Positions 1 to 44,227 of a DNA stretch of 44,227 bases are shown here, piece after piece. The notes under the pieces are model-generated. The model had not been told where the DNA came from. It saw only the letters and a program-made list of their open reading frames with translations, and did not search any database. A program made the position numbers and the translations under genes. Source of the DNA: Bacteroidota bacterium. GTDB taxonomy: Bacteria > Bacteroidota > Bacteroidia > Flavobacteriales_D > Crocinitomicaceae. The first letter of the stretch is position 1. The number at the start of each line of letters is the position of its first letter. The DNA lies in contig VGMK01000001.1 of the NCBI GenBank assembly GCA_016866375.1, positions 1 through 44,227 on the forward strand, in the 5' to 3' direction.

Positions 1-35
1 TTTCTATTTTTTTTCGCTTTTTTAAATAGAAGTTT

Positions 36-43
36 TAAATTTG
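36..43 (+). promoter_or_regulatory. Bacteroidota-type -7 promoter box (TAaaTTTG) upstream of tRNA-Gln
   Basis: Exact match to the TAnnTTTG consensus at 36-43, 10 nt upstream of the tRNA 5' end. No clean -33 TTTG was seen. Confidence 0.45.
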
Positions 44-53
44 CACCCCGCAA

Positions 54-129
54 TGGCCCATGGTGTAACTGGCAACACGTCTGATTTTGGTTCAGAAGAG
101 TCTAGGTTCGAGCCCTAGTGGGCCAACCA
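54..129 (+). tRNA. tRNA-Gln, anticodon UUG, with encoded CCA
   Basis: Folded by hand. Perfect 7-bp acceptor stem TGGCCCA/TGGGCCA. D stem GTGT/ACAC. Anticodon stem TCTGA/TCAGA with loop TTTTGGT (anticodon TTG at 87-89). T stem CTAGG/CCTAG with TTCGAGC loop. Discriminator A126, CCA at 127-129. Confidence 0.9.
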
Positions 130-1702
130 AAGCGGGGATTTTGGCTAAAATGTCAAAATCCCCGTTTTTATAAGCCTCTACAAGCTTCGTCAAATAAGGA
201 ATCGTAGAAAAAAGCAAATTTATTCTTGAAGTTCGATAATCGTCTTTTTTTCGATCGTAGAATATTCCTCCCGGAAACACCAAATTCTGTATTCTTTGCT
301 TACTGTTGAAATTTGCATTTTTCCAAGTGGAAGGGAGTTTCAGGGCTAGTTCAAGACACTTTTCAGCTGATTTTTCAATGTTCGATAACTGATTTTGGCT
401 ATCATCCAATTCTGATTCAATTTGTCGAATGTTTTCTCGGAATTTTTCTCGGAATTTATAATAAACTGCTTGATCAATTTCACCCGTAAAAAATCGTTCT
501 TCGGCTCCTTCTAATTTTTGTTTTAACTGTGCTAGTTCTACCTGTAAGGCTTTTTTATCCTCAGATTTGACTTCTGTTCGTTCACTCAATAGATGAAGTA
601 GCATCTTTTTGAAAAGGGGTTTCAGAGCCTTGTCGAATGTGAAACCTTTCAATAAATCTTCGAATTTCAGATGTAAAACCTTTTGGCTGCGATTATTTGC
701 ACAACCCTTTAAATTGCACTTGTAATAGTATAAGCCCCTAGGCTTCACTAAATAACCAGTCATGCTTGTTCCACAACATTCGCATTTCAAAAATTGCTTC
801 ATTGGTAAATCTTCCACCTCTTGTTCAATTTTGTAGCCACTCGTAAACTTTACAAGATTTTGATGAACCTTTAAAAAGGTATTCTTTGAAACAAGAGGAG
901 GATGTTTCCCTTCAATCATTTCACCCGGAACCAATTTAGAAACAATAAACCCACAATAGAATGGATTTGCAAAGAACCGAGACAAGCGCTTGGCGGGAAT
1001 ATTCCAACCACGTGCACTTAATCGTTTGGCTATTTCCACCAAACTAAGGTCGTCATTTGCTTTCCATTCAAAGGCCTTTTTTAGCAATTTGCCTGTATCA
1101 TTGATGATCAACGTGTGTAGGTCGGCAGTTTTTCCTTGGTTAACGTTTGTATAGCCTGTAGGTGGCATAAACGGCCAGTAACCTTGCTTCAATTTTTCGA
1201 TCATTCCGGTCATAGACTTGTCTCTACGTAACTGGTTATCAAATTCACTGAATAGGTGATAGATTCCTTCCATGAAGTTTCCAGAAGGATCATTATGATC
1301 AATTGATTGAGTTACAGAAACGACTTTTACCCCTCGCTTTTTGAGTTCGTGCGAAATAAATGCACCACTTGGACCACTTCTGCTAAAGCGATCATAAGAA
1401 TAGACTATCACAAACCCAATGGACTTTTTGCGCTTTACAAAGCTTAGCATTTTTTGAAACTCCGTTCGTTCGTCGTCTTTTGCACTTTCATACGTGCCAC
1501 CAAAAAAATCAACAACATCTAAACCCTTCTCCTCAGCATATTTTTTACAATGCTTCAGCTGAGTGTCCAAACTCGCATTGTTGTCTGCTTGTTCTTTCGT
1601 GCTGACGCGTGTATATATGACGGCTTCAGTTTTAGCAACCTGACGCAATTCATCGCCTTTGGAAAATCGTTTAAATCTTATGTCTACTTGCATATTGCTC
1701 AA
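92..1702 (-). CDS. Large serine recombinase (resolvase-type catalytic domain, recombinase domain, zinc ribbon, coiled coil)
   Basis: N-terminal AVIYTRVSTKEQ catalytic-serine motif and YDRFSR. Cys-rich ribbon CECCGTSMTGY...YYYKCNLKGC. C-terminal coiled coil (ELAQLKQKLEGAEE). The last ~12 codons are antisense to the tRNA-Gln T-arm and acceptor. Confidence 0.9.
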   Translation of the reverse strand: MSNMQVDIRFKRFSKGDELRQVAKTEAVIYTRVSTKEQADNNASLDTQLKHCKKYAEEKGLDVVDFFGGTYESAKDDERTEFQKMLSFVKRKKSIGFVIVYSYDRFSRSGPSGAFISHELKKRGVKVVSVTQSIDHNDPSGNFMEGIYHLFSEFDNQLRRDKSMTGMIEKLKQGYWPFMPPTGYTNVNQGKTADLHTLIINDTGKLLKKAFEWKANDDLSLVEIAKRLSARGWNIPAKRLSRFFANPFYCGFIVSKLVPGEMIEGKHPPLVSKNTFLKVHQNLVKFTSGYKIEQEVEDLPMKQFLKCECCGTSMTGYLVKPRGLYYYKCNLKGCANNRSQKVLHLKFEDLLKGFTFDKALKPLFKKMLLHLLSERTEVKSEDKKALQVELAQLKQKLEGAEERFFTGEIDQAVYYKFREKFRENIRQIESELDDSQNQLSNIEKSAEKCLELALKLPSTWKNANFNSKQRIQNLVFPGGIFYDRKKDDYRTSRINLLFSTIPYLTKLVEAYKNGDFDILAKIPALVGPLGLEPRLF

Positions 1703-1897
1703 TTACTATTAAACAAAGTTCTTCCATCTGTTCCAACAGAAGTTGTGCAATTTCATCCGAAATCTTTCCTTCTGTTAATGTTTGTAAGTCCTTTACTGTT
1801 GGTTTTTCAAATTTTCGTATTTTTTTAATCAAACTTTAATTCACAGGTGTTTCCGGTCCGGGTTTCGGTTACGGGAAACGGGTTTTCAATGGTCCAT

Positions 1898-2824
1898 TTA
1901 TTTGGTGCCCTCATTTATTTTCATCAGAATTTTATTCTCAAAATCAACGATCTTGCCTTTTTGTGTTTTCAAGGAAATCATTTGGTAGCCATTTTTTGCA
2001 ATTACATCAAAAAATCTATGTTCAAGGGTTATGTTACTTTTTTCAACAATTTCCAAAAGGTCAGGTTCACCATTCTTGAAGCGAATGGTGATGGATGTGG
2101 CATCGTTTTTTCGAATATATTCTAAAATTTTTAATTCTGTCTTGGTCAACAAAGATGATTTTGATAACAACGACTCTGGTGACCATTCGTTGATTAAACT
2201 TCGGTAAGCTTCAGCGAAGCTTAGACAGAAATAGGGCTTTGAAACGAACGCTGCAAATTCCTCTTCCGTGGTGAGGTACTCATTATGTTTTGATGCCTCA
2301 TAGATAATATATTCACCGTCTTTATTCACAATGCAATGAAACCTTTTACGATATATAATTGTTGCCATTACAGCAGAGTCAAATATTGGTGGTCCGTCCT
2401 TATCAAATTGACTTATTAATTCTTCTGGGCTCATAGGCGAATCCATTTTCGAATTCAATTTGTCTAGAATTTGCTTTAGAAATTGCGGATCTAGCTCGTT
2501 TAAATCGACTTTTGGTTCGAGAAGGTTATTTTTTAGTTCCTTAATCGTACCGAGACTAATGCCCAAAGAGCGCATTTGCTGGATCAGCTTAATCCAGATG
2601 CTTTGAGCAAGGGTGTATTTCCGACGTAGACCTGGTCCTTTAATTTTGGGAAGTATTTCTTGCTTGTCCCAATAGGTTGCATCTCGGGGTGCAATCTTTA
2701 GGTCATTGATGCTGTATCTCGCTTGATTCATGGATTCTGCCAATTGTGGAAATTCTTCCGTTAGCACTGCTTCGGAAAGAAAATTGAATTCATCGGTGGA
2801 CAATATTTTTTTTTCTACATTCAT
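1898..2824 (-). CDS. MerR-like HTH domain protein with an uncharacterised C-terminal domain
   Basis: N-terminal YSINDLKIAPRDATYWDKQEILP...RRKYTLAQSIWIKLIQQMRSLGISLGTIKEL follows the MerR-family HTH pattern. The rest was not recognised. Confidence 0.5.
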   Translation of the reverse strand: MNVEKKILSTDEFNFLSEAVLTEEFPQLAESMNQARYSINDLKIAPRDATYWDKQEILPKIKGPGLRRKYTLAQSIWIKLIQQMRSLGISLGTIKELKNNLLEPKVDLNELDPQFLKQILDKLNSKMDSPMSPEELISQFDKDGPPIFDSAVMATIIYRKRFHCIVNKDGEYIIYEASKHNEYLTTEEEFAAFVSKPYFCLSFAEAYRSLINEWSPESLLSKSSLLTKTELKILEYIRKNDATSITIRFKNGEPDLLEIVEKSNITLEHRFFDVIAKNGYQMISLKTQKGKIVDFENKILMKINEGTK

Positions 2825-2826
2825 AA

Positions 2827-2856
2827 TTGACAGTATTGTAAATTAATATATCTTTG
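2827..2856 (+). promoter_or_regulatory. Bacteroidota-type promoter (TTG at -33, TAtcTTTG at -7) for the 2883 gene
   Basis: TTG at 2827-2829 and an exact TAnnTTTG at 2849-2856, spaced 19 bp apart, 26 nt upstream of the ATG at 2883. Confidence 0.5.
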
Positions 2857-2882
2857 CAAAAGAACGAAATATTTTTAAAATT

Positions 2883-3305
2883 ATGAAACAAAAAGAAAAA
2901 AAACAAGAAAATCCCTCTCCACTAGCGCTTAGGATTTGCGATTGTGGTTGCGGTATTGAGTTCCAGCCTAAAAGGGCGGACCAATTTCACCTTAACTCAA
3001 ATCATTATGATTTTGCTTACAATCATGGCCCGCGTAAAGAAAAGTATGCTGAAGAGAGAAAGGTAACTAAAGCGATTCGAAAAAACGATCGCATCCTAGA
3101 AAAGTATTTTCGGATGTTCAAGAAGGATGTATTTCAATTGCACCTTTTAATTGTTGAGGCGGATGGTTTCAACGAAGGAATGTTCACAAGGGTAATTGAA
3201 ATACCTGTTCAAAGTGTTAGCAAACACTTTCATGTTATATTGAAATACTGCTTCAGAATCATCAAACAAGGAAATATTAATTACATCGAAATACGTAAAT
3301 TATGA
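2883..3305 (+). CDS. Hypothetical protein with an N-terminal Cys cluster (CDCGCG)
   Basis: 140-aa ORF divergent from the MerR-like gene. Possible zinc-ribbon-like CDCGCGIEF...H..NSNH. ATGA overlap with the next ORF. Confidence 0.5.
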   Translation: MKQKEKKQENPSPLALRICDCGCGIEFQPKRADQFHLNSNHYDFAYNHGPRKEKYAEERKVTKAIRKNDRILEKYFRMFKKDVFQLHLLIVEADGFNEGMFTRVIEIPVQSVSKHFHVILKYCFRIIKQGNINYIEIRKL

Positions 3306-3517
3306 TAGATACATTTCGAACAGTTCCGGCTTCGGAGCTTTTTGCCACGGAGATTGGCATTAGCGGAGCGCAACTCCCAACAAATGGCCCAGGAAGAAAA
3401 AATCCTTTGATCAAATATATTTTTGTCGGCGGTATTATTATTGGGGCCTTTATCTTGGCTTACCATCTACAGAATTCAGCGCCACCAAAAATTAAAAAAA
3501 GAGAAAATGATGAATGA
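3302..3517 (+). CDS. Small membrane protein
   Basis: ATGA start/stop overlap with the upstream gene. One hydrophobic helix (YIFVGGIIIGAFILAY). Confidence 0.4.
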   Translation: MIDTFRTVPASELFATEIGISGAQLPTNGPGRKNPLIKYIFVGGIIIGAFILAYHLQNSAPPKIKKRENDE

Positions 3518-3674
3518 ACACACGAAAACTTCAAAGCCTTCAAAAACAGTCTTAACGCCAACCCATAAGGCAATAAAAACTACCGCAACAGCCATTCTTT
3601 TCATTGCGGGAACTTGGCTTATACTAAAAATAAGTAAGGAAATGTTGAAGGAATTGGAGGGTATGGGGTTGTAG
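3507..3674 (+). CDS. Small membrane protein (start moved to the internal Met)
   Basis: MMNEHTKTSK... with one TM helix (ATAILFIAGTWLILKI). Overlaps the previous stop by 11 nt. Confidence 0.35.
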   Translation: MMNEHTKTSKPSKTVLTPTHKAIKTTATAILFIAGTWLILKISKEMLKELEGMGL

Positions 3675-3692
3675 CTTTCAAAATACAACCCC
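3665..3692. other. Perfect 9-bp inverted repeat (hairpin) spanning the stop codon
   Basis: GGGGTTGTA (3665-3673) and TACAACCCC (3684-3692) with a 10-nt loop. It is followed by an A-run rather than a T-run, so it is not a canonical intrinsic terminator. Confidence 0.35.
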
Positions 3693-3847
3693 AAAAAAAG
3701 ACCTTTATGAACTAAAAATTCAGGTAAACGATTTAAAGCCTATTCAGCGGTTTATGAGGGGGATTGAAGTTGATGTTAATACAAAGTAATATCGTGTATA
3801 AATCCAACTTTTCTTTATATCTTCATGCCCTACTACAAAAACTATTC

Positions 3848-4036
3848 ATGAACAGGATCAAAGAAGTACTTCAGCAAAAAGGCATAAAGCAAACCTGGTT
3901 GGCTGAGAAGTTGGGCAAAAGCTTCAATATTGTTAATGATTATTGCAATAATCGGAGACAACCAAGTATTGAAACTTTATTCAAAATTTCAGAATTAATG
4001 AATGTTAATGTCAGAGAATTGCTAAATGAAAAATAA
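3848..4036 (+). CDS. XRE-family HTH protein, positioned like an R-M controller (C) protein
   Basis: MNRIKEVLQQKGIKQTWLAEKLGKSFNIVNDYCNNRRQPSIETLFKISELMNVNVRELL is a typical Cro/C1 HTH. It overlaps the methyltransferase start by 11 nt. The ORF-track start at 3764 is a non-ATG extension. Confidence 0.75.
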   Translation: MNRIKEVLQQKGIKQTWLAEKLGKSFNIVNDYCNNRRQPSIETLFKISELMNVNVRELLNEK

Positions 4037-5348
4037 TAATAAAGTGAGATTTATTGATTTGTTTGCTGGTTTAGGAGGGATCAGGATTGGTTTTGAACAA
4101 GCTGCTTTAGAAACTGGTTTTAAAGCAGAGTGTGTATTTACCTCTGAAATAAAAACTTCTGCAATAGCAGCACTTCAAAATAATTTTGAGCATCATGATT
4201 TGGCAGGTGATATAACCAAGATACATGCTAATCAAATTCCAGATTTTGATGTTTTGCTCGCAGGTTTTCCATGCCAAGCTTTCAGCGTTGCAGGCAAACA
4301 AAAAGGTTTTGTCGACACAAGAGGGACTTTGTTTTTTGACATCGAGAGGATTCTAGAAGAAAAAAAACCTCATGGTTTTATATTAGAGAATGTTGAAGGC
4401 TTAGTTTTACATGATAGGTTAAATAAATCTGATAAAATTGGTCAAACACTTGAAACAATTTTGAATTCATTAAAAAAGAAATATAAAGTCAACTATAGGG
4501 TTTTAGACTCCAAGGAATTTGGTGTTCCTCAATCCAGAAGAAGAATCTTTATTGTTGGAACGAGAAAAAAAATAATTAATCTGGAAAATTTTGATAAACA
4601 CATAAATACAGTTGGAACAATCTTAGAAAATGATGTAGAATTCTCAAACACAAAATTCAGCAAATTGTTACTGAAATACTATAAGCCTGAAGAGCTGGAG
4701 GGTAAATTCATCAAAGATAAACGTGGAGGTTCAAAAAATATTCATAGTTGGGATATTGAAGCAAAAGGAAAAGTATCTAACGTTCAAAAAGAACTTTTGA
4801 ATAGGCTTTTTAAAGAGCGTAGAAAGAAGCATTGGGCTACAAAAATAGGCATTGATTGGATGGACGGTATGCCTTTAACACACGATCAAATCGGTTCTTT
4901 TTTTAATCATAAAGATTTGCATAAATTTTTGGATGACTTGGTTGAAAAAGGGTATTTAACGTTAGAACACCCAAAGAAAAAAATTCTCACGAATGATGCT
5001 CCACCCGTATTCGACCGAGTCCCTGACACTACTAAACCTAAGGGATATAATATAACCTCTGGTAAACTAAGTTTTGAATACAGTCATTTTTTAAATCCAA
5101 ATGCAATAGCTCCGACTCTAGTTGCTATGGATATGGACACAATAGGTGTTGTTGGAGAAAAAGGTATAAGAAAGCTAACAATACGTGAAGGTCTTCGTCT
5201 TTTTGGTTTTCCTGACACATACAATTTAGACTTTTTATGTGATTCAGAATTAAATAAAAGAAAAGCATATGATTTACTGGGTAATTCAGTATGTGTACCT
5301 GTTGTAAAGGCAGTATCGAAAAGGTTATTAGAAAATCTTGAATTATGA
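4026..5348 (+). CDS. DNA (cytosine-5)-methyltransferase
   Basis: Motif I FIDLFAGLGG. Motif IV GFPCQAFS. Motif VI ILENVEGL. Motif VIII QSRRRIFIVG. Motif X GNSVCVPV. A long variable target-recognition region lies between VIII and X. Confidence 0.95.
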   Translation: MKNNNKVRFIDLFAGLGGIRIGFEQAALETGFKAECVFTSEIKTSAIAALQNNFEHHDLAGDITKIHANQIPDFDVLLAGFPCQAFSVAGKQKGFVDTRGTLFFDIERILEEKKPHGFILENVEGLVLHDRLNKSDKIGQTLETILNSLKKKYKVNYRVLDSKEFGVPQSRRRIFIVGTRKKIINLENFDKHINTVGTILENDVEFSNTKFSKLLLKYYKPEELEGKFIKDKRGGSKNIHSWDIEAKGKVSNVQKELLNRLFKERRKKHWATKIGIDWMDGMPLTHDQIGSFFNHKDLHKFLDDLVEKGYLTLEHPKKKILTNDAPPVFDRVPDTTKPKGYNITSGKLSFEYSHFLNPNAIAPTLVAMDMDTIGVVGEKGIRKLTIREGLRLFGFPDTYNLDFLCDSELNKRKAYDLLGNSVCVPVVKAVSKRLLENLEL

Positions 5349-6256
5349 CCCCTGAAAAATTAAAATTCGAAGAATTATTGGCAACAACAACAATGTTTTT
5401 CGTAGAGAACGAGATAGAACAAAAATATTCTGATCGAATAGAATTAATTGTTTCTGATCTTAGAACAAAATTATCTCAAGTCAATAATGTAGAAGGATTA
5501 AAGAACTACATCCGTGAAGATAAAAAAGCTTTAGATAACCTACTTTGCCTTTTAAATATTTCAACAGAAAAGTTCAAACGCATTATTACTCTTTTGCGAC
5601 TAAATAAAAAATACACAATGTCAACAGAATGGTCACTTTCAAAAACCAGAAATTACATGGTGGAAAATGAGGCTTTTTTGAATGAAGTAACTGAATTGAT
5701 ATTAAATGGCGCAAATAACCCAAAATTCGAAGCGATTATTCCAAAATTTTATCTTGATAACTTCAAAATTGATATTGATGTAATATCCAGACTATCTAAC
5801 AAAGATGATTTGATTCGACTTGTAAAAGGTAATATCGAGACAAGTTACAACAATGATATTAGTCTAGCATACTCAAAGAGAATTATCGATTATCTAATCA
5901 AAATTTGTGAAAAAAATGGTCTTGATTATCAAGTAAAACCAGAAGTAAAATTTATAAATCGCGAGCCTTCTTTTACAATTCTCCATAACAATGCGATAAA
6001 AGGTATTATTGATATTTCATACATGATCACTACTTCCAGTTCTCAAACCCAATATGCGCGAAGAATTAAAGAAACATTTGAAATCCAAAAATCATATAAT
6101 GATTCACTCAACGAGTTTATTTATGTAATGATAATCGATGGTGCTGGCTGGTTTGGAAGACAATCTGATTTTCGATCTATTCACAAAACTTCAAGCCAAA
6201 TTTTAAATCTTAACACACTAGAAAGATTGGAAAAAATAATTAAAAATATAAACTAA
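5345..6256 (+). CDS. Candidate cognate type II restriction endonuclease (DpnII/MboI-like pattern)
   Basis: ATGA-coupled to the methyltransferase. IDISYMITTSSSQTQYARRIKE and the C-terminal VMIIDGAGWFGR...LNLNTLE resemble, from memory, the DpnII-family core and its C-terminal DGxGW motif. Not verified by search. Confidence 0.4.
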   Translation: MTPEKLKFEELLATTTMFFVENEIEQKYSDRIELIVSDLRTKLSQVNNVEGLKNYIREDKKALDNLLCLLNISTEKFKRIITLLRLNKKYTMSTEWSLSKTRNYMVENEAFLNEVTELILNGANNPKFEAIIPKFYLDNFKIDIDVISRLSNKDDLIRLVKGNIETSYNNDISLAYSKRIIDYLIKICEKNGLDYQVKPEVKFINREPSFTILHNNAIKGIIDISYMITTSSSQTQYARRIKETFEIQKSYNDSLNEFIYVMIIDGAGWFGRQSDFRSIHKTSSQILNLNTLERLEKIIKNIN

Positions 6257-6261
6257 AAACT

Positions 6262-7551
6262 ATGACATCTGAAGAAAGAAAACAATTACTATCCGAAATT
6301 CAAAAAAAACATGAACCTTATACTACTGGCGTTCCTTTGGTTTTTCATGGAGAAAGAAAACAATTCAATGTTTATAGGATTCCACTTGATATTTTGACAT
6401 ACAATCCCTATAATGGACGAATTGGAAGTGTTGTTAAATCTTTTGAGAGACAAAATCATACTTTGGATGCCAACAATCCTGAAGACATTAAGATTATTGA
6501 GGATTTTTTATGGAAATCCAAGGAGACTGCCAACAAAAAAACTATAGAAAGTCTACTCAATGATCATCAACAAAAGTTCGGAATTGTAACAGCCGATGGA
6601 AAAATAATTGACGGGAATCGAAGGGCAAGTCTCTTAAACAAAATTTGGAATGACAATAGCATTGATGTCAATAAGAAACAACATTGTCAATATTTTTACG
6701 CAATTATACTTCCAACAGATGCTGATAAAAAGGAAATTCTTAGGCTCGAGACCACTTATCAAATGGGTGAAGATGCTAAAGTGGATTACAATCCTATAGA
6801 AAAGTATTTAAAATGTGGGGATTTAGATGCTGAAGGATTTACTGTTGATGAAATTGCTTCATTTATGGGTATTAACAAAGCAGAGGTCCAAACTCAACTT
6901 AGAGTTCTTAATTTAATGAATGATTATTTGGAATACTGTGGATATGATGGAATGTACACTCAACTAGGTAATAATGAAGACTCATTTATAAAATTAGAGT
7001 CTGCATTGAAAAAATATAAAGCGGGTGGTGTTACAAGTATGTGGGATTACGAACCAGACACCGATGTAACAGATTTAAAATCTTGTGCTTTCGATTACAT
7101 TAGGCTTGGATTTCATCAGGATGATTTTAGAGATATAATACGTACTCCTAAAACCTCATCTTCCAGCTTTTTTGCTTCAAAAGAAATTTGGGAGTCATTT
7201 AGAGATAAACATTTTTCAATTGTTGAGGAGATCCAAGAAACACCTGTTGATAACCTGATAAAAGAAAATCCATTAGCTGATGTAAGTCGTTTGTTAAAAA
7301 TGAGAGATAATGAATGGCGAGAAAAAGTCAAAGATAATCTTAATAGAAACTATGAAGAACATCACGATAAATTATCAAACAAGCAAGAATCAAATGAACC
7401 ACTAAGATTGTTAAACAAGGCTTTGGATGCTTTATTAAATATCAATAACAAATCGTTAAAATCTATTCCTTTTAATGAAGTAAATTCAAGAATTTATAGC
7501 ATTGAATCTAAACTAGATGAATTAAAGAATAGTATGTCTGGTAATGAGTAG
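6262..7551 (+). CDS. ParB/Srx-fold (ParB-like nuclease domain) protein with a long helical C-terminus
   Basis: YRIPLDILTYNPYNGRI plus IVTADGKIIDGNRRASLL match the two ParB N-terminal-domain boxes. Starts 5 nt after the previous stop. Confidence 0.65.
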   Translation: MTSEERKQLLSEIQKKHEPYTTGVPLVFHGERKQFNVYRIPLDILTYNPYNGRIGSVVKSFERQNHTLDANNPEDIKIIEDFLWKSKETANKKTIESLLNDHQQKFGIVTADGKIIDGNRRASLLNKIWNDNSIDVNKKQHCQYFYAIILPTDADKKEILRLETTYQMGEDAKVDYNPIEKYLKCGDLDAEGFTVDEIASFMGINKAEVQTQLRVLNLMNDYLEYCGYDGMYTQLGNNEDSFIKLESALKKYKAGGVTSMWDYEPDTDVTDLKSCAFDYIRLGFHQDDFRDIIRTPKTSSSSFFASKEIWESFRDKHFSIVEEIQETPVDNLIKENPLADVSRLLKMRDNEWREKVKDNLNRNYEEHHDKLSNKQESNEPLRLLNKALDALLNINNKSLKSIPFNEVNSRIYSIESKLDELKNSMSGNE

Positions 7552-9505
7552 CCATAATAGTATCATATTTAGTCATGATGAATCAACAAACGAAATTGTT
7601 GTAGATGGTTCATTTGAAAAACTTTTATCAAATAAAAGATCCAAACTATTTCTAAAAGAATATCTGGATTTTACTATTGATGAAACCTGTATTCGCGTTA
7701 AAATCAGAGAAGAATTAAATAAAACTATCGAGCTTCTAAAAAAGGCAGCTTCCTATACAGACTTAGCTTTGGAGTTTAGTTCGAATGTGTCTTATGAAAT
7801 AAATTCCTATTTAAATCAAGAAAAACAGTTTGAAATATACGCAAACAAAGCGTTAAAGATTAGAAATAATGATTGTGATTTAGAAGACTTTCAAAATTTC
7901 CGAAAATCTGTTGAAAAGAAATTAACCGGAAGAGTTTTGTATCCATTACAGTTTTTATCGGCTTATCATTTGGCGTTCGCACAAAATGCATGTAATTTTT
8001 CTGTACCTGGTGCTGGTAAAACTAGCATTGTATATGGAGCTTTCTCATATTTATCATCACTAAATGAGGATCATCCAAAAAAAGTTGATCGATTAATAAT
8101 TCTAGGACCTTTGAGTTCTTTCGGCCCATGGGAGAATGAATTTGAAGAATGTTTTGAAAGAAAACCAACAAGTATCCGATTATCAGGAGGTATACCTCTT
8201 GAACAAAAAAAACAATTGTTGTATACTTCAACACCTCCAGAAATAGTTCTGCTTTCATATGCATCTTTAATTTCAATAAAAGAGGAATTGAAGTATTATC
8301 TATCACGTAACAGATGTATGGTAGTGCTTGATGAAGCACATAAAATTAAAAATGTAAATGATGGAATAATCGCTCAGTCAGCATTAGAAATTGCTTCATT
8401 ATGTCAATCTAGGGTAATATTGACAGGGACACCAGCGCCCAACGGATATGAGGATTTAAACAACCTTTTTAGATTTATTTGGCCATCTAAAAAAATCATC
8501 AAATTTAACAGTGGTCAGTTAAAGGATATGTCAAGAAATCAAAATGATTCAAGAGTTGAATTATTAATTGATTCAATTTCACCTTTCTTCATTAGAATCA
8601 AAAAAAGTGACCTGAATATTCCAGCAGCAAATGAAAATTCTCCTGTATTTTTTGAAATGTCAGCATCACAAAGACGTCTCTATGATATTATTGAAAAGAA
8701 ATTTGTTAACGAACTCAGTAATGTCCAGGAAAAATCAATCTACAATTCTCTCGCTAGAGCTCGAATGATAAGATTAATGCAGGTTGCTTCAAATCCTCGC
8801 CTTCTGCGAGAACCATTATCTCAAATGGATGATTTTGAATTAAATTCAGAATTTCTAGATGATTCAATTTTTTTAAATGATATTAAGGATTTATATAGCG
8901 ATTCGATACCCACTAAATTTACTGAAACTGGAAAAATTGTAAAAAAAATTATCGATCAAAATGAAAAAATAATAATCTGGTGCTGTTTCACAAAAAGTAT
9001 CTCAGGTCTTAGCGAATACTTAAAATCAATTGGGATTGAAAGCCGTGTATTGCAAGGGAGTACACCTATTGAAAGAGAAGCACAGAATGATTCAAGCTAC
9101 GAGGAAGAAACTAGGGAATCAATAATTCGTGATTTTCATAAACCAGATTCAAGTTTTAAGGTTATTCTAGCTAATTCTTTCGCAGTTTCAGAATCTATTT
9201 CACTTCATAAAGTTTGCCATAATGCTCTTTATTTTGAAAGATCCTTTAATGCATCTCACTACATTCAGTCAAAAGATAGAATACACCGATATGGACTGCC
9301 AGCTGATACAATAACAAACTATTATTATTTATTAGCTTCTAATTCAATCGAAGAAACTATACATCAGAGGTTATTTGAAAAGGAACAGCGATTGTTAGAG
9401 ATTATAGAGAGTATGCCTATTCCGTTGTTTAACGTTGTAGAAGAACAAGATTCTGATATCAATGCCATTTTAAGAGACTATGCTAGAAGAACTAAAGCAG
9501 TTTAA
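7544..9505 (+). CDS. SNF2-family helicase/translocase
   Basis: Motif I VPGAGKTS. Motif II VVLDEAHKIKN. Motif III ILTGTPAPNG. Motif VI QSKDRIHRYGL. 8-nt overlap with the ParB-like gene. Confidence 0.9.
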   Translation: MSSHNSIIFSHDESTNEIVVDGSFEKLLSNKRSKLFLKEYLDFTIDETCIRVKIREELNKTIELLKKAASYTDLALEFSSNVSYEINSYLNQEKQFEIYANKALKIRNNDCDLEDFQNFRKSVEKKLTGRVLYPLQFLSAYHLAFAQNACNFSVPGAGKTSIVYGAFSYLSSLNEDHPKKVDRLIILGPLSSFGPWENEFEECFERKPTSIRLSGGIPLEQKKQLLYTSTPPEIVLLSYASLISIKEELKYYLSRNRCMVVLDEAHKIKNVNDGIIAQSALEIASLCQSRVILTGTPAPNGYEDLNNLFRFIWPSKKIIKFNSGQLKDMSRNQNDSRVELLIDSISPFFIRIKKSDLNIPAANENSPVFFEMSASQRRLYDIIEKKFVNELSNVQEKSIYNSLARARMIRLMQVASNPRLLREPLSQMDDFELNSEFLDDSIFLNDIKDLYSDSIPTKFTETGKIVKKIIDQNEKIIIWCCFTKSISGLSEYLKSIGIESRVLQGSTPIEREAQNDSSYEEETRESIIRDFHKPDSSFKVILANSFAVSESISLHKVCHNALYFERSFNASHYIQSKDRIHRYGLPADTITNYYYLLASNSIEETIHQRLFEKEQRLLEIIESMPIPLFNVVEEQDSDINAILRDYARRTKAV

Positions 9506-10439
9506 TACAATAGGTGATCGATCCGGGATTTTATTTTTGTCCAGACAAATATTTTGTGAGGGTGTTTCGAATGCAGAATTATTAAGAAACAAAAGTGTTA
9601 TTAATCCTGAAATTCGATTAAACCCAAAACTATCATTAAAATTTTTGATGTTCCTAGATTTAATTCATATTTCCGGTGAAGAATTTTCATTGACAAAAAA
9701 AGGTGTTTATCTCCAAAATAATTTTGAAAATACATTTTACAATAAAATAGGCTTATTGGTAATAAAACGATTAATTGATTTAAAAATACTTGATATAAAT
9801 AGTATTAAAATAGAAACAAGGGGTTCCGTTGTTTTTTACGAATTACCCGCATTTCCTTTGAATGCTGCCATATTCAGGAATTTTCTAATTGAAATCGGCT
9901 TATTACAAAACATTAAAGGGATCTATTATCTACATTTGCCTAAAGACCAAGAGGAGTCTTTTGTTAGAACTATAAGGAAAAGACATCGATTAATCTCACA
10001 AGATGAATTATTAAAAAAATTAGAGAAACAAAGAGAGCAAGGGATCATTGCCGAGAAATGGGTGGTTGAATATGAAAAGAGAAGGATTTTAAATCATGAT
10101 TTAATTGAAAAAATCAAATTAATATCAGACATTGATATTCAAGCTGGATACGACATTCTCTCATTTAATAATCGATACTCAACACATTACGATAGATGTA
10201 TTGAAGTCAAATCTTATAGTGATAATCTTCATTTTTACTGGTCTAAAAATGAATCTGAAATTGCCTTTTTAAAAGGTGATAATTATTTTTTATACCTAAT
10301 AGACATAAACAAAATAAGCAATCCAAATTACGAACCTTTAATAATTAAAAATCCAAAAAAAGTTCTTCATGAAGACAATAATTGGATTGTGGAGACTCAA
10401 ACATATTTGATATCGAAAATTCAAGGTATTGATTTCTAA
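9480..10439 (+). CDS. DUF3883-like (restriction-endonuclease-fold) C-terminal domain protein
   Basis: GYDILSFNN...RCIEVKSYSDNLHFYWSKNESEIAFLKGDNYFLYLI matches the DUF3883/NO VEIN C-terminal pattern (D...E-x-K core). 26-nt overlap with the SNF2 gene. Confidence 0.6.
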   Translation: MLEELKQFNTIGDRSGILFLSRQIFCEGVSNAELLRNKSVINPEIRLNPKLSLKFLMFLDLIHISGEEFSLTKKGVYLQNNFENTFYNKIGLLVIKRLIDLKILDINSIKIETRGSVVFYELPAFPLNAAIFRNFLIEIGLLQNIKGIYYLHLPKDQEESFVRTIRKRHRLISQDELLKKLEKQREQGIIAEKWVVEYEKRRILNHDLIEKIKLISDIDIQAGYDILSFNNRYSTHYDRCIEVKSYSDNLHFYWSKNESEIAFLKGDNYFLYLIDINKISNPNYEPLIIKNPKKVLHEDNNWIVETQTYLISKIQGIDF

Positions 10440-10519
10440 ATTCATGAATTGGTGATGATATTATTTCTTGACTTATCAAATTCAAAAATCATACTAAATA
10501 TTTCATTTTTAAAAATGAC

Positions 10520-10940
10520 TTGATGAAATTCGGTTTCCGCATACCATCTCTAACCAAACGAATAGCAGCACGCACATCATTGAAGCTAGTTATTCGCCAC
10601 AATTTAGGTTTCAAAGCACCTAAAGGTTTTGGTTGGTTCACAAATCCAAAAAAAAGCAGCTTACAACAAAGTCTACAACAAAACATCACGAGGTTGTTTG
10701 GTCAACTTACTTTTCTTGGTTTCATTTGGTTTTCTAACATTTTCAATCCCTTCCTGCGATTTCAAGAAATCGGATAAAACAGGAGGTACTTATGTCAAAC
10801 CCTCCGTAAACTACAAAGGTCAAACACGCAAAGGTCACGTGCGCAGAAAAGTTAGCACCGATAAAAACGCCATCAAAAACCAAAATCGGTCACGGTATTA
10901 TTACCAGGCGAGGGGGAAGTATAGGAGGAAGAATTATTGA
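10520..10940 (+). pseudogene. Small basic protein gene interrupted by a +1 frameshift in an A8 tract
   Basis: Frame A gives MMKFGFRIPSLTKRIAARTS...GFGWFTNPKK. Frame B continues AAYNKVYNKTSRGCLVNLLFLVSFGFL...RKNY. The frames join if the A8 run at 10648-10655 is A7. Confidence 0.55.
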
Positions 10941-11239
10941 GTAGCTCGTTTGGCTTGAATTTCATTTTTTTAAAGTTTGGAAAAAGAAATTACCTCGTTG
11001 GATTTTGAGGTAAATTAATTTCATATCAAACTTAGCTTGAAAAAAACATTGGATTTTACAATAAAATCATACTTAATATTCCATTAGTTAAAAAAAATCA
11101 ATATTTTTTGCAATTTTACAAATGTGATTAAATCCAATAAAAGAAGATTTTAAAGATCGGCCGTATATACTCTAAATCGCAAGAATAAGTCAATTAGTTA
11201 AAGGAAGTTGAAATACGGATTAATTTAAAATAAAGTTAA

Positions 11240-13147
11240 ATGATACTTTTCTTCGATACAGAAACAACTGGGTTGCCTAAAAACTGGAAAGCACCAGTTA
11301 CAGACTTGGATAATTGGCCTCGATTAGTCCAGTTAGCCTATTTAGTATATGATTTTGACGGAAATTTAATTCTTTCGTGCAATGAGATTATAAAACCTAA
11401 TGGATTCATAATTCCGACTGACGCCTCAAAAGTTCATGGAATTACCACTGAAATTGCGAATCAAAGAGGCAGTAAAATTGAAGAAGTATTTGAATTATTC
11501 TCCATTCATTTAAGTCGAGCAAAAGTTGTTGTTGCCCATAATATGGCATACGATGAAAAAATTATAGGTTCGGAATTGATTCGTTTGGGCTTTCATAATA
11601 TCCTTGATGATAAAGAAAAAATTTGTACAATGATCTCAACTGTAGATCTGTGCAAAATCGATGGTCCGTATGGCTATAAATGGCCAAGATTGGAGGAATT
11701 ACATCGTTTTTTGTTTAAACACGATTTCGATGGTGCACATGATGCCTTGGCAGATATTCAGGCAACGGCGAAGTGTTTTTGGGAGTTGAAAAAGCAACAG
11801 ATTATTGAAGTAAACAATAGATCCATACCAACGATTTCTAAGTCTTTAATGGAAAAAATCAAGAAAGCCATATGGCTTGATGAAAATAGAGAAGTCGATG
11901 AAGAAAGTATTGAAATAGGTGGGCAGATTTGGACTAAAAGAAACCTAAATGTTGATTGTTTTAGAAATGGAGACTTAATACAAGAAGCGAGAAGTAATGA
12001 AGAATGGCAAAAAGCATCAGATGAAAAAAAACCAGCTTGGTGTTACTATGATAATGACCCAGTCAACGGGAAAAAATATGGTAAATTATACAATTGGTAT
12101 GCGGTCAACGATCCAAGAGGGTTGGCTCCTGAGGGATGGTCAATTCCCACTATAGAAGAATGGGAGATTTTAAGGGATGAACTTGGAGAAAATTATACCA
12201 CAAAAATTATAGATTGTGCTGATTGGTTAGATTGTCCTGACTGGATTGAAAATTCGGATGAGATTAATAATAGTGGTTTTTCTGGATTACCAGGAGGGGG
12301 AAGAATGGTAAATGGAGTTTTTTACAATAACATAAAAAAAGAGTATCTATATTTTTATGAATTCGATTTATTCAAACGTAGTCGTAGAGATAGAAATGAA
12401 CTAGGTAAAGATGCTACTTGGTGGACTTCATCAGAGTGTTTCGATTATGAATTGCCAGGAGTAACAAAAAAAGAGATGGCTAAATGTTTTATGATTAATG
12501 ATTTTCTTTTTGAACTACTTATGGGTAATTCTAACATCAGAGAAAAAGGCAAAGGATTCTCTGTTCGCTGCATTAAATCAAAAAAATATAATAATGAAGA
12601 GTTTTTAAGGATTAACGGAAAAATTTGGATGAAGAATAATCTGAATGTTGAACGTTTTCGTAATGGCGATATAATTTTTGAAGCAAAAACCGATGAGGAA
12701 TGGAAAAGAGCGGGAGAATTAGGAATTCCTGCATGGTGCTACTATAAAAATGACAATGACATAGGCAGAATAAATGGTAAACTATACAATTGGTTTGCGG
12801 TAAATGATCCTCGTGAATTAGCTCCTGAAGGTTGGCGTGTGCCTTCGAAACAAGACTGGTTAGAATTAGAATCCTTTTATGATTGGAGATGGGAACATGA
12901 TGATGATCCACAGTTTCATCCTACATGGATTTTATGGAAAGAAATGAGAATAAACACTGAAGGTTATCGAGGACCCGTTGATTTTGATACGGATGCTATA
13001 GGTTACTGTCTTTGGTGGACTTCTTCTATTGTGGAAAATGATGATTCATCAGCTTACATCTTTAACTATGAACCTTATTGGTCGATAAGTTTGTCCAACT
13101 CATTTTTAACCTGCGGAATTTATGTTAGATGCATAGAGGATATTTAA
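11240..13147 (+). CDS. DnaQ-like DEDDh 3'-5' exonuclease fused to two FISUMP (Fibrobacter succinogenes major paralogous) domains
   Basis: Exo motifs ILFFDTETTG, HNMAYDEKII, HDALADIQAT. Then two copies of I(G/N)GxIW(T/M)KxNLNVxxFRNGD...PAWCYY.ND...GKLYNW(Y/F)AVNDPR.LAPEGW.(I/V)P...W..L...WWTSS. No signal peptide. Confidence 0.85.
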   Translation: MILFFDTETTGLPKNWKAPVTDLDNWPRLVQLAYLVYDFDGNLILSCNEIIKPNGFIIPTDASKVHGITTEIANQRGSKIEEVFELFSIHLSRAKVVVAHNMAYDEKIIGSELIRLGFHNILDDKEKICTMISTVDLCKIDGPYGYKWPRLEELHRFLFKHDFDGAHDALADIQATAKCFWELKKQQIIEVNNRSIPTISKSLMEKIKKAIWLDENREVDEESIEIGGQIWTKRNLNVDCFRNGDLIQEARSNEEWQKASDEKKPAWCYYDNDPVNGKKYGKLYNWYAVNDPRGLAPEGWSIPTIEEWEILRDELGENYTTKIIDCADWLDCPDWIENSDEINNSGFSGLPGGGRMVNGVFYNNIKKEYLYFYEFDLFKRSRRDRNELGKDATWWTSSECFDYELPGVTKKEMAKCFMINDFLFELLMGNSNIREKGKGFSVRCIKSKKYNNEEFLRINGKIWMKNNLNVERFRNGDIIFEAKTDEEWKRAGELGIPAWCYYKNDNDIGRINGKLYNWFAVNDPRELAPEGWRVPSKQDWLELESFYDWRWEHDDDPQFHPTWILWKEMRINTEGYRGPVDFDTDAIGYCLWWTSSIVENDDSSAYIFNYEPYWSISLSNSFLTCGIYVRCIEDI

Positions 13148-13280
13148 TCTAATTAAGAAGGTTCTTATACTAGGTTATCTAAAGAACTGAGATAGAAGCG
13201 TACTTTAAGAAATTACTTTTATTTTGAATCCATTAAGAAATACTTGTAATTTATAACTTTCAATTCAATAAAAATAAAGG

Positions 13281-15050
13281 ATGAGAACTAAAAACATTAA
13301 TCAGAACTTGCTTTCGTTGTTTGCTCGACATCCAAAATATTTGTTAAGGTTACTTTTCACTTATTATCCAATTTCTAATGAACAAATAGTAAAGTTCAAA
13401 GGCGAAGTGAAATGGGGGTATTTGTCTTCCAATACAGCAAGAAGTTGGGATCAATCCTTCATTGAAGAATACTCAGATCAGTTGAATTGGGACACATTGT
13501 CGGGAAATCCGTCATTGCCTTGGTCAATGTCTTTTCTAAAAGCATTCTCAGGAAGGTTTAAGGGCTCTATTCAAACTACGAATCCTTCATTGCCATGGTC
13601 ATATGAATTCATAACGAAATACGAGAAATTTTGGAATTTTTATTCACTTCCATTAAATGAGGGGATTCCATGGACACAAGAACTTATATTACATCCAAAA
13701 ATCATTGATAAAAATCTTTCAACTGTTAACGGTCAAAACCTTTGGACGGAAGAATTTTTGCTTCAAAATGCAGCAATATTACCTTGGCATTTTTTATGCG
13801 CGAATCCCTACATTTCATGGACAGAGAAATTGATTGATCAATTATCACCTTTTTGGAAAAAGGAAGAGAAAGAAAGCAATGAGTATTCTGTTTCGCCATG
13901 GAAAGGACTTTGCTCCAACCCTTCAGTTCCATGGACGACAAAATGGATTAAGAAATATCAAAAATCCTTTTTTAGACCCTTTGGCATTCATTGGAAAGAG
14001 TTAAGTAGAAATCCAAATTTGCCTTGGCAAGAGGAAAATCTGTTAGAGATTTATAAAAATAAATGGAATTGGGACCTGCTCTCTGTTAACGACGGCGTAG
14101 GTTTTACAGAAGAACAAATCGAAAAACACAAAGACCTTCTTACTTGGGATTCAGGTAGTGGAAGCAATCAAAATATCGCATCTAATACCAATCTACCATG
14201 GAGTGTCGAATTTATCAATAAGTACAAGCATAAATGGCATTGGTGGAGTTTATCTCGAAATCCTGGTGTCAATTGGACGGAAGAAATGATTTCCGAATTT
14301 GAAGAAAATATTATTTGGCAATCGATGGCAAACAACATCAATTTACCTTGGTCGTTGGATTTTATTTTGAAATACGAAAAAGAACTATTCAAAAGTTGGA
14401 CTTCGACGAACAGTGACTTTGATCAACATATTTGGGCAAAAGTATTTGAACCATTAATTACAGACGAAATAGCCGAACAGATACTATACAATTTATCTAA
14501 TCCATTTCAGGCCATCAAAAACTACAAGCCAGAATCAGATGATACAAATATTCCTCAAAAGAACCTTGAAATATTGACCCGTTTAATATTAAACATCAAC
14601 TCTCAAACGAACCCTTACATTTCGAATTTTTCCAAAATAGATTTGTTTCTATCGGCAATTCAAACAGCAATGTCACAAATTCTTGTTGCGGATGAAAATG
14701 AGTTGAAAATTGAACTTAAATTATTGACGCAATTATATCAAGAATCCGACGAGCCAACAAAAAAATACCTCAACAATTTATCCGCTGAGGTACACGAAGA
14801 GATACGTGTTCTTTTTGCTGGATATGGTATTGACAAAATTGCTCGAGAAGTTGTTTTGAAACAAAACGAAATGAACGAAACCTATATGGAATTTGCTCGT
14901 CAAGGTGGACATATTACACAAGATTTTTCTTTCCTACATTCATTCATTAGAAAGTATGGCAAAAGGCATTTAGAGTTAGCGAGGTTGTGGGTGCTTTTGG
15001 ATGCGTTGCTGCAAAAAAACACGAAATACGCTGTGAAGAGACAGCAATAG
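13281..15050 (+). CDS. Trp-rich tandem-repeat protein (about 12 units of 25-30 aa) with a non-repeat helical C-terminus
   Basis: Recurrent NP(S/N)LPW(S/T).EFI.KY...W.W..LS.N units between roughly aa 40 and 375. No family recognised. Confidence 0.7.
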   Translation: MRTKNINQNLLSLFARHPKYLLRLLFTYYPISNEQIVKFKGEVKWGYLSSNTARSWDQSFIEEYSDQLNWDTLSGNPSLPWSMSFLKAFSGRFKGSIQTTNPSLPWSYEFITKYEKFWNFYSLPLNEGIPWTQELILHPKIIDKNLSTVNGQNLWTEEFLLQNAAILPWHFLCANPYISWTEKLIDQLSPFWKKEEKESNEYSVSPWKGLCSNPSVPWTTKWIKKYQKSFFRPFGIHWKELSRNPNLPWQEENLLEIYKNKWNWDLLSVNDGVGFTEEQIEKHKDLLTWDSGSGSNQNIASNTNLPWSVEFINKYKHKWHWWSLSRNPGVNWTEEMISEFEENIIWQSMANNINLPWSLDFILKYEKELFKSWTSTNSDFDQHIWAKVFEPLITDEIAEQILYNLSNPFQAIKNYKPESDDTNIPQKNLEILTRLILNINSQTNPYISNFSKIDLFLSAIQTAMSQILVADENELKIELKLLTQLYQESDEPTKKYLNNLSAEVHEEIRVLFAGYGIDKIAREVVLKQNEMNETYMEFARQGGHITQDFSFLHSFIRKYGKRHLELARLWVLLDALLQKNTKYAVKRQQ

Positions 15051-15114
15051 ATATTCAAGCTAAAGAAAACTCAAAAAGGTAACCAGGTATTAATATGAGA
15101 AAAGTAAGGTAAAA

Positions 15115-16653
15115 ATGGATGATCAATTAACTTTTTTATTTATGGATTATGAAACATTTAATAGTAATCCGAAAGGAGGTCGTGTTTCTCAATATGCCTC
15201 GATTAGAACAAATTATGCTCTAGAAATTCAAAAAGATTCTGCAAAAAATTATTTTTGCCTTCAATCCAAGGATAATATACCATCACCTTCTGCTGCTCTT
15301 ATAACAAAATTGACCCCACAAAAAATTGAAAGAATTAAAAATGGTATAGAGCCACTTCCTGCATCTACTTTTAATGTGATTCCTGAGGTTTATAATGAAT
15401 ATTGGTTTATTTCTCATATCGAATATGATATGTCCTTACCCAAGACATGTACTCTAGGATATAATAGTTTCAAGTTTGATGATGAGTTTACAAGAAATTT
15501 ACTTTATAGAAATCTTCGCGATCCATATGAAAGGGAATGGTCTAACAATAATTCAAGATTCGATGTATACTTTTTAGTTTTAGCTACTTATGTCTTGAAA
15601 CCCGAAATTTTAAATTTCCCTCAAGCTCGAGATAAAGAAAACAATGAATTACTTTATCATTCGAAAACAAATTTACCTTTACCTAGCTTTCGTTTAGAGG
15701 ACCTATCCATTGCAAATAAAATATCTCATACAAATGCCCATGATGCATTTAGTGATGTTGAAGCAACAATTGAAATAATGAAAATTATTAAGAACGCTGA
15801 TGAATATTTTTTTGAAGAAATTTTTTCATTAAGAAAAAAGAAAAATGTTAACGACTGGCTAAATAAAAACAACAATAAACCCTTTATTCATATAAGCCAA
15901 TATTACGGTAAAGAAAACTATTCTATGGGTATTCTATACCAAATAGCGAATAATCATAGAGCATACTTATGTTTAAATCTATCACATGATGTTCAACCGC
16001 TTATTGATTTAGAAGGTGAAGATTTAGAAAATTATTTATTTCCGAAAGAAACTTTTGAATACAAAAAAAATGTTGTAATTATATATAATAATCAGTGCCC
16101 AATTCTAGCAAATGTTTCGGAATATGCTGAAAGACTAAAGTCATTTAATTTAGACCGCGAAAAAATGTCTAAAAACCTAAATTTAATTCGCGAAAACATT
16201 AATCCACTTTCAGCCAAATTAAAACCACTTTATTTTAAAGATTTTCCTTTATCAACTGATAAAATTGATTCAGATTTAAAAATTTACTCTGGAGGATTTT
16301 TTTCAGATTTAGAAAGAGACAGCATTAGTCAATTCCATTGTGCAATTACAATGAATAATAATTCTTTTTCAATTCAAAACATGGCTTCACCTCGTTTAAA
16401 GGAAATGGCATTAAAAATAATTGCTCGCAACTTTCCTGATAAATTAACGGAAGAAGAAAAAAAATGGTGGTTTAACTACTCTCGAAATAGAATTTCGAAT
16501 AAAGAAATCGGATCGGAATATACAATTGATGATTGTACAAATGAAATTTCTGAACTTTTCAAAAAACAACTTAAAATTGATGAAATGTTCATTTTAGCGG
16601 AATTACGAGAGTATGTAAATTCTCTTAAACGATATTATCAATTGACATCTTAA
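15115..16653 (+). CDS. sbcB: Exodeoxyribonuclease I
   Basis: Collinear with E. coli ExoI: FLFMDYETF...QYASIRT, PKTCTLGYNSFKFDDEFTRNLLYRN..DPYEREW..NNSRFDV, LPSFRLEDLSIAN.ISHTNAHDAFSDVEATIEIMK, CPILAN, YSGGFFSD, ARNFP. Confidence 0.9.
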   Translation: MDDQLTFLFMDYETFNSNPKGGRVSQYASIRTNYALEIQKDSAKNYFCLQSKDNIPSPSAALITKLTPQKIERIKNGIEPLPASTFNVIPEVYNEYWFISHIEYDMSLPKTCTLGYNSFKFDDEFTRNLLYRNLRDPYEREWSNNNSRFDVYFLVLATYVLKPEILNFPQARDKENNELLYHSKTNLPLPSFRLEDLSIANKISHTNAHDAFSDVEATIEIMKIIKNADEYFFEEIFSLRKKKNVNDWLNKNNNKPFIHISQYYGKENYSMGILYQIANNHRAYLCLNLSHDVQPLIDLEGEDLENYLFPKETFEYKKNVVIIYNNQCPILANVSEYAERLKSFNLDREKMSKNLNLIRENINPLSAKLKPLYFKDFPLSTDKIDSDLKIYSGGFFSDLERDSISQFHCAITMNNNSFSIQNMASPRLKEMALKIIARNFPDKLTEEEKKWWFNYSRNRISNKEIGSEYTIDDCTNEISELFKKQLKIDEMFILAELREYVNSLKRYYQLTS

Positions 16654-16676
16654 GTCATTCTAATTCATAGCATTTC

Positions 16677-16832
16677 TCATTTCGAATTTTGTTGTTCTAA
16701 TTTCTTTTGATATTCATATTCTTCTTCAAGTCTAATTTGATATAGATCATAATCATCAAAATTTTCGAAAAGTTCTATGTTTTGAAGATATAACTCATCC
16801 CCAAGATGTAATTTATTTTTTGGGTTTTCCAT
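16677..16832 (-). CDS. Small acidic hypothetical protein
   Basis: ORF trimmed to MENPKNK.... No similarity recognised. Confidence 0.25.
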   Translation of the reverse strand: MENPKNKLHLGDELYLQNIELFENFDDYDLYQIRLEEEYEYQKKLEQQNSK

Positions 16833-16940
16833 ATTTAAAATCAATTTCTTTTTAAAATTACATAATAATATCAAGGAAATTTTGACGGCCGTTTTCGAAC
16901 GAAAAATATACTGTCAAAAAAGGTGTATAATAGAAATCGG

Positions 16941-17006
16941 ATGAAACGTGAAACCCCGTTATAAAGCGTTGAAACATGTTAAAAGCCGTTAAAAGCCGTT
17001 TGACAG
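16941..17006. repeat. Phased 10-bp A-rich repeats ending in GTT (AAAAGCCGTT twice, plus degenerate copies)
   Basis: Consecutive 10-mers atgaaacgtg / aaaccccgtt / ataaagcgtt / gaaacatgtt / aaaagccgtt / aaaagccgtt, then TTTGACAG. The reverse complement CTGTCAAA is at 16911-16918. Confidence 0.5.
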
Positions 17007-17054
17007 AATTTTTTTATAACTTTTGTAGTCAATTAAGAAACAACAGAATCTCAC

Positions 17055-17435
17055 ATGAAATTAACTAAAACAGAATTTGGTTTAATAATAATTCTCATTT
17101 CAATCTCAATTATTGGTTTTATGCTTAAGTTGCCTGCTGTTTTTAGACATCATGACCGTGAACTACATTTTCTATTTTACCTTCTAACAGCCCTATTTTT
17201 TTATCTGAATTTTGGTAAGAACAAATTGATTAACCATGTTATTATATTCATTTTATTACTGATTTTTGGAATTGGAATCGAGGCAATGCAAGAATTATCC
17301 AATCAAATTTTGAACAAGAAAATCCATGGGAATTTCGATCCGTTAGATGTGTTATTTAATGTGTTTGGACTTTTTGTAGCAACACTTTTTTGGGCAGTTT
17401 CTTATATAGTCAAAATAATCATAAACAAAAAATAG
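17055..17435 (+). CDS. Small polytopic membrane protein, VanZ-like
   Basis: Four predicted TM segments. HF..Y early, and E..QE...........FD..D...N..G late, fit the VanZ-family pattern. Confidence 0.45.
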   Translation: MKLTKTEFGLIIILISISIIGFMLKLPAVFRHHDRELHFLFYLLTALFFYLNFGKNKLINHVIIFILLLIFGIGIEAMQELSNQILNKKIHGNFDPLDVLFNVFGLFVATLFWAVSYIVKIIINKK

Positions 17436-17611
17436 AATACAAAATGAAAACAAGGGGTTGTTTGATTTGACTGAAGCCGAATGGAAAATTGTAGAGGGCT
17501 TGAACACCCATATTCCGGGAAGTTTCAGAAGCGTTATTAGTTTGAATAGCATGTTTTTTAATCCTAGGCAATATTGCTTACACGCTGTTATTGTTAGTTG
17601 ACATTGAATTG

Positions 17612-18751
17612 TTAAAATTTGAAAATGTCAGGCTCACGCTTCTCAATCATCTTTATAAGCTCATCATCACCATAATCTCCAAAATGCGGATAAATATACT
17701 TTGTTACTTTCGATCCTATTTTCTGATCGTTTATTAAACTGTATACATCTAAAGTATAACGAGTTTCACCAGACCAATGGGACTCTGGGTTTATTCGAAT
17801 TCCATTTATATAAATTTTCTTTTGTGGAAGAAAATATGTGAATTCATAACCCCCTGTACTGACATTAATACTTTGCGACTGAATTAACTTTTCATCAGAA
17901 ATGTCCAAATCATAATATTGAATACTTCCACCAGATCCGCATCCAGAACTTAACAACCCCATTAAACGGCGCATTTTTGACCCAAGATCGAATTCTAGAT
18001 ATCCACCGAAAGAATTACCGTTTAACTCATTTGGATGAAAGTTTTTGAATGTTTCTCGTCCAAGATTATCAAAAATTACATAACCGAAATCCTCGGGACA
18101 CTGAACATTTAAATCTTCGGTAATTGGCGTGAAAAAATAAAAATGATAACTATTCTTCTCATTAAATTTAACAATTAGCGAATCGGTAACAATTTGTATT
18201 TCTTGTTTGAAATCCAGATATACTGTCGAATAATATTTCCCTTCATTAGGAATGTAAATTGGTTGTCTGTATTTGTATGGGAAAATAAAATTATTCGGAT
18301 TCGGTCGTTTTAACAGGCGAATACTATCGCCTAGTTCCAGAATTTTAATCTTTAGCTGATCAATCTCTTCATCTTTAGTTGCAGTTTCCAATTTACTTGA
18401 GTTTAACTCTTTTTGTAAACTAACTATACTAGTATTTAGTTCGTTGATTTTAACGAGATATTTAATCTTAAGCTGATCAATCTCTTCATCTTTAGTTGCA
18501 GTTTCCAATTTACTTGAGTTTAACTCTTTTTGTAAACTATCTATACTAGTATTTAGTTCGTTGATTTTAACGAGATATTCTGAGATAGAATTATTTTGAT
18601 TTAATATCACCTGTTTTAAACTGTCAGCATACATATTTAAGGATATTATTTGTTCTTTTTTTGTTTGTGAAAAAGAATCAATAAAAACTATAATAAACCC
18701 GAAAAATAAAATAATGGGCTTAAATTGGATGGACGTTTTAGCTATTATCAT
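17612..18751 (-). CDS. Signal-anchored or secreted protein with a duplicated coiled-coil segment and a beta-rich C-terminal domain
   Basis: Start moved to MIIAKTSIQFKPIILFFGFIIVFIDSFSQ (signal/anchor), downstream of a -7 box. The 39-aa unit YLVKINELNTSI.SLQKELNSSKLETATKDEEIDQLKIK occurs twice. Confidence 0.65.
   Translation of the reverse strand: MIIAKTSIQFKPIILFFGFIIVFIDSFSQTKKEQIISLNMYADSLKQVILNQNNSISEYLVKINELNTSIDSLQKELNSSKLETATKDEEIDQLKIKYLVKINELNTSIVSLQKELNSSKLETATKDEEIDQLKIKILELGDSIRLLKRPNPNNFIFPYKYRQPIYIPNEGKYYSTVYLDFKQEIQIVTDSLIVKFNEKNSYHFYFFTPITEDLNVQCPEDFGYVIFDNLGRETFKNFHPNELNGNSFGGYLEFDLGSKMRRLMGLLSSGCGSGGSIQYYDLDISDEKLIQSQSINVSTGGYEFTYFLPQKKIYINGIRINPESHWSGETRYTLDVYSLINDQKIGSKVTKYIYPHFGDYGDDELIKMIEKREPDIFKF
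18345..18578. repeat. Two near-identical copies of a 117-bp tandem repeat inside the CDS
   Basis: tttaatctt(t/a)agctgatcaatctcttcatctttagttgcagtttccaatttacttgag... recurs with a 117-nt period (39 codons). Confidence 0.85.
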
Positions 18752-18812
18752 ATTAAATTCAATTAACACTAACTCGTTGCTAACCGTTATAAGAGTAACT
18801 ACACAACAATGA

Positions 18813-18820
18813 CAAAGGTA
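18813..18820 (-). promoter_or_regulatory. Bacteroidota-type -7 box (TAccTTTG on the minus strand)
   Basis: Plus-strand caaaggta at 18813-18820 is TACCTTTG on the minus strand. It lies downstream of the ORF-track start (18826) and upstream of the ATG at 18751, which supports the shorter CDS. Confidence 0.4.
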
Positions 18821-19094
18821 CGTCAAAAACTAATTTCTTAATAATCAACAGCCTAAACTACCCACCAAAACAATCCCGATGGAGATGGAGACACCACTGC
18901 CAAAGATTGAAAAACATAACCTTACGATTGGTGCTATCAGGCGAGGAAGTCAATTGAGAATGAATATAACGCGCATGACGTTCGCCTAATACTCAAAATA
19001 AAATCGATCCTATAGAAAGCGTAAAATATTTAAAAAATAATTCAATCATTAACGACAATTTTTTGGTATAAGATAAGAATAATATTTTTCTTAT

Positions 19095-19102
19095 TATTTT
19101 TG
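19095..19102 (+). promoter_or_regulatory. Bacteroidota-type -7 box (TAttTTTG) ahead of the membrane operon
   Basis: Exact TAnnTTTG, 17 nt upstream of the ATG at 19119. No well-spaced -33 element. Confidence 0.4.
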
Positions 19103-19118
19103 TCAAAAAAGTCAATCT

Positions 19119-19271
19119 ATGAAATATGAATTAGCCGTTGGATATTCACAACAATCCTTAGAATTATGTGTCAAGTCAATGATTTCAAATGGTTGGCAAC
19201 CTATTGGTGGGGTGTCTGTAATCGCTGACGAAGGGGGTTTAATGTTTTATCAAGCCATGATTTGTCAGTAG
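19119..19271 (+). CDS. DUF1737-like small protein (50 aa, below the ORF-track cutoff)
   Basis: Hand translation: MKYELAVGYSQQSLELCVKSMISNGWQPIGGVSVIADEGGLMFYQAMICQ*. The GWQP.GG ... YQAM pattern is DUF1737-like. Its stop abuts the next start. Confidence 0.55.
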   Translation: MKYELAVGYSQQSLELCVKSMISNGWQPIGGVSVIADEGGLMFYQAMICQ

Positions 19272-19706
19272 GTGCTTAAAACCAACACTAAATATTTTAT
19301 TAAAAATCACCCCATTGAATTGGAATGGGACTTCTCTGCTATTGGTGGTTTATTCATATATTACCTTAATTCATCGCGTTGGAAAATTCTAAATTTCAGG
19401 TTCACAAAAAAAAGAAACAACATAATAATTTTTCAAAACAGTGATATCATCGATTTCAAATTGTACAGAATTTCATGGTTTCGAATTAAAAAAATGAGTG
19501 TTTTTCATATTTCACCCAAAGCCATTGATCTTGTGAGTACAAAAGTTGAGGTAAAGGAAATAAATGCTCCAGGCATTAACTTTAACTTTTTATCTTTTCG
19601 TAAAAACCCTATTCTTATTAAAGCTAATGGAGAGATTGGACAATTTCACTCTCCGCAAATTTCTAAATTTAATTTAACCATAAATCCATTTACTTATCAT
19701 GAATGA
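19272..19706 (+). CDS. Hypothetical protein (GTG start)
   Basis: 144-aa ORF starting right after the previous stop and overlapping the next gene by 8 nt. No motif recognised. Confidence 0.45.
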   Translation: MLKTNTKYFIKNHPIELEWDFSAIGGLFIYYLNSSRWKILNFRFTKKRNNIIIFQNSDIIDFKLYRISWFRIKKMSVFHISPKAIDLVSTKVEVKEINAPGINFNFLSFRKNPILIKANGEIGQFHSPQISKFNLTINPFTYHE

Positions 19707-21000
19707 AATTAACGATTACCTGAAAAATTATGACATGAATAATCCAAATTCCGGTCGTTTTAAACATAAAGTAACACGATTCCTTTGGTGGTGTGCGGGG
19801 GCCGATAAACAAATTTTGGAAAAATGTCCCCTCGGTGACCGTGTAAGGTATGCCGGAATTGGTGGTATTGTATTGGCTACCGGCGTACTAGCAGCGGTAT
19901 CTGGAGGTTATGCCTTTTATACTATTTTCGGACCAAAAGGTGACGCTGTCGTAGAAGAAATTGCGACAATTAGAGATTTATCCATTTCGGCAATTTTTGC
20001 GATACTTTGGGGGTTGATTGTTTTCAATATGGACCGTTTTATCGTTTCAAGTACGGGTAAAGGAGATGGAAAAGATACTATTTCATGGAAGGAATTAGGT
20101 CAGGCCCTTCCACGAATTATCATTGCTGTTATTTTAGCTTTTGCGATTTCATCACCGTTAGAAACCCGAATTTTGAAATCTGAAATTGACGCTAAATTGC
20201 AAACAAAACAAGACGAGTATTTACTCGAATTAAATAAAAACACAGATAAAATAAAGAACGAAGAAATAAATCGAGTAAAAACTGAGATTTCCAAAATGGA
20301 AAAAGAAATCCTTGGTATTGAAGAGTCGTTTGAAAAAAGACGATTGGAAATCAAAGAAGCTCGAATTCGTCTTGAAGATGAAATTGCGGGTAGAATAGGG
20401 TCGGGAAAGGCCGGTGAAGGTCCCGCCGCACGAACTCAAAAAGAAAATCTTACACGTCAAGAACAAGAGTTAAACGAACAAAAAAAGAATAAAGAACCTG
20501 AAATTGCCGCAAAAAAAACACGATTAAAAGCTTCGGTTTTAGAACTTGACAAAATCTATAAAAGCATTGAAGAGGATAAAGCAAAAAACAAATTAAAAGC
20601 AAACAATTTGGATGGTTTGTTGGAAAGAATTCATATTTCCCATGAAATCGGAGGTATCGTGCCTTGGATTATTTTCCTTGTTTTACTTTCGATTGAGGCC
20701 GGTCCTATTTTCTTCAAAATGATGATGCAAAAAGGTGTTTATGAATACTTGGTGGAAAATAATAAAAAACGCTTTCTTTCACTTAACGGTATTGTGGTAG
20801 AGGAGAAACTAGTTGAAGACAAACATGATGTAAAACATGCTGAAATAACACATTTTATGGAGGCCGAAAAAGAGATCAATGCAAAAAAAGAGCAATTAGA
20901 TAAAGAATCTGATCTAACCAGTCATACACTCGATAAATGGCATAAATCCAAAAAAGGAGAAATCGACGAGAATCCCGAACAGTTTTTTAACGAACACTAA
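19699..21000 (+). CDS. DUF4407 family membrane protein with a long coiled coil
   Basis: RFLWWCAGADKQILEKCPLGDRVRYAGIGGIVLATG... and LWGLIVFNMDRFIVSS match DUF4407. A central Lys/Glu-rich coiled coil lies between TM segments. Confidence 0.7.
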   Translation: MNEINDYLKNYDMNNPNSGRFKHKVTRFLWWCAGADKQILEKCPLGDRVRYAGIGGIVLATGVLAAVSGGYAFYTIFGPKGDAVVEEIATIRDLSISAIFAILWGLIVFNMDRFIVSSTGKGDGKDTISWKELGQALPRIIIAVILAFAISSPLETRILKSEIDAKLQTKQDEYLLELNKNTDKIKNEEINRVKTEISKMEKEILGIEESFEKRRLEIKEARIRLEDEIAGRIGSGKAGEGPAARTQKENLTRQEQELNEQKKNKEPEIAAKKTRLKASVLELDKIYKSIEEDKAKNKLKANNLDGLLERIHISHEIGGIVPWIIFLVLLSIEAGPIFFKMMMQKGVYEYLVENNKKRFLSLNGIVVEEKLVEDKHDVKHAEITHFMEAEKEINAKKEQLDKESDLTSHTLDKWHKSKKGEIDENPEQFFNEH

Positions 21001-22044
21001 ATGGGGAGGTTGTCCATTTTATTATTTGGACTTGACGAAACTATTTTAGCCCAATTAAGCGCGAGCGAACGAGATAAGTTTAAGTTCTTGAGTTGGCAGT
21101 TTCTGATTCAGTTCTTGTGTATTGTAGTAGGAATGAGTTATTTCTTCTTTCTACTCACGAATTCATATGTTCTGGGAGGAATAATAGGTCTTTTATTTGC
21201 CACAGTGATTAGTTCAGTTTTGCGTTTTACTCTGATATCTATTGGAATTCCATTAACTCAGATTGCTACTCCGTTGTCAATTCTCAAACGTTGGGTGAAT
21301 TTAATTCGTATTGCCCTCTACGCTGTTTATTGCTTCGTGGCTCTAACACCATTTCTCGCTTTATTTCATCACAATTCTTTATCCAACGATATGCAACAAC
21401 ACCGGCAGAAAATTGTGACAAGTTATGAAGAGCTTTTGCAAAAAAGATATGAAAACGCCATTCAAGAAAATAAAAATGATTTAGTAAAAAGGGAGAAAGA
21501 AATACAGGAATTGGAAGGAGATTATGAATCGATTCAAGACAAAGAGAGGAAGAATCTTGTGCTGTTTCAGCTTCGAGAATTGAAAAAAAAATACGAGGAA
21601 AAAGCCAATTCTTTTGCTATTCAGCAAAAAAAAATACAGGATAATTTAACATTGGAGTTTAAGAATTATGAGTCAAAAATCATGGGTGAAGACTTTCCAT
21701 TTACAAGATTTGATATCCTCATGGAAAAAGACAATTTTGTTTTTGTTTTAATCCTTATCGTTTTAGCATTCAGCTCAATAATTATACAATATATTAAAGC
21801 CGTAAGTGGTACCGAAAGTTCATATTTCGCCTTGTGTTCAAAACTATACTCAGAACGAGTAAGCAAAGATTACCAAGTGACAGTTGATGACACTAGAGCA
21901 TATCTTTTGGCAGAATTTAATAAATCCTGGTCTCCAATCCTTAATTATGAAGATCCTCCATTCAATGAAAAGAGAATTGTAACGGAAACGGAATTGAAGA
22001 ATAGCTCGTTGTTTAACGAATGGAAAAATAGAAAGGGATCATGA
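21001..22044 (+). CDS. Membrane plus coiled-coil protein, possibly a divergent DUF4407-like paralog
   Basis: Starts the base after the previous stop. Same layout: N-terminal LFGLDETILAQLSASERDKFKFL, TM helices, coiled coil, TM. Confidence 0.55.
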   Translation: MGRLSILLFGLDETILAQLSASERDKFKFLSWQFLIQFLCIVVGMSYFFFLLTNSYVLGGIIGLLFATVISSVLRFTLISIGIPLTQIATPLSILKRWVNLIRIALYAVYCFVALTPFLALFHHNSLSNDMQQHRQKIVTSYEELLQKRYENAIQENKNDLVKREKEIQELEGDYESIQDKERKNLVLFQLRELKKKYEEKANSFAIQQKKIQDNLTLEFKNYESKIMGEDFPFTRFDILMEKDNFVFVLILIVLAFSSIIIQYIKAVSGTESSYFALCSKLYSERVSKDYQVTVDDTRAYLLAEFNKSWSPILNYEDPPFNEKRIVTETELKNSSLFNEWKNRKGS

Positions 22045-23210
22045 GTAGTACCGTGCAATATTTTTCTGGAGATTTCATGTCAAGTTTTACAACGGCACAT
22101 GAATACACGAAAAATATTCTACATTTCGAACAAAACACCTCACAACTAATTATCTGTGGAAACGTATTGGTTACGAATGTCACGTATTACGATAATCTGC
22201 CATTGCCAAGTGTCGACTTGCCACTCAAACACGGAGATGAACTTTCCTTCGTAGAATTTAGAGATCATAATCCTGAATTATCGAGAAGAAGAAATATTTT
22301 TGATTATACCATTTCTTCTCTAAAAATTTCTGATTTTCAAGAAATAGATGGTGTTCCTCATGGTATTCTTACTGGAAGAATTACAGGTTGTTTAGTAAAA
22401 AAAGAAAAACAGGAAACCAATCAAGATCCTCCATTATCTTCCGAAACTGTCGAAAATTATTCTACACACACACCGTATACAACTCCTACGCAACTTTCAG
22501 AACGAAAAGGATGCGGAGCAAACCCACTTTTAAACTCGACCTCGCTGGGCCGAAATGGTGGTTGTGGAAGGTTTTTACCAAATACTGGGATTGCGAATCG
22601 AGGTTGCGGAAACATGGCGATACCGGGTGTAATGCCAAATGGATGTCGCAACAGCGGTTGTTGGTCTATTTTATCCTATTTAATTTGGGTGCCTTTGCTA
22701 TTTAGTTTATTTAAGTTTTGTGATAATAGCGATCAAGAGGATCGGAACATGCCAAAAGTTGAAGATAACAAGAAGGATTATTGGGAAGAAAATTCTGAAG
22801 AAGATTTTGGAATAGACTCTACTAAAATTTTGGACAATACCTATGAAATCCAATACAAATCGATTCTATTGCCTAATGTGCAATTCTTCACCAATAGCGA
22901 TAGAATATTGGAATACTCCAAAAAAGAACTAGATGAATTGAGTTTGTATTTCAACGAAAACAAGGAACTAAAAGGGATCATTTTTGGTTATACTGATGAT
23001 AAGGGAAATAAAGAAAAAAATCAACGGTTATCTCAAAAAAGAGCAGAAGCTGTAATGAATTATCTCATTGAAAGGGGTGTTGAATCCAGCCGCTTATCGG
23101 CAATTGGCAAAGGGGAATCCGACCCAAGAGCGAGCAATAAACTCAGAGAAGGAAGGTTAATGAACCGCAGAGTTGAAATTACCATTGTTAAAAAGGTGAG
23201 AAGAAAATGA
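22041..23210 (+). CDS. OmpA/MotB-like peptidoglycan-binding domain protein with a cytoplasmic N-domain, a Cys-Gly-rich segment and a single TM
   Basis: C-terminus: FFTNSDRILEYSKKELDELS...GYTDDKGNKEKNQRLSQKRAEAVMNYLIERGV...GKGESDP...NRRVEITI. TM helix WSILSYLIWVPLLFSLF. ATGA overlap upstream. Confidence 0.85.
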   Translation: MSSTVQYFSGDFMSSFTTAHEYTKNILHFEQNTSQLIICGNVLVTNVTYYDNLPLPSVDLPLKHGDELSFVEFRDHNPELSRRRNIFDYTISSLKISDFQEIDGVPHGILTGRITGCLVKKEKQETNQDPPLSSETVENYSTHTPYTTPTQLSERKGCGANPLLNSTSLGRNGGCGRFLPNTGIANRGCGNMAIPGVMPNGCRNSGCWSILSYLIWVPLLFSLFKFCDNSDQEDRNMPKVEDNKKDYWEENSEEDFGIDSTKILDNTYEIQYKSILLPNVQFFTNSDRILEYSKKELDELSLYFNENKELKGIIFGYTDDKGNKEKNQRLSQKRAEAVMNYLIERGVESSRLSAIGKGESDPRASNKLREGRLMNRRVEITIVKKVRRK

Positions 23211-24922
23211 CGGCGGAACGTATATATTTCAAAGCTAGGGCCATTGGGTATTACCATGTGGAAGATTCACGTCAGACGGGACCATATTCTTTTGCTGAAA
23301 TAGAAATTACGCAGTTAGACCTCGTTGAACTTAAGGAAATTGATGCATTCGACTTTAATGAGTTGAAAACTGGATTATTTCATAAACCAGAACGTAAAAT
23401 AAAAGCAGTGAGAGTCTTTCTTGAATCAGGAACGTATTTGAAAGAAGACATTCGCGATATTCTTTTCAGGCGCATCGAGAAAACGGATAAATTAACAGTT
23501 GAGGGCCAGGAATGGATAGGATTTACTGCCGATGCTTATTTTATCATTGAACGAAAAATCGAAGTCAAGCAAACACTAATCCCAACTGTTAATAGGAGAA
23601 CTATTTGGCCATTTTCACGAACAGGCACCACAACACAGACAACTACATTTGATACAAAAACAGGGAGCTCAACAGGAATAAATGTAGATCCGGTAGCCAC
23701 TGCTCCAGCATCTCCACTTCTTGGTTACTTGGTATTATTTCTTTGCTTCGTGTTTGTATTCGGGTTGTTCTTCGGATTTGGTGGAGGAACCTTGTTGTTT
23801 TTGGTACTTTTAGGTATTTCATTCCTACTTTCCTTTCTTGGTGACCGTTTTCCAGTTTTTCAACGCATTTTCGGAGTTAACTTTCCTTTATGGAACATCA
23901 TCGGTTGGATTTTTATATTTTTCAGTTTACTAAGTTTTGGAACCTATGGTCCAGACAATGGAAACATAAGTGGGTTCTTACTCGGGCTGGCTATCATCCT
24001 ATGGTCACGCAACGCTATTTGGCTGCGACGAATCGGACAACTTTCATTTTTTATCGTTATGCTTATGTTTTTGGCTAATTCCGGTATTTTAGGTTGGCTT
24101 GAGGATATCCCCGAAAAAACAAAACGAAAAAAATATACTGAAGACAAAGAATTTGTTGAGGAAGATCACATTAAATTTAAAAGAGAAAAAGATACCGTAG
24201 AAAACGACCAAGGTGAAAAAGTAGTTCGCGAGAAACTTATGCATTCATTAAATTGGACAGATAATTATCAAATGAATCATCAAGCTGTAATTAGTGTTTT
24301 TAAGCAGGATTATGAATCTTCAGAAATTAAGCGAAACAGAAGTGAAGTAAATGAAACGTCGGCATTGAGGTATTGGAACAGAGTGTATGCTCAACTTATT
24401 TACGACAACAAAGAGTACTTGGAACAGGTTATTGCCACTTTCAATCAAATTGGTAAGTCGAAACAACTCGATAGAAAAGGATTTGCAGACATGGTGGTTT
24501 CAGGCATACAAAACATACCCTATTACTTAGTTCATGATTTATCGCATGATGACGCCGATAGACAATTCGGTGGATTCATTACGGAATGGCACAACAAAGG
24601 TGGTAATTGCTTAGAAAAAATGAAATATGGTATTCAGGCTCCAGCTGAATTCATGGGGAATTTTAAAGGTGACTGTGATACACGAAGTGTTTTGTTGTTT
24701 TATGTCCTATCGAGATTTAAGTACGATGTCGCTATTTTAATTTCAGAACAATACGGACATGCAATATTAGGAATAGCCGGAGATTATTCAGGAAAATATA
24801 AAGAATACAACGGATATCGTTATTTTGCTTGGGAAACCACAGCAACCAATTTCGTTCCAGGAGTACTTGCTCCTGATTTCGGAAACATGAACTATTGGAA
24901 AATTGCATTAACTAATAACTAA
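23207..24922 (+). CDS. Polytopic membrane protein with a putative transglutaminase/papain-like C-terminal domain
   Basis: Thr-rich linker, about 5-6 TM helices, then GDCDTRSVLLFYVL...GHAILGI...FAWETT (candidate Cys/His/acid arrangement). ATGA overlap upstream. Confidence 0.5.
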   Translation: MTAERIYFKARAIGYYHVEDSRQTGPYSFAEIEITQLDLVELKEIDAFDFNELKTGLFHKPERKIKAVRVFLESGTYLKEDIRDILFRRIEKTDKLTVEGQEWIGFTADAYFIIERKIEVKQTLIPTVNRRTIWPFSRTGTTTQTTTFDTKTGSSTGINVDPVATAPASPLLGYLVLFLCFVFVFGLFFGFGGGTLLFLVLLGISFLLSFLGDRFPVFQRIFGVNFPLWNIIGWIFIFFSLLSFGTYGPDNGNISGFLLGLAIILWSRNAIWLRRIGQLSFFIVMLMFLANSGILGWLEDIPEKTKRKKYTEDKEFVEEDHIKFKREKDTVENDQGEKVVREKLMHSLNWTDNYQMNHQAVISVFKQDYESSEIKRNRSEVNETSALRYWNRVYAQLIYDNKEYLEQVIATFNQIGKSKQLDRKGFADMVVSGIQNIPYYLVHDLSHDDADRQFGGFITEWHNKGGNCLEKMKYGIQAPAEFMGNFKGDCDTRSVLLFYVLSRFKYDVAILISEQYGHAILGIAGDYSGKYKEYNGYRYFAWETTATNFVPGVLAPDFGNMNYWKIALTNN

Positions 24923-24925
24923 ATT

Positions 24926-25450
24926 ATGAAAACAGATTTTTACATTGCCCTCACTCAACTCAGCACCTCTGTTGTTATGGGAATTTTAACCGTTTACTTA
25001 ACTAAAGTAATTGTTACGAAATATTACAAAACTAAAACTGGACAAGTAAATCCTTACCAAAACACTTCGTTCATGATTTTTCTTGCCGGAACCATTTTTT
25101 CGGTCTCTTACATGGTTTATGGTATAAATGAACCTTTAGCCGAAACCATGCGCATATTACAGACGCAAGAACTTAGTAAATCTAAGTTAATACTAGAATA
25201 TTTACGTTTTGCAGGGATGTTCCTGACGCTTGCATACGCGTTCAGTGCTGGGGTGATTTTTTTGGCTTACAAACTCTTTTCAATTTTAACCGCGCAATTG
25301 GATGAATATGAAGAAATATCGCGCAATAATATCGGTGTTGCCATACTAGTAAGTGTTTTGACCATTGTAATTGCTTTGTTTGCACATATTGCCTTCATCG
25401 GGTTTATTCAAACATTTATCCCTTATCCAGAAATGCCAACTTTTATCTGA
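24926..25450 (+). CDS. Multi-pass membrane protein, DUF350-like
   Basis: Four hydrophobic helices. EEISRNNIGVAILVS resembles the DUF350 N.AVA motif. Starts 3 nt after the upstream stop. Confidence 0.4.
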   Translation: MKTDFYIALTQLSTSVVMGILTVYLTKVIVTKYYKTKTGQVNPYQNTSFMIFLAGTIFSVSYMVYGINEPLAETMRILQTQELSKSKLILEYLRFAGMFLTLAYAFSAGVIFLAYKLFSILTAQLDEYEEISRNNIGVAILVSVLTIVIALFAHIAFIGFIQTFIPYPEMPTFI

Positions 25451-25995
25451 TGAATCCTGTTTTCAAAACAATTTCAGAGTCGCAAACAGTACTAACTGAA
25501 TTGATGATTCCCAGTTATGCTAATTTCGGTGGTAAAATACATGGCGGTATTTTACTTTCACTTATGGATAAAGTAGCTTACGTTACCGCTTCCAAACACT
25601 ACGGAGGCTACTGTGTTACCGTCGCTGTGGAAGGTGTGGAATTCATGCATCCTGTTGAAGTTGGTCAACTGGTATCTTTGAAAGCGAGCATCAATTATGT
25701 GGGTAAGTCCTCTATGATTGTCGGTATTCGTGTGGAGGCCTTACAGCCTAAAACTGGCGAAGTTTTTCATACAAATAGTTCGTATTTTACCATGGTGGCA
25801 AAGAACGACGACCATCAAACTGATCGCGTACCCGGTTTAATTTTACAAACGGAAACAGAAATTCGACGTTTCTATGAAGGTATGCATCTTAAGCATATGG
25901 CAAAACAAAAACGAGAAATGCTCAAATCCGACTTTTCGTCTCTAACACTTGAAGATATCTGTGCTCACTTACTTGATGAAAATTGTAAGTTTTAA
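25450..25995 (+). CDS. Acyl-CoA thioesterase (hotdog fold, YciA-like)
   Basis: LMIPSYANFGGKIHGGILLSLMDKVAYVTASKH.GGYCVTVAVEGVEFMHPVEVGQLVSLKASINYVGKSSM is the typical acyl-CoA hydrolase core. Confidence 0.85.
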   Translation: MNPVFKTISESQTVLTELMIPSYANFGGKIHGGILLSLMDKVAYVTASKHYGGYCVTVAVEGVEFMHPVEVGQLVSLKASINYVGKSSMIVGIRVEALQPKTGEVFHTNSSYFTMVAKNDDHQTDRVPGLILQTETEIRRFYEGMHLKHMAKQKREMLKSDFSSLTLEDICAHLLDENCKF

Positions 25996-26333
25996 ACCTT
26001 ATTTTTTCTACCCTCCTCCTCTTCTTTCTTTATGGCATCTCCAAAAATTAGATTGTACAGGTATTGATACAAATAAATTTTAGCGCCCAAAGGCCAAATT
26101 CTATAAATTTCGAAGAAGGGCAATATGCTTAAAGTCACGGTAATAAATCCAAATGGAAAAATACCGAGTAGAACCAATGCAACCTGCGCACAAGAAAAGA
26201 GTAGCAACAATCCTAATCGTAAAAAAAAGTGTCGTTCGAGTTTTTTTAAAATTTTCTGAACTTCTTTCGCATCTTTCACTTCAACACGAGAAAAATCTAA
26301 CTCGATTGCTAATAATTGTTCTTTGATATTCAT
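25992..26333 (-). CDS. Small membrane protein
   Basis: 113-aa ORF with two hydrophobic helices. Convergent with the thioesterase gene. Confidence 0.45.
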   Translation of the reverse strand: MNIKEQLLAIELDFSRVEVKDAKEVQKILKKLERHFFLRLGLLLLFSCAQVALVLLGIFPFGFITVTLSILPFFEIYRIWPLGAKIYLYQYLYNLIFGDAIKKEEEEGRKNKV

Positions 26334-26344
26334 GTCTAAAAAAT

Positions 26345-26809
26345 TTAAAAGGTTACAGTGCCATTTGCCAAACGCTCTAAATAAAAAAGTTCGAAGGGGT
26401 GTAGGTTTTTACTTCCTTTTTCCAATATTCGATCTAAGATGACATCAAGATCCATAATGCGGTCAATGTAGCACAGCACCTCCTGTTTAAACGTGGGATT
26501 CAATTGACTCGAATCATTAATCAACACATGTGTTAAATCCGTAACCTTGTATTCAATAGCTTGTTTTTCCAATATTTTTTTTAACTCATTGAAAATTTCT
26601 TGATCGATTAGGTCAATTTCCGTATACCCTTTCTCATGGAACCAATGTAAGATGGGAACACTTTGATTGATCACATTTAGAAATACACCGTCTCGTTTGG
26701 TTAAGCCATCGAGTTTTTTCTCAAGCTCTTCTTCGTTGTACGGGTAATCAATTTTTAGCAATAAAAGTTCTGCACTATTTAGCGCATAAGGATACTGGTA
26801 ACATTTCAT
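26345..26809 (-). CDS. Hypothetical protein
   Basis: 154-aa ORF with no overlapping alternative. No motif recognised. Confidence 0.5.
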   Translation of the reverse strand: MKCYQYPYALNSAELLLLKIDYPYNEEELEKKLDGLTKRDGVFLNVINQSVPILHWFHEKGYTEIDLIDQEIFNELKKILEKQAIEYKVTDLTHVLINDSSQLNPTFKQEVLCYIDRIMDLDVILDRILEKGSKNLHPFELFYLERLANGTVTF

Positions 26810-26952
26810 GACAAGAGAGAATTAGTTTAACGAAAGCTCTAAACGCTGGATTTTCGAAAAAGTAACACGTCTGCTTGAGATTCATTTTATCTTGTTGAAT
26901 TTATTTACATACGTATGGGTATTTTTTATATATTTCCAAAATAAGCAATACC

Positions 26953-27411
26953 ATGCCCCACCTCGAACCCACATACCTCCGCTACATCTACGATGGCCTT
27001 ATCAAAGGAAGTATCCACCCGGAGAATGCTGCTGAATTACCTGATGGTTTGATTGGTATGTATGAAGAAGCCTTCGACGAGCGGACTTCGGTGGTGGAAC
27101 GCCAAAAACTGTTGCAACACTTTGCAATTTGGGCTTTGTTGAAGAAAGAGGTAAGTGCAGCTTTTGTATCCGAAGTTTTAGGAGAAACCGAAGACGACAT
27201 CCAAGAATTCATTTCCACCTACAGTGCCTGGTTCAACAGCCCAGAGAGCGGCAAATATCAATTGTACCACGAGCGATTGAAAGTGTATTTGTTGCAGAAG
27301 TTGAGTGAGGGGGAAGTTCATTCACTGCATGAGAAACTGATTACTCGTATAGAAAGAGCCATTGAAGAGCAAAAAGCGGATGAATTTGAGTGGTATGGGT
27401 TGGAGTTTTTA
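26953..27411 (+). repeat. Copy 1 of a dispersed direct repeat (shared 5' module of the three sensor genes)
   Basis: First 48 nt identical to copy 2. High nucleotide similarity through codon ~122 to both other copies, and through codon ~153 to copy 3. Confidence 0.85.
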
Positions 27412-30400
27412 ACTTCACATTTGGCAATTGCCGCTATGCTCAATGGTGATGGTAAGAAACTGATCAAACTTGCTTATTCCCAAACACATTGGCAACGCCA
27501 ATTGAAAATCAGCAAAGGGTATTCCTGGACAAAAAACAGCTTACAAGAAGTGATGGCCTGGGCTTCTAAATACAATGACGACGAGGTCATTGAATGTGGC
27601 TTGCAGATGGTTGATTTGCACCATCAGGAACAGAATGCAGCGCCTCAAATAGTGGCATTAGTAGCCGAGGGAGAATTTGACGCTGCACTCAAACGTATTG
27701 AGCAATTTGGAGGAAGTGACAAGGAGGGCTTGCAACGGAAGTTTATTTTATATATGCTATGCTTAATGGAGCTTACTTTACTTGGTAGTAAGGATAAACC
27801 AAACCGAAAAGTTGGAATTGACAAATTACTGAAGCATTTAGATGAGCAATTGCCGGTAGATTATTCTATTTTAAAATGGAATGATTTCTTTCCGAGTAAT
27901 ACCATGTTTTTATTGGCATGCGAATGGCATGCATTACGACTCGATTATTTAATTCCGTTCAAAAGAACCGATGCTTGGAATACAGACTGGCTTTCTGTAA
28001 AAGGGCCATATAACGATTCACAATTCGAGATTTTAATTGCCTGTGCAACAGGGATAAGTGATGATAATAGGAAGAGTAGCGCGCTAAAATTCATCAGTGC
28101 CGAACTGGCTAAACAAGGTAATATAGAAGAAGCCCTTGCCTGCGCAACAGGGATAAGTGAAGAGTCAGATAAGAGTAGCGCGCTAAAGGACATAAGTGCC
28201 GAACTGGCTAAACAAGGCAAGATAGAAGAAGCCCTTGCCTGCGCAACAGGGATAAGTTCTGATAGGGCAAAGAGTAGCGCGCTGGCGGCCATCTCCACCG
28301 AACTGGCTAAACAAGGCAAGATAGAAGAAGCGGCATCTGCGATGCAGAAAGCCCTTGCCTGCGCAACAGGGATAAGTGCTGATTGGGCAAAGAGTAGCGA
28401 GCTACAGGACATCAGTGCCGAACTGGCTAAACAGGGTAAGACCAAAGAAGCTGCATCTGTGATACAGGAGGCGCTTGAATGTGCCCGAGCCATTAGTGAT
28501 AATATACTTAAGAGTATGGCGCTAAAGGACATCAGTGCCGAACTGGCTAAACAAGGCAAGATAGATGAAGCCCTTGCCTGCGCAACAGGGATAAGTTCTG
28601 ATTGGGCAAAGAGTATGGCGCTAAAGGACATCAGTGCCGAACTGGCTAAACAGGGGAAGACTGAAGAAGCAGCATTTATGATGCAGGAAGCTCTTGAATG
28701 CGCCCGCGGCATTGATATTAACAATAGAGGTTTGATTAACAAGGTTAGAGCGCTAAAGGACATCAGTGCCGAACTGGCTAAACAAGGCAAGATAGATGAA
28801 GCCCTTGCCTGCGCAACAGGGATAAGTGATGAGTCAGATAAGAGTAGCGCGCTAAAGGATATCAGTGCCGAACTGGCTAAACAAGGCAAGATAGAAGAAG
28901 CGGCATCTGCGATGCAGAAAGCCCTTGCCTGCGCAACAGGGATAAGTTCTGATATGGAAAAGAGTAACGCGCTAAAGGACATCAGTGCCGAACTGGCTAA
29001 ACAAGGCAAGATAGATGAAGCCCTTGCCTGCGCAACAGGGATAAGTGATGAGTCAGATAAGAGTAGCGCGCTAAAGGACATCAGTGCCGAACTGGCTAAA
29101 CAAGGCAAGATAGAAGAAGTGGCATCTGCGATGCAGAAAGCCCTTGCCTGCGCAACAGGGATAAGTTCTGATATGGAAAAGAGTAACGCGCTAAAGGACA
29201 TCAGTGCCGAACTGGCTAAACAAGGTAAGATAGATGAAGCCCTTGCCTGCGCGATAGGGATAAGTGATGAGTCAGATAAGAGTATGGCGCTGAATGACAT
29301 CAGTGCCGAACTGGCTATACAAGGCAAGTTAGATGAAGCCCTTGCCTGCGCAACAGGGATAAGTTCTGATTGGGCAAAGAGTGACGCGCTAAAGGACATC
29401 AGTACCGAACTGGCTAAACAAGGCAAGATAGAAGAAGCCCTTGCCTGCGCAACAGGGATAAGTTCTGATAGGGCAAAGTGTAGCGCGCTGGCGGCCATCT
29501 CCACCGAACTGGCTAAACAAGGCAAGATAGAAGAAGCGGCATCTGCGATGCAGAAAGCCCTTGCCTGCGCAACAGGGATAAGTTCTGATAGGGCAAAGAG
29601 TGTGGCGCTGAACGACATCAGTGCCGAACTGGCTAAACAAGGCAAATTAGAAGAAGCCCTTGCCTGCGCAACAGGGATAAGTGGTGATAATCTGAAGAGT
29701 AGCGCGCTGAAGGACATCAGTGCCGAATTGGCTAAACAAGGCAAGATAGAAGAAGCCCTTGCCTGCGCAACAGGGATAAGTTCTGATAGGGCAAAGAGTA
29801 GCGCGCTAAAATTCATCACTGCCGAACTAGCTAAACAAGGTAAGATAGAAGAAGCGGCATCTGCGATGCAGAAAGCCCTTGCCTGCGCAACAGGGATAAG
29901 TTCTGATTGGGACAAGAGTGACGCGCTAAAGGACATCAGTGCCGAACTAGCTAAACAAGGCAAGATAGATGAAGCCCTTGCCTGCGCAGCAGGGATAAGT
30001 AATGATTATTGGAAGAGTAGCGCGCTAAAGGACATCAGTGCCGAACTGGCTAAACAAGGTAAGATAGATGAAGCCCTTGCCTGCGCGATAAGGATAAGTG
30101 ATGAGTCAGATAAGAGTATGGCGCTGAAAGACATCAGTGCCGAATTGGCTAAACAAGGCAAGTTAGAAGAAGCCCTTGCCTGCGCAACAGGGATAAGTTC
30201 TGATAGGGCAAAGAGTAGCGCGCTAAAATTCATCACTGCCGAACTTGCTAAACAGGGCAATTGGACGCTTGCAGAAACTACAGGCTTGGAGATTCCGTTA
30301 TCAAATATTAGACATCTTTGTTGGCAGAATATTGCAAACAATTTTATTAACGAAAACAGTTGGCAGAGGTCTTTGGAAATGGTAAATCAATTTCAAAATT

Positions 30401-30648
30401 TCGAGGCAAAGAATCACTACTTAAAAGGTTTTTCGGATTCAATACGTGCATACGAATGTTCAGAAAATCTATTTCTTTCGGTAAATAGATTTTATTTAAA
30501 TAACTTAGATTCATTAGAAACACTTTTACAAAAACATGCGTTGCATCAATTGTTTTTCCAAGATGCTTCGGCAGTAAAGTTAGAACGCTTTAACCGCACA
30601 CTGAATATCCAATGGGCGATAGACATCAAAAACCAATTACCAAACTAA
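26953..30648 (+). CDS. Sensor arm 1: STAND-type helical/winged-helix module plus about 21 tandem 33/40-aa helical (TPR-like) repeats
   Basis: N-terminus PTYLRYIYDGL...LPDGLIGMYEEAF...KLLQHFAIWALLKKEVSAAFVSEVLGETEDDIQEFIS..SAWFNSPESGKYQLYHERLKVYL fits the post-NTPase PLYL...winged-helix (Y.F.H..L..YL) pattern of NACHT/NWD-like STAND proteins. Then the repeat ACATGIS....KS.ALKDISAELAKQGK.EEAL. Confidence 0.8.
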   Translation: MPHLEPTYLRYIYDGLIKGSIHPENAAELPDGLIGMYEEAFDERTSVVERQKLLQHFAIWALLKKEVSAAFVSEVLGETEDDIQEFISTYSAWFNSPESGKYQLYHERLKVYLLQKLSEGEVHSLHEKLITRIERAIEEQKADEFEWYGLEFLTSHLAIAAMLNGDGKKLIKLAYSQTHWQRQLKISKGYSWTKNSLQEVMAWASKYNDDEVIECGLQMVDLHHQEQNAAPQIVALVAEGEFDAALKRIEQFGGSDKEGLQRKFILYMLCLMELTLLGSKDKPNRKVGIDKLLKHLDEQLPVDYSILKWNDFFPSNTMFLLACEWHALRLDYLIPFKRTDAWNTDWLSVKGPYNDSQFEILIACATGISDDNRKSSALKFISAELAKQGNIEEALACATGISEESDKSSALKDISAELAKQGKIEEALACATGISSDRAKSSALAAISTELAKQGKIEEAASAMQKALACATGISADWAKSSELQDISAELAKQGKTKEAASVIQEALECARAISDNILKSMALKDISAELAKQGKIDEALACATGISSDWAKSMALKDISAELAKQGKTEEAAFMMQEALECARGIDINNRGLINKVRALKDISAELAKQGKIDEALACATGISDESDKSSALKDISAELAKQGKIEEAASAMQKALACATGISSDMEKSNALKDISAELAKQGKIDEALACATGISDESDKSSALKDISAELAKQGKIEEVASAMQKALACATGISSDMEKSNALKDISAELAKQGKIDEALACAIGISDESDKSMALNDISAELAIQGKLDEALACATGISSDWAKSDALKDISTELAKQGKIEEALACATGISSDRAKCSALAAISTELAKQGKIEEAASAMQKALACATGISSDRAKSVALNDISAELAKQGKLEEALACATGISGDNLKSSALKDISAELAKQGKIEEALACATGISSDRAKSSALKFITAELAKQGKIEEAASAMQKALACATGISSDWDKSDALKDISAELAKQGKIDEALACAAGISNDYWKSSALKDISAELAKQGKIDEALACAIRISDESDKSMALKDISAELAKQGKLEEALACATGISSDRAKSSALKFITAELAKQGNWTLAETTGLEIPLSNIRHLCWQNIANNFINENSWQRSLEMVNQFQNFEAKNHYLKGFSDSIRAYECSENLFLSVNRFYLNNLDSLETLLQKHALHQLFFQDASAVKLERFNRTLNIQWAIDIKNQLPN
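28039..30260 (+). repeat. In-frame tandem repeat array, 99-bp and 120-bp units, about 21 copies
   Basis: gcctgcgcaacagggataagt...gccgaactggctaaacaaggcaagatagaagaagccctt recurs head to tail. It leaves long stop-free antisense ORFs. Confidence 0.95.
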
Positions 30649-31013
30649 TGCCCCACCTCGAACCCACATACCTCCGCTACATCTACGATGGCCTTGTAAA
30701 AGGAAGCATCCATCCGGAGAATGCCGCAGAATTACCAGACGGCCTCATTGGCATGTACGAAGAAGCCTTCGATGAGCGCACTTCCGTGGTGGAACGCCAA
30801 AAACTGTTGCAACGCTTTGCCATTTGGGCACTTTTAAAGAAAGAAGTGAGTGCAGCATTTGTATCCGAAGTTTTAGGCCAAACTGAAGACGACATCCAAG
30901 AATTCATTTCCTCCTACAGCGCCTGGTTCAACAGCCCAGAAAGTGGCAAATACCAGTTGTATCACGAGCGCTTGAAGGTGTATTTGTTGCAGAAGATGAG
31001 TGAGGGGGAGGTT
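30648..31013 (+). repeat. Copy 2 of the dispersed direct repeat
   Basis: See copy 1. Similarity ends abruptly after the gagggggaggtt segment. Confidence 0.85.
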
Positions 31014-33146
31014 GCTGAATTAAATTCTAAAATTGTTGAATTTCTTCTGCATAAAGTAAATGATGCGCAGGAAAATGAATCGGTTCTTTACTGTTTTGAA
31101 AATCTATCATTTCACTTATTTTTAAATGGATATCTAACGGGGGAAAGTGCACTTTTGGCTCAATTTTGTCTTGATGATAATTTTAAAAAACGACAATTTG
31201 AACTATCTGGTTATTATGACTGGGAAGAAAAAATGATGGTTTTAGGAGTGGAATACTTTTCCCTCAAACAAGATTCGATTTGTCATCAAATAGTATTTGA
31301 GAAAACAAAAATACAATTTAAGAAAAAGAATATTGATCTTATAATTTCTTTACTTAAGCGAGATAAATTTGAATTATTATTTTCATTATTTAAATCATTA
31401 TATGAAAAAGAACTTGAGCAAAGGATAGCAACCGCTTATTTGTATCATTTAACTTTTTTTGAAATTTTTGAATTGGAAAACAAAAGTTTTATACTGAAAA
31501 AAGAAATTGCAAATCAACTTTTAGAAACTTTCGAAGAATATTTCATTTGGGATAGAGGTTATTATTTGGCACAGTTTATTGATGTAAATATATTATTTCG
31601 CTTACACTGCTATTTTGTGCAATTTGGTTTAGATTTTAAAAAAATCGCTATTCTTTCATCTGATCAGAATACAGAATATTATGGTTTGGACATTAGGTAC
31701 GAAGATTTAAAGTTTATTGATCCAAAGCATAAGGAAGAAGCAATTACCATTCTACAACTTTTTAAAATATTCGATTACGGTATTAGTTATGTTGAGAAGT
31801 CGAAAATTGTAGATTTAGTTGATGAATTAACTAATAATCCGATTAACAATAAACATTATGCTTTTAGAAGTCATCTGCAGAAAAAGCTTCAAATTATTGG
31901 TAAAACAAAATTGCTAAAACAAAACGATTTGATCGAAATTGTTGAAAATGAAGTTCATTCGTTCAAAGAATTGATTTTGAGTATAAAATTTATTTTAGGA
32001 ATTAATGAGTTAACACATCATTTGAAAAGAGAGGCAAGCTTGCTTTTCCAAAAGACTTTATTAGAACAAGCTAATGGTAAATTGGAGTTTTCAGGTTACT
32101 GGCATAGAAATGATTTAAAAATAATTAAATTAGATAATAAAATAAGCTCAAATCAAACTCAAATATTGGATTTATTGACTGTTGAGTCGTTCGGTTCAAT
32201 GGACCCAAAATCTAGATTCGACGCGTTGAATAAAGTTGTTTTTAGCGAAGAATTAGAGGTTGAAATACTCCTTGCTTTTTTAGATTTATCACTCTTTTTT
32301 GATGGTAATGAGAACAAAGATATTCTAGATCTTTTTTCATCGTTATTTGTGGAATTTATTTTGGACACAGATGAAGAAAAGATAATGCTATACACGTCAA
32401 AATTGTTTGACTCATTAGCAAATATGGAACACCATTCTGAGGAGTTTGAAGATAAAATATTTGATATAACAATCAATTTTTTTAAGAGTAATGATTTCAA
32501 TGGATATTCCAAAAGCACCTTGGTAAATTATCAAGAGAGTATTCTTAACCTATATTTCGACTTCAATTTCTATAATTATTCTTTCAAACAAGGTATTGCA
32601 TTAATTAATTTGTTTAATCAGCATCAAATTGATTTTCCAGAAGAAGAAATCATAGAAAGAATTCTTGAAGATCTTGATGCTATGATTGAAGAGAATGATT
32701 ACAATGAAATGTGGGTTATTGAAAACTCAAAAATTGACCGAGTTTATTCAAAATCCTATTTCTCGGATTTTTACGATTGTGTAAAAAGAATCCAAATAGA
32801 ACAGGTAAGAAATAATTTGAGTGAATATATTTTTGAGTCGATTATTGAACTGAAAGGCCTTAATTACAACACCATTTCCTTTTTTAGAGAAAATGCAAAT
32901 GAATACCGAGGAATGTATTTATGGGCCAAAAAACGCTTAAGTCAGAAATTATTTGAAAAAAATGAAGAGTTATCCTATGTTGTGTTAAAAGACAACAACG
33001 ATTTATTATTGGAGCGCTTACTTCTGAATATCGTCTCCAAAAGAGAAAATTTGAAGGAAGAAATTAAAATTGAAACTCTCAAACATTATGGCTTGGATTG
33101 GGTAATTGAATTGGATAATGAGTATGAAAAATTAATTGCCAACTAA
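30648..33146 (+). CDS. Sensor arm 2: same N-terminal STAND helical/WH module plus an unrelated AT-rich helical C-terminal region
   Basis: Start set at MPHLEPTYL (the ATG overlaps the upstream TAA as TAATG). 5 substitutions relative to gene 1 in the first 122 aa, then complete divergence after SEGEV. Confidence 0.8.
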   Translation: MPHLEPTYLRYIYDGLVKGSIHPENAAELPDGLIGMYEEAFDERTSVVERQKLLQRFAIWALLKKEVSAAFVSEVLGQTEDDIQEFISSYSAWFNSPESGKYQLYHERLKVYLLQKMSEGEVAELNSKIVEFLLHKVNDAQENESVLYCFENLSFHLFLNGYLTGESALLAQFCLDDNFKKRQFELSGYYDWEEKMMVLGVEYFSLKQDSICHQIVFEKTKIQFKKKNIDLIISLLKRDKFELLFSLFKSLYEKELEQRIATAYLYHLTFFEIFELENKSFILKKEIANQLLETFEEYFIWDRGYYLAQFIDVNILFRLHCYFVQFGLDFKKIAILSSDQNTEYYGLDIRYEDLKFIDPKHKEEAITILQLFKIFDYGISYVEKSKIVDLVDELTNNPINNKHYAFRSHLQKKLQIIGKTKLLKQNDLIEIVENEVHSFKELILSIKFILGINELTHHLKREASLLFQKTLLEQANGKLEFSGYWHRNDLKIIKLDNKISSNQTQILDLLTVESFGSMDPKSRFDALNKVVFSEELEVEILLAFLDLSLFFDGNENKDILDLFSSLFVEFILDTDEEKIMLYTSKLFDSLANMEHHSEEFEDKIFDITINFFKSNDFNGYSKSTLVNYQESILNLYFDFNFYNYSFKQGIALINLFNQHQIDFPEEEIIERILEDLDAMIEENDYNEMWVIENSKIDRVYSKSYFSDFYDCVKRIQIEQVRNNLSEYIFESIIELKGLNYNTISFFRENANEYRGMYLWAKKRLSQKLFEKNEELSYVVLKDNNDLLLERLLLNIVSKRENLKEEIKIETLKHYGLDWVIELDNEYEKLIAN

Positions 33147-33148
33147 CC

Positions 33149-33607
33149 ATGCCCCACCTCGAACCTACCTACCTCCGTTACATATACGATGGCCTTATCA
33201 AAGGAAGCATCCATCCGGAGAATGCCGCCGAATTACCAGATGGCCTCATTGGCATGTACGAAGAGGCCTTCGATGAGCGCACTTCAGTAGTAGAACGCCA
33301 AAAACTGTTAAAACGCTTTGCCATTTGGGCATTATTGAAGAAAGAAGTGAGCGCTGCATTTGTTGCGGAAATATTGGGAGAAACAGAAGATAACATCCAA
33401 GAATTCATTTCCACCTACAGCGCCTGGTTCAATAGCCCAGAAAGTGGCAAGTACCAGTTGTACCACGAGCGCTTAAAAGTGTATTTGTTGCAGAAGTTGA
33501 GTGAGGGGGAGGTTCATGCGCTTCACGAAAAACTCATTGGAAGATTAGAAAAGGCCATAAAGGAACAAAAAGCAGATGAATTTGAGTGGTATGGGTTGGA
33601 GTTTTTG
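33149..33607 (+). repeat. Copy 3 of the dispersed direct repeat
   Basis: See copy 1. Confidence 0.85.
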
Positions 33608-35458
33608 GGATATCATTATTCAATTGAAAGTAAATCAACAAAAGACTCAAAAATTGCCAAAGATTTTTTTAACCTGTTTTATGATTTCCAATCATCAAAG
33701 AAGATTCTCAAAAGGCAACAAGAGCTTTCCAATTCTTATAAGTGGTCAAAAGAAAACCTTCATCTTTTGAGTGAACTAGGGATCATTTTTAATTCATATA
33801 AAATATTTAATATTTCAGATATAGCTTGTGAAATTCATAAAGAAGAGTATGATATTATTGAAAAATTAGAAAAACTCTTGATTGATGGGAATAATAACCA
33901 TGCAATTGATTTAGTTTCTGAGCTTCATGCAGATGAGTTAGAATTAATAGAAATAAAGATTTATCATTTATTATTTGTACTATTTTCAATTGAGGATGAA
34001 AATAGTATTAAAAACGTTGTTCTTATTCTTGAAGATTTATTGTCTAAAAATGCTGGTGAGCTGTTCGATTTAGAAGAAGATATACTTCGAAATATCGGAG
34101 AACCGTCAAGTCTAATTTTTTCAATTTGTACGAAAATAGAATGTTTTGGGTTTTCTTCAGAATTTATAATTCAAAGTTGTAATGACTGGGAATCGAGGGG
34201 ATTCTTGTCAGATTCCAAAAATAATTTAATTGATTATAGAAGCATTATTGATGTAATAAAGTCAGTAATAATTCAAAGAAATAGTGACTTTTATTCTATC
34301 AATATTGAATTCGAAAAGCCAGAAAAGTTCATCGATAACTACTTAAAGACATTAGAATTATTGGAGTCTGTAGAAAATTTCAATGACGAGGCGGAGGTAT
34401 TTCATTATTTTATTTCAAATAAAGGAGCGTTTAATTTAACGAATGTATACGCATTAGTAAAATGTTTTCAATCCTTCAAATCTCAAAATGTAAAGGATAT
34501 TTTGGTAGATAAGTTTTGGGAAATTTTAATTCTAGATTTAGATGTTATTGATTACATTTTCGATTTATCAAATAACGTTACCTTAAATAGACTGGCATAT
34601 ACTAAGTCTGAGGTTTTATCTGAAATTTCCTCAATTAGTCAATCCCCGAAAATATTGGATTCTTGCAGAGCAATAATTGAAATAAGAAATCAAAAAGATT
34701 ATCTAGAAAAATTAGACATTTCTTTTTGTAGCAGATTTGATTCATCATTTGAATTCAAATTTCATTGTTTACAAGCAGTACTAAATCCCGAACAAAAAAA
34801 AGTCTGTTTAAATTTAAAGTATCTTTATTTTAAAGAATTATTCGAATCGAATATTGAAACAGATATTTTAAATTATAATATTGACATTTTAGAAGAGTTC
34901 GTGGCCTTTTGCACCTTTTGCAAACAAAAATATAGTGAACTTATAGATGAGCTTGTTACTTGTTTTGTTAACAATCTTGGGCACTATGAGAAGTGGCAGT
35001 TTGATGAAAATTTATTTTTTTTAATCGACGAAATGAACAAAAAGAGTCTATCTATTGAGGCTTACAAAATCTTGGATATGATGAAAACACCACTGATTCA
35101 AAAAGTGACACTAATGAAGTCATTTGCGAATTGGGCGTTCTTTAATAATCATTCACTGTCATTTAAAAGTGAAGAACTTGCTTTCATTAGAAATGAACAT
35201 CGACAATATGTTATTCTAGGTTGGTTAAAAGATGGTTACGGTTCAGTATCATTTGATTTAAACGTTGGTAATGAATTGCCTTACGTTCCAAATTCGCTTA
35301 TTAATCAAAGTTTATATCTGGAAAATCAAATATTTATAATTGATAGACCAGATATACTTAAATTATTTTCCTTGAAACTAATTGAGGAAGAAAATAATAC
35401 TGAAAAGATGAAATCATTTTTCCCCTTTATTTACAGTACTTTAGAAAACTCCAATTAA
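33149..35458 (+). CDS. Sensor arm 3: same N-terminal module plus a third, unrelated AT-rich C-terminal region
   Basis: ATG 2 nt after the upstream stop. 5 substitutions relative to gene 1 in the first 122 aa. Shares the extension VH.LHEKLI.R.E.AI.EQKADEFEWYGLEFL with gene 1 only. Confidence 0.8.
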   Translation: MPHLEPTYLRYIYDGLIKGSIHPENAAELPDGLIGMYEEAFDERTSVVERQKLLKRFAIWALLKKEVSAAFVAEILGETEDNIQEFISTYSAWFNSPESGKYQLYHERLKVYLLQKLSEGEVHALHEKLIGRLEKAIKEQKADEFEWYGLEFLGYHYSIESKSTKDSKIAKDFFNLFYDFQSSKKILKRQQELSNSYKWSKENLHLLSELGIIFNSYKIFNISDIACEIHKEEYDIIEKLEKLLIDGNNNHAIDLVSELHADELELIEIKIYHLLFVLFSIEDENSIKNVVLILEDLLSKNAGELFDLEEDILRNIGEPSSLIFSICTKIECFGFSSEFIIQSCNDWESRGFLSDSKNNLIDYRSIIDVIKSVIIQRNSDFYSINIEFEKPEKFIDNYLKTLELLESVENFNDEAEVFHYFISNKGAFNLTNVYALVKCFQSFKSQNVKDILVDKFWEILILDLDVIDYIFDLSNNVTLNRLAYTKSEVLSEISSISQSPKILDSCRAIIEIRNQKDYLEKLDISFCSRFDSSFEFKFHCLQAVLNPEQKKVCLNLKYLYFKELFESNIETDILNYNIDILEEFVAFCTFCKQKYSELIDELVTCFVNNLGHYEKWQFDENLFFLIDEMNKKSLSIEAYKILDMMKTPLIQKVTLMKSFANWAFFNNHSLSFKSEELAFIRNEHRQYVILGWLKDGYGSVSFDLNVGNELPYVPNSLINQSLYLENQIFIIDRPDILKLFSLKLIEEENNTEKMKSFFPFIYSTLENSN

Positions 35459-35463
35459 ATAAT

Positions 35464-36054
35464 ATGCGAACAATTAAACACAAATTTTATGAAAACCCAC
35501 TTCCGTCATGGGAGTGCAAGACCCTAATTCTAGGTACATTCAATCCAGAAATTGGTTCTGATGCTGATTACTATTATGGACGAATTCGACCAACAGGCGG
35601 TTGGAGCAATCGATTTTGGCCAGCAGTTAATTCTTATCTCGAAGTCAATTGTCTGGAAATTCCGCTCGCTGGAAAAGGTGATTTAAATTCAAAAGTCAGA
35701 ATAATGTCTAAGTTCAAATTTGGATGTGTAGATATTATTTCTCGAATTGAATGCAGGAATGAGGAGTATATTACAGGGAACGGCTTCGCAGATGCAGCAA
35801 TTTTTCATCCACATAACAAAGTTTATTTTAATACTGAGTTGATTATTGATTTTATCAATTCTAACGGAGTAAAGAAGGTCATTTCTAGTTTCGGCAGAGG
35901 AACTTCACTGAATCAAAGTGCTTTAGCTGAAATAGATAGCATTAAAATTGCATGTACAAAAGTTGATTTTCACTTATTTGATTTACCTGCCTTCGGAAGA
36001 CCAATGAAATCGACCGAGCAGTTTGGAAAGGAATTGTTTAAATTTATTTTATGA
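35464..36054 (+). CDS. Uracil-DNA glycosylase superfamily protein (deoxyinosine/MUG-like pattern)
   Basis: CKTLILGTFNPEIGSDADYYYGRIRPTGGWSNRFWPAV resembles the LILGSFPS...YY.h..N.FW N-terminal motif of UDG-superfamily glycosylases. ATGA overlap with the next gene. Confidence 0.45.
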   Translation: MRTIKHKFYENPLPSWECKTLILGTFNPEIGSDADYYYGRIRPTGGWSNRFWPAVNSYLEVNCLEIPLAGKGDLNSKVRIMSKFKFGCVDIISRIECRNEEYITGNGFADAAIFHPHNKVYFNTELIIDFINSNGVKKVISSFGRGTSLNQSALAEIDSIKIACTKVDFHLFDLPAFGRPMKSTEQFGKELFKFIL

Positions 36055-37583
36055 CCCTCACAACCCCACCCAACCTCCCACCACGCCTCCTGCATAGAAT
36101 CGAGGCGGTTCAGAAAGAAGATGACGCATACGCTGCGGATGAACTCGTTGAATTAGGTGAAGAAATTCTGTCCCAATTGGCTGCGTTGGGAATTGCTGTT
36201 TATTTGCAACAAGGGAAGCAGAAAGAAGTGTTTAACGACTTTTTGATTTCGTTGTTTTTGTCGAATGGGCATGCCTATAATGCAGGACCGCTGTATCGCT
36301 GGGCGGCAAATATGATCAAAGAAGCAGAAAGCACAGATGCAGAATTATTGAAGCCCTTTTTCTGGCAAGAGAAGGACGGAAAAAAAGTGTTGAACGAGGC
36401 CATTCATCATTTGGCGAGTTTGCGCAATGCGGTGATGCACGGTTTTTTTGTTTTGCCTCCTGAAAGAAATAGAGAAGAGACGCAAAAGATGACAGCGATT
36501 TTGGAGCAAATGAACAAAGCTGGTTTGTTTGAAAAGCAATTTGGAACGTTTCATTTTGTGGATTCGAATGGATTCAATGGGCATTGGAATATAATTGATT
36601 CCAAAGCGTGGACAAATTTCTCCGAATGTTTTTCCTTTGGGGAATTAGCTCAGCGGGTTTCACATGAATACTCAGAGAATTTCCGATTAGAAGAACGAGC
36701 ATTTGCCACGGAGAAAACAACTTCACACGCAGATGTCCAACAAGCTACCTATGAATTGCTCGAAAAAGGCAAAGGGGCATTGGTGTGTTGGTACAGTCCG
36801 GGTTCCAAAGGTGGAAAAGAAGCTTATCGTTCAATGGTTCAGTCGGTATCCAACGAAACTTATCTGCCTATTTACTATGCCTTGCATGAGCGTGGAGCCA
36901 CTTTTACCACCGCATTTTTTACTAAGGAACTCGGAAATGCGCTCTTTGAGCTTACACAGAAAGAAAATGCGCGAAAAGAACCGATCAAATTTCTTAAAAA
37001 CAGAGACAACTCCAAATTTGTAACGAAGAAACCTGTATTGATTTTGCATGATATTCACGTAGCTTTATTCAACGACAATCACTTGACATTGTTTTTTAAT
37101 GAACTATTTGATGCAGGTATACCCGTCTTATGCACCGCATGGCCGTATCCTTACCTTCGCAGATTTTTCAACCAAGAAGTATATGTGGATGAACAACCGA
37201 AACAAATTACAATTGAAATTATCGAATACTCGTTGAACAATTACTTGCGCTTCAAAGGGCCGAGCAAAGAACAAAACGACCAAGTTGCGGAATACCAAAA
37301 AGTAAAGGATATCGTGTTTGCAATACATCAACAATTGGAAAACGGTGAATCCTTAGTTGCACGACGCTTTGCAGATCAATACACTTACCCGATTGAATTT
37401 GTGCACGAGGCTTTCAGTATTTTGAGTCCCTTCTACAGGCTTGATAAAGAAAAATTTAAAGAGGATGAGGTGGATGAGTTGTATGGATTCCCAAAAACCA
37501 TCGAAGAAAGTTCACGAATTTTCTTAACTTTAGGTCGACGTGATGTGAAACTGGAATATCAGCATAGAGTGTTGTCGAAATAA
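36051..37583 (+). CDS. HEPN-like (RNxxxH) N-terminal domain plus a degenerate P-loop NTPase-like domain
   Basis: LASLRNAVMHG (R125-H130, nt 36423-36440) fits the Rx4H HEPN motif. WYSPGSKGGKEAY is a degenerate Walker A. PVLILHDIHV is Walker-B-like. Same layout as the 38084 gene. Confidence 0.5.
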   Translation: MTLTTPPNLPPRLLHRIEAVQKEDDAYAADELVELGEEILSQLAALGIAVYLQQGKQKEVFNDFLISLFLSNGHAYNAGPLYRWAANMIKEAESTDAELLKPFFWQEKDGKKVLNEAIHHLASLRNAVMHGFFVLPPERNREETQKMTAILEQMNKAGLFEKQFGTFHFVDSNGFNGHWNIIDSKAWTNFSECFSFGELAQRVSHEYSENFRLEERAFATEKTTSHADVQQATYELLEKGKGALVCWYSPGSKGGKEAYRSMVQSVSNETYLPIYYALHERGATFTTAFFTKELGNALFELTQKENARKEPIKFLKNRDNSKFVTKKPVLILHDIHVALFNDNHLTLFFNELFDAGIPVLCTAWPYPYLRRFFNQEVYVDEQPKQITIEIIEYSLNNYLRFKGPSKEQNDQVAEYQKVKDIVFAIHQQLENGESLVARRFADQYTYPIEFVHEAFSILSPFYRLDKEKFKEDEVDELYGFPKTIEESSRIFLTLGRRDVKLEYQHRVLSK

Positions 37584-37597
37584 TAATAATTTAAAAA

Positions 37598-38053
37598 ATG
37601 GATTTAAAACTAAAATTTGGTGAAAACTATATTCTACTTGCTGGATTAAGGCAGTTTATTGAGCACGGAGTAATACTTTCCTCGGTTAATTTTTGGAGAG
37701 ATAGCTTTCAGAATTTTCAGGAGTTAAGAGCAGTTGATAAACGTTCAGAAATACTGAAAACGAATAATGCTTTTTATGAAGATGAGTTTCTCGTTTCCTT
37801 TGTCAATGAAGAATTTCCGGTATTTGAAGATCAAATTCCGGATGACGTAATCCCAACAGTTTTGAAATTAATTGAGCACGAGGAAGGACCCAAAACCGCA
37901 AGTTTGACCAAAGAATTTCTATTGCAATACGCAGTTTTTATTGCGAAATCTTCAAAGGAAGATTATTTAGCATTTGTAGGAATCAAGGATTCGATAAGTG
38001 ATGAAGAGCAAGTATTTATAGAGAAAATAAAACATTTGTTCGATGAACATTAA
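37598..38053 (+). CDS. Small acidic hypothetical protein
   Basis: 151-aa ORF in the operon. No motif recognised. Confidence 0.5.
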   Translation: MDLKLKFGENYILLAGLRQFIEHGVILSSVNFWRDSFQNFQELRAVDKRSEILKTNNAFYEDEFLVSFVNEEFPVFEDQIPDDVIPTVLKLIEHEEGPKTASLTKEFLLQYAVFIAKSSKEDYLAFVGIKDSISDEEQVFIEKIKHLFDEH

Positions 38054-38083
38054 GAAACGGCGGTGTTTTTTCGATAAATAATT

Positions 38084-39571
38084 ATGAACCCAATCCAACA
38101 CTACCATAAACGCTACGAAGAAATAAAGCTAGAGAAAAAGGTTTCTTCAGATATTGACGTGTTAGCAGACCTCATTGAGAACGATAACGCTGGCTTGAAT
38201 AATTTCTTCATGGCTGCTTTTGGAATGAGCACCTTGATCTTACGCATGGGAGCGGTCATACAAATGTGCCGAAAATTTGAACTTTTGGATGAATACGGAG
38301 ATGCTCTTTTTACAAAACAAGTGTTGGATAACCTCCGCGAAACCTTGCCCTCCGATACCAGTTGGAAGAATGTTTGGAATATCAGTGCTGTGGATGATGC
38401 TTGGAAAAGTCCAACGCTTCAAGCAAAAGGCGGTCAGTCGCTCTTAGATCGGTTTGTGACATTTAGAAATAAGTTCGTACATCAAACTATTCAGTTGACT
38501 CAAAATAGTCTGCCGCAGTTAAGCAACGGAGTAACAATGTTTGAGGAACTTACAAACCTCATTTCGCTTTTTGAAAATGGGAATTTAGAACTAATCGAGG
38601 GAAAATACCATTGGGTAGAAAATAATAAATCCATATGTATGTATCCTTATGTTCAAGTTGGAATGGAAAAAGATCATCCCTACATTTTTCAGGGTTTGCA
38701 TAAGTCAAAAGAAAAAGTTGCCATTCTCAACTTAATCGCAGGAAATGAGGAAGCGCAAGAGGCTCAGATATTAGAACAAGTTTTTGAACCGATGCGCTCT
38801 TCCTTACAAGGTGGCGCCGGACAAGTATTCGATCACAGCGAACGCATTGCCTATTACCAATCTTGTTTTGTTGGTCGTGATCGAGAGAAAAATGCCATTC
38901 TAGATTTCTGTGCGCATAATGACAATCAGAACATACTCTGTGTAAAGTCTCCAGCAGGAATGGGCAAAGGAGCGTTAATTGCCGACGTGATTCAACAATT
39001 AAAAGAGAATAAAACGCAAGTGCTCTATCATTTTTGTGGTGCCGGAATGCAAAACAGTCTTCATGCTGCATTGTACCATTTTATTTTGCAGGGCACAAGA
39101 ACAGCTTACTGGGATCGCTCAGATGAAACCATTGACCGTAAATTGAATCGTTTGCCATCAAAACTTATCGATGTAATCCATTTGTTTCAGTCCTTGTTGA
39201 GTGAACACTTGAATATCCAAAAAAACAACACCACAGGAAATTTAGTCATCATCATTGACGGCCTCGACGAAGCCCAAGTTGCCTATTCACAACTCAAAAT
39301 ATCGGATTGGTTTTATTCCTACAACGAAAAAGAAGAACCGGAAGAAGATTGGCGAAGCGCATCAAACATCCGCTGGGTTTTTACCTATCGTTGCGATGAC
39401 GATGGAAAAGAATCCTTTTATCAATTTCCCAAGATGAAAGAATGTGTTCACATCGACATGCTACAGCCCCTTCAAGGACTTTCCCCAGCAGCAGTTGATG
39501 AAGCATTTAAGGATTTCAAGGTGTCTGATGATTTTAAGAAAACAGTGATTGAGAAGGCGGAGATAGTATAA
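38084..39571 (+). CDS. HEPN-like (RNxxxH) N-terminal domain plus a STAND-type P-loop NTPase core lacking the winged-helix and sensor regions
   Basis: FVTFRNKFVHQ (R128-H133, nt 38465-38482). FVGRDREKNAILDF...ILCVKSPAGMGKGALIADV is Walker A with Gly in the usual Ser/Thr position. NLVIIIDGLDEA is Walker B. RWVFTYR is a sensor-1-like strand. LQPLQGLSPAAVDEAF follows, and the protein ends at ...TVIEKAEIV. Confidence 0.7.
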   Translation: MNPIQHYHKRYEEIKLEKKVSSDIDVLADLIENDNAGLNNFFMAAFGMSTLILRMGAVIQMCRKFELLDEYGDALFTKQVLDNLRETLPSDTSWKNVWNISAVDDAWKSPTLQAKGGQSLLDRFVTFRNKFVHQTIQLTQNSLPQLSNGVTMFEELTNLISLFENGNLELIEGKYHWVENNKSICMYPYVQVGMEKDHPYIFQGLHKSKEKVAILNLIAGNEEAQEAQILEQVFEPMRSSLQGGAGQVFDHSERIAYYQSCFVGRDREKNAILDFCAHNDNQNILCVKSPAGMGKGALIADVIQQLKENKTQVLYHFCGAGMQNSLHAALYHFILQGTRTAYWDRSDETIDRKLNRLPSKLIDVIHLFQSLLSEHLNIQKNNTTGNLVIIIDGLDEAQVAYSQLKISDWFYSYNEKEEPEEDWRSASNIRWVFTYRCDDDGKESFYQFPKMKECVHIDMLQPLQGLSPAAVDEAFKDFKVSDDFKKTVIEKAEIV

Positions 39572-39589
39572 TTAAACTAATTTTACACC

Positions 39590-40138
39590 ATGAAAATTAT
39601 TAAAAAATTTGATCAATATATTAACTTGTCCAGTTTTCAAACGATTGAATTCTCAGACGGCATGTTAATTTTTACAGCTGAATTCTATGGTTCATATGAA
39701 ATACCTCAACAAGATATTTTATCATCAAACCCCTCTTTATCATTAGGAAAAGAACTATCGTTGATTATAAAAAAATCTCATTTTAACGAATTAAAAAATC
39801 AATTTGATAAATTTCTTTTAAGTGAAGAATGTCTCTTTGACATCTCAAAATATATTGAAGTAATCAATTTAGAAGAGGTAAACACTGACTTTTTAGATAC
39901 AAGCTCACTCGACCCTATGTTCGTAGATATAGCCAGAATTGTTGTTATTAATCAAGAAGCTTCAGCCAGTATGCTTCAACGGAAATTAAGTCTCGGATAC
40001 AATAGAGCAGGTCGAGTCGTTGACCAATTAGAAGAGGCGAATATTATTGGCCCTTTTGAAGGAAGTACTCCTAGAAAAATACACTTTCAAGATATTGAAG
40101 ATTTAGATTCGCATTTAAGGTCATTAGGTCTGATTTAA
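39590..40138 (+). CDS. Stand-alone FtsK-gamma (winged-helix) domain protein
   Basis: C-terminus DPMFVDIARIVVINQEASASMLQRKLSLGYNRAGRVVDQLEEANIIGPFEGSTPRKI matches the FtsK/SpoIIIE gamma domain (S.S.LQR...IGYNRA.R..D.LE..GI.GP..GS..R). Confidence 0.8.
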   Translation: MKIIKKFDQYINLSSFQTIEFSDGMLIFTAEFYGSYEIPQQDILSSNPSLSLGKELSLIIKKSHFNELKNQFDKFLLSEECLFDISKYIEVINLEEVNTDFLDTSSLDPMFVDIARIVVINQEASASMLQRKLSLGYNRAGRVVDQLEEANIIGPFEGSTPRKIHFQDIEDLDSHLRSLGLI

Positions 40139-40154
40139 ACTTTTAAAACATTCA

Positions 40155-40955
40155 TCACCAACTTACCTGCAACTGAAAGTTCAAGCTGTAATAATAAGTG
40201 TCCACAGGTAAGGCTCTGTAGAAATCTAAGTTGTGCTCGTAATTACAGTTAATAGACAAGTGTTTGTTTATTTTAAAAAATATACTGGCATTCATGGCCC
40301 AGCGTGGATCAAGAAAATGACTGAAGCTGTCATTTAGTGGAAATTGAATGAAATTACTTGTAGCAAAATCAATATTATCGGTGATTTTTAACGCCATTTT
40401 CACGGCATTGTTCCATCGAATCAAATTGCGTGATACGCTAGTGACAGAGCTATCAAAGTCAAAGGAAGAAAGTGCTGGGTTCCACAATTCGTGCTCAAAA
40501 AATGCCCCAGAGGCCAAATACAAATCACTTTCCTTATTTTCCCAAAACTTAAAACGCGCATTGACACCAGCCAAGGTTCTGTTCTGCATGCCTAAAATCC
40601 CGTTCCATTGCAATTGTGCATAGTAATCCGGTGAAACCCGTTTTTTATCGTTATCGCGAAGGCGTAACATGAAGTATCCGTTATTTTCCAAAAATGACGA
40701 CCCATTGGTCTGTAAAGCGGTATTTCCGAGTAAAATAAGCACTTGATTGTTTTTAAAAAACACATCCAATTCTTCTGCGCTTTCAATCTCCAGAATATTA
40801 TTCTTTTGTTTGTCCAATGCCACCCCTGAAGTCCAAGTAAAGGCAACTTTTTTCTGAATAGAATCTTGACCATTTTCCCTGTCTACGGAAAGAACTTGTG
40901 CACTCAAAGGAGCAATGAAAAACAAACTAAAGATGAGACTAATCGTACTTTTCAT
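40155..40955 (-). CDS. Putative outer-membrane beta-barrel protein (DUF481-like?)
   Basis: Start trimmed to MKSTISLIFSLFFIAPLSAQ (signal peptide). Alternating amphipathic strands. C-terminal ...FQLQVSW aromatic terminus. Confidence 0.5.
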   Translation of the reverse strand: MKSTISLIFSLFFIAPLSAQVLSVDRENGQDSIQKKVAFTWTSGVALDKQKNNILEIESAEELDVFFKNNQVLILLGNTALQTNGSSFLENNGYFMLRLRDNDKKRVSPDYYAQLQWNGILGMQNRTLAGVNARFKFWENKESDLYLASGAFFEHELWNPALSSFDFDSSVTSVSRNLIRWNNAVKMALKITDNIDFATSNFIQFPLNDSFSHFLDPRWAMNASIFFKINKHLSINCNYEHNLDFYRALPVDTYYYSLNFQLQVSW

Positions 40956-41487
40956 AGTAGATAAATGCGTGTTCATTCCAAAATTTGGTTGATTTGGTAA
41001 ATTCTTCCTCGGAAAGAGTGTGGGAAGGCAATGGTGGCGCCAAGCATCCCGGAAAACAGGTGATAACCTTCTGATCCTCTGCAATCAAGATCACATTTCG
41101 CGTGTAAATATTTGAATCGCTAGAAAATGTCCAAACTAGTATTCCTCCTCTTTCTCTTTTGACAATTTGTTTTTGTTGATCTTCTGAAAGTAAATCTATC
41201 CTAATAACCGCATCTGTGCCTACAGGTTCAGAAAATGTAAAATGATAAGCTATGCGGTTTTCACGTTGCGGAATAATTTCTTGAGGAGTGAGTGTATTTA
41301 GATGGGAAATTAAGGAAAAAGGTCCCTTGCTAAAACCAGGAAGAAACTTTGAGCCTAATTCCATCAAACGTTGTGAGATAACACGCGAAGCGGAAAAATT
41401 CTCTAACCTCTCCCTTTCAGATTCCTCTATAAATGTAAAGTGCTTGCATAAATAAAGTGCATTTTCATATCCAATTTCAAATGTCAT
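40939..41487 (-). CDS. Hypothetical protein
   Basis: 182-aa ORF, ATGA-coupled to the upstream 435-aa gene. No motif recognised. Confidence 0.5.
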   Translation of the reverse strand: MTFEIGYENALYLCKHFTFIEESERERLENFSASRVISQRLMELGSKFLPGFSKGPFSLISHLNTLTPQEIIPQRENRIAYHFTFSEPVGTDAVIRIDLLSEDQQKQIVKRERGGILVWTFSSDSNIYTRNVILIAEDQKVITCFPGCLAPPLPSHTLSEEEFTKSTKFWNEHAFIYYEKYD

Positions 41488-42791
41488 TTTCGCTTTAGTT
41501 TACGCATAAGTTGCTTTTTCTTCTCCGGAAATAAGTAAGATAATACCGGAATTGAAACAATGATAACCAGAAGAACTACCAAAGTGTAGAACGGTGCCAT
41601 TTCGAATTCAAAGGATTCACGTGCGCTCTCAAGAAGTTCTATGGCCGGTTCAACACTACCAATAGAAGTAAACAAACCTACAATACCTAAAAGTGTATTC
41701 ATTCTATTTTGTTGATCCTCCTGAATACTTTGGGATATTCTATTGATTCGTTCTTCAAATTTCACTAATTCTTCCTCTACAAGCATGGATTTACGGTGCT
41801 TTTCGAAAATTAAATTCGGCAGAAAATTATAGGAAATAGTACTTATGTTGTAGTTATTTAAAAAACGTTCAAATTCATTTCGGGTCTTTACAGAATCTAA
41901 GCTCATGGCACTGTTGTATCGGTAAAGATTATACTTGATAAATAAATTGAACAAATAAATTCTAAAATAGGTTTGATTAAACCTCAACAAGTCGAATTCA
42001 TTATTAAGTAAGCTTTGTCCAACAGTTGTGAAGGTATCAAATAATGGTAACATTGAATAATTATTAAAGGCTGAAATTTTACCTTCCAATAATAAGTTAA
42101 AATAGCTATCACTTGGTGAAAAATATTTATTTCCATTTGCCGAACCTATTTGAGCCACTGATCCGATGTCGTAGAGTAACTCATCTATTACTTGTTGACT
42201 TATTAATTCATTTGGCTCCAAATCCACTACAGTATATAATTTGAATTTAGATCCAGAATACTCATCTACAGGAATGCTTTTTTCATTCCAATTTGAATAA
42301 ATTTTAATTCCGTTTATTACTTCATTTTCAACCCACTTAACCCATTCCTTTTCCTTATAATCTTCAAGTTCAGCATTGAAATCTCGAGTGAAGAATGTAA
42401 GATCAGAAATATCCACTAAACTCAATTCAGTTGTATCAAAGGAAATACTGAAAAAATGCAAGCCATTTGGAAAAAGATAAACTTCTTTACTGTTGATGGT
42501 GGCCTGTGTTTTTTTTACAATCTCTTTTTCTTGATTTCTGCGTAAGAAAGTAACTATTTCATTACAGTCATTCACTAAAATTCGGGCCGCGGTCTCTTTG
42601 TTCTCTTTTCGAAAAAAAATATCTCTAAATTCAGGGTACCAATAATTCTTATGAAACTGCTGATTATCAATGATTTCATCTTTATATCCAGCATCTTTTA
42701 ATTTTCGCTCAGTCGCTCCAATTCCATCAGATTCAAAAATTCCTGTGATGCGTATGATAGATTTATTGACTTTTAGCGTTTCTTTTTCCAT
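41484..42791 (-). CDS. Hypothetical protein with a C-terminal two-helix membrane anchor
   Basis: A large soluble N-domain followed by LLGIVGLFTSIG... and FYTLVVLLVIIVSIPVLSYLF. The topology is CorA-like, but no GMN motif is present. Confidence 0.5.
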   Translation of the reverse strand: MEKETLKVNKSIIRITGIFESDGIGATERKLKDAGYKDEIIDNQQFHKNYWYPEFRDIFFRKENKETAARILVNDCNEIVTFLRRNQEKEIVKKTQATINSKEVYLFPNGLHFFSISFDTTELSLVDISDLTFFTRDFNAELEDYKEKEWVKWVENEVINGIKIYSNWNEKSIPVDEYSGSKFKLYTVVDLEPNELISQQVIDELLYDIGSVAQIGSANGNKYFSPSDSYFNLLLEGKISAFNNYSMLPLFDTFTTVGQSLLNNEFDLLRFNQTYFRIYLFNLFIKYNLYRYNSAMSLDSVKTRNEFERFLNNYNISTISYNFLPNLIFEKHRKSMLVEEELVKFEERINRISQSIQEDQQNRMNTLLGIVGLFTSIGSVEPAIELLESARESFEFEMAPFYTLVVLLVIIVSIPVLSYLFPEKKKQLMRKLKRK

Positions 42792-42925
42792 GACAGCAAT
42801 TTTGCGCTATAAATATATAAAAATGAATCCTCTTAAACTTCAATTCTTAAAGAAAGTAAATAATTCAACCTTTTATTTGCTTATCTGAAAATATTTTTAT
42901 ATACTTAAATTCATCACACACATTT

Positions 42926-43408
42926 ATGGAAAAAATCACTTCGGTGGAACGGTATGTTTATCATGTCAGCCACCCAAAAAATCGTTTGTCTATTTTAAAA
43001 AATGGGCTCAGAGGAAATGCAAATCATCCTTTTAATGTCAAGGGAGCTGTATTTGCACATAATGACATTGAACCCTCTATTGAATGGTATCCAATGAACT
43101 TGGACTGTATTCTCATGCCTATGGAGCAGTATATCCAAGTATTGGAAGCTTATGATTACTGGCGTATTGACACCTTCGCCTTGGGGGCCGATTGGTTTCA
43201 CGATGAAATTATGACGGAAGAAACTTGGCCGTCCATCCGTCCAACACATAAGCTATATGTCTACACTGCTACAAATATCCCCTTGGAATACCTTACCCTG
43301 TGCAAGGTTCAAGAGGAGCGAGTGTGTCTGCAACAGGCAGTTGAAGGTGTGGTAACTGTTTCATTTAAACCAGCTTTTCGACCTTATGATATTAATCGTT
43401 ATCTCTAA
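42926..43408 (+). CDS. Hypothetical protein
   Basis: 160-aa ORF. No motif recognised. Confidence 0.5.
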   Translation: MEKITSVERYVYHVSHPKNRLSILKNGLRGNANHPFNVKGAVFAHNDIEPSIEWYPMNLDCILMPMEQYIQVLEAYDYWRIDTFALGADWFHDEIMTEETWPSIRPTHKLYVYTATNIPLEYLTLCKVQEERVCLQQAVEGVVTVSFKPAFRPYDINRYL

Positions 43409-43430
43409 TATAAACTAAATTCTTAAACAC

Positions 43431-43901
43431 ATGGAAAAAGTAACTATTTCGCGAATTTCTGAAAAAGAACAACAAGAAAACTCTTTATTATTGATGGAAT
43501 TTTTTCATGCATTTTCATCAGGTGTTTTATATAAACTAGAACAACTTCTTCACGACGATGGCGTATTTTTCGGGAAATTCAATAAACAAAAAACCATAAG
43601 TATTTTGTACAAGTTGTTGCACGATGAAAAAAGACTCGTACATGCCCATTTTTCATACCAAAACCAAGGATTTTCAACCGACCTTCGCATGGGTGAGCCC
43701 GTACTTGAAATGCGCTTTATTCCAGAATACCCATTCGACGACGACAACTACGAAAGGTCCAATTTTGGCGAAGCCCCCAACCTTCCCTTCAACGAAACAG
43801 TAATACGCATGGCTATAGGATTCAAAGACAGGCAAATTTACAGTATCCGTTACCCCAAAAAAGTGAAAGCCTGTCTGAAAGAAGTGATGGAGCGAAATTG
43901 A
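43431..43901 (+). CDS. Hypothetical protein
   Basis: 156-aa ORF. Preferred over the overlapping antisense ORF 43674-44027. Confidence 0.45.
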   Translation: MEKVTISRISEKEQQENSLLLMEFFHAFSSGVLYKLEQLLHDDGVFFGKFNKQKTISILYKLLHDEKRLVHAHFSYQNQGFSTDLRMGEPVLEMRFIPEYPFDDDNYERSNFGEAPNLPFNETVIRMAIGFKDRQIYSIRYPKKVKACLKEVMERN

Positions 43902-44116
43902 AGAAGCTTTATATCCCTTCTTTAAGTATTCAATCGTTTTTGCAAATTTGGGTTTAGAAAGAAAAGTTATGAGATCCTCTTTTGAACCGTGAACCCTTCC
44001 TTTATAAACACCATGTTTGAGAGCCACCGATTTTAAAACTTCAAAGTTGTATTTGAAATTCGCTCAATATCTTCCCTCAACATGTTCGATATTTCAGATC
44101 TTCCGCCAACAAAACT

Positions 44117-44166
44117 AACCCCTGAAATTATTGATTATCAAAGATTTAGGGGTTTTTTATTTTTTC
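44117..44166 (+). terminator. Rho-independent terminator-like hairpin with a T-tract
   Basis: CCCCTGAA (44119-44126) pairs with TTTAGGGG (44145-44152, one G-T pair), followed by TTTTTTATTTTTT. Confidence 0.5.
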
Positions 44167-44227
44167 TTGCAACAAGTTTGCTACAATTGTTACATTAACC
44201 TACAAAAATTAGACAAAATCTCTTTTC

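What the first reader, a model, noticed from the sequence alone, without database searches (positions are those of the whole stretch)
6262..10439. ParB-like / SNF2 helicase / DUF3883 nuclease-like trio welded onto a type II R-M cassette
The three genes overlap or nearly abut: a 5-nt gap to the R-M genes, then 8-nt and 26-nt overlaps.
- The first has both ParB N-domain boxes (YRIPLDILTYNPYNGRI, DGNRRASLL).
- The second has a full SNF2 motif set (GAGKT, DEAH, TGTP, QSKDRIHR).
- The third has a DUF3883-type D...E-x-K core.

Together this gives a translocase, a candidate PD-(D/E)xK nuclease and a ParB/Srx-fold NTPase or nuclease in the same transcription unit as a C5 methyltransferase. That is the logic of methylation-gated multi-subunit defence systems such as DISARM or BREX. 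However, none of their signature genes (DUF1998, PglZ, PLD) is present. I cannot match this gene set to a named system from memory.
Basis: partly seen in the sequence, partly recalled or inferred. Interest (0 to 1): 0.72.

Follow-up and report, generated by a model that had tools for sequence, protein, structure and literature searches.

The report
ParB-fold-centred, methylation-gated restriction operon
The three genes are real and belong to a widespread, unnamed five-gene DNA-defence operon (cytosine methylase, restriction-enzyme-like reader, ParB-like nucleotide switch, SNF2 motor, nuclease) that is inherited as one unit across many bacterial phyla and is not in the defence-system catalogues searched here.

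Summary
Gene coordinates, gap and overlaps, and all quoted motifs are correct.

- **ParB-like protein:** it matches no Pfam, PADLOC or NCBIfam model. Its AlphaFold model matches Spo0J, KorB and pNOB8 ParB.
- **Functional unit:** the unit is five genes, not three. The BanI/DpnII-like restriction-enzyme gene always sits directly upstream of the ParB-like gene (75/75 metagenome loci found through the restriction-like gene). Pairwise distances of all five proteins correlate at r = 0.92–0.96 over 76 loci.
- **Variants:** some lack the restriction-like gene and carry a longer C5 methylase. Others swap SNF2+DUF3883 for an α/β-hydrolase or a PLD–SNF2 fusion. On plasmids the ParB-like+SNF2 pair follows type III mod/res.
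- **Methylase linkage:** a C5 methylase lies within 7 kb in 65 of 70 loci.
- **Mobility:** the window copy lies beside a tRNA-Gln gene and a serine recombinase gene. Other copies sit near the ends of predicted viral contigs.

Best reading: a methylation-gated, NTP-dependent restriction system. The ParB-fold protein couples a site reader to a translocase-nuclease effector. No named system or paper matched. I rate it a new variant of a known kind. The mechanism is inferred, not shown.

The parts
3764..4036 (+). Small XRE/Cro-type HTH protein, a C-protein-like regulator. The likely real start is the ATG at 3849. It overlaps the methylase start.
   Evidence: PF01381 HTH_3 at 1.5e-13. PADLOC gave weak Control_protein and capH hits. 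The sequence was read. A homologous HTH sits upstream of the methylase in L038, L079 and L157.
4026..5348 (+). C5 cytosine DNA methyltransferase (440 aa), the self-protection arm.
   Evidence: PF00145 at 1.2e-76 and TIGR00675 at 329.7 bits (cut-off 100.65). PADLOC MTase_II at 6.4e-101. Best PDB sequence match is M.HhaI at 7.7e-45. It co-inherits with the other four genes (r = 0.92-0.96).
5345..6256 (+). BanI/DpnII-family type II restriction-endonuclease-fold protein (303 aa). Predicted reader of the unmethylated site, and probably a nuclease.
   Evidence: 24 of 25 family members hit Pfam RE_BanI (best 1.6e-11) and DpnII (best 1.6e-8). The AF2 model has pLDDT 93.6. Top Foldseek PDB hits are BstEII, BsoBI and EcoT38I. 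Invariant residues are shared with stand-alone R-M relatives. It is always directly upstream of the ParB-like gene (75/75).
6262..7551 (+). ParB/Srx-fold protein (429 aa), predicted NTP-dependent switch or clamp. It has an N-terminal ParB domain with three box-like motifs: NPYNGRI, DGNRR and QMGEDAK. These are followed by a ParB-type HTH, a helical domain and a C-terminal long-helix tail.
   Evidence: No Pfam, PADLOC or NCBIfam hit. Fold match to Spo0J, KorB and pNOB8 ParB. The motifs are invariant in 27 sequences. The HTH region aligns to the Spo0J HTH. There are 2100 word-index hits and 1587 cluster representatives at E <= 1e-3.
7544..9505 (+). SNF2-family ATPase/translocase (653 aa) with a family-specific N-terminal region of about 150 aa.
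   Evidence: PF00176 at 7.9e-24 and PF00271 at 7.1e-8. PDB sequence matches include Snf2, Fft3, BRG1 and SsoRad54. All helicase motifs are conserved in at least 95% of 60 relatives. It is directly downstream of the ParB-like gene in 60 of 67 loci with room.
9480..10439 (+). DUF3883/NOV_C PD-(D/E)xK nuclease (319 aa), the predicted DNA-cutting effector. It overlaps the SNF2 stop by 26 nt.
   Evidence: PF13020 at 1.5e-10. PADLOC PD-T4-1 at 2e-14 and PDC-S36 at 2e-11. D225 and E242-x-K244 are conserved in at least 80% of 54 relatives. A 17-26-nt overlap with SNF2 recurs across loci.
54..2824 (.). Context marking a probable integrated mobile element: tRNA-Gln (54-129, +), a large serine recombinase (92-1702, -) and a MerR-like protein (1898-2824, -).
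   Evidence: ARAGORN and Rfam tRNA calls. Resolvase, Recombinase and Zn_ribbon_recom domains. MerR_1. G+C is about 0.30-0.33 over 4-19 kb against 0.35-0.39 in the flanks.

Best explanation
Window 3764-10439 is one operon encoding a five-component, C5-methylation-gated, NTP-dependent restriction system, plus a small regulator.

**Shown by comparative data**
- The methylase, the BanI/DpnII-like restriction-fold protein, the ParB-fold protein, the SNF2 ATPase and the DUF3883 nuclease are inherited together as a single unit across phyla.
- The restriction-fold gene was not found without the ParB-fold gene in the loci sampled.
- A C5 methylase accompanies the ParB-fold gene in essentially every complete locus.
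- The partner genes around the ParB-fold protein are interchangeable.

**Inferred mechanism**
1. The methylase marks host sites.
2. The restriction-fold protein binds, and perhaps nicks or cuts, unmethylated sites. In variants that lack it, the methylase does this reading through its extra C-terminal domain.
3. That event switches on or loads the ParB-fold protein. Its ParB boxes, HTH and C-terminal long-helix tail fit an NTP-gated DNA clamp or switch like ParB and KorB.
4. The ParB-fold protein then engages the SNF2 translocase and its translationally coupled DUF3883 nuclease.
5. These move along the foreign DNA and nick or degrade it.

The ParB-fold protein is therefore the coupling hub between a modification-sensitive reader and an effector.
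For: **Co-inheritance**
- The five genes are present in order in about 45 of 78 genome loci found through the ParB-like protein.
- ParB-like is directly downstream of the restriction-like gene in 75 of 75 metagenome loci found through that gene.
- Pairwise-distance matrices of the five proteins correlate at r = 0.92-0.96 over 76 non-redundant loci.
- The gene junctions (abutting genes, and a 17-26-nt SNF2/DUF3883 overlap) are conserved.

**Methylase dependence**
- A C5-methylase ORF lies within 7 kb in 65 of 70 typed loci. The exceptions are four short contigs and one locus with only a trace.
- One protein, P0209, is an in-frame fusion of a long-methylase C-terminal half to a full ParB-like protein.

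**Hub role of the ParB-like protein**
- It is the constant partner of different effectors:
  - SNF2+DUF3883 (types A and B);
  - an α/β-hydrolase (type C, 8 loci);
  - PLD-SNF2 fusions (Priestia, L. plantarum and Exiguobacterium plasmids).
- It is also the constant partner of different readers and modifiers: BanI/DpnII-like, MutH-like, long C5 methylase, and type III mod/res.

**Activity is plausible**
- ParB boxes are invariant and the fold matches Spo0J and KorB.
- SNF2 motifs and the DUF3883 D...ExK are conserved.
- The restriction-like protein keeps the residues that are invariant in its stand-alone R-M relatives.

**Defence context**
- The window copy sits next to tRNA-Gln and a serine recombinase.
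- 22 IMG/VR loci lie mostly within a few kb of the ends of predicted viral contigs.
- The system forms genes 1-5 of the Streptococcus prophage record Javan191.
- Neighbours include Vsr, an XRE+ImmA/IrrE pair, AspBHI-like and GmrSD genes.

**Precedent**
- HmaA, an SNF2+NOV_C fusion, alone protects against T4 through nickase activity (PMC11232893).
Against: - There is no experimental datum for any member. Defence, methylation sensitivity, NTP binding and protein contacts are all inferred.
- If the restriction-like protein is a fully active type II enzyme, the need for the other three proteins is unexplained.
- The known ParB-fold proteins in modification-based systems (DndB, DpdB) act in the modification arm, not the restriction arm (PMC12839542, PMC10853773).
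- Distant ParB-like+SNF2 pairs on about 50 Enterococcus plasmids follow an 864-aa Sigma70_r4 protein. No methylase or nuclease was annotated in the one locus inspected (L161). The pair may therefore have a broader or different role.
- Two SNF2 relatives at 47-48% identity in IMG/VR lack a ParB-like neighbour.
- The canonical D...(D/E)xK could not be located in the restriction-like protein.
- The methylase-ParB-like fusion is a single case. Its contig could not be retrieved.
Confidence: 0.6

Rival explanations
1. Two independent systems travel together. One is an ordinary, self-sufficient type II R-M pair (C5 methylase plus BanI/DpnII-like enzyme). The other is a separate ParB-like/SNF2/DUF3883 defence module, Hma- or PD-T4-1-like. 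It does not read the methyl mark and is only genetically linked, as in a defence island.
For: - The restriction-like protein has full-length relatives that are plain two-gene R-M enzymes, and it keeps their invariant residues.
- SNF2+NOV_C (HmaA) and single DUF3883 proteins (PD-T4-1) defend without needing a methylase (PMC11232893; PADLOC hit).
- The methylase can sit on the opposite strand, downstream (35 of 76 loci).
Against: - Linkage is far tighter than in a defence island. It is 75/75 in one direction and 46/46 in the other, with fixed order and overlapping genes.
- Distance matrices correlate at r = 0.92-0.96, which means no module shuffling.
- When the restriction-like gene is absent, the trio still always has a C5 methylase.
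- A methylase can be fused to the ParB-like protein.
Confidence: 0.15
2. The ParB-like+SNF2 pair serves the modification arm or the mobile element's own interests. An ATP/CTP-driven translocating complex would help the methylase mark DNA quickly. Precedents are the DarB-type methylase-SNF2 dyads of phages and plasmids, DpdB with DpdA, and DndB as a regulator of modification.
For: - The methylase-CTD::ParB-like fusion, and the long-methylase variants that lack a restriction-like gene.
- Known ParB-fold proteins in Dnd and Dpd act on modification (PMC12839542).
- Methylase-SNF2 dyads and ParB domains are typical of phage and plasmid polyvalent proteins (PMC5512222).
- Many copies are on plasmids and in predicted viral contigs.
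Against: - SNF2 is always coupled to a nuclease: a DUF3883 gene overlapping its stop, or an N-terminal PLD fusion.
- In the window type, the ParB-like gene is translationally coupled to the restriction-like gene. The methylase may be separate and convergent.
- An α/β-hydrolase partner (type C) makes no sense for a methylation helper.
Confidence: 0.12
3. The system composition is the same, but the ParB-fold protein is itself a nuclease. It would be an NTP-regulated non-specific nickase like Osa, GmrS-type or ParB-methylase proteins, rather than a clamp or switch. SNF2/DUF3883 would then be processing factors.
For: - ParB/Srx domains with DNase or nickase activity regulated by NTP are documented (summarised in PMC5512222 and PMC12839542).
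- The invariant acidic motif QMGEDAK and the invariant DGNRR could serve metal or phosphate chemistry.
Against: - The architecture is that of partition-type ParB and KorB clamps: N-domain, HTH and a C-terminal long-helix tail. The best fold matches are Spo0J and KorB, not nucleases.
- Every variant already carries a dedicated effector enzyme.
Confidence: 0.1
4. The genes have a non-defence role. The ParB-like protein and SNF2 would act in partition, nucleoid remodelling or transcriptional control of the mobile element that carries them.
For: - The fold resembles partition ParB and the repressor KorB.
- Enterococcus plasmid relatives sit next to a sigma-70-region-4 protein.
Against: - There is no ParA partner in the window-type loci.
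- The genes are obligately linked to a methylase, a restriction-fold protein and nucleases.
- Chromosomal copies occur in many phyla.
Confidence: 0.03

Closest known systems
Hma system (HmaA SNF2+Helicase_C+NOV_C, HmaB methylase, HmaC DUF499 ATPase; Payne 2021; PMC11232893)
   Same: - It uses the same effector domain pair, SNF2 ATPase plus DUF3883/NOV_C PD-(D/E)xK nuclease.
- It is associated with a DNA methylase and a third NTPase.
- HmaA is experimentally anti-phage, through NOV_C nickase activity.
   Different: - Here SNF2 and DUF3883 are two overlapping genes rather than one fusion.
- There is no PADLOC HmaA hit.
- The methylase is a classical C5 enzyme (PF00145), not DUF1156.
- The accessory NTPase is a ParB-fold protein, not a DUF499 AAA+.
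- An extra BanI/DpnII-like restriction-fold protein is present.
ATP-dependent type II enzymes CglI/NgoAVII (C5 methylase + R protein + N helicase-like ATPase) [from my own knowledge]
   Same: A C5 methylase is combined with a site-specific nuclease subunit that depends on a separate SF2 ATPase subunit. It is a type II-like recognition module joined to an NTP motor.
   Different: - The R subunit there is PLD plus a B3-like domain, not BanI/DpnII-like.
- There is no ParB-fold protein and no DUF3883.
- No homology was tested here.
DISARM (class 2: DrmMII C5 methylase, DrmA, DrmB/DUF1998, DrmC/PLD, DrmE; class 1 has DrmD SNF2)
   Same: It follows the same multi-gene logic of methylase plus helicase plus nuclease. 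The window methylase hits DrmMII models as a generic C5 methylase (4.5e-55). The SNF2 protein hits DrmD weakly (1e-8, partial).
   Different: DrmA, DrmB (DUF1998), DrmC and DrmE are absent. The core protein here is of the ParB fold.
ParB/KorB CTP-dependent DNA clamps and other ParB/Srx-fold NTPases in defence (DndB, DpdB, DUF262 of GmrSD/BrxU/SspE)
   Same: - It has the same fold.
- It has GxxR-type box II (DGNRR), box I-like NPYNGRI and box III-like QMGEDAK.
- A ParB-type HTH follows the N-domain.
- The ParB fold is known to bind CTP, ATP or GTP (PMC12704722).
   Different: - It is not detected by PF02195, PF03235, DndB or DGQHR models.
- There is no ParA and no HNH/DUF1524 fusion.
- It sits in the restriction-type operon rather than the modification operon.
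PbeA-like PLD-helicase proteins / PLD_Helicase
   Same: In distant relatives of this system, the SNF2 partner of the ParB-like protein carries an N-terminal PLD nuclease. That PLD domain matches the N-terminus of PbeA at 1e-65.
   Different: - This applies only to relatives, not to the window.
- PbeB, PbeC and PbeD are absent.
- Only the PLD domain matches strongly.
Classical DpnII/BanI-type two-gene type II R-M
   Same: The restriction-like protein is homologous over its full length to enzymes of plain M+R pairs (27-30% identity). It has a type II restriction-endonuclease fold.
   Different: - The sister enzymes pair with PF01555 amino-methylases and have no downstream partners.
- The window subfamily pairs with a C5 methylase.
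- The window subfamily was not found without ParB-like/SNF2/DUF3883 in the loci sampled.

Membership tests
Type II restriction-modification | Cognate DNA methyltransferase | tested here: met
   PF00145 at 1.2e-76. TIGR00675 at 329.7 bits against a cut-off of 100.65.
Type II restriction-modification | Restriction endonuclease of a known type II family | tested here: inconclusive
   The window copy scores below the Pfam cut-offs: RE_BanI 23.4 bits against 28, and DpnII 20 bits against 23. However, 24 of 25 family members match, with a best E-value of 1.6e-11. The fold also matches BstEII, BsoBI and EcoT38I. A canonical D...(D/E)xK was not located.
Type II restriction-modification | The endonuclease acts on its own (Mg2+ only, no NTP, no extra subunits) | not testable with these tools
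   Strict linkage to ParB-like/SNF2/DUF3883 (75/75) argues against independence. Only biochemistry can decide.
DISARM | DrmA helicase + DrmB (DUF1998) core, with DrmC PLD or DrmD/DrmE | tested here: not met
   A PADLOC scan of all operon proteins gave no DrmB, DrmC or DrmE hit. There were only partial SNF2-level hits to DrmD (>= 1.3e-8) and DrmA (2.5e-4).
BREX | PglZ phosphatase and BrxC ATPase | tested here: not met
   No PglZ or BrxC hit in PADLOC or Pfam for any operon protein. There was only an 8.4e-5 partial hit of SNF2 to BrxHII.
Hma | HmaA (SNF2-NOV_C fusion), HmaB (DUF1156 methylase), HmaC (DUF499 ATPase) | tested here: not met
   No HmaA, HmaB or HmaC model appears among the PADLOC hits. 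The domain pair SNF2+NOV_C is present but split into two genes.
Zorya / Dpd | ZorA/ZorB membrane pair; or DpdA (TGT) + DpdB + DpdC | tested here: not met
   Only the SNF2 protein hits ZorD and DpdE, at about 3e-20 over the helicase core. No other component hit.
ParB/Srx superfamily | ParB N-terminal fold with a GxxR phosphate-binding motif | tested here: met
   Foldseek probability is 1.0 to Spo0J, KorB and pNOB8 ParB-N. DGNRR is invariant in 27 sequences. Sequence models (PF02195 and others) give no hit, so membership rests on fold and motif.
ParB/Srx superfamily | NTP (CTP/ATP/GTP) binding and hydrolysis; DNA clamping | not testable with these tools
   Needs DRaCALA or ITC and cross-linking or single-molecule assays.
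DndB / DGQHR and DUF262 (GmrSD_N) ParB-like families | Match to family models (DGQHR/DGQQR motif) | tested here: not met
   No hit in Pfam, NCBIfam (E <= 0.1) or PADLOC. The motif here is DGNRR.
SNF2 family ATPases | SNF2 N-lobe plus Helicase_C with motifs I-VI | tested here: met
   PF00176 at 84.7 bits (cut-off 24.9) and PF00271 at 33.1 bits (cut-off 23.5). Motifs are conserved in 60 relatives. PDB sequence matches are to Snf2 and Rad54.
DUF3883/NOV_C PD-(D/E)xK nucleases | NOV_C domain with D...ExK | tested here: met
   PF13020 at 41.5 bits (cut-off 22.1). D225, E242 and K244 are conserved.

The most novel reading that the evidence does not exclude
A ParB-fold, NTP-gated DNA clamp has been recruited as the signal relay of an immune system.
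1. It is loaded or switched at unmethylated sites by a restriction-enzyme-fold reader, or by the methylase itself.
2. It then spreads or slides along the DNA.
3. It delivers interchangeable effectors: SNF2+DUF3883, PLD-SNF2 or an α/β-hydrolase.

This would define a new class of 'ParB-dependent' restriction systems. It would also be the first defence role for the ParB/KorB clamp mechanism.
Probability: 0.3. Interest if true: 0.85.

Novelty: new variant of a known kind. Interest (0 to 1): 0.7.

Why it matters
If the reading is right, this is a widespread multi-subunit restriction system that current defence annotation misses.
- The ParB-like family has about 1,600 clusters at 50% identity.
- It is found in Bacillota, Bacteroidota, Pseudomonadota, Actinomycetota, Chloroflexota, Melainabacteria, Saccharibacteria and Cloacimonadota.
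- Its hub protein is 'hypothetical' in every source that names it.

It would extend the ParB-CTPase fold, currently studied for chromosome segregation and plasmid gene silencing, to immunity.

It also offers a natural experiment in how one switch protein is wired to different readers (restriction-fold protein, methylase, type III mod/res) and different effectors (translocase-nuclease, PLD-helicase, hydrolase).

It bears on an open question for DISARM, BREX and Hma-type systems: how a methyl mark read at one site is converted into action elsewhere on the DNA.

Several cultured strains carry the system, so it is directly testable. Examples are Heyndrickxia shackletonii LMG 18435, Clostridium puniceum DSM 2619, Sellimonas catena JCM 35622 and Streptococcus infantis OMI699.

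Tried and rejected
1. **Sequence-model identification of the ParB-like protein.**
   - Pfam, PADLOC, NCBIfam and PDB phmmer/hmmsearch gave nothing usable.
   - Only the fold search worked.
2. **Does the extra C-terminal domain of the long methylases replace the restriction-like protein by homology?** hhalign of 23 such domains against the restriction-like alignment gave probability 0.5%. The idea was rejected.
3. **Canonical PD-(D/E)xK triad in the restriction-like protein.**
   - It was not found.
   - D223 is only 80% conserved and there is no lysine.
   - Catalytic status is left open.
4. **Promoter and terminator scan of 3300-11400.** Counts equal shuffled expectation, so it was uninformative.
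5. **Structure prediction with locus-derived alignment A2.** It was redone with alignment A3 of database proteins.
6. **Retrieving the contig of the methylase::ParB-like fusion P0209.** It is not on record.
7. **Literature.**
   - Seven full-text searches found no description of this gene set. They combined ParB, SNF2, DUF3883, methyltransferase, defence, CTP and restriction.
   - The cytosine-methylase-linked Dnd/CxC systems of PMC10853773 are a different system.
   - The ParB-CTPase survey PMC12704722 surveys domain fusions defined by Pfam entries. This family, which has no Pfam hit, is probably outside its scope.
8. **Considered and rejected:**
   - DISARM, BREX, Zorya, Dpd and Hma membership (see the membership tests);
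   - a type IV (modification-dependent) reading, because a methylase is always present;
   - a partition function, because there is no ParA.

Full report
**1. Observation**

The ORF table places five co-directional genes end to end.
- 4026-5348: C5 methylase.
- 5345-6256: restriction-like protein.
- 6262-7551: ParB-like protein.
- 7544-9505: SNF2 protein.
- 9480-10439: DUF3883 protein.

The junctions are a 4-nt overlap, a 5-nt gap, an 8-nt overlap and a 26-nt overlap. A small HTH ORF ends at 4036, inside the methylase start.

Pfam confirms the SNF2 protein (PF00176 7.9e-24 and PF00271), the NOV_C/DUF3883 protein (PF13020 1.5e-10) and the methylase (PF00145 1.2e-76).

The 429-aa protein has no hit in Pfam, PADLOC-DB 2.0.0 or NCBIfam 20. 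It has none by sequence against the PDB either. An AlphaFold2 model built on 27 homologues (pLDDT 86, pTM 0.80) matches these structures at Foldseek probability 1.0:
- Thermus Spo0J (1vz0);
- RK2 KorB (8qa9, 8qa8);
- the pNOB8 ParB N-domain (5k5d).

The match to Spo0J spans about 208 alignment columns, which covers the N-domain plus the HTH.

In the family alignment, NPYNGRI, IIDGNRRA and QMGEDAK-DY-P-EKY are invariant. The segment after them aligns to the Spo0J HTH. The model ends in a 56-residue helix and a further helix. The 'ParB-like' call is therefore right, on fold and motif evidence rather than on a family model.

**2. What the unit is**

*Size and spread of the ParB-like family.*
- It is large and strongly conserved: 2100 hits in the word-indexed search, about 60% identity between phyla, and every source name is 'hypothetical protein'.
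- A profile search of 1.84 billion cluster representatives gave 1587 at E <= 1e-3, 933 at 1e-10 and 229 at 1e-30.
- A scan of one genome per species returned 78 loci. They come from Bacillota, Bacteroidota, Pseudomonadota, Actinomycetota, Chloroflexota, Melainabacteria, Saccharibacteria and Cloacimonadota.

*Three architectures.* tblastn and an ORF-family clustering of these loci show three types.
- **Type A (38 or more loci, the window type).** C5 methylase (440-500 aa), restriction-like protein, ParB-like protein, SNF2 and DUF3883. The methylase is either upstream and co-oriented or downstream and convergent.
- **Type B (about 22-24 loci).** Usually Vsr, then a longer C5 methylase (535-571 aa, with a C-terminal extension of about 200 aa and no Pfam match), then ParB-like, SNF2 and DUF3883. 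There is no restriction-like gene.
- **Type C (8 loci).** C5 methylase plus ParB-like protein plus a 275-aa α/β-hydrolase (PGAP1-like). It is sometimes placed next to a type B set.

A C5-methylase ORF lies within 7 kb in 65 of 70 typed loci. The five exceptions are four short contigs and one locus (L067) with only a tblastn trace.

*Reverse tests.*
- A metagenome scan started from the restriction-like alignment returned 80 loci. All 75 with more than 400 nt downstream carry the ParB-like gene immediately downstream. Where the contig allows, SNF2, DUF3883 and the methylase are there too.
- In IMG/VR, SNF2 relatives fall into 22 hits at 47-55% identity. Identity then drops to 26% or less.
- Twenty of those 22 are in ParB-like loci. 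Two partial hits (L207, L208) are not.

*Co-inheritance.* Over 76 non-redundant complete type A loci, the pairwise-distance matrices of the five proteins correlate at r = 0.92-0.96. The cassette therefore moves as one piece, methylase and restriction-like gene included. The 17-26-nt SNF2/DUF3883 overlap and the abutting ParB-like/SNF2 junction recur across loci.

**3. The restriction-like protein**

- Twenty-four of 25 family members match Pfam RE_BanI (best 1.6e-11) and DpnII (best 1.6e-8) over the C-terminal ~100 residues. The window copy is just below both cut-offs.
- Its AlphaFold2 model (pLDDT 93.6) finds type II enzymes first: BstEII 9ibq, BsoBI 1dc1, EcoT38I 7edb and BsaWI.
- Homologues at 33-35% identity (P0167, P0169) sit in complete type A systems.
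- Homologues at 27-30% identity (P0170, P0172, P0173) sit in plain two-gene R-M pairs. These have a PF01555 amino-methylase and nothing like ParB, SNF2 or NOV_C downstream.
- The invariant residues of the joint alignment hold in both groups. They are E75, K78, R79, R85, E95, T229, T230, Q234, G266, G268, W269, R272, D275 and N288.

The window protein therefore probably keeps the activity of its stand-alone relatives. I could not, however, place a canonical D...(D/E)xK. Today, though, this subfamily was not found without its three downstream partners in the loci sampled.

**4. More distant relatives**

tblastn against annotated plasmids found 70 records, at about 30-34% identity over the N-terminal half.
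- In Enterococcus sp. DA9 and Limosilactobacillus reuteri p53608_1, the overlapping ParB-like+SNF2 pair follows type III mod and res genes.
- In Priestia megaterium p1, a Lactiplantibacillus plantarum plasmid and an Exiguobacterium plasmid, the SNF2 partner is 851-862 aa long.
  - It carries an N-terminal PLD nuclease domain. In the two copies scanned (Priestia and L. plantarum), that domain matches the N-terminus of PbeA at about 1e-65.
  - In the first two there is a divergent dcm gene. In L. plantarum there is also a MutH-like protein and Vsr.
- About 50 Enterococcus plasmid records carry a near-identical match. In the one locus inspected (L161), the pair follows an 864-aa protein with a sigma-70 region 4 motif, and no methylase was annotated.
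- None of these ParB-like proteins hits PADLOC or NCBIfam.
- One database protein, P0209, is an in-frame fusion. The C-terminal half of a long methylase (40% identity to L061 residues 278-526, E 1e-55) is joined to a complete ParB-like protein. Its contig could not be retrieved.

**5. Context**

- In the window, the operon lies 2-3.6 kb from a tRNA-Gln gene, a large serine recombinase and a MerR-like gene. The stretch has lower G+C.
- In IMG/VR, the 22 loci lie mostly within a few kb of the ends of predicted viral contigs.
- The complete type A set forms genes 0001-0005 of the prophage record Streptococcus phage Javan191.
- Recurrent neighbours are Vsr, an XRE-HTH plus ImmA/IrrE metallopeptidase pair (about 20 loci), MutH/Sau3AI-like enzymes, an AspBHI-like type IV enzyme and GmrSD.

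**6. Mechanism**

*Shown.* Co-inheritance is established. So are the presence of a methylase in essentially every complete locus, the conservation of the enzymatic motifs, and the interchangeability of partners around a constant ParB-fold protein.

*Inferred.*
1. The methylase protects host sites.
2. The restriction-fold protein detects unmethylated sites. In type B the methylase does this through its extra domain; on plasmids type III mod/res does it.
3. The ParB-fold protein converts that event into engagement of the effector, as an NTP-gated switch or clamp.
4. SNF2 with DUF3883 translocates and nicks or degrades the DNA.

The strongest argument for a hub or switch role is that the ParB-like protein is the one constant. 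Readers vary (BanI/DpnII-like, MutH-like, methylase, type III). Effectors vary too (SNF2+DUF3883, PLD-SNF2, α/β-hydrolase).

HmaA supplies the precedent that SNF2+NOV_C is an anti-phage effector whose nuclease nicks DNA (PMC11232893). The ParB fold is now known to bind CTP, ATP or GTP in different families (PMC12704722).

I put 0.6 on this overall reading. I put about 0.8 on the narrower claim that the five genes form one methylation-gated defence unit.

**7. Rivals**

1. An independent type II pair plus a separate module (0.15). This is contradicted by the strictness of linkage and by methylase-only variants.
2. ParB-like/SNF2 as helpers of methylation or as a mobile-element counter-defence (0.12).
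   - For: the DarB-type dyads and ParB DNases of PMC5512222, DndB and DpdB, and the methylase fusion.
   - Against: the ever-present nuclease and the hydrolase variant.
3. The ParB-fold protein as the nickase itself (0.10).
4. A non-defence role (0.03).

**8. Comparison and novelty**

Membership of DISARM, BREX, Zorya, Dpd and Hma was tested with PADLOC, Pfam and NCBIfam and not met. The DndB/DGQHR and DUF262 families were also not met.

In function, the closest known systems are these:
- Hma, which has the same effector domains, fused;
- the ATP-dependent type II enzymes CglI and NgoAVII (from my own knowledge; not tested here);
- DISARM, which shares the general logic.

Seven literature searches found no description of this gene set. 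I rate it a new variant of a known kind: a multi-subunit, NTP-dependent, methylation-gated restriction system whose distinguishing part is an unannotated ParB-fold hub.

There are two limits. The PADLOC copy dates from 2023, and DefenseFinder and REBASE could not be queried. A recent naming therefore cannot be excluded.

Noticed in passing
L055, L062, L064, L066, L068, L070, L073, L077 (e.g. L077:10001-12020): 'Type C' variant: a C5 methylase plus a ParB-like protein plus a ~275-aa PGAP1-like α/β-hydrolase, in place of SNF2+DUF3883. In L055, L064 and L068 it sits beside a full type B set. A lipase- or esterase-type effector hints at an abortive-infection branch.
   Followed up: partly
L161 (NZ_CP098027.1) 4366-10041, and ~50 other Enterococcus plasmid records with a near-identical match: The operon encodes an 864-aa protein with a sigma-70 region 4 motif, a distant ParB-like protein and a 620-aa SNF2 protein. 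No methylase or nuclease is annotated. It is very common on Enterococcus plasmids, and its function is unknown.
   Followed up: partly
L160 (NZ_CP042840.1) 2032-10022; L186 (LN906635.1) 2933-11184: Type III mod + res genes are followed directly by an overlapping ParB-like + SNF2 pair. This suggests the pair is an add-on to R-M systems of different types.
   Followed up: partly
P0209 (database protein, contig not retrievable): An in-frame fusion of the C-terminal half of a long C5 methylase to a complete ParB-like protein. It is either a real Rosetta-stone fusion or a stop-codon or assembly artefact.
   Followed up: partly
about 20 type A loci, e.g. L014:15500-17500, L001 upstream: An XRE-HTH (~125 aa) plus ImmA/IrrE Peptidase_M78 (~220 aa) pair lies next to the methylase. 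This is the same domain pair as the CapH/CapP-type damage-responsive regulators of other defence systems (the comparison is from memory). The window has only a small C-protein-like HTH.
   Followed up: no
window 11240-16653: A DEDDh (DnaQ-like) exonuclease is fused to two Fib_succ_major/FISUMP domains (11240-13147). It is followed by a 589-aa ORF with no hit in any library (13281-15050), then exodeoxyribonuclease I/SbcB (15115-16653). It is an unusual cluster of exonucleases just downstream of the operon.
   Followed up: no
window 19699-24922: An operon of two DUF4407 proteins, an OmpA/MotB-like protein (weak ZorB hit over the OmpA domain only) and a 571-aa protein with no hit. It may be another membrane-anchored conflict system.
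   Followed up: no
window 26953-39571: A 1231-aa TPR-rich protein lies in a G+C-rich (0.48-0.50), A-skewed stretch. It is followed by three large ORFs with no hits (844, 769 and 510 aa) and a STAND-like NTPase (NPHP3_N/AAA_16, 38084-39571). The window looks like a defence or conflict island.
   Followed up: no
L207:4995-6038; L208:4010-7147: Two IMG/VR SNF2 relatives (47-48% identity over part of the protein) have no ParB-like, restriction-like or methylase neighbour. L208 is a 1045-aa fusion protein. The SNF2 subfamily is therefore not strictly confined to this system.
   Followed up: partly
L155:5950-8081: A decayed copy: the restriction-like gene and a C-terminally truncated ParB-like gene (386 aa) are followed by unrelated genes on the other strand. 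SNF2, DUF3883 and the methylase are missing.
   Followed up: no

Follow-up and report, generated by a model that had tools for sequence, protein, structure and literature searches.

Single-chain HEPN-STAND-TPR proteins, such as those of the Npun_F6454 type, are predicted conflict or abortive-infection proteins (Anantharaman et al. 2013; PMC3710099). The operon described here follows the same order: a putative HEPN-type region comes first, then a STAND P-loop NTPase, and TPR-type repeats form the C-terminal part. In contrast to those single polypeptides, its chain is cut within helical domain 1; one to three copies of the second half (the arms) carry different sensors, and a further HEPN-like protein, H2, is an obligatory component. 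The operon also shares the tripartite effector-NTPase-sensor logic of the Avs proteins, whose sensors bind phage proteins, triggering oligomerisation, and Avs3 (8dgc) is the best structural match of the winged-helix and helical region of the arms. However, each Avs protein is one chain with a single sensor, DNases and enzymes of that sort predominate among the Avs effectors whereas the motif here is of the HEPN type, and no PADLOC Avs model matches any of the eight proteins of the operon. Part of the arm aligns with Apaf-1 of the AP-ATPase branch, and Pfam APAF1_C matches the helices that follow, but Apaf-1 combines WD40 sensors and a CARD effector in one chain, and the P-loop domain of the core subunit, H1, scores as NPHP3_N/NACHT-like and not as NB-ARC. 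The principle of several specialised sensors with one common executor is that of the NAIP-NLRC4 inflammasomes and the plant sensor/helper NLR networks; the partners there are complete NLRs with their own NTPase module, whereas the sensors here have no P-loop domain and would complete the switch of the executor. The iSTAND ternary systems combine a MoxR-vWA pair with a STAND that is complete but inactive (Kaur et al. 2020; PMC7159879). They resemble the operon as multi-gene conflict systems of Bacteroidetes and others, with a STAND-derived protein, variable effectors and peptidoglycan/OmpA-linked partners, but the operon has no MoxR or vWA gene and H1 retains the Walker A lysine and the Walker B acids. 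A search of the literature and of PADLOC found no paper or model for a split core with several arms, in agreement with the initial annotation, which knew of no described defence system of this architecture.

Results

The window, which is the whole 44,227-nt stretch of DNA analysed, contains eight tightly packed genes at 26953-40138, all on the plus strand, as are the features given below with coordinates (ORF listing of the window). Three arm genes, A1 (26953-30648, 1231 aa), A2 (30648-33146, 832 aa counted from the conserved ATG) and A3 (33149-35458, 769 aa), are followed by the accessory gene U (35464-36054, 196 aa), the HEPN-like partner H2 (36051-37583, 510 aa), the small variable accessory gene S (37598-38053, 151 aa), the core subunit H1 (38084-39571, 495 aa) and the FtsK-gamma protein F (39590-40138, 182 aa). 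For A2, the mechanical ORF opens at 30612, and the ATG at 30648 is the start kept in all homologs. The intergenic gaps range from -4 to +30 nt, and the stop/start overlaps, TAATG at 30646-30650 and ATGA at 36051-36054, suggest co-translation. The packed genes, both junctions and the protein motifs quoted in the initial annotation were all found at the positions it gave. The same layout was found again in 97 other loci, which indicates that the arrangement is more than chance. There are one to three arms per locus.

H1 consists of an N-terminal helical region with an RNxxxH motif, a beta-rich insert (approximately aa 166-226), a STAND/NACHT-type P-loop domain (approximately aa 260-447) and two helices, after which the chain stops. 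It matches Pfam NPHP3_N (E 8.9e-13, 49.2 bits, cutoff 24.8), AAA_16 (35.2 bits, cutoff 32.6) and nSTAND1. Among H1 homologs, the NPHP3_N and AAA_16 matches recurred in 17/17, NPHP3_N scored over its curated cutoff in all of them, and NACHT matched weakly in 17/17, which bears out the STAND-type P-loop core that had been read from the sequence. The Walker A motif SPAGMGKGA (aa 289-297, 38948-38974) is nearly all invariant in 59/59 homologs; K295 and G296 are invariant, and P290 and M293 are kept in at least 90%. Also invariant in the 59 homologs are D392-A397 of the Walker B motif VIIIDGLDEA (aa 388-397, 39245-39274), R430, W431, F433, Y435 and R436 of the sensor-1 strand IRWVFTYR (39368-39391), and the FVGRD, LQPL..LS..V.EAF and C-terminal IEKAEIV motifs, all of which are present in H1. 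The Walker A motif is non-canonical, with Gly in place of the Mg-binding Ser/Thr after the Lys, and nucleotide hydrolysis by H1 may therefore be absent. In the N-terminal region, R128, N129 and H133 of the HEPN-type Rx4H motif RNKFVH (aa 128-133, 38465-38482) are invariant in 59 homologs. This motif, together with very weak Pfam matches (HEPN_RiboL-PSP in 2/17 members, E 0.023), suggests that the region is of the HEPN type; one H1 homolog is labelled as YutE/DUF86 family by one source. Following the sensor-1 strand, the two helices at aa 468-491 correspond to the first two of helical domain 1, in a predicted model of overall low confidence (pLDDT 54) from which the secondary structure was taken. 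Across all homolog clusters compared (over 120, with identities as low as 64%), H1 has 494-505 aa and ends at the same helix, always directly ahead of the position expected for the GxP/'PLYL' helix.

A1, A2 and A3 begin with a common N-module (aa 1-122; 26953-27318, 30648-31013 and 33149-33514) that is 93-96% identical over a 118-aa core. The DNA similarity begins exactly at the ATG and covers about 366 nt at 86-90% identity. The copies within the window differ by 25-42 synonymous and 5-8 non-synonymous codons; judged from its sequence, the module is under strong purifying selection. In 35 diverse arms, invariant positions cluster most densely in residues 1-40, and both Pro6, in the motif (L/I)(E/D)P(T/S)YLR, and His106, in the winged-helix motif LYHERL, are invariant. 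We read residues 1-40 as the second half of helical domain 1. An AlphaFold model of A1 aa 1-360 contains a winged helix (aa 45-116) and a helical domain (aa 119-300), with a pLDDT of 77-97 over aa 41-300. In this model of the arm without a partner, the N-terminal 40 residues form a low-confidence stub, as is expected for a segment whose folding needs a partner.

The top Foldseek matches of the arm model in the PDB were Avs3 (8dgc) and Apaf-1 (1z6t, 3sfz and 3shf), with a probability of 1.0, followed by a STAND-TPR protein (6mfv); the rmsd to Apaf-1 was 4.1 Å over 198 columns, and the E-values were 0.03-0.2. By phmmer, and only with A1 as a single query, arm aa 39-162 aligned with Apaf-1 362-496 (E 0.005), which comprises the winged helix and the beginning of helical domain 2, and APAF1_C gave a weak match at arm aa 124-187. 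Profiles of the N-module family gave no match in the PDB, and the sequence-profile links of the module to solved STANDs are marginal. In the HMMER alignment, His106 lies one position away from the LHD histidine of Apaf-1. Taken together, the predicted fold and the Foldseek, phmmer and APAF1_C matches support in silico the earlier proposal that the N-module is the post-core half of a STAND, with helical and winged-helix domains.

The split between H1 and the arms is fixed across the whole family. The best 150 of 519 arm clusters all carry the module from residues 1-14 onward. Among 138 genomic arm copies, none has an upstream ORF extension able to hold a P-loop domain: an in-frame stop lies at most 40 codons upstream in 136/138, no stop is farther than 48 codons away, and one copy is at a contig edge. 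Arms were present in 12/12 H1-seeded loci with enough upstream sequence, and H2/H1 in 15/15 arm-seeded metagenome loci that continue for 7 kb or more downstream, and this linkage is kept despite rearranged surroundings and H1 divergence down to 56%. No fused H1-arm protein, and no protein fragment spanning the junction, was found in the databases searched, which covers the search for fused homologs that the initial annotation had suggested. Its placement of the split at the core-to-PLYL point holds in that H1 ends just ahead of this helix, but the cut falls inside helical domain 1 and not between domains, leaving two helices on H1 and two on the arm.

Beyond the N-module the arms differ. A1 continues with a helical domain, about 20 TPR-like repeats of 33/40 aa (TPR_2, E 5.7e-22; TPR_12, E 5.5e-17) and a C-terminal tail. 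Its repeat DNA (28037-30260) is built of 99- and 120-nt units (Tandem Repeats Finder), and 20 clear units were counted instead of the 21 first reported. The variable part of A2 is an AT-rich helical region of no recognisable family, and A3 has a different AT-rich helical region; their GC content of 0.28, compared to 0.35 in the window, agrees with the earlier description. An orthologous A2-type arm in another locus (L002) has 50% identity over the variable part and 92% over the N-module, and an orthologous A3 arm (L004) is 82% identical in the variable part. Overall, the sensor parts of orthologous arms are 41-82% identical, compared to 92-96% for the modules, and at least 35 sensor types occur among 137 representatives. 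The sensors thus diversify while the N-module stays constant.

H2 was found in 43/44 H1-holding sources, directly upstream of H1, and its place is always between the arms and H1. Its N-terminal region is HEPN-like, with invariant R125, N126 and H130 (RNxxxH) and a weak HEPN_LA2681 match (8/12 members, best E 0.0015). The remaining two thirds belong to no recognisable family; aa 235-375 show a strand-loop-helix pattern with a decayed G..G.K-like loop. Profile-profile comparison (hhalign) did not relate the H2 family to the H1 family, and no P-loop family in Pfam, PADLOC or the PDB matched H2. The first description of H2 as a degenerate HEPN-NTPase paralog is not supported; of it, only the RNxxxH motif and the weak HEPN_LA2681 match remain. 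U is the short form of a 236-aa family, U2 (hhalign E 2.5e-4 over 170 columns), which most loci carry between the arms and H2; the former label 'UDG-like' is not supported, since U matched neither UDG nor any other family among Pfam and PDB profiles and the resemblance is at the motif level only. S is present in 3/44 H1-holding sources and gave no family match. F was correctly recognised as an FtsK-gamma protein (Pfam FtsK_gamma, E 7.6e-23, 80.4 bits, cutoff 30.6), with a C-terminal winged helix, and its homolog in locus L001 scores 34.5 bits. F is optional and its occurrence is variable; elsewhere, a 152-aa membrane-anchored FtsK-gamma protein lies just before H1.

The window belongs to an island with a tRNA-Gln, a serine recombinase, a restriction-modification pair and a SNF2/NOV_C pair. 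The spread of the operon is sporadic (20 loci, in no more than 20 of 185,579 species genomes), and the hosts are all related freshwater Bacteroidota. The island setting and the sporadic spread fit a role in defence, as does the conflict role assigned to single-chain HEPN-STAND-TPR proteins (PMC3710099). In many loci, a DUF4407-OmpA-DUF350-thioesterase block and a CorA-like membrane protein adjoin the operon in varying order, and these membrane-protein blocks could point to a non-RNase output or a non-defence role. When PADLOC was run on the locus, no defence model matched any of the eight proteins, and searches of phage, plasmid and viral-contig collections found no member of the family.

Discussion

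We propose, with a probability of roughly 0.6, that the operon encodes a sensor-effector system of the NLR/STAND type that has three parts and carries its STAND NTPase module split over two polypeptides. It appears to be a HEPN-STAND-TPR-type immune receptor that is split in trans and has several sensors. The proposal builds on the domains identified in the two halves, the fixed split, the strict co-occurrence, the selection on the module and the diversification of the sensors. H1 would provide the HEPN-type effector region, the P-loop nucleotide-binding domain and helices 1-2 of helical domain 1, and the arm would provide the other two helices (with the GxP-type proline), the winged helix, helical domain 2 and the variable sensor. 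In Apaf-1-like STANDs, the histidine of the winged-helix domain sits on the bound ADP, and the conserved histidine of the arm winged helix may be its equivalent. We infer that one H1 and any one arm would dock non-covalently to form a closed, nucleotide-bound, autoinhibited switch, which a phage-derived ligand on the sensor region would open. The H1:arm units would then form an oligomer uniting the HEPN regions, pairing H1 with itself or with the HEPN-like H2, and the resulting composite Rx4H RNase site would arrest the infected cell.

H2 could instead be the true partner of the arms, which would then dock on H2 or on an H2-H1 heterodimer without completing the H1 pocket; H2 would be an inactive, highly diverged NTPase-like scaffold of the iSTAND kind, with H1 recruited as the active partner. 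The nearly constant presence of H2, always between the arms and H1, and its decayed loop are consistent with this, and inactive STANDs are documented in multi-protein conflict systems (PMC7159879). However, the bona fide STAND core belongs to H1 and is cut exactly where the arms begin, and H2 resembles neither H1 nor any P-loop family searched, which makes this arrangement unlikely. We also consider it improbable that the operon is an envelope-tied signalling or regulatory STAND (MalT/AfsR type), in which the arm winged helix and FtsK-gamma, a DNA-binding winged helix, bind DNA and the membrane blocks are the targets. The recurrence of these blocks and of the CorA-like protein in changing order, the lack of PADLOC matches and the absence from the phage, plasmid and viral-contig collections would suit such a role; on the other hand, hypervariable sensors on a constant module, one to three sensor paralogs per locus, a conserved Rx4H motif, sporadic spread and an island with restriction-modification and SNF2/NOV_C genes are hallmarks of immune receptors, and the antiviral Avs3 is among the best structural matches.

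It is very unlikely that the arms are free-standing winged-helix/TPR proteins sharing only island ancestry with an independently truncated NTPase. Synteny alone could hold genes together in such related hosts, and the sequence evidence tying the module to STANDs is weak, but the linkage outlasts rearranged surroundings and H1 divergence, H1 stops and the arms start at complementary points of one fold, the first 40 arm residues are the most conserved and have no fold of their own, and the gene overlaps suggest co-translation. Close to refuted is the explanation that the split is only apparent, with DNA rearrangement, recoding or protein splicing uniting the halves, or with the arms serving as silent cassettes for a full-length gene elsewhere. 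The serine recombinase in the window is large, and the DNA shared by the three arms could recombine; but the arms lie upstream of H1, which is the wrong order for a fusion, there are no repeats between the arm starts and the H1 end (longest common word, 8-11 nt), no intein motifs are present, each arm starts at a conserved ATG of its own that a stop precedes by a few codons, and the databases searched hold no joined product.

If the operon is indeed an immune receptor split in trans, several arms on one core would widen its range of recognition, and the constant 122-aa module would allow arms to be exchanged without touching the core.

The operon encodes three arm proteins with a common N-terminal module

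The eight plus-strand open reading frames of the operon, their overlaps and all motifs quoted in the initial annotation were found, each at its original position. Three of these genes encode the arms, which are putative sensor proteins (A1, 26953-30648; A2, 30648-33146; A3, 33149-35458). Residues 1-122 are near-identical in the three products, and the DNA similarity among the arms starts exactly at the ATG. The mechanical reading frame of A2 starts at 30612, while ATG 30648 overlaps the A1 stop codon; since all homologs begin 3-6 residues before the LEPTYLR motif, ATG 30648 is the real start. Beyond the module, A1 carries the tandem array that had been reported, built of 99- and 120-nt units across 28037-30260, although we counted 20 clear units and not 21. 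Pfam TPR_2 matches A1 (E 5.7e-22) over about 20 tandem units, which gives this arm the C-terminal repeat/sensor domain of a STAND protein. The A2 and A3 arms are helical and match no Pfam family. The GC content is 0.46-0.49 in the constant modules, 0.49 in the A1 repeats and only 0.28 in the variable parts of A2 and A3, with a window mean of 0.35. A 672-aa antisense open reading frame (27945-29963, minus strand) crosses the A1 array; it is not a gene but a by-product of the repeats, which have no stop codons on the opposite strand. A scan of promoters and terminators gave the same counts as shuffled sequence.

H1 carries a STAND-type P-loop core and ends at a fixed point

The 495-aa core subunit H1 (38084-39571, plus strand) matches Pfam NPHP3_N at residues 275-410 (E 8.9e-13; 49.2 bits vs. 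a cutoff of 24.8) and also AAA_16 above the cutoff, with NACHT and nSTAND1 below it. The Pfam picture was the same in 17 of 17 H1 homologs, all of which have the NACHT match below the cutoff. H1 therefore has the features of a STAND-type P-loop NTPase with one deviation, a Walker A motif with GKG and not GK[ST]. This motif (38948-38974) reads GMGKGA in 59/59 aligned homologs, so that Gly replaces the Mg-binding Ser/Thr after Lys, which suggests that the H1 core may be a binding switch and not a hydrolase, and puts nucleotide hydrolysis in question. Invariant in the same 59 homologs are the Walker B motif DGLDEA, the sensor-1 strand IRW.F.YR and the HEPN-type motif RNxxxH at residues 128-133 (R128/N129/H133). 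Pfam HEPN_RiboL-PSP matched 2 of 17 members below the cutoff, and the HEPN fold was not confidently modelled in H1, for which the model is poor overall (pLDDT 54). A Foldseek search with this low-confidence model returned no usable match, nor did the H1 family profile match any entry of the PDB. The HEPN-like helices are separated from the P-loop domain by some 60 residues of beta-rich insert (aa 166-226; 38579-38761), for which the Foldseek matches were small Tudor/SH3-like barrels at low confidence.

Across more than 120 H1 homolog clusters, down to 64% identity, every protein is 494-505 aa long, and the C-termini end at the same helix plus only a few loose extra residues. In the H1 model just two helices, which are locally confident, lie beyond the sensor-1 strand (468-474 and 482-491). 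H1 stops after them and lacks the helical domain 1 (HD1) with GxP that follows the P-loop on the same chain in STAND proteins, and a Pro-containing helix, LEPTYLRY with an invariant Pro6, opens a separate protein, the arm. Since H1 ends early and the Pro helix begins the arm, the HD1/GxP element seems not to be lost but divided over two chains.

The arm module resembles the winged-helix region of STAND proteins

An AlphaFold model of A1 residues 1-360 (mean pLDDT 77.7) has three parts: two short helices of low confidence (residues 1-40), a winged helix of three helices, a hairpin and one further helix (45-116; pLDDT >80), and a helical domain (119-300; pLDDT mostly 86-97, down to 75-89 near its end). 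The initial annotation had proposed that the arm N-region supplies the post-core half of a STAND protein, and the Foldseek search of the PDB with this model is in keeping with this: the best matches were Avs3 (8dgc) and Apaf-1 (1z6t/3sfz/3shf), all at probability 1.0 with modest E-values of 0.03-0.2, and one Apaf-1 chain superposes at 4.1 Å rmsd over 198 columns. The next match was the STAND-TPR protein 6mfv (probability 0.69). In addition, phmmer aligned A1 residues 39-162 with Apaf-1 362-496 (E 0.005). In the published domain map of Apaf-1 (NBD 108-284, HD1 285-365, WHD 366-450 and HD2 451-589), the aligned segment comprises the winged helix and runs into helical domain 2. A1 residues 124-187 have a weak match to Pfam APAF1_C (E 0.01), and in the HMMER alignment the invariant LYHERL of the arms falls on YYLHDL of Apaf-1, with the two His residues one column apart.

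Among 35 diverse arms, His106 is invariant, and the densest invariant run is the first 40 residues (P6, Y8, L9, R10, D14, G19, N25, L29, P30, G32, G35 and Y37). By extrapolation, arm residues 1-38 would be where helical domain 1 ends, the GxP site in STANDs, and the invariant Pro6 falls within them. Highly conserved and with no confident fold on its own in the model, the segment of residues 1-40 looks as a partner-folded segment would be expected to look. The module family profiles had no match in the PDB, no Pfam STAND model extended over the junction of artificial H1+arm fusions, and phmmer with an H1+A1 chimera matched Apaf-1 via the arm half only. Because the PDB profiles and the Pfam fusions were empty, the link between the N-module and STAND proteins rests on fold similarity together with three sequence signals, each weak but all in agreement.

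The two halves are always separate and always linked

When 1.84 billion representative proteins were searched exhaustively with HMMER, 519 arm clusters came up, 356 of them with E <1e-30. The best 150 of these 519 clusters (219-1434 aa) have, without exception, a module that begins at residue 1-14. The window and 97 fetched loci hold 138 module copies with an intact start. In 136 of these copies the frame is closed by a stop no more than 40 codons upstream, the farthest stop is 48 codons away and one copy is at a contig edge; room for an upstream P-loop domain was found in 0 of 138. A junction query, in which the last 80 aa of H1 were followed by the initial 100 aa of an arm, retrieved 113 proteins or fragments, each matching one half only; since the search tool favours short proteins, this query informs mainly on fragments. 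The search for fused homologs of the claimed split STAND, over the best 150 of 519 arm clusters, the 138 copies and the junction query, found none; the split is fixed and no peculiarity of this genome.

With H1 as the seed and each species represented by one genome, 20 loci were obtained, all in freshwater Bacteroidota metagenome-assembled genomes belonging to Crocinitomicaceae, Flavobacteriales and Aquirufa; looking up contigs added three loci, and seeding with the arm module in metagenomes another 74. One to three arms were present in 12 of 12 loci with sufficient upstream sequence. Conversely, the HEPN-like partner gene H2 and H1 were both found in all 15 arm-seeded metagenome loci in which 7 kb or more follows the last arm, and none was without them. 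In 43 of 44 sources, H2 is the gene immediately before H1. Usually the operon runs from the arms through U or U2, H2, optional small genes (S, a 216-aa protein or a membrane-anchored FtsK-gamma protein), and H1 to an optional FtsK-gamma protein, and the same plan is retained in divergent loci with modules 53-59% identical (L094). A classical AAA+ protein of about 345 aa (PF00004 and AAA_lid_6) with an N-terminal membrane segment is encoded in or beside the operon of relatives (L001, 7607-8644; also L002, L008, L022, L023, L025 and L030) and is absent from the window. No H1 relatives were found in phage, plasmid and IMG/VR collections.

With regard to the accessory genes, the H2 product (36051-37583) has an invariant RNxxxH motif (R125/N126/H130) and a weak HEPN_LA2681 match in Pfam (16.8 bits vs. 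a cutoff of 27; 8 of 12 members). It had been described as a degenerate HEPN-NTPase paralog: these two signs make HEPN-like a reasonable description, while the NTPase paralogy is unproven. No P-loop family matches H2, and neither BLASTP nor profile-profile hhalign found a similarity between H1 and H2. The assignment of F (39590-40138) as an FtsK-gamma protein holds (PF09397 at residues 107-165; 80.4 bits vs. a cutoff of 30.6). That of U (35464-36054) as UDG-like is not supported: neither U nor its 236-aa relatives, U2, match UDG in Pfam or NCBIfam, nor does the family profile in the PDB, and U keeps only a loose resemblance to UDG motifs (LILGxFP, FW, PSPG). U and U2 form one family (hhalign E 2.5e-4), which matched no other family either. 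S is encoded at 37598-38053.

Modules are constant and sensors diverge

The three modules of the window share 86-90% DNA identity and differ by 25-42 synonymous vs. 5-8 non-synonymous codons; these paralogs are old, and purifying selection on them is strong. Between loci, module identity reaches 97% where the H1 proteins are just 64-83% identical, and the synonymous divergence of the modules is only somewhat below that of H1. Concerted evolution of the arms within each locus was considered and not seen, as module identity within loci is not above that between loci. Orthologous sensor regions are 41-82% identical vs. 92-96% for their modules, and 137 full-length arm representatives contain at least 35 sensor types, few of which are recognised by Pfam, as TPR. 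In L023, the second arm (10001-11619) has decayed into pieces of 173, 110 and 240 aa beside an intact arm. A plug that stays constant while the sensor joined to it evolves fast is what one would expect of an immune receptor.

The operon lies among defence-like and membrane-protein genes

At the window start (54-129 and 92-2824), a tRNA-Gln gene adjoins a large serine recombinase gene (minus strand) and a MerR-like gene; a genomic island, which may carry everything downstream, seems to have integrated with this end. A C5 cytosine DNA methylase gene (Pfam E 1e-76) and the next gene, with weak BanI/DpnII restriction-enzyme matches, are probably a type II restriction-modification pair (4026-6256). 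At 7544-10439, an SNF2-family helicase gene (PADLOC DpdE/ZorD-like, E 3e-20) overlaps a NOV_C/PD-T4-1-like gene (E 2e-14), a probable second defence module; the 429-aa gene ahead of this pair had no match. Two DEDD-type exonuclease genes are found at 11240-13147 and 15115-16653, of which one carries a fused Fib_succ_major domain and the second an Exonuc_X-T_C domain, and the 589-aa protein between them was assigned to no family. The recombinase end, the methylase/restriction-like and SNF2/NOV_C genes and the DEDD genes together look like a defence island.

A membrane block at 19699-25995 comprises two DUF4407 genes, an OmpA/MotB-like gene and genes for a 571-aa membrane protein, DUF350 and a 4HBT thioesterase; the DUF4407/OmpA/DUF350 block is directly up- or downstream of the operon in many loci (L001, L016, L017, L025, L049 and L060). 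A second block (40155-42791, minus strand) encodes a 435-aa membrane protein, which matches the PADLOC model of the CorA-like membrane effector (E 1.5e-7), along with two partners, one of 182 aa and one DUF481-like. The 435-aa CorA-like gene comes directly after H1 on the same strand in L001, L005 and L060. Both blocks recur beside the operon elsewhere, with changing position and orientation.

Discussion

The best-supported reading of the operon, taking anatomy and mechanism overall, is a STAND switch built from two chains, to which we give a probability of roughly 0.6. It builds on what was observed: the two halves complement each other in domain content, the break point does not move, the linkage is obligatory, and selection has left the pattern described above. 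The two-chain anatomy is likely; for the full switch mechanism the odds are about even. By analogy with Apaf-1, NLRC4 and Avs, the Pro-helix and the winged-helix His of an arm would close over the nucleotide on the H1 P-loop, and a ligand bound by the sensor would release this nucleotide lock. H1:arm units would oligomerise, and their HEPN regions would be brought together, pairing H1 with H1 or H1 with H2. HEPN regions require two Rx4-6H motifs face to face in order to cut RNA.

Other explanations of the same data were weighed. The arms might pair with H2, which stands next to H1 in nearly every source, and not with H1, where the P-loop is found; we consider this unlikely. Just as doubtful is an envelope or regulatory role outside defence, with which the recurrent membrane-protein blocks would fit; the window also holds the defence-like genes, and the sensors diverge as those of immune receptors are expected to. 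That the arms, H2 and H1 are unrelated proteins in mere synteny is quite improbable. A hidden fusion through rearrangement, recoding or splicing is scarcely credible: the gene order is wrong for a fusion, there are no border repeats or intein motifs, and no fused product was found among the arm clusters, the 138 module copies or the junction query.

For the two-chain switch, Avs is the closest functional model and Avs3 the closest solved structure. The operon differs in that its parts are not on a single chain and in that no Avs or other PADLOC model matches its eight proteins, the best being P-loop-only matches at E 1e-5 or weaker, which is consistent with the original claim of novelty. By its parts the operon belongs to the STAND superfamily; it is outside Avs as currently defined, yet by analogy it probably works like Avs. 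Single-chain HEPN-STAND-TPR proteins are already known (PMC3710099). In the literature searched, including a 2020 conflict-system survey and a 2026 STAND survey, we found no STAND with the P-loop and the winged helix on different proteins.

Contacts among the nucleotide-binding domain, lid and winged helix hold a STAND/NLR receptor off, and to our knowledge every such receptor studied so far has these three on one chain. A natural split STAND, if true, would show that a receptor can be both held off and activated in trans, and it would be a ready-made system in which the locking and releasing contacts of NLRs can be dissected, with halves that can be mixed, titrated and mutated independently. 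There is about an even chance that the operon is a naturally trans-assembled NLR, with the ADP-locking GxP helix and winged-helix His on exchangeable sensor subunits, so that one NTPase/RNase core would be programmed combinatorially by a fast-evolving set of at least 35 sensor types. The constant plug could also be an engineering handle by which new sensor domains are placed onto a common effector. NAIP/NLRC4 and plant helper NLRs are parallel in having many sensors for one executor, but the split STAND would have a far lower coding cost. If true, it would let recognition broaden at little evolutionary expense, through many sensors per executor, and would be a bacterial 'sensor/helper' immune network at the sub-domain level, in which the 122-aa module would be the universal plug.

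Follow-up and report, generated by a model that had tools for sequence, protein, structure and literature searches.

What are the three direct repeats that open three neighbouring sensor genes of a Bacteroidota bacterium (Crocinitomicaceae), what keeps them alike, and what might be gained by placing one beginning in front of different continuations? We take up these questions in a 44,227-nt stretch of contig VGMK01000001.1, called the window throughout, in which each repeat is referred to as a head and the remainder of its gene as an arm:

26953-27411, + strand: head copy 1, a core of nt 1-366 (aa 1-122) with an extension to nt 459 (aa 153) common to copy 3
30648-31013, + strand: head copy 2, core only, its likeness stopping after SEGEV; its ATG shares bases with the gene 1 stop codon (TAATG)
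33149-33607, + strand: head copy 3, core and extension
26953-30648, + strand: sensor gene 1 (1231 aa), head, helical region, and ~20 TPR-like 33/40-aa tandem repeats (repeat family D1)
30648-33146, + strand: sensor gene 2 (832 aa), head and an AT-rich arm with no recognised domain
33149-35458, + strand: sensor gene 3 (769 aa), head and an AT-rich arm with no recognised domain

A repeat search returned a single three-copy direct family, at 26950/30645/33146, with 88% and 85% identity to copy 1 over 300 nt. In an ungapped alignment anchored on the start codons, the copies are in register and similarity begins exactly at the ATGs (26953, 30648, and 33149): identity upstream is at chance level (3-11 of 30 nt), and from the ATG to nt 360 it amounts to 21-30 of 30 nt across the three copies. 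Copy 2 falls to chance beyond nt 366 (...SEGEV); copies 1 and 3 stay similar up to nt 459 (...EFEWYGLEFL), with 26 of 31 residues of the extension identical, and fall off thereafter. The original prediction had placed the three direct copies and both ends of similarity at these same positions, and every coordinate proved correct. Nucleotide identity over the 366 nt is 0.893 for copies 1 and 2, 0.863 for copies 1 and 3, and 0.899 for copies 2 and 3; at the protein level, copies 2 and 3 each match copy 1 at 117 of 122 residues, the five changes counted earlier, and match each other at 114 of 122. The first mismatch between copies 1 and 2 is nt 49, in agreement with the 48 identical opening nucleotides reported before. 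The final 32 identical nt of copy 3 (33543-33574, matching 27347-27378) adjoin the recombination breakpoint mapped below. JGI gene callers chose the same ATG at 30648 for gene 2 (832 aa), and each copy starts from an ATG of its own and has the head in full. The repeated DNA encodes a single conserved N-terminal domain, with which the products of three tandem, abutting paralogous genes begin.

This domain is widespread. A phmmer search with the head found 465 clusters (50% identity), and over 450 protein clusters of freshwater Bacteroidota begin with this domain. It is N-terminal in all 150 matches listed, beginning at residue 1-8 in 149 and at residue 32 in one 145-aa fragment; the proteins that bear it among these matches are 115-1679 aa long. 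Head identity reaches 93% between proteins of different 50% clusters, and conservation across the family runs at 0.8-0.95 to about residue 120, at 0.63-0.74 to residue 153, and at ~0.5 beyond.

What keeps the heads alike is mainly purifying selection on the protein domain, not recent gene conversion. Among the three window copies, dS is 0.52-1.17, dN is 0.02-0.03, and dN/dS is 0.018-0.060. Synonymous divergence among the window paralogs was not found to be lower than between genomes (pS 0.38-0.60 within the window, 0.34-0.69 among heads of different genomes), and a GENECONV-style longest-tract permutation test on the three copies was not significant (p 0.05, 0.88, and 0.25). Homogenisation by recent gene conversion, one of the two origins originally predicted, is not supported by these values; the copies show only weak traces of old short-tract exchange or mosaicism. 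At the nucleotide level, the head holds no structured RNA detectable by Rfam or by RNAalifold (covariation term -0.37), and no stretch of unusual synonymous conservation was found along it (P>=0.29).

The heads also differ from the arms in base composition. They have a GC content of 0.46-0.49 and a GC3 of 0.54-0.58, as against 0.278 and 0.25 for gene 2 minus its head, 0.275 and 0.23 for gene 3 minus its head, and a GC of 0.348 for the whole window, so that the G+C-rich module expected from the original reading is real (0.46-0.49 vs 0.27-0.28). Across 24 related loci, the contrast is present at most copies (heads 0.37-0.49, most arms 0.20-0.33, some up to 0.43) and is a property of the whole family, not peculiar to the window. 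Because the mosaic recurs in most relatives, unequal constraint on head and arm is a more likely cause than a foreign head.

The arms have a different history. When 175 arms were sorted into 33 clusters, that of gene 1 (Pfam TPR_2 5.7e-22, TPR_12 5.5e-17) held 108 of the 175, including arms beside the NBD gene in distant loci, and is the family's ancestral and predominant arm type. Of the three arms in the window, it alone has the C-terminal repeat or solenoid of a STAND sensor; in arms 2 and 3 no recognised domain, repeat, or ligand-binding fold was found. Arm 3 has an ortholog that is 82% identical in the related locus L001, and arm 2 one that is 83% identical in L007. Between the window and L001, pS is 0.57 in the head of gene 3, 0.29 in its arm, and 0.21 in the next gene, g196 (listed below), which forms one low-divergence block with arm 3. 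In a sliding scan, pS falls from 0.50-0.71 to 0.19-0.35 at ~33600, a maximum-chi2 breakpoint falls at 33581 (Fisher p=5.8e-5), and the drop in synonymous differences is placed near nt 33581-33600. Gene 2 behaves alike against L007 (pS 0.49 in the head vs 0.32 in the arm, p=0.0013, with an arm core at 0-0.1). A genuine recombination breakpoint lies at the junction of head and arm, and similarity ends abruptly at domain boundaries that also act as crossover points. It had been proposed that the module was joined to arms of different origin, and this stands: heads and arms have distinct histories, the breakpoint lies at the 3' end of the head, and grouping of heads by arm type is rejected in three of six AU tests on the head tree. 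We infer that arms, alone or with flanking genes, are replaced and exchanged between lineages independently of heads, presumably by homologous recombination after horizontal transfer; each arm of an array is flanked by two conserved segments (the following head, or g510 at its conserved 5' end). The head/arm discordance could be explained just as well by conversion of heads by paralogs instead of arm transfer.

Turnover of whole arms, as anticipated from the repeats, is visible between genomes. Related loci carry one to three arms, joined by a stop, 0-3 nt, and an ATG or by an overlap, with a few longer gaps; the ortholog of arm 3 in L001 is preceded by another arm type and that of arm 2 in L007 by a gene that is not an arm, and L006 retains a 29-codon head remnant. 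Within a population it was not observed: no variation in arm number was seen among near-identical strains, and the seven contigs with an identical arm 3 all show the same context. One ambiguous chimeric contig was also seen.

The genes that follow the sensor array suggest what the heads may serve:

35464-36054, + strand: g196, a 196-aa accessory gene coupled to its neighbours, with no family match; ATGA overlap with the next gene
36051-37583, + strand: g510, in which a HEPN-type R-N-x-x-x-H motif is invariant, the middle is P-loop-like but degenerate, and the C-terminal domain is conserved
37598-38053, + strand: a 151-aa accessory gene with no family match, present only in the window and L001 among related loci
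38084-39571, + strand: g495, with a HEPN-type motif (FRNKFVH) and a NACHT-like P-loop domain, without a winged helix
39590-40138, + strand: a stand-alone FtsK-gamma winged-helix protein (Pfam FtsK_gamma 7.6e-23), last of the gene row

Both g510 and g495 are found in every related locus of sufficient length. The FtsK-gamma gene is kept after g495 only in L006 among related loci and is a possible member of the system. The centre of g510 is hypervariable between genomes (pS 0.8-1.0, pN 0.3-0.45), with ends at pS 0.2-0.4. In Pfam, g495 matches NPHP3_N (8.9e-13, 49.2 bits, cut-off 24.8) and AAA_16 (2.2e-08, 35.2 bits, cut-off 32.6), and scores below the cut-offs of NACHT and nSTAND1. Its Walker B, IIIDGLDEA, has D392, L394, D395, and A397 invariant in 14 homologues, and through DGLDE it agrees with the NACHT Walker B signature D[GAS]hDE (Kibby et al. 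preprint). Its Walker A is non-canonical, reading A-G-M-G-K-G-A with a Gly after the Lys, invariant across the 14 homologues and departing from GxxxxGK[ST]; that of g510 is yet more degenerate. In the AF2 model of g495, the chain stops two helices past the sensor-1 strand, at the end of the NTPase core, and Foldseek matches it to AAA+ ATPases, among them the STAND members NRC4, Dark, and CED-4, and also ORC. Nearly all of the 120 homologues listed are 494-505 aa long, with a few of 306-470 aa on short contigs and none longer. The window also holds an R-M system and a serine recombinase. PADLOC models gave nothing above noise in the window system, and no RNA runs holding the locus were found.

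The head itself has no sequence match to any Pfam, NCBIfam, PADLOC, or PDB entry. Its AF2 model, built on copy 3, has two helices of low confidence, a winged helix, and two further helices (pLDDT 78). The best Foldseek superpositions are Apaf-1 (TMq 0.52, rmsd 3.4), CED-4 (0.54), and Avs3 (0.46), at probabilities of 0.97-0.99; the E-values of these STAND matches are weak (0.03-0.1), and ordinary winged-helix regulators (MarR/IclR) score alike. His106, in YQLYHERL, is invariant and is a candidate for the WHD histidine. In our reading, the head most probably supplies the HD1/WHD half of a NACHT-like STAND NTPase that has been split in two.

We propose, from sequence and models, that the head and g495 are partners. 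Among the 120 g495 homologues and 150 head matches listed, HD1 and the winged helix are not on the NBD polypeptide, and the split is conserved; no fused g495-sensor protein was found among the 120 matches listed for a concatenated g495 and sensor probe, each of which covers the head only. L021-L024 have g510 first, then g495, and then the head gene, whose ATG lies 4 nt past the g495 stop or overlaps it as ATGA; in the window, the NTPase genes come after the sensor genes, with three other genes between the latter and g495. According to the proposed mechanism, g495, encoded downstream beside its degenerate paralog g510, would supply the HEPN-motif-fused P-loop half, and each sensor protein would dock onto this same half via the common head. 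Each sensor would recognise its own trigger through the variable arm, made of TPR repeats in gene 1 and of unrelated AT-rich helical sequence in genes 2 and 3, whereupon the complex may oligomerise and the HEPN effector be switched on. Purifying selection keeps the head nearly unchanged, since every head would have to fit this single partner. As an overall explanation, a docking array of heads and arms on a split NTPase, shaped by selection and by exchange at the junction, has in our estimate a probability of about 0.68. A bolder version, to which we give even odds, is a naturally split NLR in which a P-loop/HEPN half and a WHD-sensor half come together to complete an HD1 bundle of four helices, two per side, one NTPase is armed by several interchangeable sensors, and the head doubles as the portable homology that moves arms as cassettes among freshwater Bacteroidota. 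Domain content and a neighbourhood with an R-M system and a serine recombinase suggest an anti-phage role.

Three other explanations deserve weighing. The strongest of them, still unlikely, is concerted evolution, in which gene conversion between the direct repeats keeps overwriting the heads and protein constraint is secondary. It would account for the identical opening of copies 1 and 2, for heads that are more diverged than the orthologous arms they precede, and for the clustering of the site patterns that unite copies 1 and 2 or copies 2 and 3 into blocks of ~20-60 nt (runs test, 27 runs vs 37.3 expected, P=0.003). The GENECONV-type comparison first suggested for this locus gave a divided answer: the longest tracts are not significant, and the site patterns are clustered. 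In L016 and L018, heads cluster by genome with 100% support despite unrelated arms, and the AU test never rejects grouping by genome; in the window's clade, however, grouping is unresolved and heads do not cluster by genome, while those of L020/L022 cluster by position. Conversion alone would also not be expected to leave dS between copies near that between separate genomes, or nonsynonymous sites 15-50 times more conserved than synonymous ones, equally so between genomes. Even less credible, at the very bottom of our scale, is a collapsed or chimeric metagenome assembly of several strains' alleles. Short-read contigs from lake metagenomes do break at heads, and many related MAG contigs terminate at or close to one, but the order of gene 1 (partial), gene 2, gene 3, g196, and onward recurs on independent JGI contigs from two samples (L025, L026), five further contigs carry an identical arm 3 (four of them reported as similar places), the stretch is complete at even depth in at least seven separate runs, and tandem head-bearing genes occur in at least 14 independent loci.

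The remaining alternative, which we consider improbable and place between these two, is that the head is a trafficking, anchoring, or other constant domain with no link to the NTPase, in an array like those of polymorphic-toxin or tail-fibre proteins. A fixed N-terminus, a variable C-terminus, and a sharp recombination junction would fit it, as would a head outside any recognisable sequence family and the weak Foldseek E-values. It leaves unexplained the strict co-occurrence with g510 and g495, the head genes that abut or overlap the NBD gene in distant loci, and the fact that the domains absent from g495 are exactly those the head would supply. Nor were toxin/immunity pairs or orphan cassettes found; neighbouring genes are 0-2 nt apart with no small ORFs in between, the arms are 600-1100 aa of helical or TPR sequence typical of sensors, and no signal peptide or secretion family was detected. 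The docking array on a split NTPase remains our preferred reading.

If the head is indeed the trans-acting half of a NOD module, NLR-type switches can be built from separate NBD and WHD-sensor subunits, and bacteria could multiply specificities by adding sensor genes, not whole receptors. Such a system would offer a simple experimental handle on WHD gating of an NTPase and on sensor exchange, as well as a natural template for plug-in sensor design. The locus is also a clear example of a conserved domain boundary serving as a crossover point, with variable immune specificities exchanged between lineages.

Among known systems, the closest likeness is to the single-chain STAND anti-phage NTPases Avs and bNACHT, with which the locus has in common an N-terminal nuclease-type effector motif, a NACHT-like P-loop with the same Walker B signature, a putative winged-helix domain (here in the head model), a long C-terminal repeat or helical sensor, and a defence-island setting. 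It differs from them in a NOD that, in our proposal, is divided within HD1 between two polypeptides, in an NBD gene shared by one to three alternative WHD-sensor genes, in the constant presence of another, degenerate HEPN-NTPase paralog, in the non-canonical Walker A, and in having no PADLOC model match above noise. The NAIP-NLRC4 inflammasome and the plant sensor-helper (NRC) NLR networks resemble it in that several specificities feed one common executor; there, however, sensor and executor are complete NLRs with a NOD each, whereas the sensors here, lacking a P-loop, would make the executor's NOD whole in trans, and homology is limited to the STAND fold. The marks of a polymorphic-toxin-type cassette array (C-terminal toxin domains each followed by an immunity gene, and orphan cassettes) were not seen: the arms are TPR or helical, no small ORFs lie between genes, and every copy has an ATG and full head. 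With constant-N/variable-C cassettes at large (polymorphic toxins/CDI/Rhs, receptor-binding proteins of phage tail fibres, hsdS), it shares a conserved N-terminal module, a sharp recombination junction, many unrelated C-terminal parts, and tandem arrays in which conserved segments flank the variable parts and allow exchange. In contrast to these, the copies here are all complete, separately initiated ORFs, without immunity genes, promoterless orphan cassettes, or a dedicated recombinase or invertase nearby, and the variable part is a putative intracellular sensor instead of a toxin or receptor binder.

The three sensor genes of the window open a row of abutting + strand genes that runs from 26953 to 40138:

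26953-30648, + strand: sensor gene 1, 1231 aa
30648-33146, + strand: sensor gene 2, 832 aa
33149-35458, + strand: sensor gene 3, 769 aa
35464-36054, + strand: g196, an accessory gene, 196 aa
36051-37583, + strand: g510, a degenerate HEPN-NTPase paralog, 510 aa
37598-38053, + strand: g151, an accessory gene, 151 aa
38084-39571, + strand: g495, a protein with a HEPN motif and a NACHT-like P-loop domain, 495 aa
39590-40138, + strand: last gene of the row, 182 aa

A repeat search of the window recovers a family of three direct repeats, one copy beginning each sensor gene (26953-27411, 30648-31013 and 33149-33607), and this repeat encodes the conserved N-terminal domain, or head, of each protein; the variable remainder of each gene is its arm. 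In an ungapped alignment anchored on the ATGs, identity upstream of the three start codons is at chance level, 21-30 of every 30 nt are identical among the copies from the ATG to nt 360, copy 2 ceases to resemble the others past nt 366, and copies 1 and 3 remain alike as far as nt 459. Pairwise, the copies are identical at 114-117 of 122 amino acids and at 86-90% of nucleotides, copies 1 and 2 having no difference in their first 48 nt. The heads have a GC of 0.46-0.49 and a GC3 of 0.54-0.58, against 0.27-0.28 and 0.23-0.25 in genes 2 and 3 outside them. By these alignment, identity and GC figures, the three-copy module, the breakpoints and the GC contrast described in the original prediction are fully present.

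The same prediction had offered gene conversion as a reason for the likeness, and recent conversion is unsupported. By the Nei-Gojobori method, dS for the three copy pairs is 0.64, 1.17 and 0.52 and dN is 0.02-0.03 (dN/dS 0.02-0.06); a third to more than half of the synonymous sites differ, and almost none of the replacement sites do. Such high synonymous and near-zero replacement divergence argues for purifying selection on the protein, which keeps the copies alike, and not for recent homogenisation, which is rejected because dS is too high. Synonymous differences among the heads within the window (pS 0.38-0.60) span the same range as those between them and the heads of other genomes (0.34-0.69). 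The GENECONV-type check that had been proposed gave a divided answer: a longest-tract permutation test gives no significant evidence of a conversion tract among the three copies, and a runs test on site patterns is positive, with sites at which copy 3 is odd and sites at which copy 1 is odd falling in alternating blocks (27 runs vs 37.3 expected, P=0.003), so that copy 2, as a mosaic, resembles copy 1 in some stretches and copy 3 in others. This clustering is a weaker signal beside purifying selection. In the head tree, the window's own clade lacks resolution; the two heads of one related locus, L016, pair within their genome with 100% support and carry unrelated arms, and the same holds for L018.

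Nothing points to a DNA- or RNA-level function of the repeat, since the likeness begins at the ATG, Rfam has no match, the RNAalifold consensus fold of the heads is essentially without covariation, and synonymous variability is unusually low in no part of the head. Promoter and terminator consensus counts show no excess over shuffles, and a + strand terminator is found at none of the gene junctions. The locus was found in none of the RNA runs.

As a protein domain, the head is widespread. HMMER, run in full against 1.84 billion representatives, returns 465 clusters; all 150 matches listed of these 465 have the head at the N-terminus, 149 of them with a start at residue 1-8, and the proteins that carry it in these matches are 115-1679 aa long. 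Among the matches listed, heads are up to 93% identical in proteins that share less than 50% identity elsewhere. Conservation across 145 of these matches is 0.8-0.95 to about residue 120, 0.63-0.74 to residue 153 and about 0.5 thereafter, and 175 arms fall into 33 clusters, with the TPR type of gene 1 dominant (n=108). The head has no match in Pfam (E up to 10), NCBIfam or PADLOC, the system as a whole also being absent from PADLOC, and PDB sequence profiles give nothing meaningful for the head or for g495. A scan of GTDB genomes with the head yields 24 related loci (L001-L024), nearly all in freshwater Bacteroidota MAGs, for example Crocinitomicaceae, Fluviicola and Flavobacteriales. In most copies across these loci, heads lie about 0.10 above local GC and arms 0.05-0.08 below it, and head GC3 scales with locus GC. 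Because the contrast recurs in most relatives and head GC3 follows the locus, a foreign origin of the head is rejected as the reason for the GC mosaic. A better fit is that an old head is under stronger constraint, codon choice included, than the fast-evolving or newly acquired AT-rich arms beside it, and GC-biased repair at a recombination-prone segment is a possible contributor.

The arm 3 ortholog in L001 is 82% identical in amino acids and the arm 2 ortholog in L007 is 83% identical.

Synonymous differences (pS) between the window and L001, by segment
head: 0.57
arm 3: 0.29
g196: 0.21
g510: 0.71
g151: 0.51
g495: 0.60

In a sliding scan against L001, pS is 0.50-0.71 through 33149-33598 and 0.19-0.35 from about 33600; where the encoded residue is the same, the head has 45 differing codons in 137 and the arm 82 in 496 (Fisher p=5.8e-5). 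A single breakpoint fits best at 33581, beside 32 nt that heads 1 and 3 share without a difference, and the low-divergence block continues from arm 3 through g196 into the first ~250 nt of g510, up to its hypervariable centre. Against L001, g510 is itself a mosaic: its first ~250 nt and last ~140 nt are close (pS 0.2-0.4), and its centre (36300-37440) is a fully diverged allele (pS 0.8-1.0, pN 0.3-0.45). Family-wide, the HEPN-motif N-terminus and the C-terminal domain of g510 are near-invariant and the degenerate P-loop middle is hypervariable. Gene 2 against L007 gives a pS of 0.49 in the head and 0.32 in the arm (p=0.0013), the core of the arm being nearly identical (pS 0-0.1) and its 3' end saturated. 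Purifying selection does not increase synonymous divergence, so head and arm of one gene have different histories, through either transfer of arms from one lineage to another by crossovers in the conserved flanks or overwriting of heads by paralogs. In AU tests on the head tree, grouping by arm type is rejected in three of six cases (p 0.045, 0.021 and 0.009) and grouping by genome in none. The step at 33581 and these tests support, between genomes, the proposal that the module sits on arms of different origin. Background genes (the thioesterase and g495) are saturated between the window and L003-L006 (pS 0.76-0.82), and beside them stand the heads at 0.34-0.69 and the g510 N-terminus at 0.42-0.66; either these conserved segments are under codon constraint or lineages have exchanged them.

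Turnover of whole arms, for which the direct repeats had been proposed as a route, is seen between genomes. One arm is present at L017 and L019, two at L003, L005, L014, L016, L018 and L022, and three in the window, L004 and L010, mostly joined head to tail with the stop 0-3 nt ahead of the next ATG or overlapping it. At L001, another arm type (P0008-like) lies upstream of the arm 3 ortholog. At L007, a non-arm gene of at least 230 aa (2-694) that is absent from the window lies upstream of the arm 2 ortholog with a TAATG overlap, and may be a further accessory or effector gene of the system. Two remnants appear to be left over from earlier deletions or rearrangements, namely a 29-codon head fragment at L006 (9112-9198; MPHLEPTYLRYIYDGLLKGSVHPENTAEL, continued by unrelated sequence to a stop) some 800 nt upstream of an intact head, and a 26-codon g510 fragment at L017 (14171-14248) 2.6 kb upstream of an intact g510. 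Among near-identical strains the expected turnover did not appear: seven contigs with an identical arm 3 revealed no arm variation, two being shown with the gene order of the window and four more reported as similar. Eight lake metagenome runs gave only fragmented short-read contigs broken at the heads. In one of them (X12), a 1215-nt contig passes from head 1 at 27378 straight to arm 3 at 33575, skipping 6196 nt; this join lies inside the 32-nt stretch identical in both heads (27347-27378 and 33543-33574), which is just above the assembler word size. The join has a low depth (~6x) and is absent from the other seven runs, and the contig may be a chimera of the assembly or a genuine recombinant.

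The array lies in a defence-island-like and possibly mobile region. At 92-1702 (- strand) and 4026-6256 (+ strand), the window has a large serine recombinase (Resolvase and Recombinase domains), and a C-5 cytosine methylase with a DpnII/BanI-like restriction enzyme. This serine recombinase, 25 kb off, is the sole one, and no recombinase adjoins the array. Two small - strand ORFs of 113 and 154 aa (25992-26809), which separate the conserved thioesterase gene from head 1, have no family matches, and neither has a match between the thioesterase and the first head in L003, L005, L006 and L018. Opposite the tandem 33/40-aa repeats of gene 1, the - strand has a 672-aa open frame (27945-29963) that mirrors their periodicity; in all likelihood it results from these repeats and is no gene. 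The repeats also inflate metagenome word depth up to 10-fold, the usual effect of repeated words.

Homologues of g510 and g495 occur at every related locus long enough to show them. L021-L024, the loci furthest removed, have heads of 44-54% identity and the gene order g510, g495, head gene; their head ATG follows the g495 stop by 4 nt or overlaps it as ATGA. G495 bears an invariant R-N-K-[FY]-V-H motif of HEPN type and a P-loop domain above the Pfam cut-offs for NPHP3_N and AAA_16, with an unusual, non-canonical Walker A (GMGKG). Its Walker B, DGLDE, fits the NACHT signature D[GAS]hDE as quoted in the preprint of Kibby et al. Its AF2 model ends two helices past the sensor-1 strand, and Foldseek matches it to AAA+ ATPases, including the STAND members NRC4, Dark and CED-4. 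One homologue, P0276, carries the JGI name 'uncharacterized protein YutE (UPF0331/DUF86 family)'; DUF86 is a HEPN family, and the name is a hint from outside annotation at a HEPN-like N-terminal domain in g495. The head model (pLDDT 78) has two low-confidence helices, a winged helix and two long helices; Foldseek E-values are weak (0.03-0.1), with MarR/IclR-type winged helices among the matches, and the best superpositions are on Apaf-1 (TMq 0.52, rmsd 3.4), CED-4 (0.54) and Avs3 (0.46). His106, in YQLYHERL, is invariant. From fold, gene order and co-occurrence, we infer that the head is a putative partner that completes g495: g495 would supply the first two helices of the helical part (HD1) of a STAND NTPase, and the head the last two together with the winged-helix part (WHD), including His106.

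Nearly all of 120 listed g495 homologues are 494-505 aa long, with a few shorter ones on short contigs. A concatenated g495-sensor probe gave nothing but head-only matches among the 120 listed, and no unsplit, fused relative appears among the listed matches to the head (150), the concatenated probe (120) or g495 (120). Judged from these sequences, the uniform length and the lack of a listed fused match indicate that the split is a fixed feature of the family and not a broken gene.

In full-text searches, split STAND proteins came up only in passing, in the methods of one 2026 preprint. The pattern of head and arm resembles constant-N/variable-C cassette systems such as polymorphic toxins, tail fibres and hsdS, but here there are no immunity genes, orphan cassettes or recombinase. 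The system differs from the STAND family in one structural criterion, the P-loop, helical and winged-helix parts (NBD-HD1-WHD) not being contiguous, and in its non-canonical Walker A; as read from its genes and models, it would work like an Avs/bNACHT-type STAND receptor.

Follow-up and report, generated by a model that had tools for sequence, protein, structure and literature searches.

Gene c1 of the 44,227-nt stretch of DNA analysed here (the window) encodes a protein in which a unit of 33 or 40 aa recurs in tandem, and the locus raises the question of what such an array is for. The preliminary description had likened it to modular recognition repeats such as TALE, PPR and Pumilio, that is, a fixed scaffold carrying a limited alphabet of specificity residues, and had offered very recent unit amplification plus gene conversion as the alternative. 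We therefore set out below how the array is built, where its units vary, how they have evolved and to what kind of protein they belong. The features of c1 are as follows.

26953..30648, + strand: sensor-half gene c1, 1231 aa, with a putative N-terminal docking module, a helical linker, a 21-unit array and a 129-aa C-terminal domain
26953..27318, + strand: 122-aa N-terminal module of c1, a direct repeat family with copies at 30648-31013 and 33149-33514
27319..28035, + strand: helical linker from the putative winged-helix module to the array, 37-41% identical to residues ~580-820 of fused homologues
28036..30258, + strand: array of 21 TPR-like units of 33/40/44 aa, the units anchored on ELA[KI]QG
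28438..28788, + strand: units 5-7, of which 5 and 7 are divergent (LECAR scaffold) by scaffold distance
28789..29226, + strand: two-unit block duplication of 219 nt, units 8-9 versus units 10-11, identical at 216/219 nt
30259..30645, + strand: 129-aa non-repeat C-terminal domain (NWTLAE...) capping the array, conserved in relatives

Our count of 21 units at 28036-30258 agrees with the tandem 33/40-aa array of about 21 units described previously. Thirteen units are 33 aa long, six are 40 aa and one is 44 aa, whilst the first is partial. A 7-aa insertion, said to occur in about a third of the units, is present in 7/21, reading AASAMQK in four and VASAMQK in one, with AASVIQE and AAFMMQE as the other variants. 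The variable patch comprises the four codons 3' of GGG-ATA-AGT (G-I-S) plus the x of KS-x-AL, and each of the recurring patch types named in the preliminary description could be found in the array. The 44-aa unit 7 (nt 28657-28788), which has an extra GLIN inside the patch, was absent from that list. TRF and a repeat search agreed on periods of 99 and 120 nt and on higher-order periods of 219, 318 and 417 nt. The C-terminal domain is kept behind the last unit in the relatives P0001, P0015 and L026, and relatives of this domain are encoded at 49 metagenome loci.

The units are TPR-like helix-turn-helix repeats. Pfam matches of c1 comprised TPR_2 (76.4 bits, cut-off 27), TPR_12 (62.2, cut-off 30.1), TPR_30 (35.4, cut-off 29.7) and TPR_10 (30.9, cut-off 27.5), scores that apply to the whole protein, as individual units are weak alone. 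In the AF2 model each unit consists of a helix of 9 residues (16 in the 40-aa units), a 4-residue loop, a 17-residue helix and a 3-residue loop. The model puts the patch at the loop-to-helix start, with a pLDDT of 77-88 in the latter half of the array and a fall around units 5-7. Foldseek returned TPR and other helical-repeat solenoids (Ctr9, SKI3, IFT-A), all with low TM scores of 0.14-0.28. Variability along the unit displayed a periodicity of 100-105 degrees, with positions h2, h3, h6, h9, h10 and h13 falling within +/-71 degrees of one direction; such clustering on one face was reached in 109/10,000 shuffles for the family and 617/10,000 for the c1 array. Because their spacing follows alpha-helical periodicity, the variable positions are predicted to share a single face of the long helix, a placement taken from that periodicity rather than from coordinates. 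The patch would then supply the N-cap and the opening turn of the long helix and, together with positions i+4, i+7/8 and i+11, one exposed face, and the faces of 21 stacked units may join into a continuous binding stripe.

Per-position diversity, which the preliminary description had proposed to compute together with dN/dS, was not uniform across the unit. Column entropies reached 2.07, 2.58 and 2.23 bits at patch positions 1, 3 and 4, 1.21 bits at position 2 and 2.01 bits at the x of KS-x-AL, with scaffold columns mostly at 0-0.6 bits and a few at ~1.2. The patch had a pN of 0.49 versus a scaffold pN of 0.08 and a scaffold pS of 0.22. Entropy and pN accordingly agree that variation is focused on the four residues after GIS, as had been stated, with the x of KS-x-AL variable as well. 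Mean pairwise identity of the units was 89% for the scaffold and 54% for the patch at the nucleotide level, and 87% and 29%, respectively, at the amino-acid level, giving 78% for the whole unit, or 80% when units 5 and 7 were left out. The earlier wording that the scaffold is almost invariant even at the nucleotide level holds insofar as conservation is high, but is overstated given 89% nucleotide identity and a pS of 0.22. Patch dN exceeded scaffold dS by a factor of 3.06 (bootstrap over units 2.4-4.3), and by a factor of just ~1.5 when set against the patch's own dS. These ratios derive from the Nei-Gojobori method applied to paralogous units with recombination unmodelled and do not amount to a rigorous selection test under gene conversion, which might depress scaffold dS while old patch variants survive. 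An orthologous array that was homogenised independently, L001b, displayed the same pattern, with a patch pN of 0.34 and a scaffold pS of 0.13, corresponding after Jukes-Cantor correction to a patch dN ~2.9 times the scaffold dS. Across 60 homologues with at least eight units the most variable unit positions were 11, 12, 15, 19, 18 and 9, and the c1 array ranked as the fifth most homogeneous of the 60 homologous arrays.

Scaffold pS was 0.20 within the array versus 0.54 against the orthologous array in the related locus L001, and the array has therefore evolved in concert. A sliding-window comparison further revealed blocks of ~200 nt within the array that are 96-99% identical, so that recent amplification with gene conversion, raised at the outset as an alternative, is well supported. 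Units with the same patch type also had closer scaffold nucleotides (permutation p = 0.005); the recurring patch types are therefore a product of unit duplication. A nearest-neighbour test on protein scaffolds (197/723) carried no information, the 28-residue scaffold being ~90% conserved family-wide. Scaffold distances were 10-23 nt for units 5 and 7 and 1-13 nt among the remaining units, and unit 7 matched a 44-aa unit of P0003 at 38/44 residues, its 4-aa insertion included. Judged from these sequences, units 5-7, with 5 and 7 standing out as divergent, are older units spared homogenisation. Unit number was 21 in c1, 18-19 in L001 and 3 in L026, counts that span separate species-level lineages and, for L026, possibly a collapsed assembly. 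We propose that unequal crossing-over and gene conversion among near-identical units would homogenise the array and alter unit number and order, whilst selection would maintain or favour amino-acid differences on the binding face, yielding a rapidly re-tunable receptor.

To place c1 in its protein context, the downstream genes are needed.

30648..33146, + strand: sensor-half gene c2, 832 aa, with the same N module and an unrelated non-TPR C-terminal region
33149..35458, + strand: sensor-half gene c3, 769 aa, with the same N module and a third kind of C-terminal region
35464..36054, + strand: accessory gene of 196 aa (p196), tightly packed in the operon, 88% identical in L013
36051..37583, + strand: p510, the constant partner gene, with a weak LA2681-like HEPN match (LRNAVMH)
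37598..38053, + strand: accessory gene of 151 aa (p151), 81% identical in L013
38084..39571, + strand: p495, the NACHT NTPase half, matching NPHP3_N (49.2 bits, cut-off 24.8) and AAA_16 (35.2, cut-off 32.6)

The start of c2 overlaps the stop of c1 (TAATG); the c2 orthologue in L001 is 57% identical and the c3 orthologue in L013 is 82% identical. By alignment, the 122-aa module that opens all three genes (PTYLRY ... YQLYHERL) probably represents the last part of a STAND NTPase's helical domain together with its winged-helix domain. c1 thereby begins at a putative GxP-like/winged-helix module, which ordinarily comes right behind the NACHT core. Against 18 fused NACHT homologues, residue 6 of the module falls at their residue ~464, and it weakly matches the WHD/HD2 region of Apaf-1 (residues 362-496, E = 0.01). 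Comparison of the three copies gave a pN of 0.02-0.03 and a pS of 0.38-0.59 (dN/dS ~0.02-0.06), from which the module is under strong purifying selection. Among the 150 best representative clusters, nearly all have the module at the very start of the protein, from residue 1-12. The homologues of c1 number more than 906, and 18 of the 120 best are fused NACHT/NPHP3_N proteins of 1485-1764 aa that carry PF05729 and PF24883 together with the same arm, in line with the earlier remark that this repeat type is common in C-terminal arms of bacterial STAND proteins. Read in the order p495 then c1, the two proteins are co-linear with 18/18 of the fused proteins. Within p495, residues 125-397 line up with residues ~113-377 of the fused proteins, and p495 stops where the sensor halves start. 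On these alignments, c1 is the C-terminal half of a NACHT-type STAND protein, and the NACHT protein is divided at the boundary between NTPase core and putative winged helix. NTPase and sensor lie on separate genes here and in ~20 related loci, whilst fused relatives also exist. The gene set is conserved in L001 and ~20 further Bacteroidota loci, the layout recurs in many freshwater Bacteroidota loci, and several diversified sensors per locus occur among the related loci.

The NTPase half, p495, has an N-terminal domain with the motif RNKFVH, a Walker A motif GMGKGAL and a Walker B motif IIIDGLDEA. Its score against the Pfam NACHT model, 19.2, is under the cut-off of 26.7, and its DGLDE fits the Walker B signature D[GAS]hDE given for NACHT proteins (bioRxiv 10.1101/2022.07.19.500537). 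An AF2 model of p495 built without an alignment had a pLDDT of 36 and was unusable. At every locus where both genes were found, the p510 homologue adjoins the p495 homologue; p510 matches Pfam PF18733 at a sub-threshold E = 0.002, and a HEPN-like effector is a weak suggestion at the level of motifs. Family searches with the 196-aa and 151-aa accessory genes returned no match, and scans of the operon edges for sigma-70 promoters and terminators gave counts no better than shuffled sequence, Bacteroidota promoters being of a different type.

Taken with its genomic surroundings, the array is probably the ligand-recognition arm of a NACHT-type STAND (NLR-like) conflict system, homogenised except for a diversifying face. 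Within this reading we infer the binding function, the nature of the ligand, the assembly of the halves, the effector chemistry and the defence role, the last from genomic context and family analogy. The window has the make-up of a defence island, containing a C5 methylase and restriction enzyme, an SNF2 helicase and a serine recombinase by a tRNA-Gln gene. PADLOC v2 returned no match for c1, c2, c3, p196, p510 or p151, and for p495 weak matches to the P-loop region, the best being PDC-S20 (E = 1e-5, ~60 residues). Mechanistically, c1, c2 and c3 may all dock via the 122-aa module onto the single NACHT half p495 with p510, and binding of a ligand, probably a phage protein, would license NTP-dependent assembly and effector activation. 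We advance only tentatively, as a doubtful possibility, the further proposal that the locus is a split multi-sensor NLR in which one NACHT half, with its constant partner p510, is completed in trans by any of three sensors and c1 changes specificity on short time scales by shuffling near-identical units.

Two known routes to receptor diversity were considered and rejected. Hypermutation by a diversity-generating retroelement (DGR) would call for a reverse transcriptase and a template repeat, and neither a Pfam-detectable reverse transcriptase among the 36 longer ORFs of the 44-kb window nor a template repeat was found. The repeat families detected in the window were the array, the N module common to the three sensors and an unrelated duplication of 117 nt, with no others found. 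Shufflon-like cassette switching between p495 and the sensors was discarded as there were no inverted repeats and no copy of the module behind p495; it is also opposed by the presence of a separate start codon for each sensor within an operon of tight coupling.

Several other explanations of the array bear weighing against the recognition-arm reading. Recent amplification could have left a neutral by-product in which the patch is an unconstrained loop or helix start that tolerates substitutions and has no recognition role. The placement of the patch at a loop-to-helix junction and the recent block duplications are both in keeping with this, as is the fact that the same positions are the least conserved family-wide, non-homogenised arrays included. 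Neutral sites, however, should stay at or below the synonymous rate, whereas patch dN is ~3 times scaffold dS in c1 and ~2.9 times in L001b, and homogenisation that reached the flanking codons would have erased neutral patch differences too. Moreover, the variable positions extend along one face (i+4, i+7/8, i+11) beyond the loop, and aromatic residues are frequent at patch positions 3 and 4 family-wide, such that we regard this account as unlikely. It is rather improbable that the array, or the number and order of its units, is a chimeric or mis-expanded product of assembly, even though short reads are hard to assemble across 2.2 kb of 99/120-nt units with 84-99% identity. Judged by the C-terminal domain (91% aa identity), the nearest relative is L026, whose flanks are ~80-83% identical in nt; it has 3 units in a 591-aa protein, reflecting either a collapsed locus or a genuinely different unit number. 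Against an artefact, the frame is open across 21 units into the conserved C-terminal domain, the units are distinguishable by 1-23 scaffold differences per pair, and homologues from many independent assemblies contain 9-22 units in the same mix of 33 and 40 aa.

A true modular code, in which each unit reads one ligand element such as an RNA or DNA base via two or three residues, draws on the observation that the best sequence matches in solved structures were designer PPR proteins (5i9g, E = 1.7e-14; 6een). The 5i9g alignment pairs positions 2 and 4 of the patch and the x of KS-x-AL with PPR positions 35, 2 and 5, the base-specifying positions of PPR proteins. A few homologues also have precomputed PF01535 (PPR) matches, and the possible RNase-like (HEPN) effector would suit such a role. 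The phmmer alignment to PPR, however, requires a 3-residue gap in the long helix and leaves positional equivalence uncertain, whilst Pfam assigns c1 to TPR families rather than PPR. The alphabet is open-ended, with 679 distinct 4-residue patches in 976 homologous units, the commonest of which, the family consensus DESD, occurs in 24/976; the recurrence of patch types in c1 follows unit duplication. Residues such as W, Y, F, R, M and L occur in the patch, unlike the N/S/T plus D/N pairs of PPRs, and the consensus itself has three acidic residues. Nucleic-acid binding is disfavoured because the array is acidic (pI 4.87, net charge -25). Like PPR, TALE and PUF proteins, c1 has a helical scaffold with few variable residues at equivalent unit positions; unlike them, its array has no small recurrent alphabet and no sign of one unit reading one base. 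Of the modular-recognition idea, the fixed scaffold with specificity residues thus stands, given the single helix face and the nonsynonymous excess, whereas the small alphabet does not. The array does not form a TALE/PPR-style code, and reading of single ligand elements by single units is highly improbable. A non-immune STAND regulator of the MalT or AfsR kind, its TPR arm binding an endogenous metabolite or protein, is likewise very unlikely. In its favour are weak NCBIfam similarity to the TPR parts of NsdA and AfsR, the lack of PADLOC matches for the sensor genes, and a system in which neither a DNA-binding nor a known toxic effector domain was found. No HTH output domain was found either, which counts against such a regulator, as do the position of the locus in a mobile island with a restriction-modification pair, SNF2 helicase and serine recombinase at a tRNA gene, and the multiple diversified sensors at each locus. 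Diversification of a binding face is also typical of conflict systems rather than of housekeeping regulators.

By analogy, the evolution of the recognition arm in c1 is best read as the regime of repeat diversification known from fungal NLRs. The TPR, ANK and WD repeats of those proteins are highly conserved internally, polymorphic in repeat number and under positive selection at surface positions (PMC4986451). For bacterial NLR repeats, such internal conservation has likewise been noted (bioRxiv 10.1101/2020.01.06.895854), whilst the keyword-matched passages of Kaur et al. 2020 (PMC7159879) do not treat it. Fungal repeats of high internal conservation (HIC) are defined as sharing 85% identity or more across 100 aa or more (PMC4986451), against which the c1 array has a mean unit identity of 78%, a scaffold identity of 87% and local blocks at 96-99% nucleotide identity. 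It displays a nonsynonymous excess of the HIC type at predicted surface positions with concerted evolution (patch dN over scaffold dS 3.06, recombination unmodelled). As in fungal HIC NLRs, near-identical units C-terminal to a STAND NTPase vary at predicted surface positions, undergo concerted evolution and reshuffling, and related loci differ in unit number; the fungal repeat-number polymorphism is within species, whereas the c1 comparison spans different species-level lineages. Unlike the fungal proteins, c1 is bacterial (freshwater Bacteroidota), has units of 33/40 aa versus 34/42, and bears its arm separately from the NTPase. The array would accordingly represent a clear bacterial case of a regime documented mainly in fungal NLRs, bacterial instances of which are noted just in passing in the cited literature. 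As the patches differ between units of this one gene whilst the scaffold beneath them is identical, swaps of patches or units should alter detection.

The split layout with several sensor halves may matter more than the array itself. The bNACHT and Avs proteins with 'antigen-receptor-type' TPR arms (bioRxiv 10.1101/2022.07.19.500537; PMC13581612) likewise combine an effector-like N-terminus, a NACHT core with D[GAS]hDE Walker B, a winged helix (putative in the present locus) and a TPR-like arm that ends in a small C-terminal domain, the layout termed 'hybrid', in a defence island. They differ from the present locus in that here core and putative winged helix are split, three alternative sensor halves are present and no sensor matched in PADLOC. 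Should the halves join in trans, the locus would present one bacterial signalling module serving several receptors; the split multi-sensor reading, if true, would make it the prokaryotic equivalent of fungal HIC-NLR diversification and, at the same time, of plant sensor/helper NLR networks. In plant sensor/helper NLR pairs both partners are full NLRs. By analogy with these, several diversified sensors appear to serve one conserved signalling NTPase; unlike the plant sensors, c1, c2 and c3 each lack an NTPase and would act in trans to make the NTPase module complete.

The repeat region of the window lies wholly within one long ORF (c1), and repeat periods of 99 and 120 nt were detected from ~28031 to 30370 by Tandem Repeats Finder in agreement with a second repeat finder, alongside higher-order periods of 219, 318 and 417 nt. 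Units were delimited by anchoring on the motif ELA[KI]QG, giving the following features.

26953-30648, forward strand: c1, a single long ORF of 1231 aa containing the whole repeat region
28036-30258, forward strand: repeat array of 21 units by ELA[KI]QG anchoring

Thirteen units were 33 aa long, six were 40 aa and one was 44 aa, whilst the first was partial; a 7-aa insertion was present in 7/21. The 44-aa unit (unit 7), which carries four additional residues (GLIN) within the four-residue patch following G-I-S, was absent from the list in the preliminary description. That description had proposed a tandem array with variation concentrated in the patch, which was borne out: per-column entropy was maximal at patch positions 1, 3 and 4 (2.07, 2.58 and 2.23 bits) and intermediate at position 2 (1.21 bits), with a further 2.01 bits at the x of KS-x-AL, and the remaining scaffold columns mostly displayed 0-0.6 bits, a few reaching ~1.2. 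The array is crossed by a 672-aa antisense ORF (27945-29963, reverse strand), which stays open only because that reading frame of the repeat is free of stops; we take it to be non-coding.

Patch and scaffold were then compared over all unit pairs by Nei-Gojobori counts.

Divergence between units of the c1 array
Patch, mean pairwise identity: amino acid 29 %, nucleotide 54 %
Scaffold, mean pairwise identity: amino acid 87 %, nucleotide 89 %
Patch (4 codons), Nei-Gojobori: pN 0.49, pS 0.38
Scaffold codons, Nei-Gojobori: pN 0.08, pS 0.22

Nucleotide alignment of the units and dN/dS, suggested as a check in the preliminary description, thus revealed that diversity is not uniform, with a pN of 0.49 in the patch versus 0.08 in the scaffold. 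The scaffold, which had been called almost invariant at the nucleotide level, is strongly conserved but not almost perfectly so, given its pS of 0.22. With scaffold dS as the clock of unit divergence, the ratio of patch dN to scaffold dS was 3.06 (range 2.4-4.3, bootstrap over units), and that of patch dN to the patch's own dS was ~1.5. The orthologous array of a related locus (L001), which has been homogenised independently of the c1 array, displayed the same pattern (patch pN 0.34 versus scaffold pS 0.13). These values indicate diversity-maintaining selection on the patch, as a comparison of paralogous units that exchange sequence and short of a formal test.

At the whole-protein level, Pfam placed c1 in TPR families (TPR_2, 76.4 bits; TPR_12, 62.2 bits). 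An AlphaFold2 model of residues 334-1231, built without an alignment, had a mean pLDDT of 65.5, with values of 77-88 across the latter half of the array. In the model, each unit has a short helix (9 residues, or 16 in units of 40 aa) joined through four loop residues (G-I-S-x) to a long helix of 17 residues, which is followed by a loop of three, a pattern that puts the patch at the predicted N-cap and first turn of the long helix. Foldseek matches to the model were solenoids of helical repeats, TPR proteins among them (Ctr9, SKI3, IFT-A, APC/C subunits), with low TM scores, as expected where superhelical pitch differs. A variability profile across 60 homologues, each with at least eight units, ranked unit positions 12, 11, 15, 19, 18 and 9 as most variable family-wide, then 22. 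The first six correspond to long-helix positions h2, h3, h6, h9, h10 and h13; variability along this helix showed 100-105 degree periodicity, with the six positions lying within +/-71 degrees of one direction. The variable sites therefore form one face of the long helix, strongest toward its N-terminal end, and such clustering was matched in 109/10,000 shuffles of the family profile and 617/10,000 of the c1 array alone. Read from periodicity rather than from model coordinates, these faces would join into one stripe along the solenoid.

The preliminary description had offered two explanations for the recurring patch types: modular recognition repeats with a limited alphabet, or recent amplification with gene conversion. 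In PPR proteins, positions 35, 2 and 5 specify bases, and TPR-like solenoids bind ligands on their concave helix-A face. Designer PPR proteins were the best sequence matches among solved structures (5i9g, E = 1.7e-14), and their alignment brings the second and fourth patch residues and the x of KS-x-AL onto PPR positions 35, 2 and 5. However, this alignment also requires a 3-residue gap, making positional equivalence uncertain, and given how TPR-like solenoids bind ligands we read the resemblance as shared topology. Nor is the alphabet limited, as 679 distinct patches were found among 976 units family-wide, the consensus patch DESD accounting for 24 units in 17 proteins and followed by DDYW, DESE and DDFW. 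The array is moreover acidic (pI 4.87, net charge -25). Within c1, units of the same patch type were closer in scaffold nucleotides (0.078 versus 0.115 differences per site; permutation p = 0.005), and several recurrences clearly arose by copying of entire units or blocks: 216/219 nt are identical between units 8-9 and 10-11, 98/99 nt between units 3 and 14, and 95/99 nt in each of the pairs 17/21 and 12/20. We therefore consider a PPR- or TALE-type code in which units supply a limited set of specificity residues very improbable.

Amplification with gene conversion fared better. Besides these near-identical blocks, synonymous difference in the scaffold was 0.20 within the c1 array and 0.13 within its L001 orthologue, versus 0.54 between the two, and individual arrays carry their own scaffold signatures (LACATGIS in c1; LECARGIS and LACASGIS in the homologous proteins P0001 and P0015). 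At the sequence level the pattern is one of concerted evolution, or of independent recent amplification in each lineage. Arrays of distant family members were not homogenised (within-array pS 0.6-0.77), and that of c1 ranked 5th of 60 in internal identity. Units 5 and 7 were scaffold outliers, and unit 7 has a counterpart in the homologue P0003 (38/44 identical residues, the 4-aa insertion being the same in both); these look like old, positionally conserved units inside a recently homogenised array. Unit number at orthologous loci, another suggested check, differed (21 in c1, 18-19 in L001), and among the 40 closest homologues each protein gave 9-22 profile matches. Judged by the C-terminal domain, the nearest relative of c1 is a 591-aa protein at locus L026 (91 % amino acid identity in that domain, flanks ~80-83 % nucleotide identity) with only three units versus 21 in c1 (4051-5826 of metagenome contig Ga0194129_10010859); either the arrays truly differ in length or the short-read assembly has collapsed at L026.

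The N-terminal region of c1 was nearer (87 %) to P0009, a sensor neighbouring the L026 gene on that contig, a hint of mosaic recombination among sensors residing together. GC3 was raised in conserved components of the system, at 0.51 in the 5' module shared by the sensor genes (26953-27372), 0.45 in the array (28036-30258) and 0.40-0.41 in p510 (36051-37583) and p495, compared with 0.21-0.33 in lineage-specific sensor regions and neighbouring genes. The codons preferred in the array (AAG, GGC/GGG, CTG, TGC) are atypical against a ~33 % GC genome. Foreign origin and GC-biased conversion in recombining segments are both possible sources of the raised GC3.

The suggestion that this repeat type belongs to STAND proteins was upheld by 18 NPHP3_N/NACHT proteins of 1485-1764 aa, among the best 120 of >906 homologues, that carry a c1-type arm behind the NTPase. 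In all 18, residue 6 of c1 (PTYLRY...) aligned to residue ~464, directly past the NTPase core, and residues 125-397 of p495, the NTPase encoded downstream, aligned to residues ~113-377. p495 scored above the NPHP3_N and AAA_16 cut-offs and contains a Walker A motif (GMGKGAL) and a Walker B motif (IIIDGLDEA) that fits the NACHT signature D[GAS]hDE of Kibby et al. (bioRxiv 10.1101/2022.07.19.500537). The start of c1 was weakly similar to the Apaf-1 winged-helix/HD2 region (E = 0.01). By co-linearity with the fused homologues, together with the Walker motifs and domain scores, the locus encodes a NACHT protein in two pieces, with a clean break after the NTPase core (p495, 38084-39571) and before the putative winged-helix module.

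c1 is the first of three consecutive sensor genes (c1, c2 and c3, starting at 26953, 30648 and 33149) that have their first 122 codons in common, beyond which the C-terminal regions are unrelated and the TPR array is confined to c1. Comparison of the three module copies (pN 0.02-0.03, pS 0.38-0.59) indicates a sequence under strong purifying selection rather than one recently duplicated. Genes are tightly coupled, the c1 stop and c2 start overlapping as TAATG, and the sensors are followed by p196, p510, p151 and p495, the operon region spanning 26953-40138. The gene set recurs in L001 and ~20 metagenome-assembled loci of freshwater Bacteroidota (Crocinitomicaceae, Fluviicola, Chitinophagaceae, Flavobacteriales) as an adjacent p510 and p495 pair with one to four sensor-half genes; in L006, L008 and L010 the p495 homologue's stop codon marks the start of a sensor gene. 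Residues 1-361 of c1 matched 557 clusters in a search of 1.84 billion representative proteins, and among the 150 top-ranked clusters almost all have the module beginning at residue 1-12. We infer that several sensors dock through this common module and in that way complete one NTPase. PADLOC contained no model for the sensors or p510, and no description of a split multi-sensor layout was found in the literature searched, one paper only mentioning the handling of 'split proteins'. Directly after p495 comes a gene (39590-40138) whose 182-aa product has a DNA-binding winged-helix domain of the FtsK-gamma type; in L002 a homologue with 37 % identity likewise lies behind the p495 counterpart, and the gene may be part of the system.

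These data show, for a NACHT system, an arm built as a TPR-like solenoid with one variable helix face and, as judged from sequence comparison, concerted evolution with a nonsynonymous excess on that face and NLR fission with multiple sensor genes conserved across taxa. By analogy with Avs and bNACHT systems, the variable face would bind a ligand, probably a phage protein, freeing the complex of sensor and NTPase to oligomerise in an NTP-dependent manner; an N-terminal effector, possibly HEPN-like, would then act. Candidate HEPN-like motifs occur in p495 (RNKFVH) and p510 (RNAVMH), with a sub-threshold Pfam match only. New specificities may arise by unit shuffling. The nearest published parallel lies in fungal NLRs, whose TPR/ANK/WD arms combine high internal conservation with polymorphism in repeat number and with positive selection on surface positions (PMC4986451). 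Dyrka et al. reported WD and TPR repeats with 80-90 % internal identity in bacterial NLRs and suggested that they might evolve as the fungal ones do (bioRxiv 10.1101/2020.01.06.895854). The c1 array, a pattern a specialist would know, is a well-resolved bacterial case of this regime in a family without annotation. The split, multi-sensor organisation would be a novel version of the NLR architecture if the halves are shown to assemble; the clean fission, the three sensors built on one putative docking module and a patch whose function is easily testable on an identical scaffold make the system worth following up.

The locus lies within a defence island, with the following features.

54-129: tRNA-Gln
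92-1702, reverse strand: adjoining large serine recombinase with Resolvase, Recombinase and Zn-ribbon domains
4026-6256: C5 DNA methylase and BanI/DpnII-like restriction enzyme, island cargo
7544-9505: SNF2 helicase, island cargo
9480-10439: NOV_C protein, island cargo

The tRNA-Gln/serine recombinase site is likely the edge of an integrative island, which also carries a MerR-family gene. Two RNase_T-family exonuclease genes (11240-13147 and 15115-16653), one fused to Fib_succ_major (187 bits) and the other with an Exonuc_X-T C-terminal domain, may be further defence cargo. A coiled-coil-like ORF on the reverse strand (17612-18826) contains a perfect-register 117-nt tandem duplication (18339-18572, 97-98 % identity). 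Between 19699 and 25450, a same-strand run of genes encodes two membrane proteins with DUF4407, an OmpA-domain protein, a membrane protein of 571 aa that matched no family and a DUF350 protein; lying upstream of the NLR operon, this run may be a membrane-associated module in its own right.
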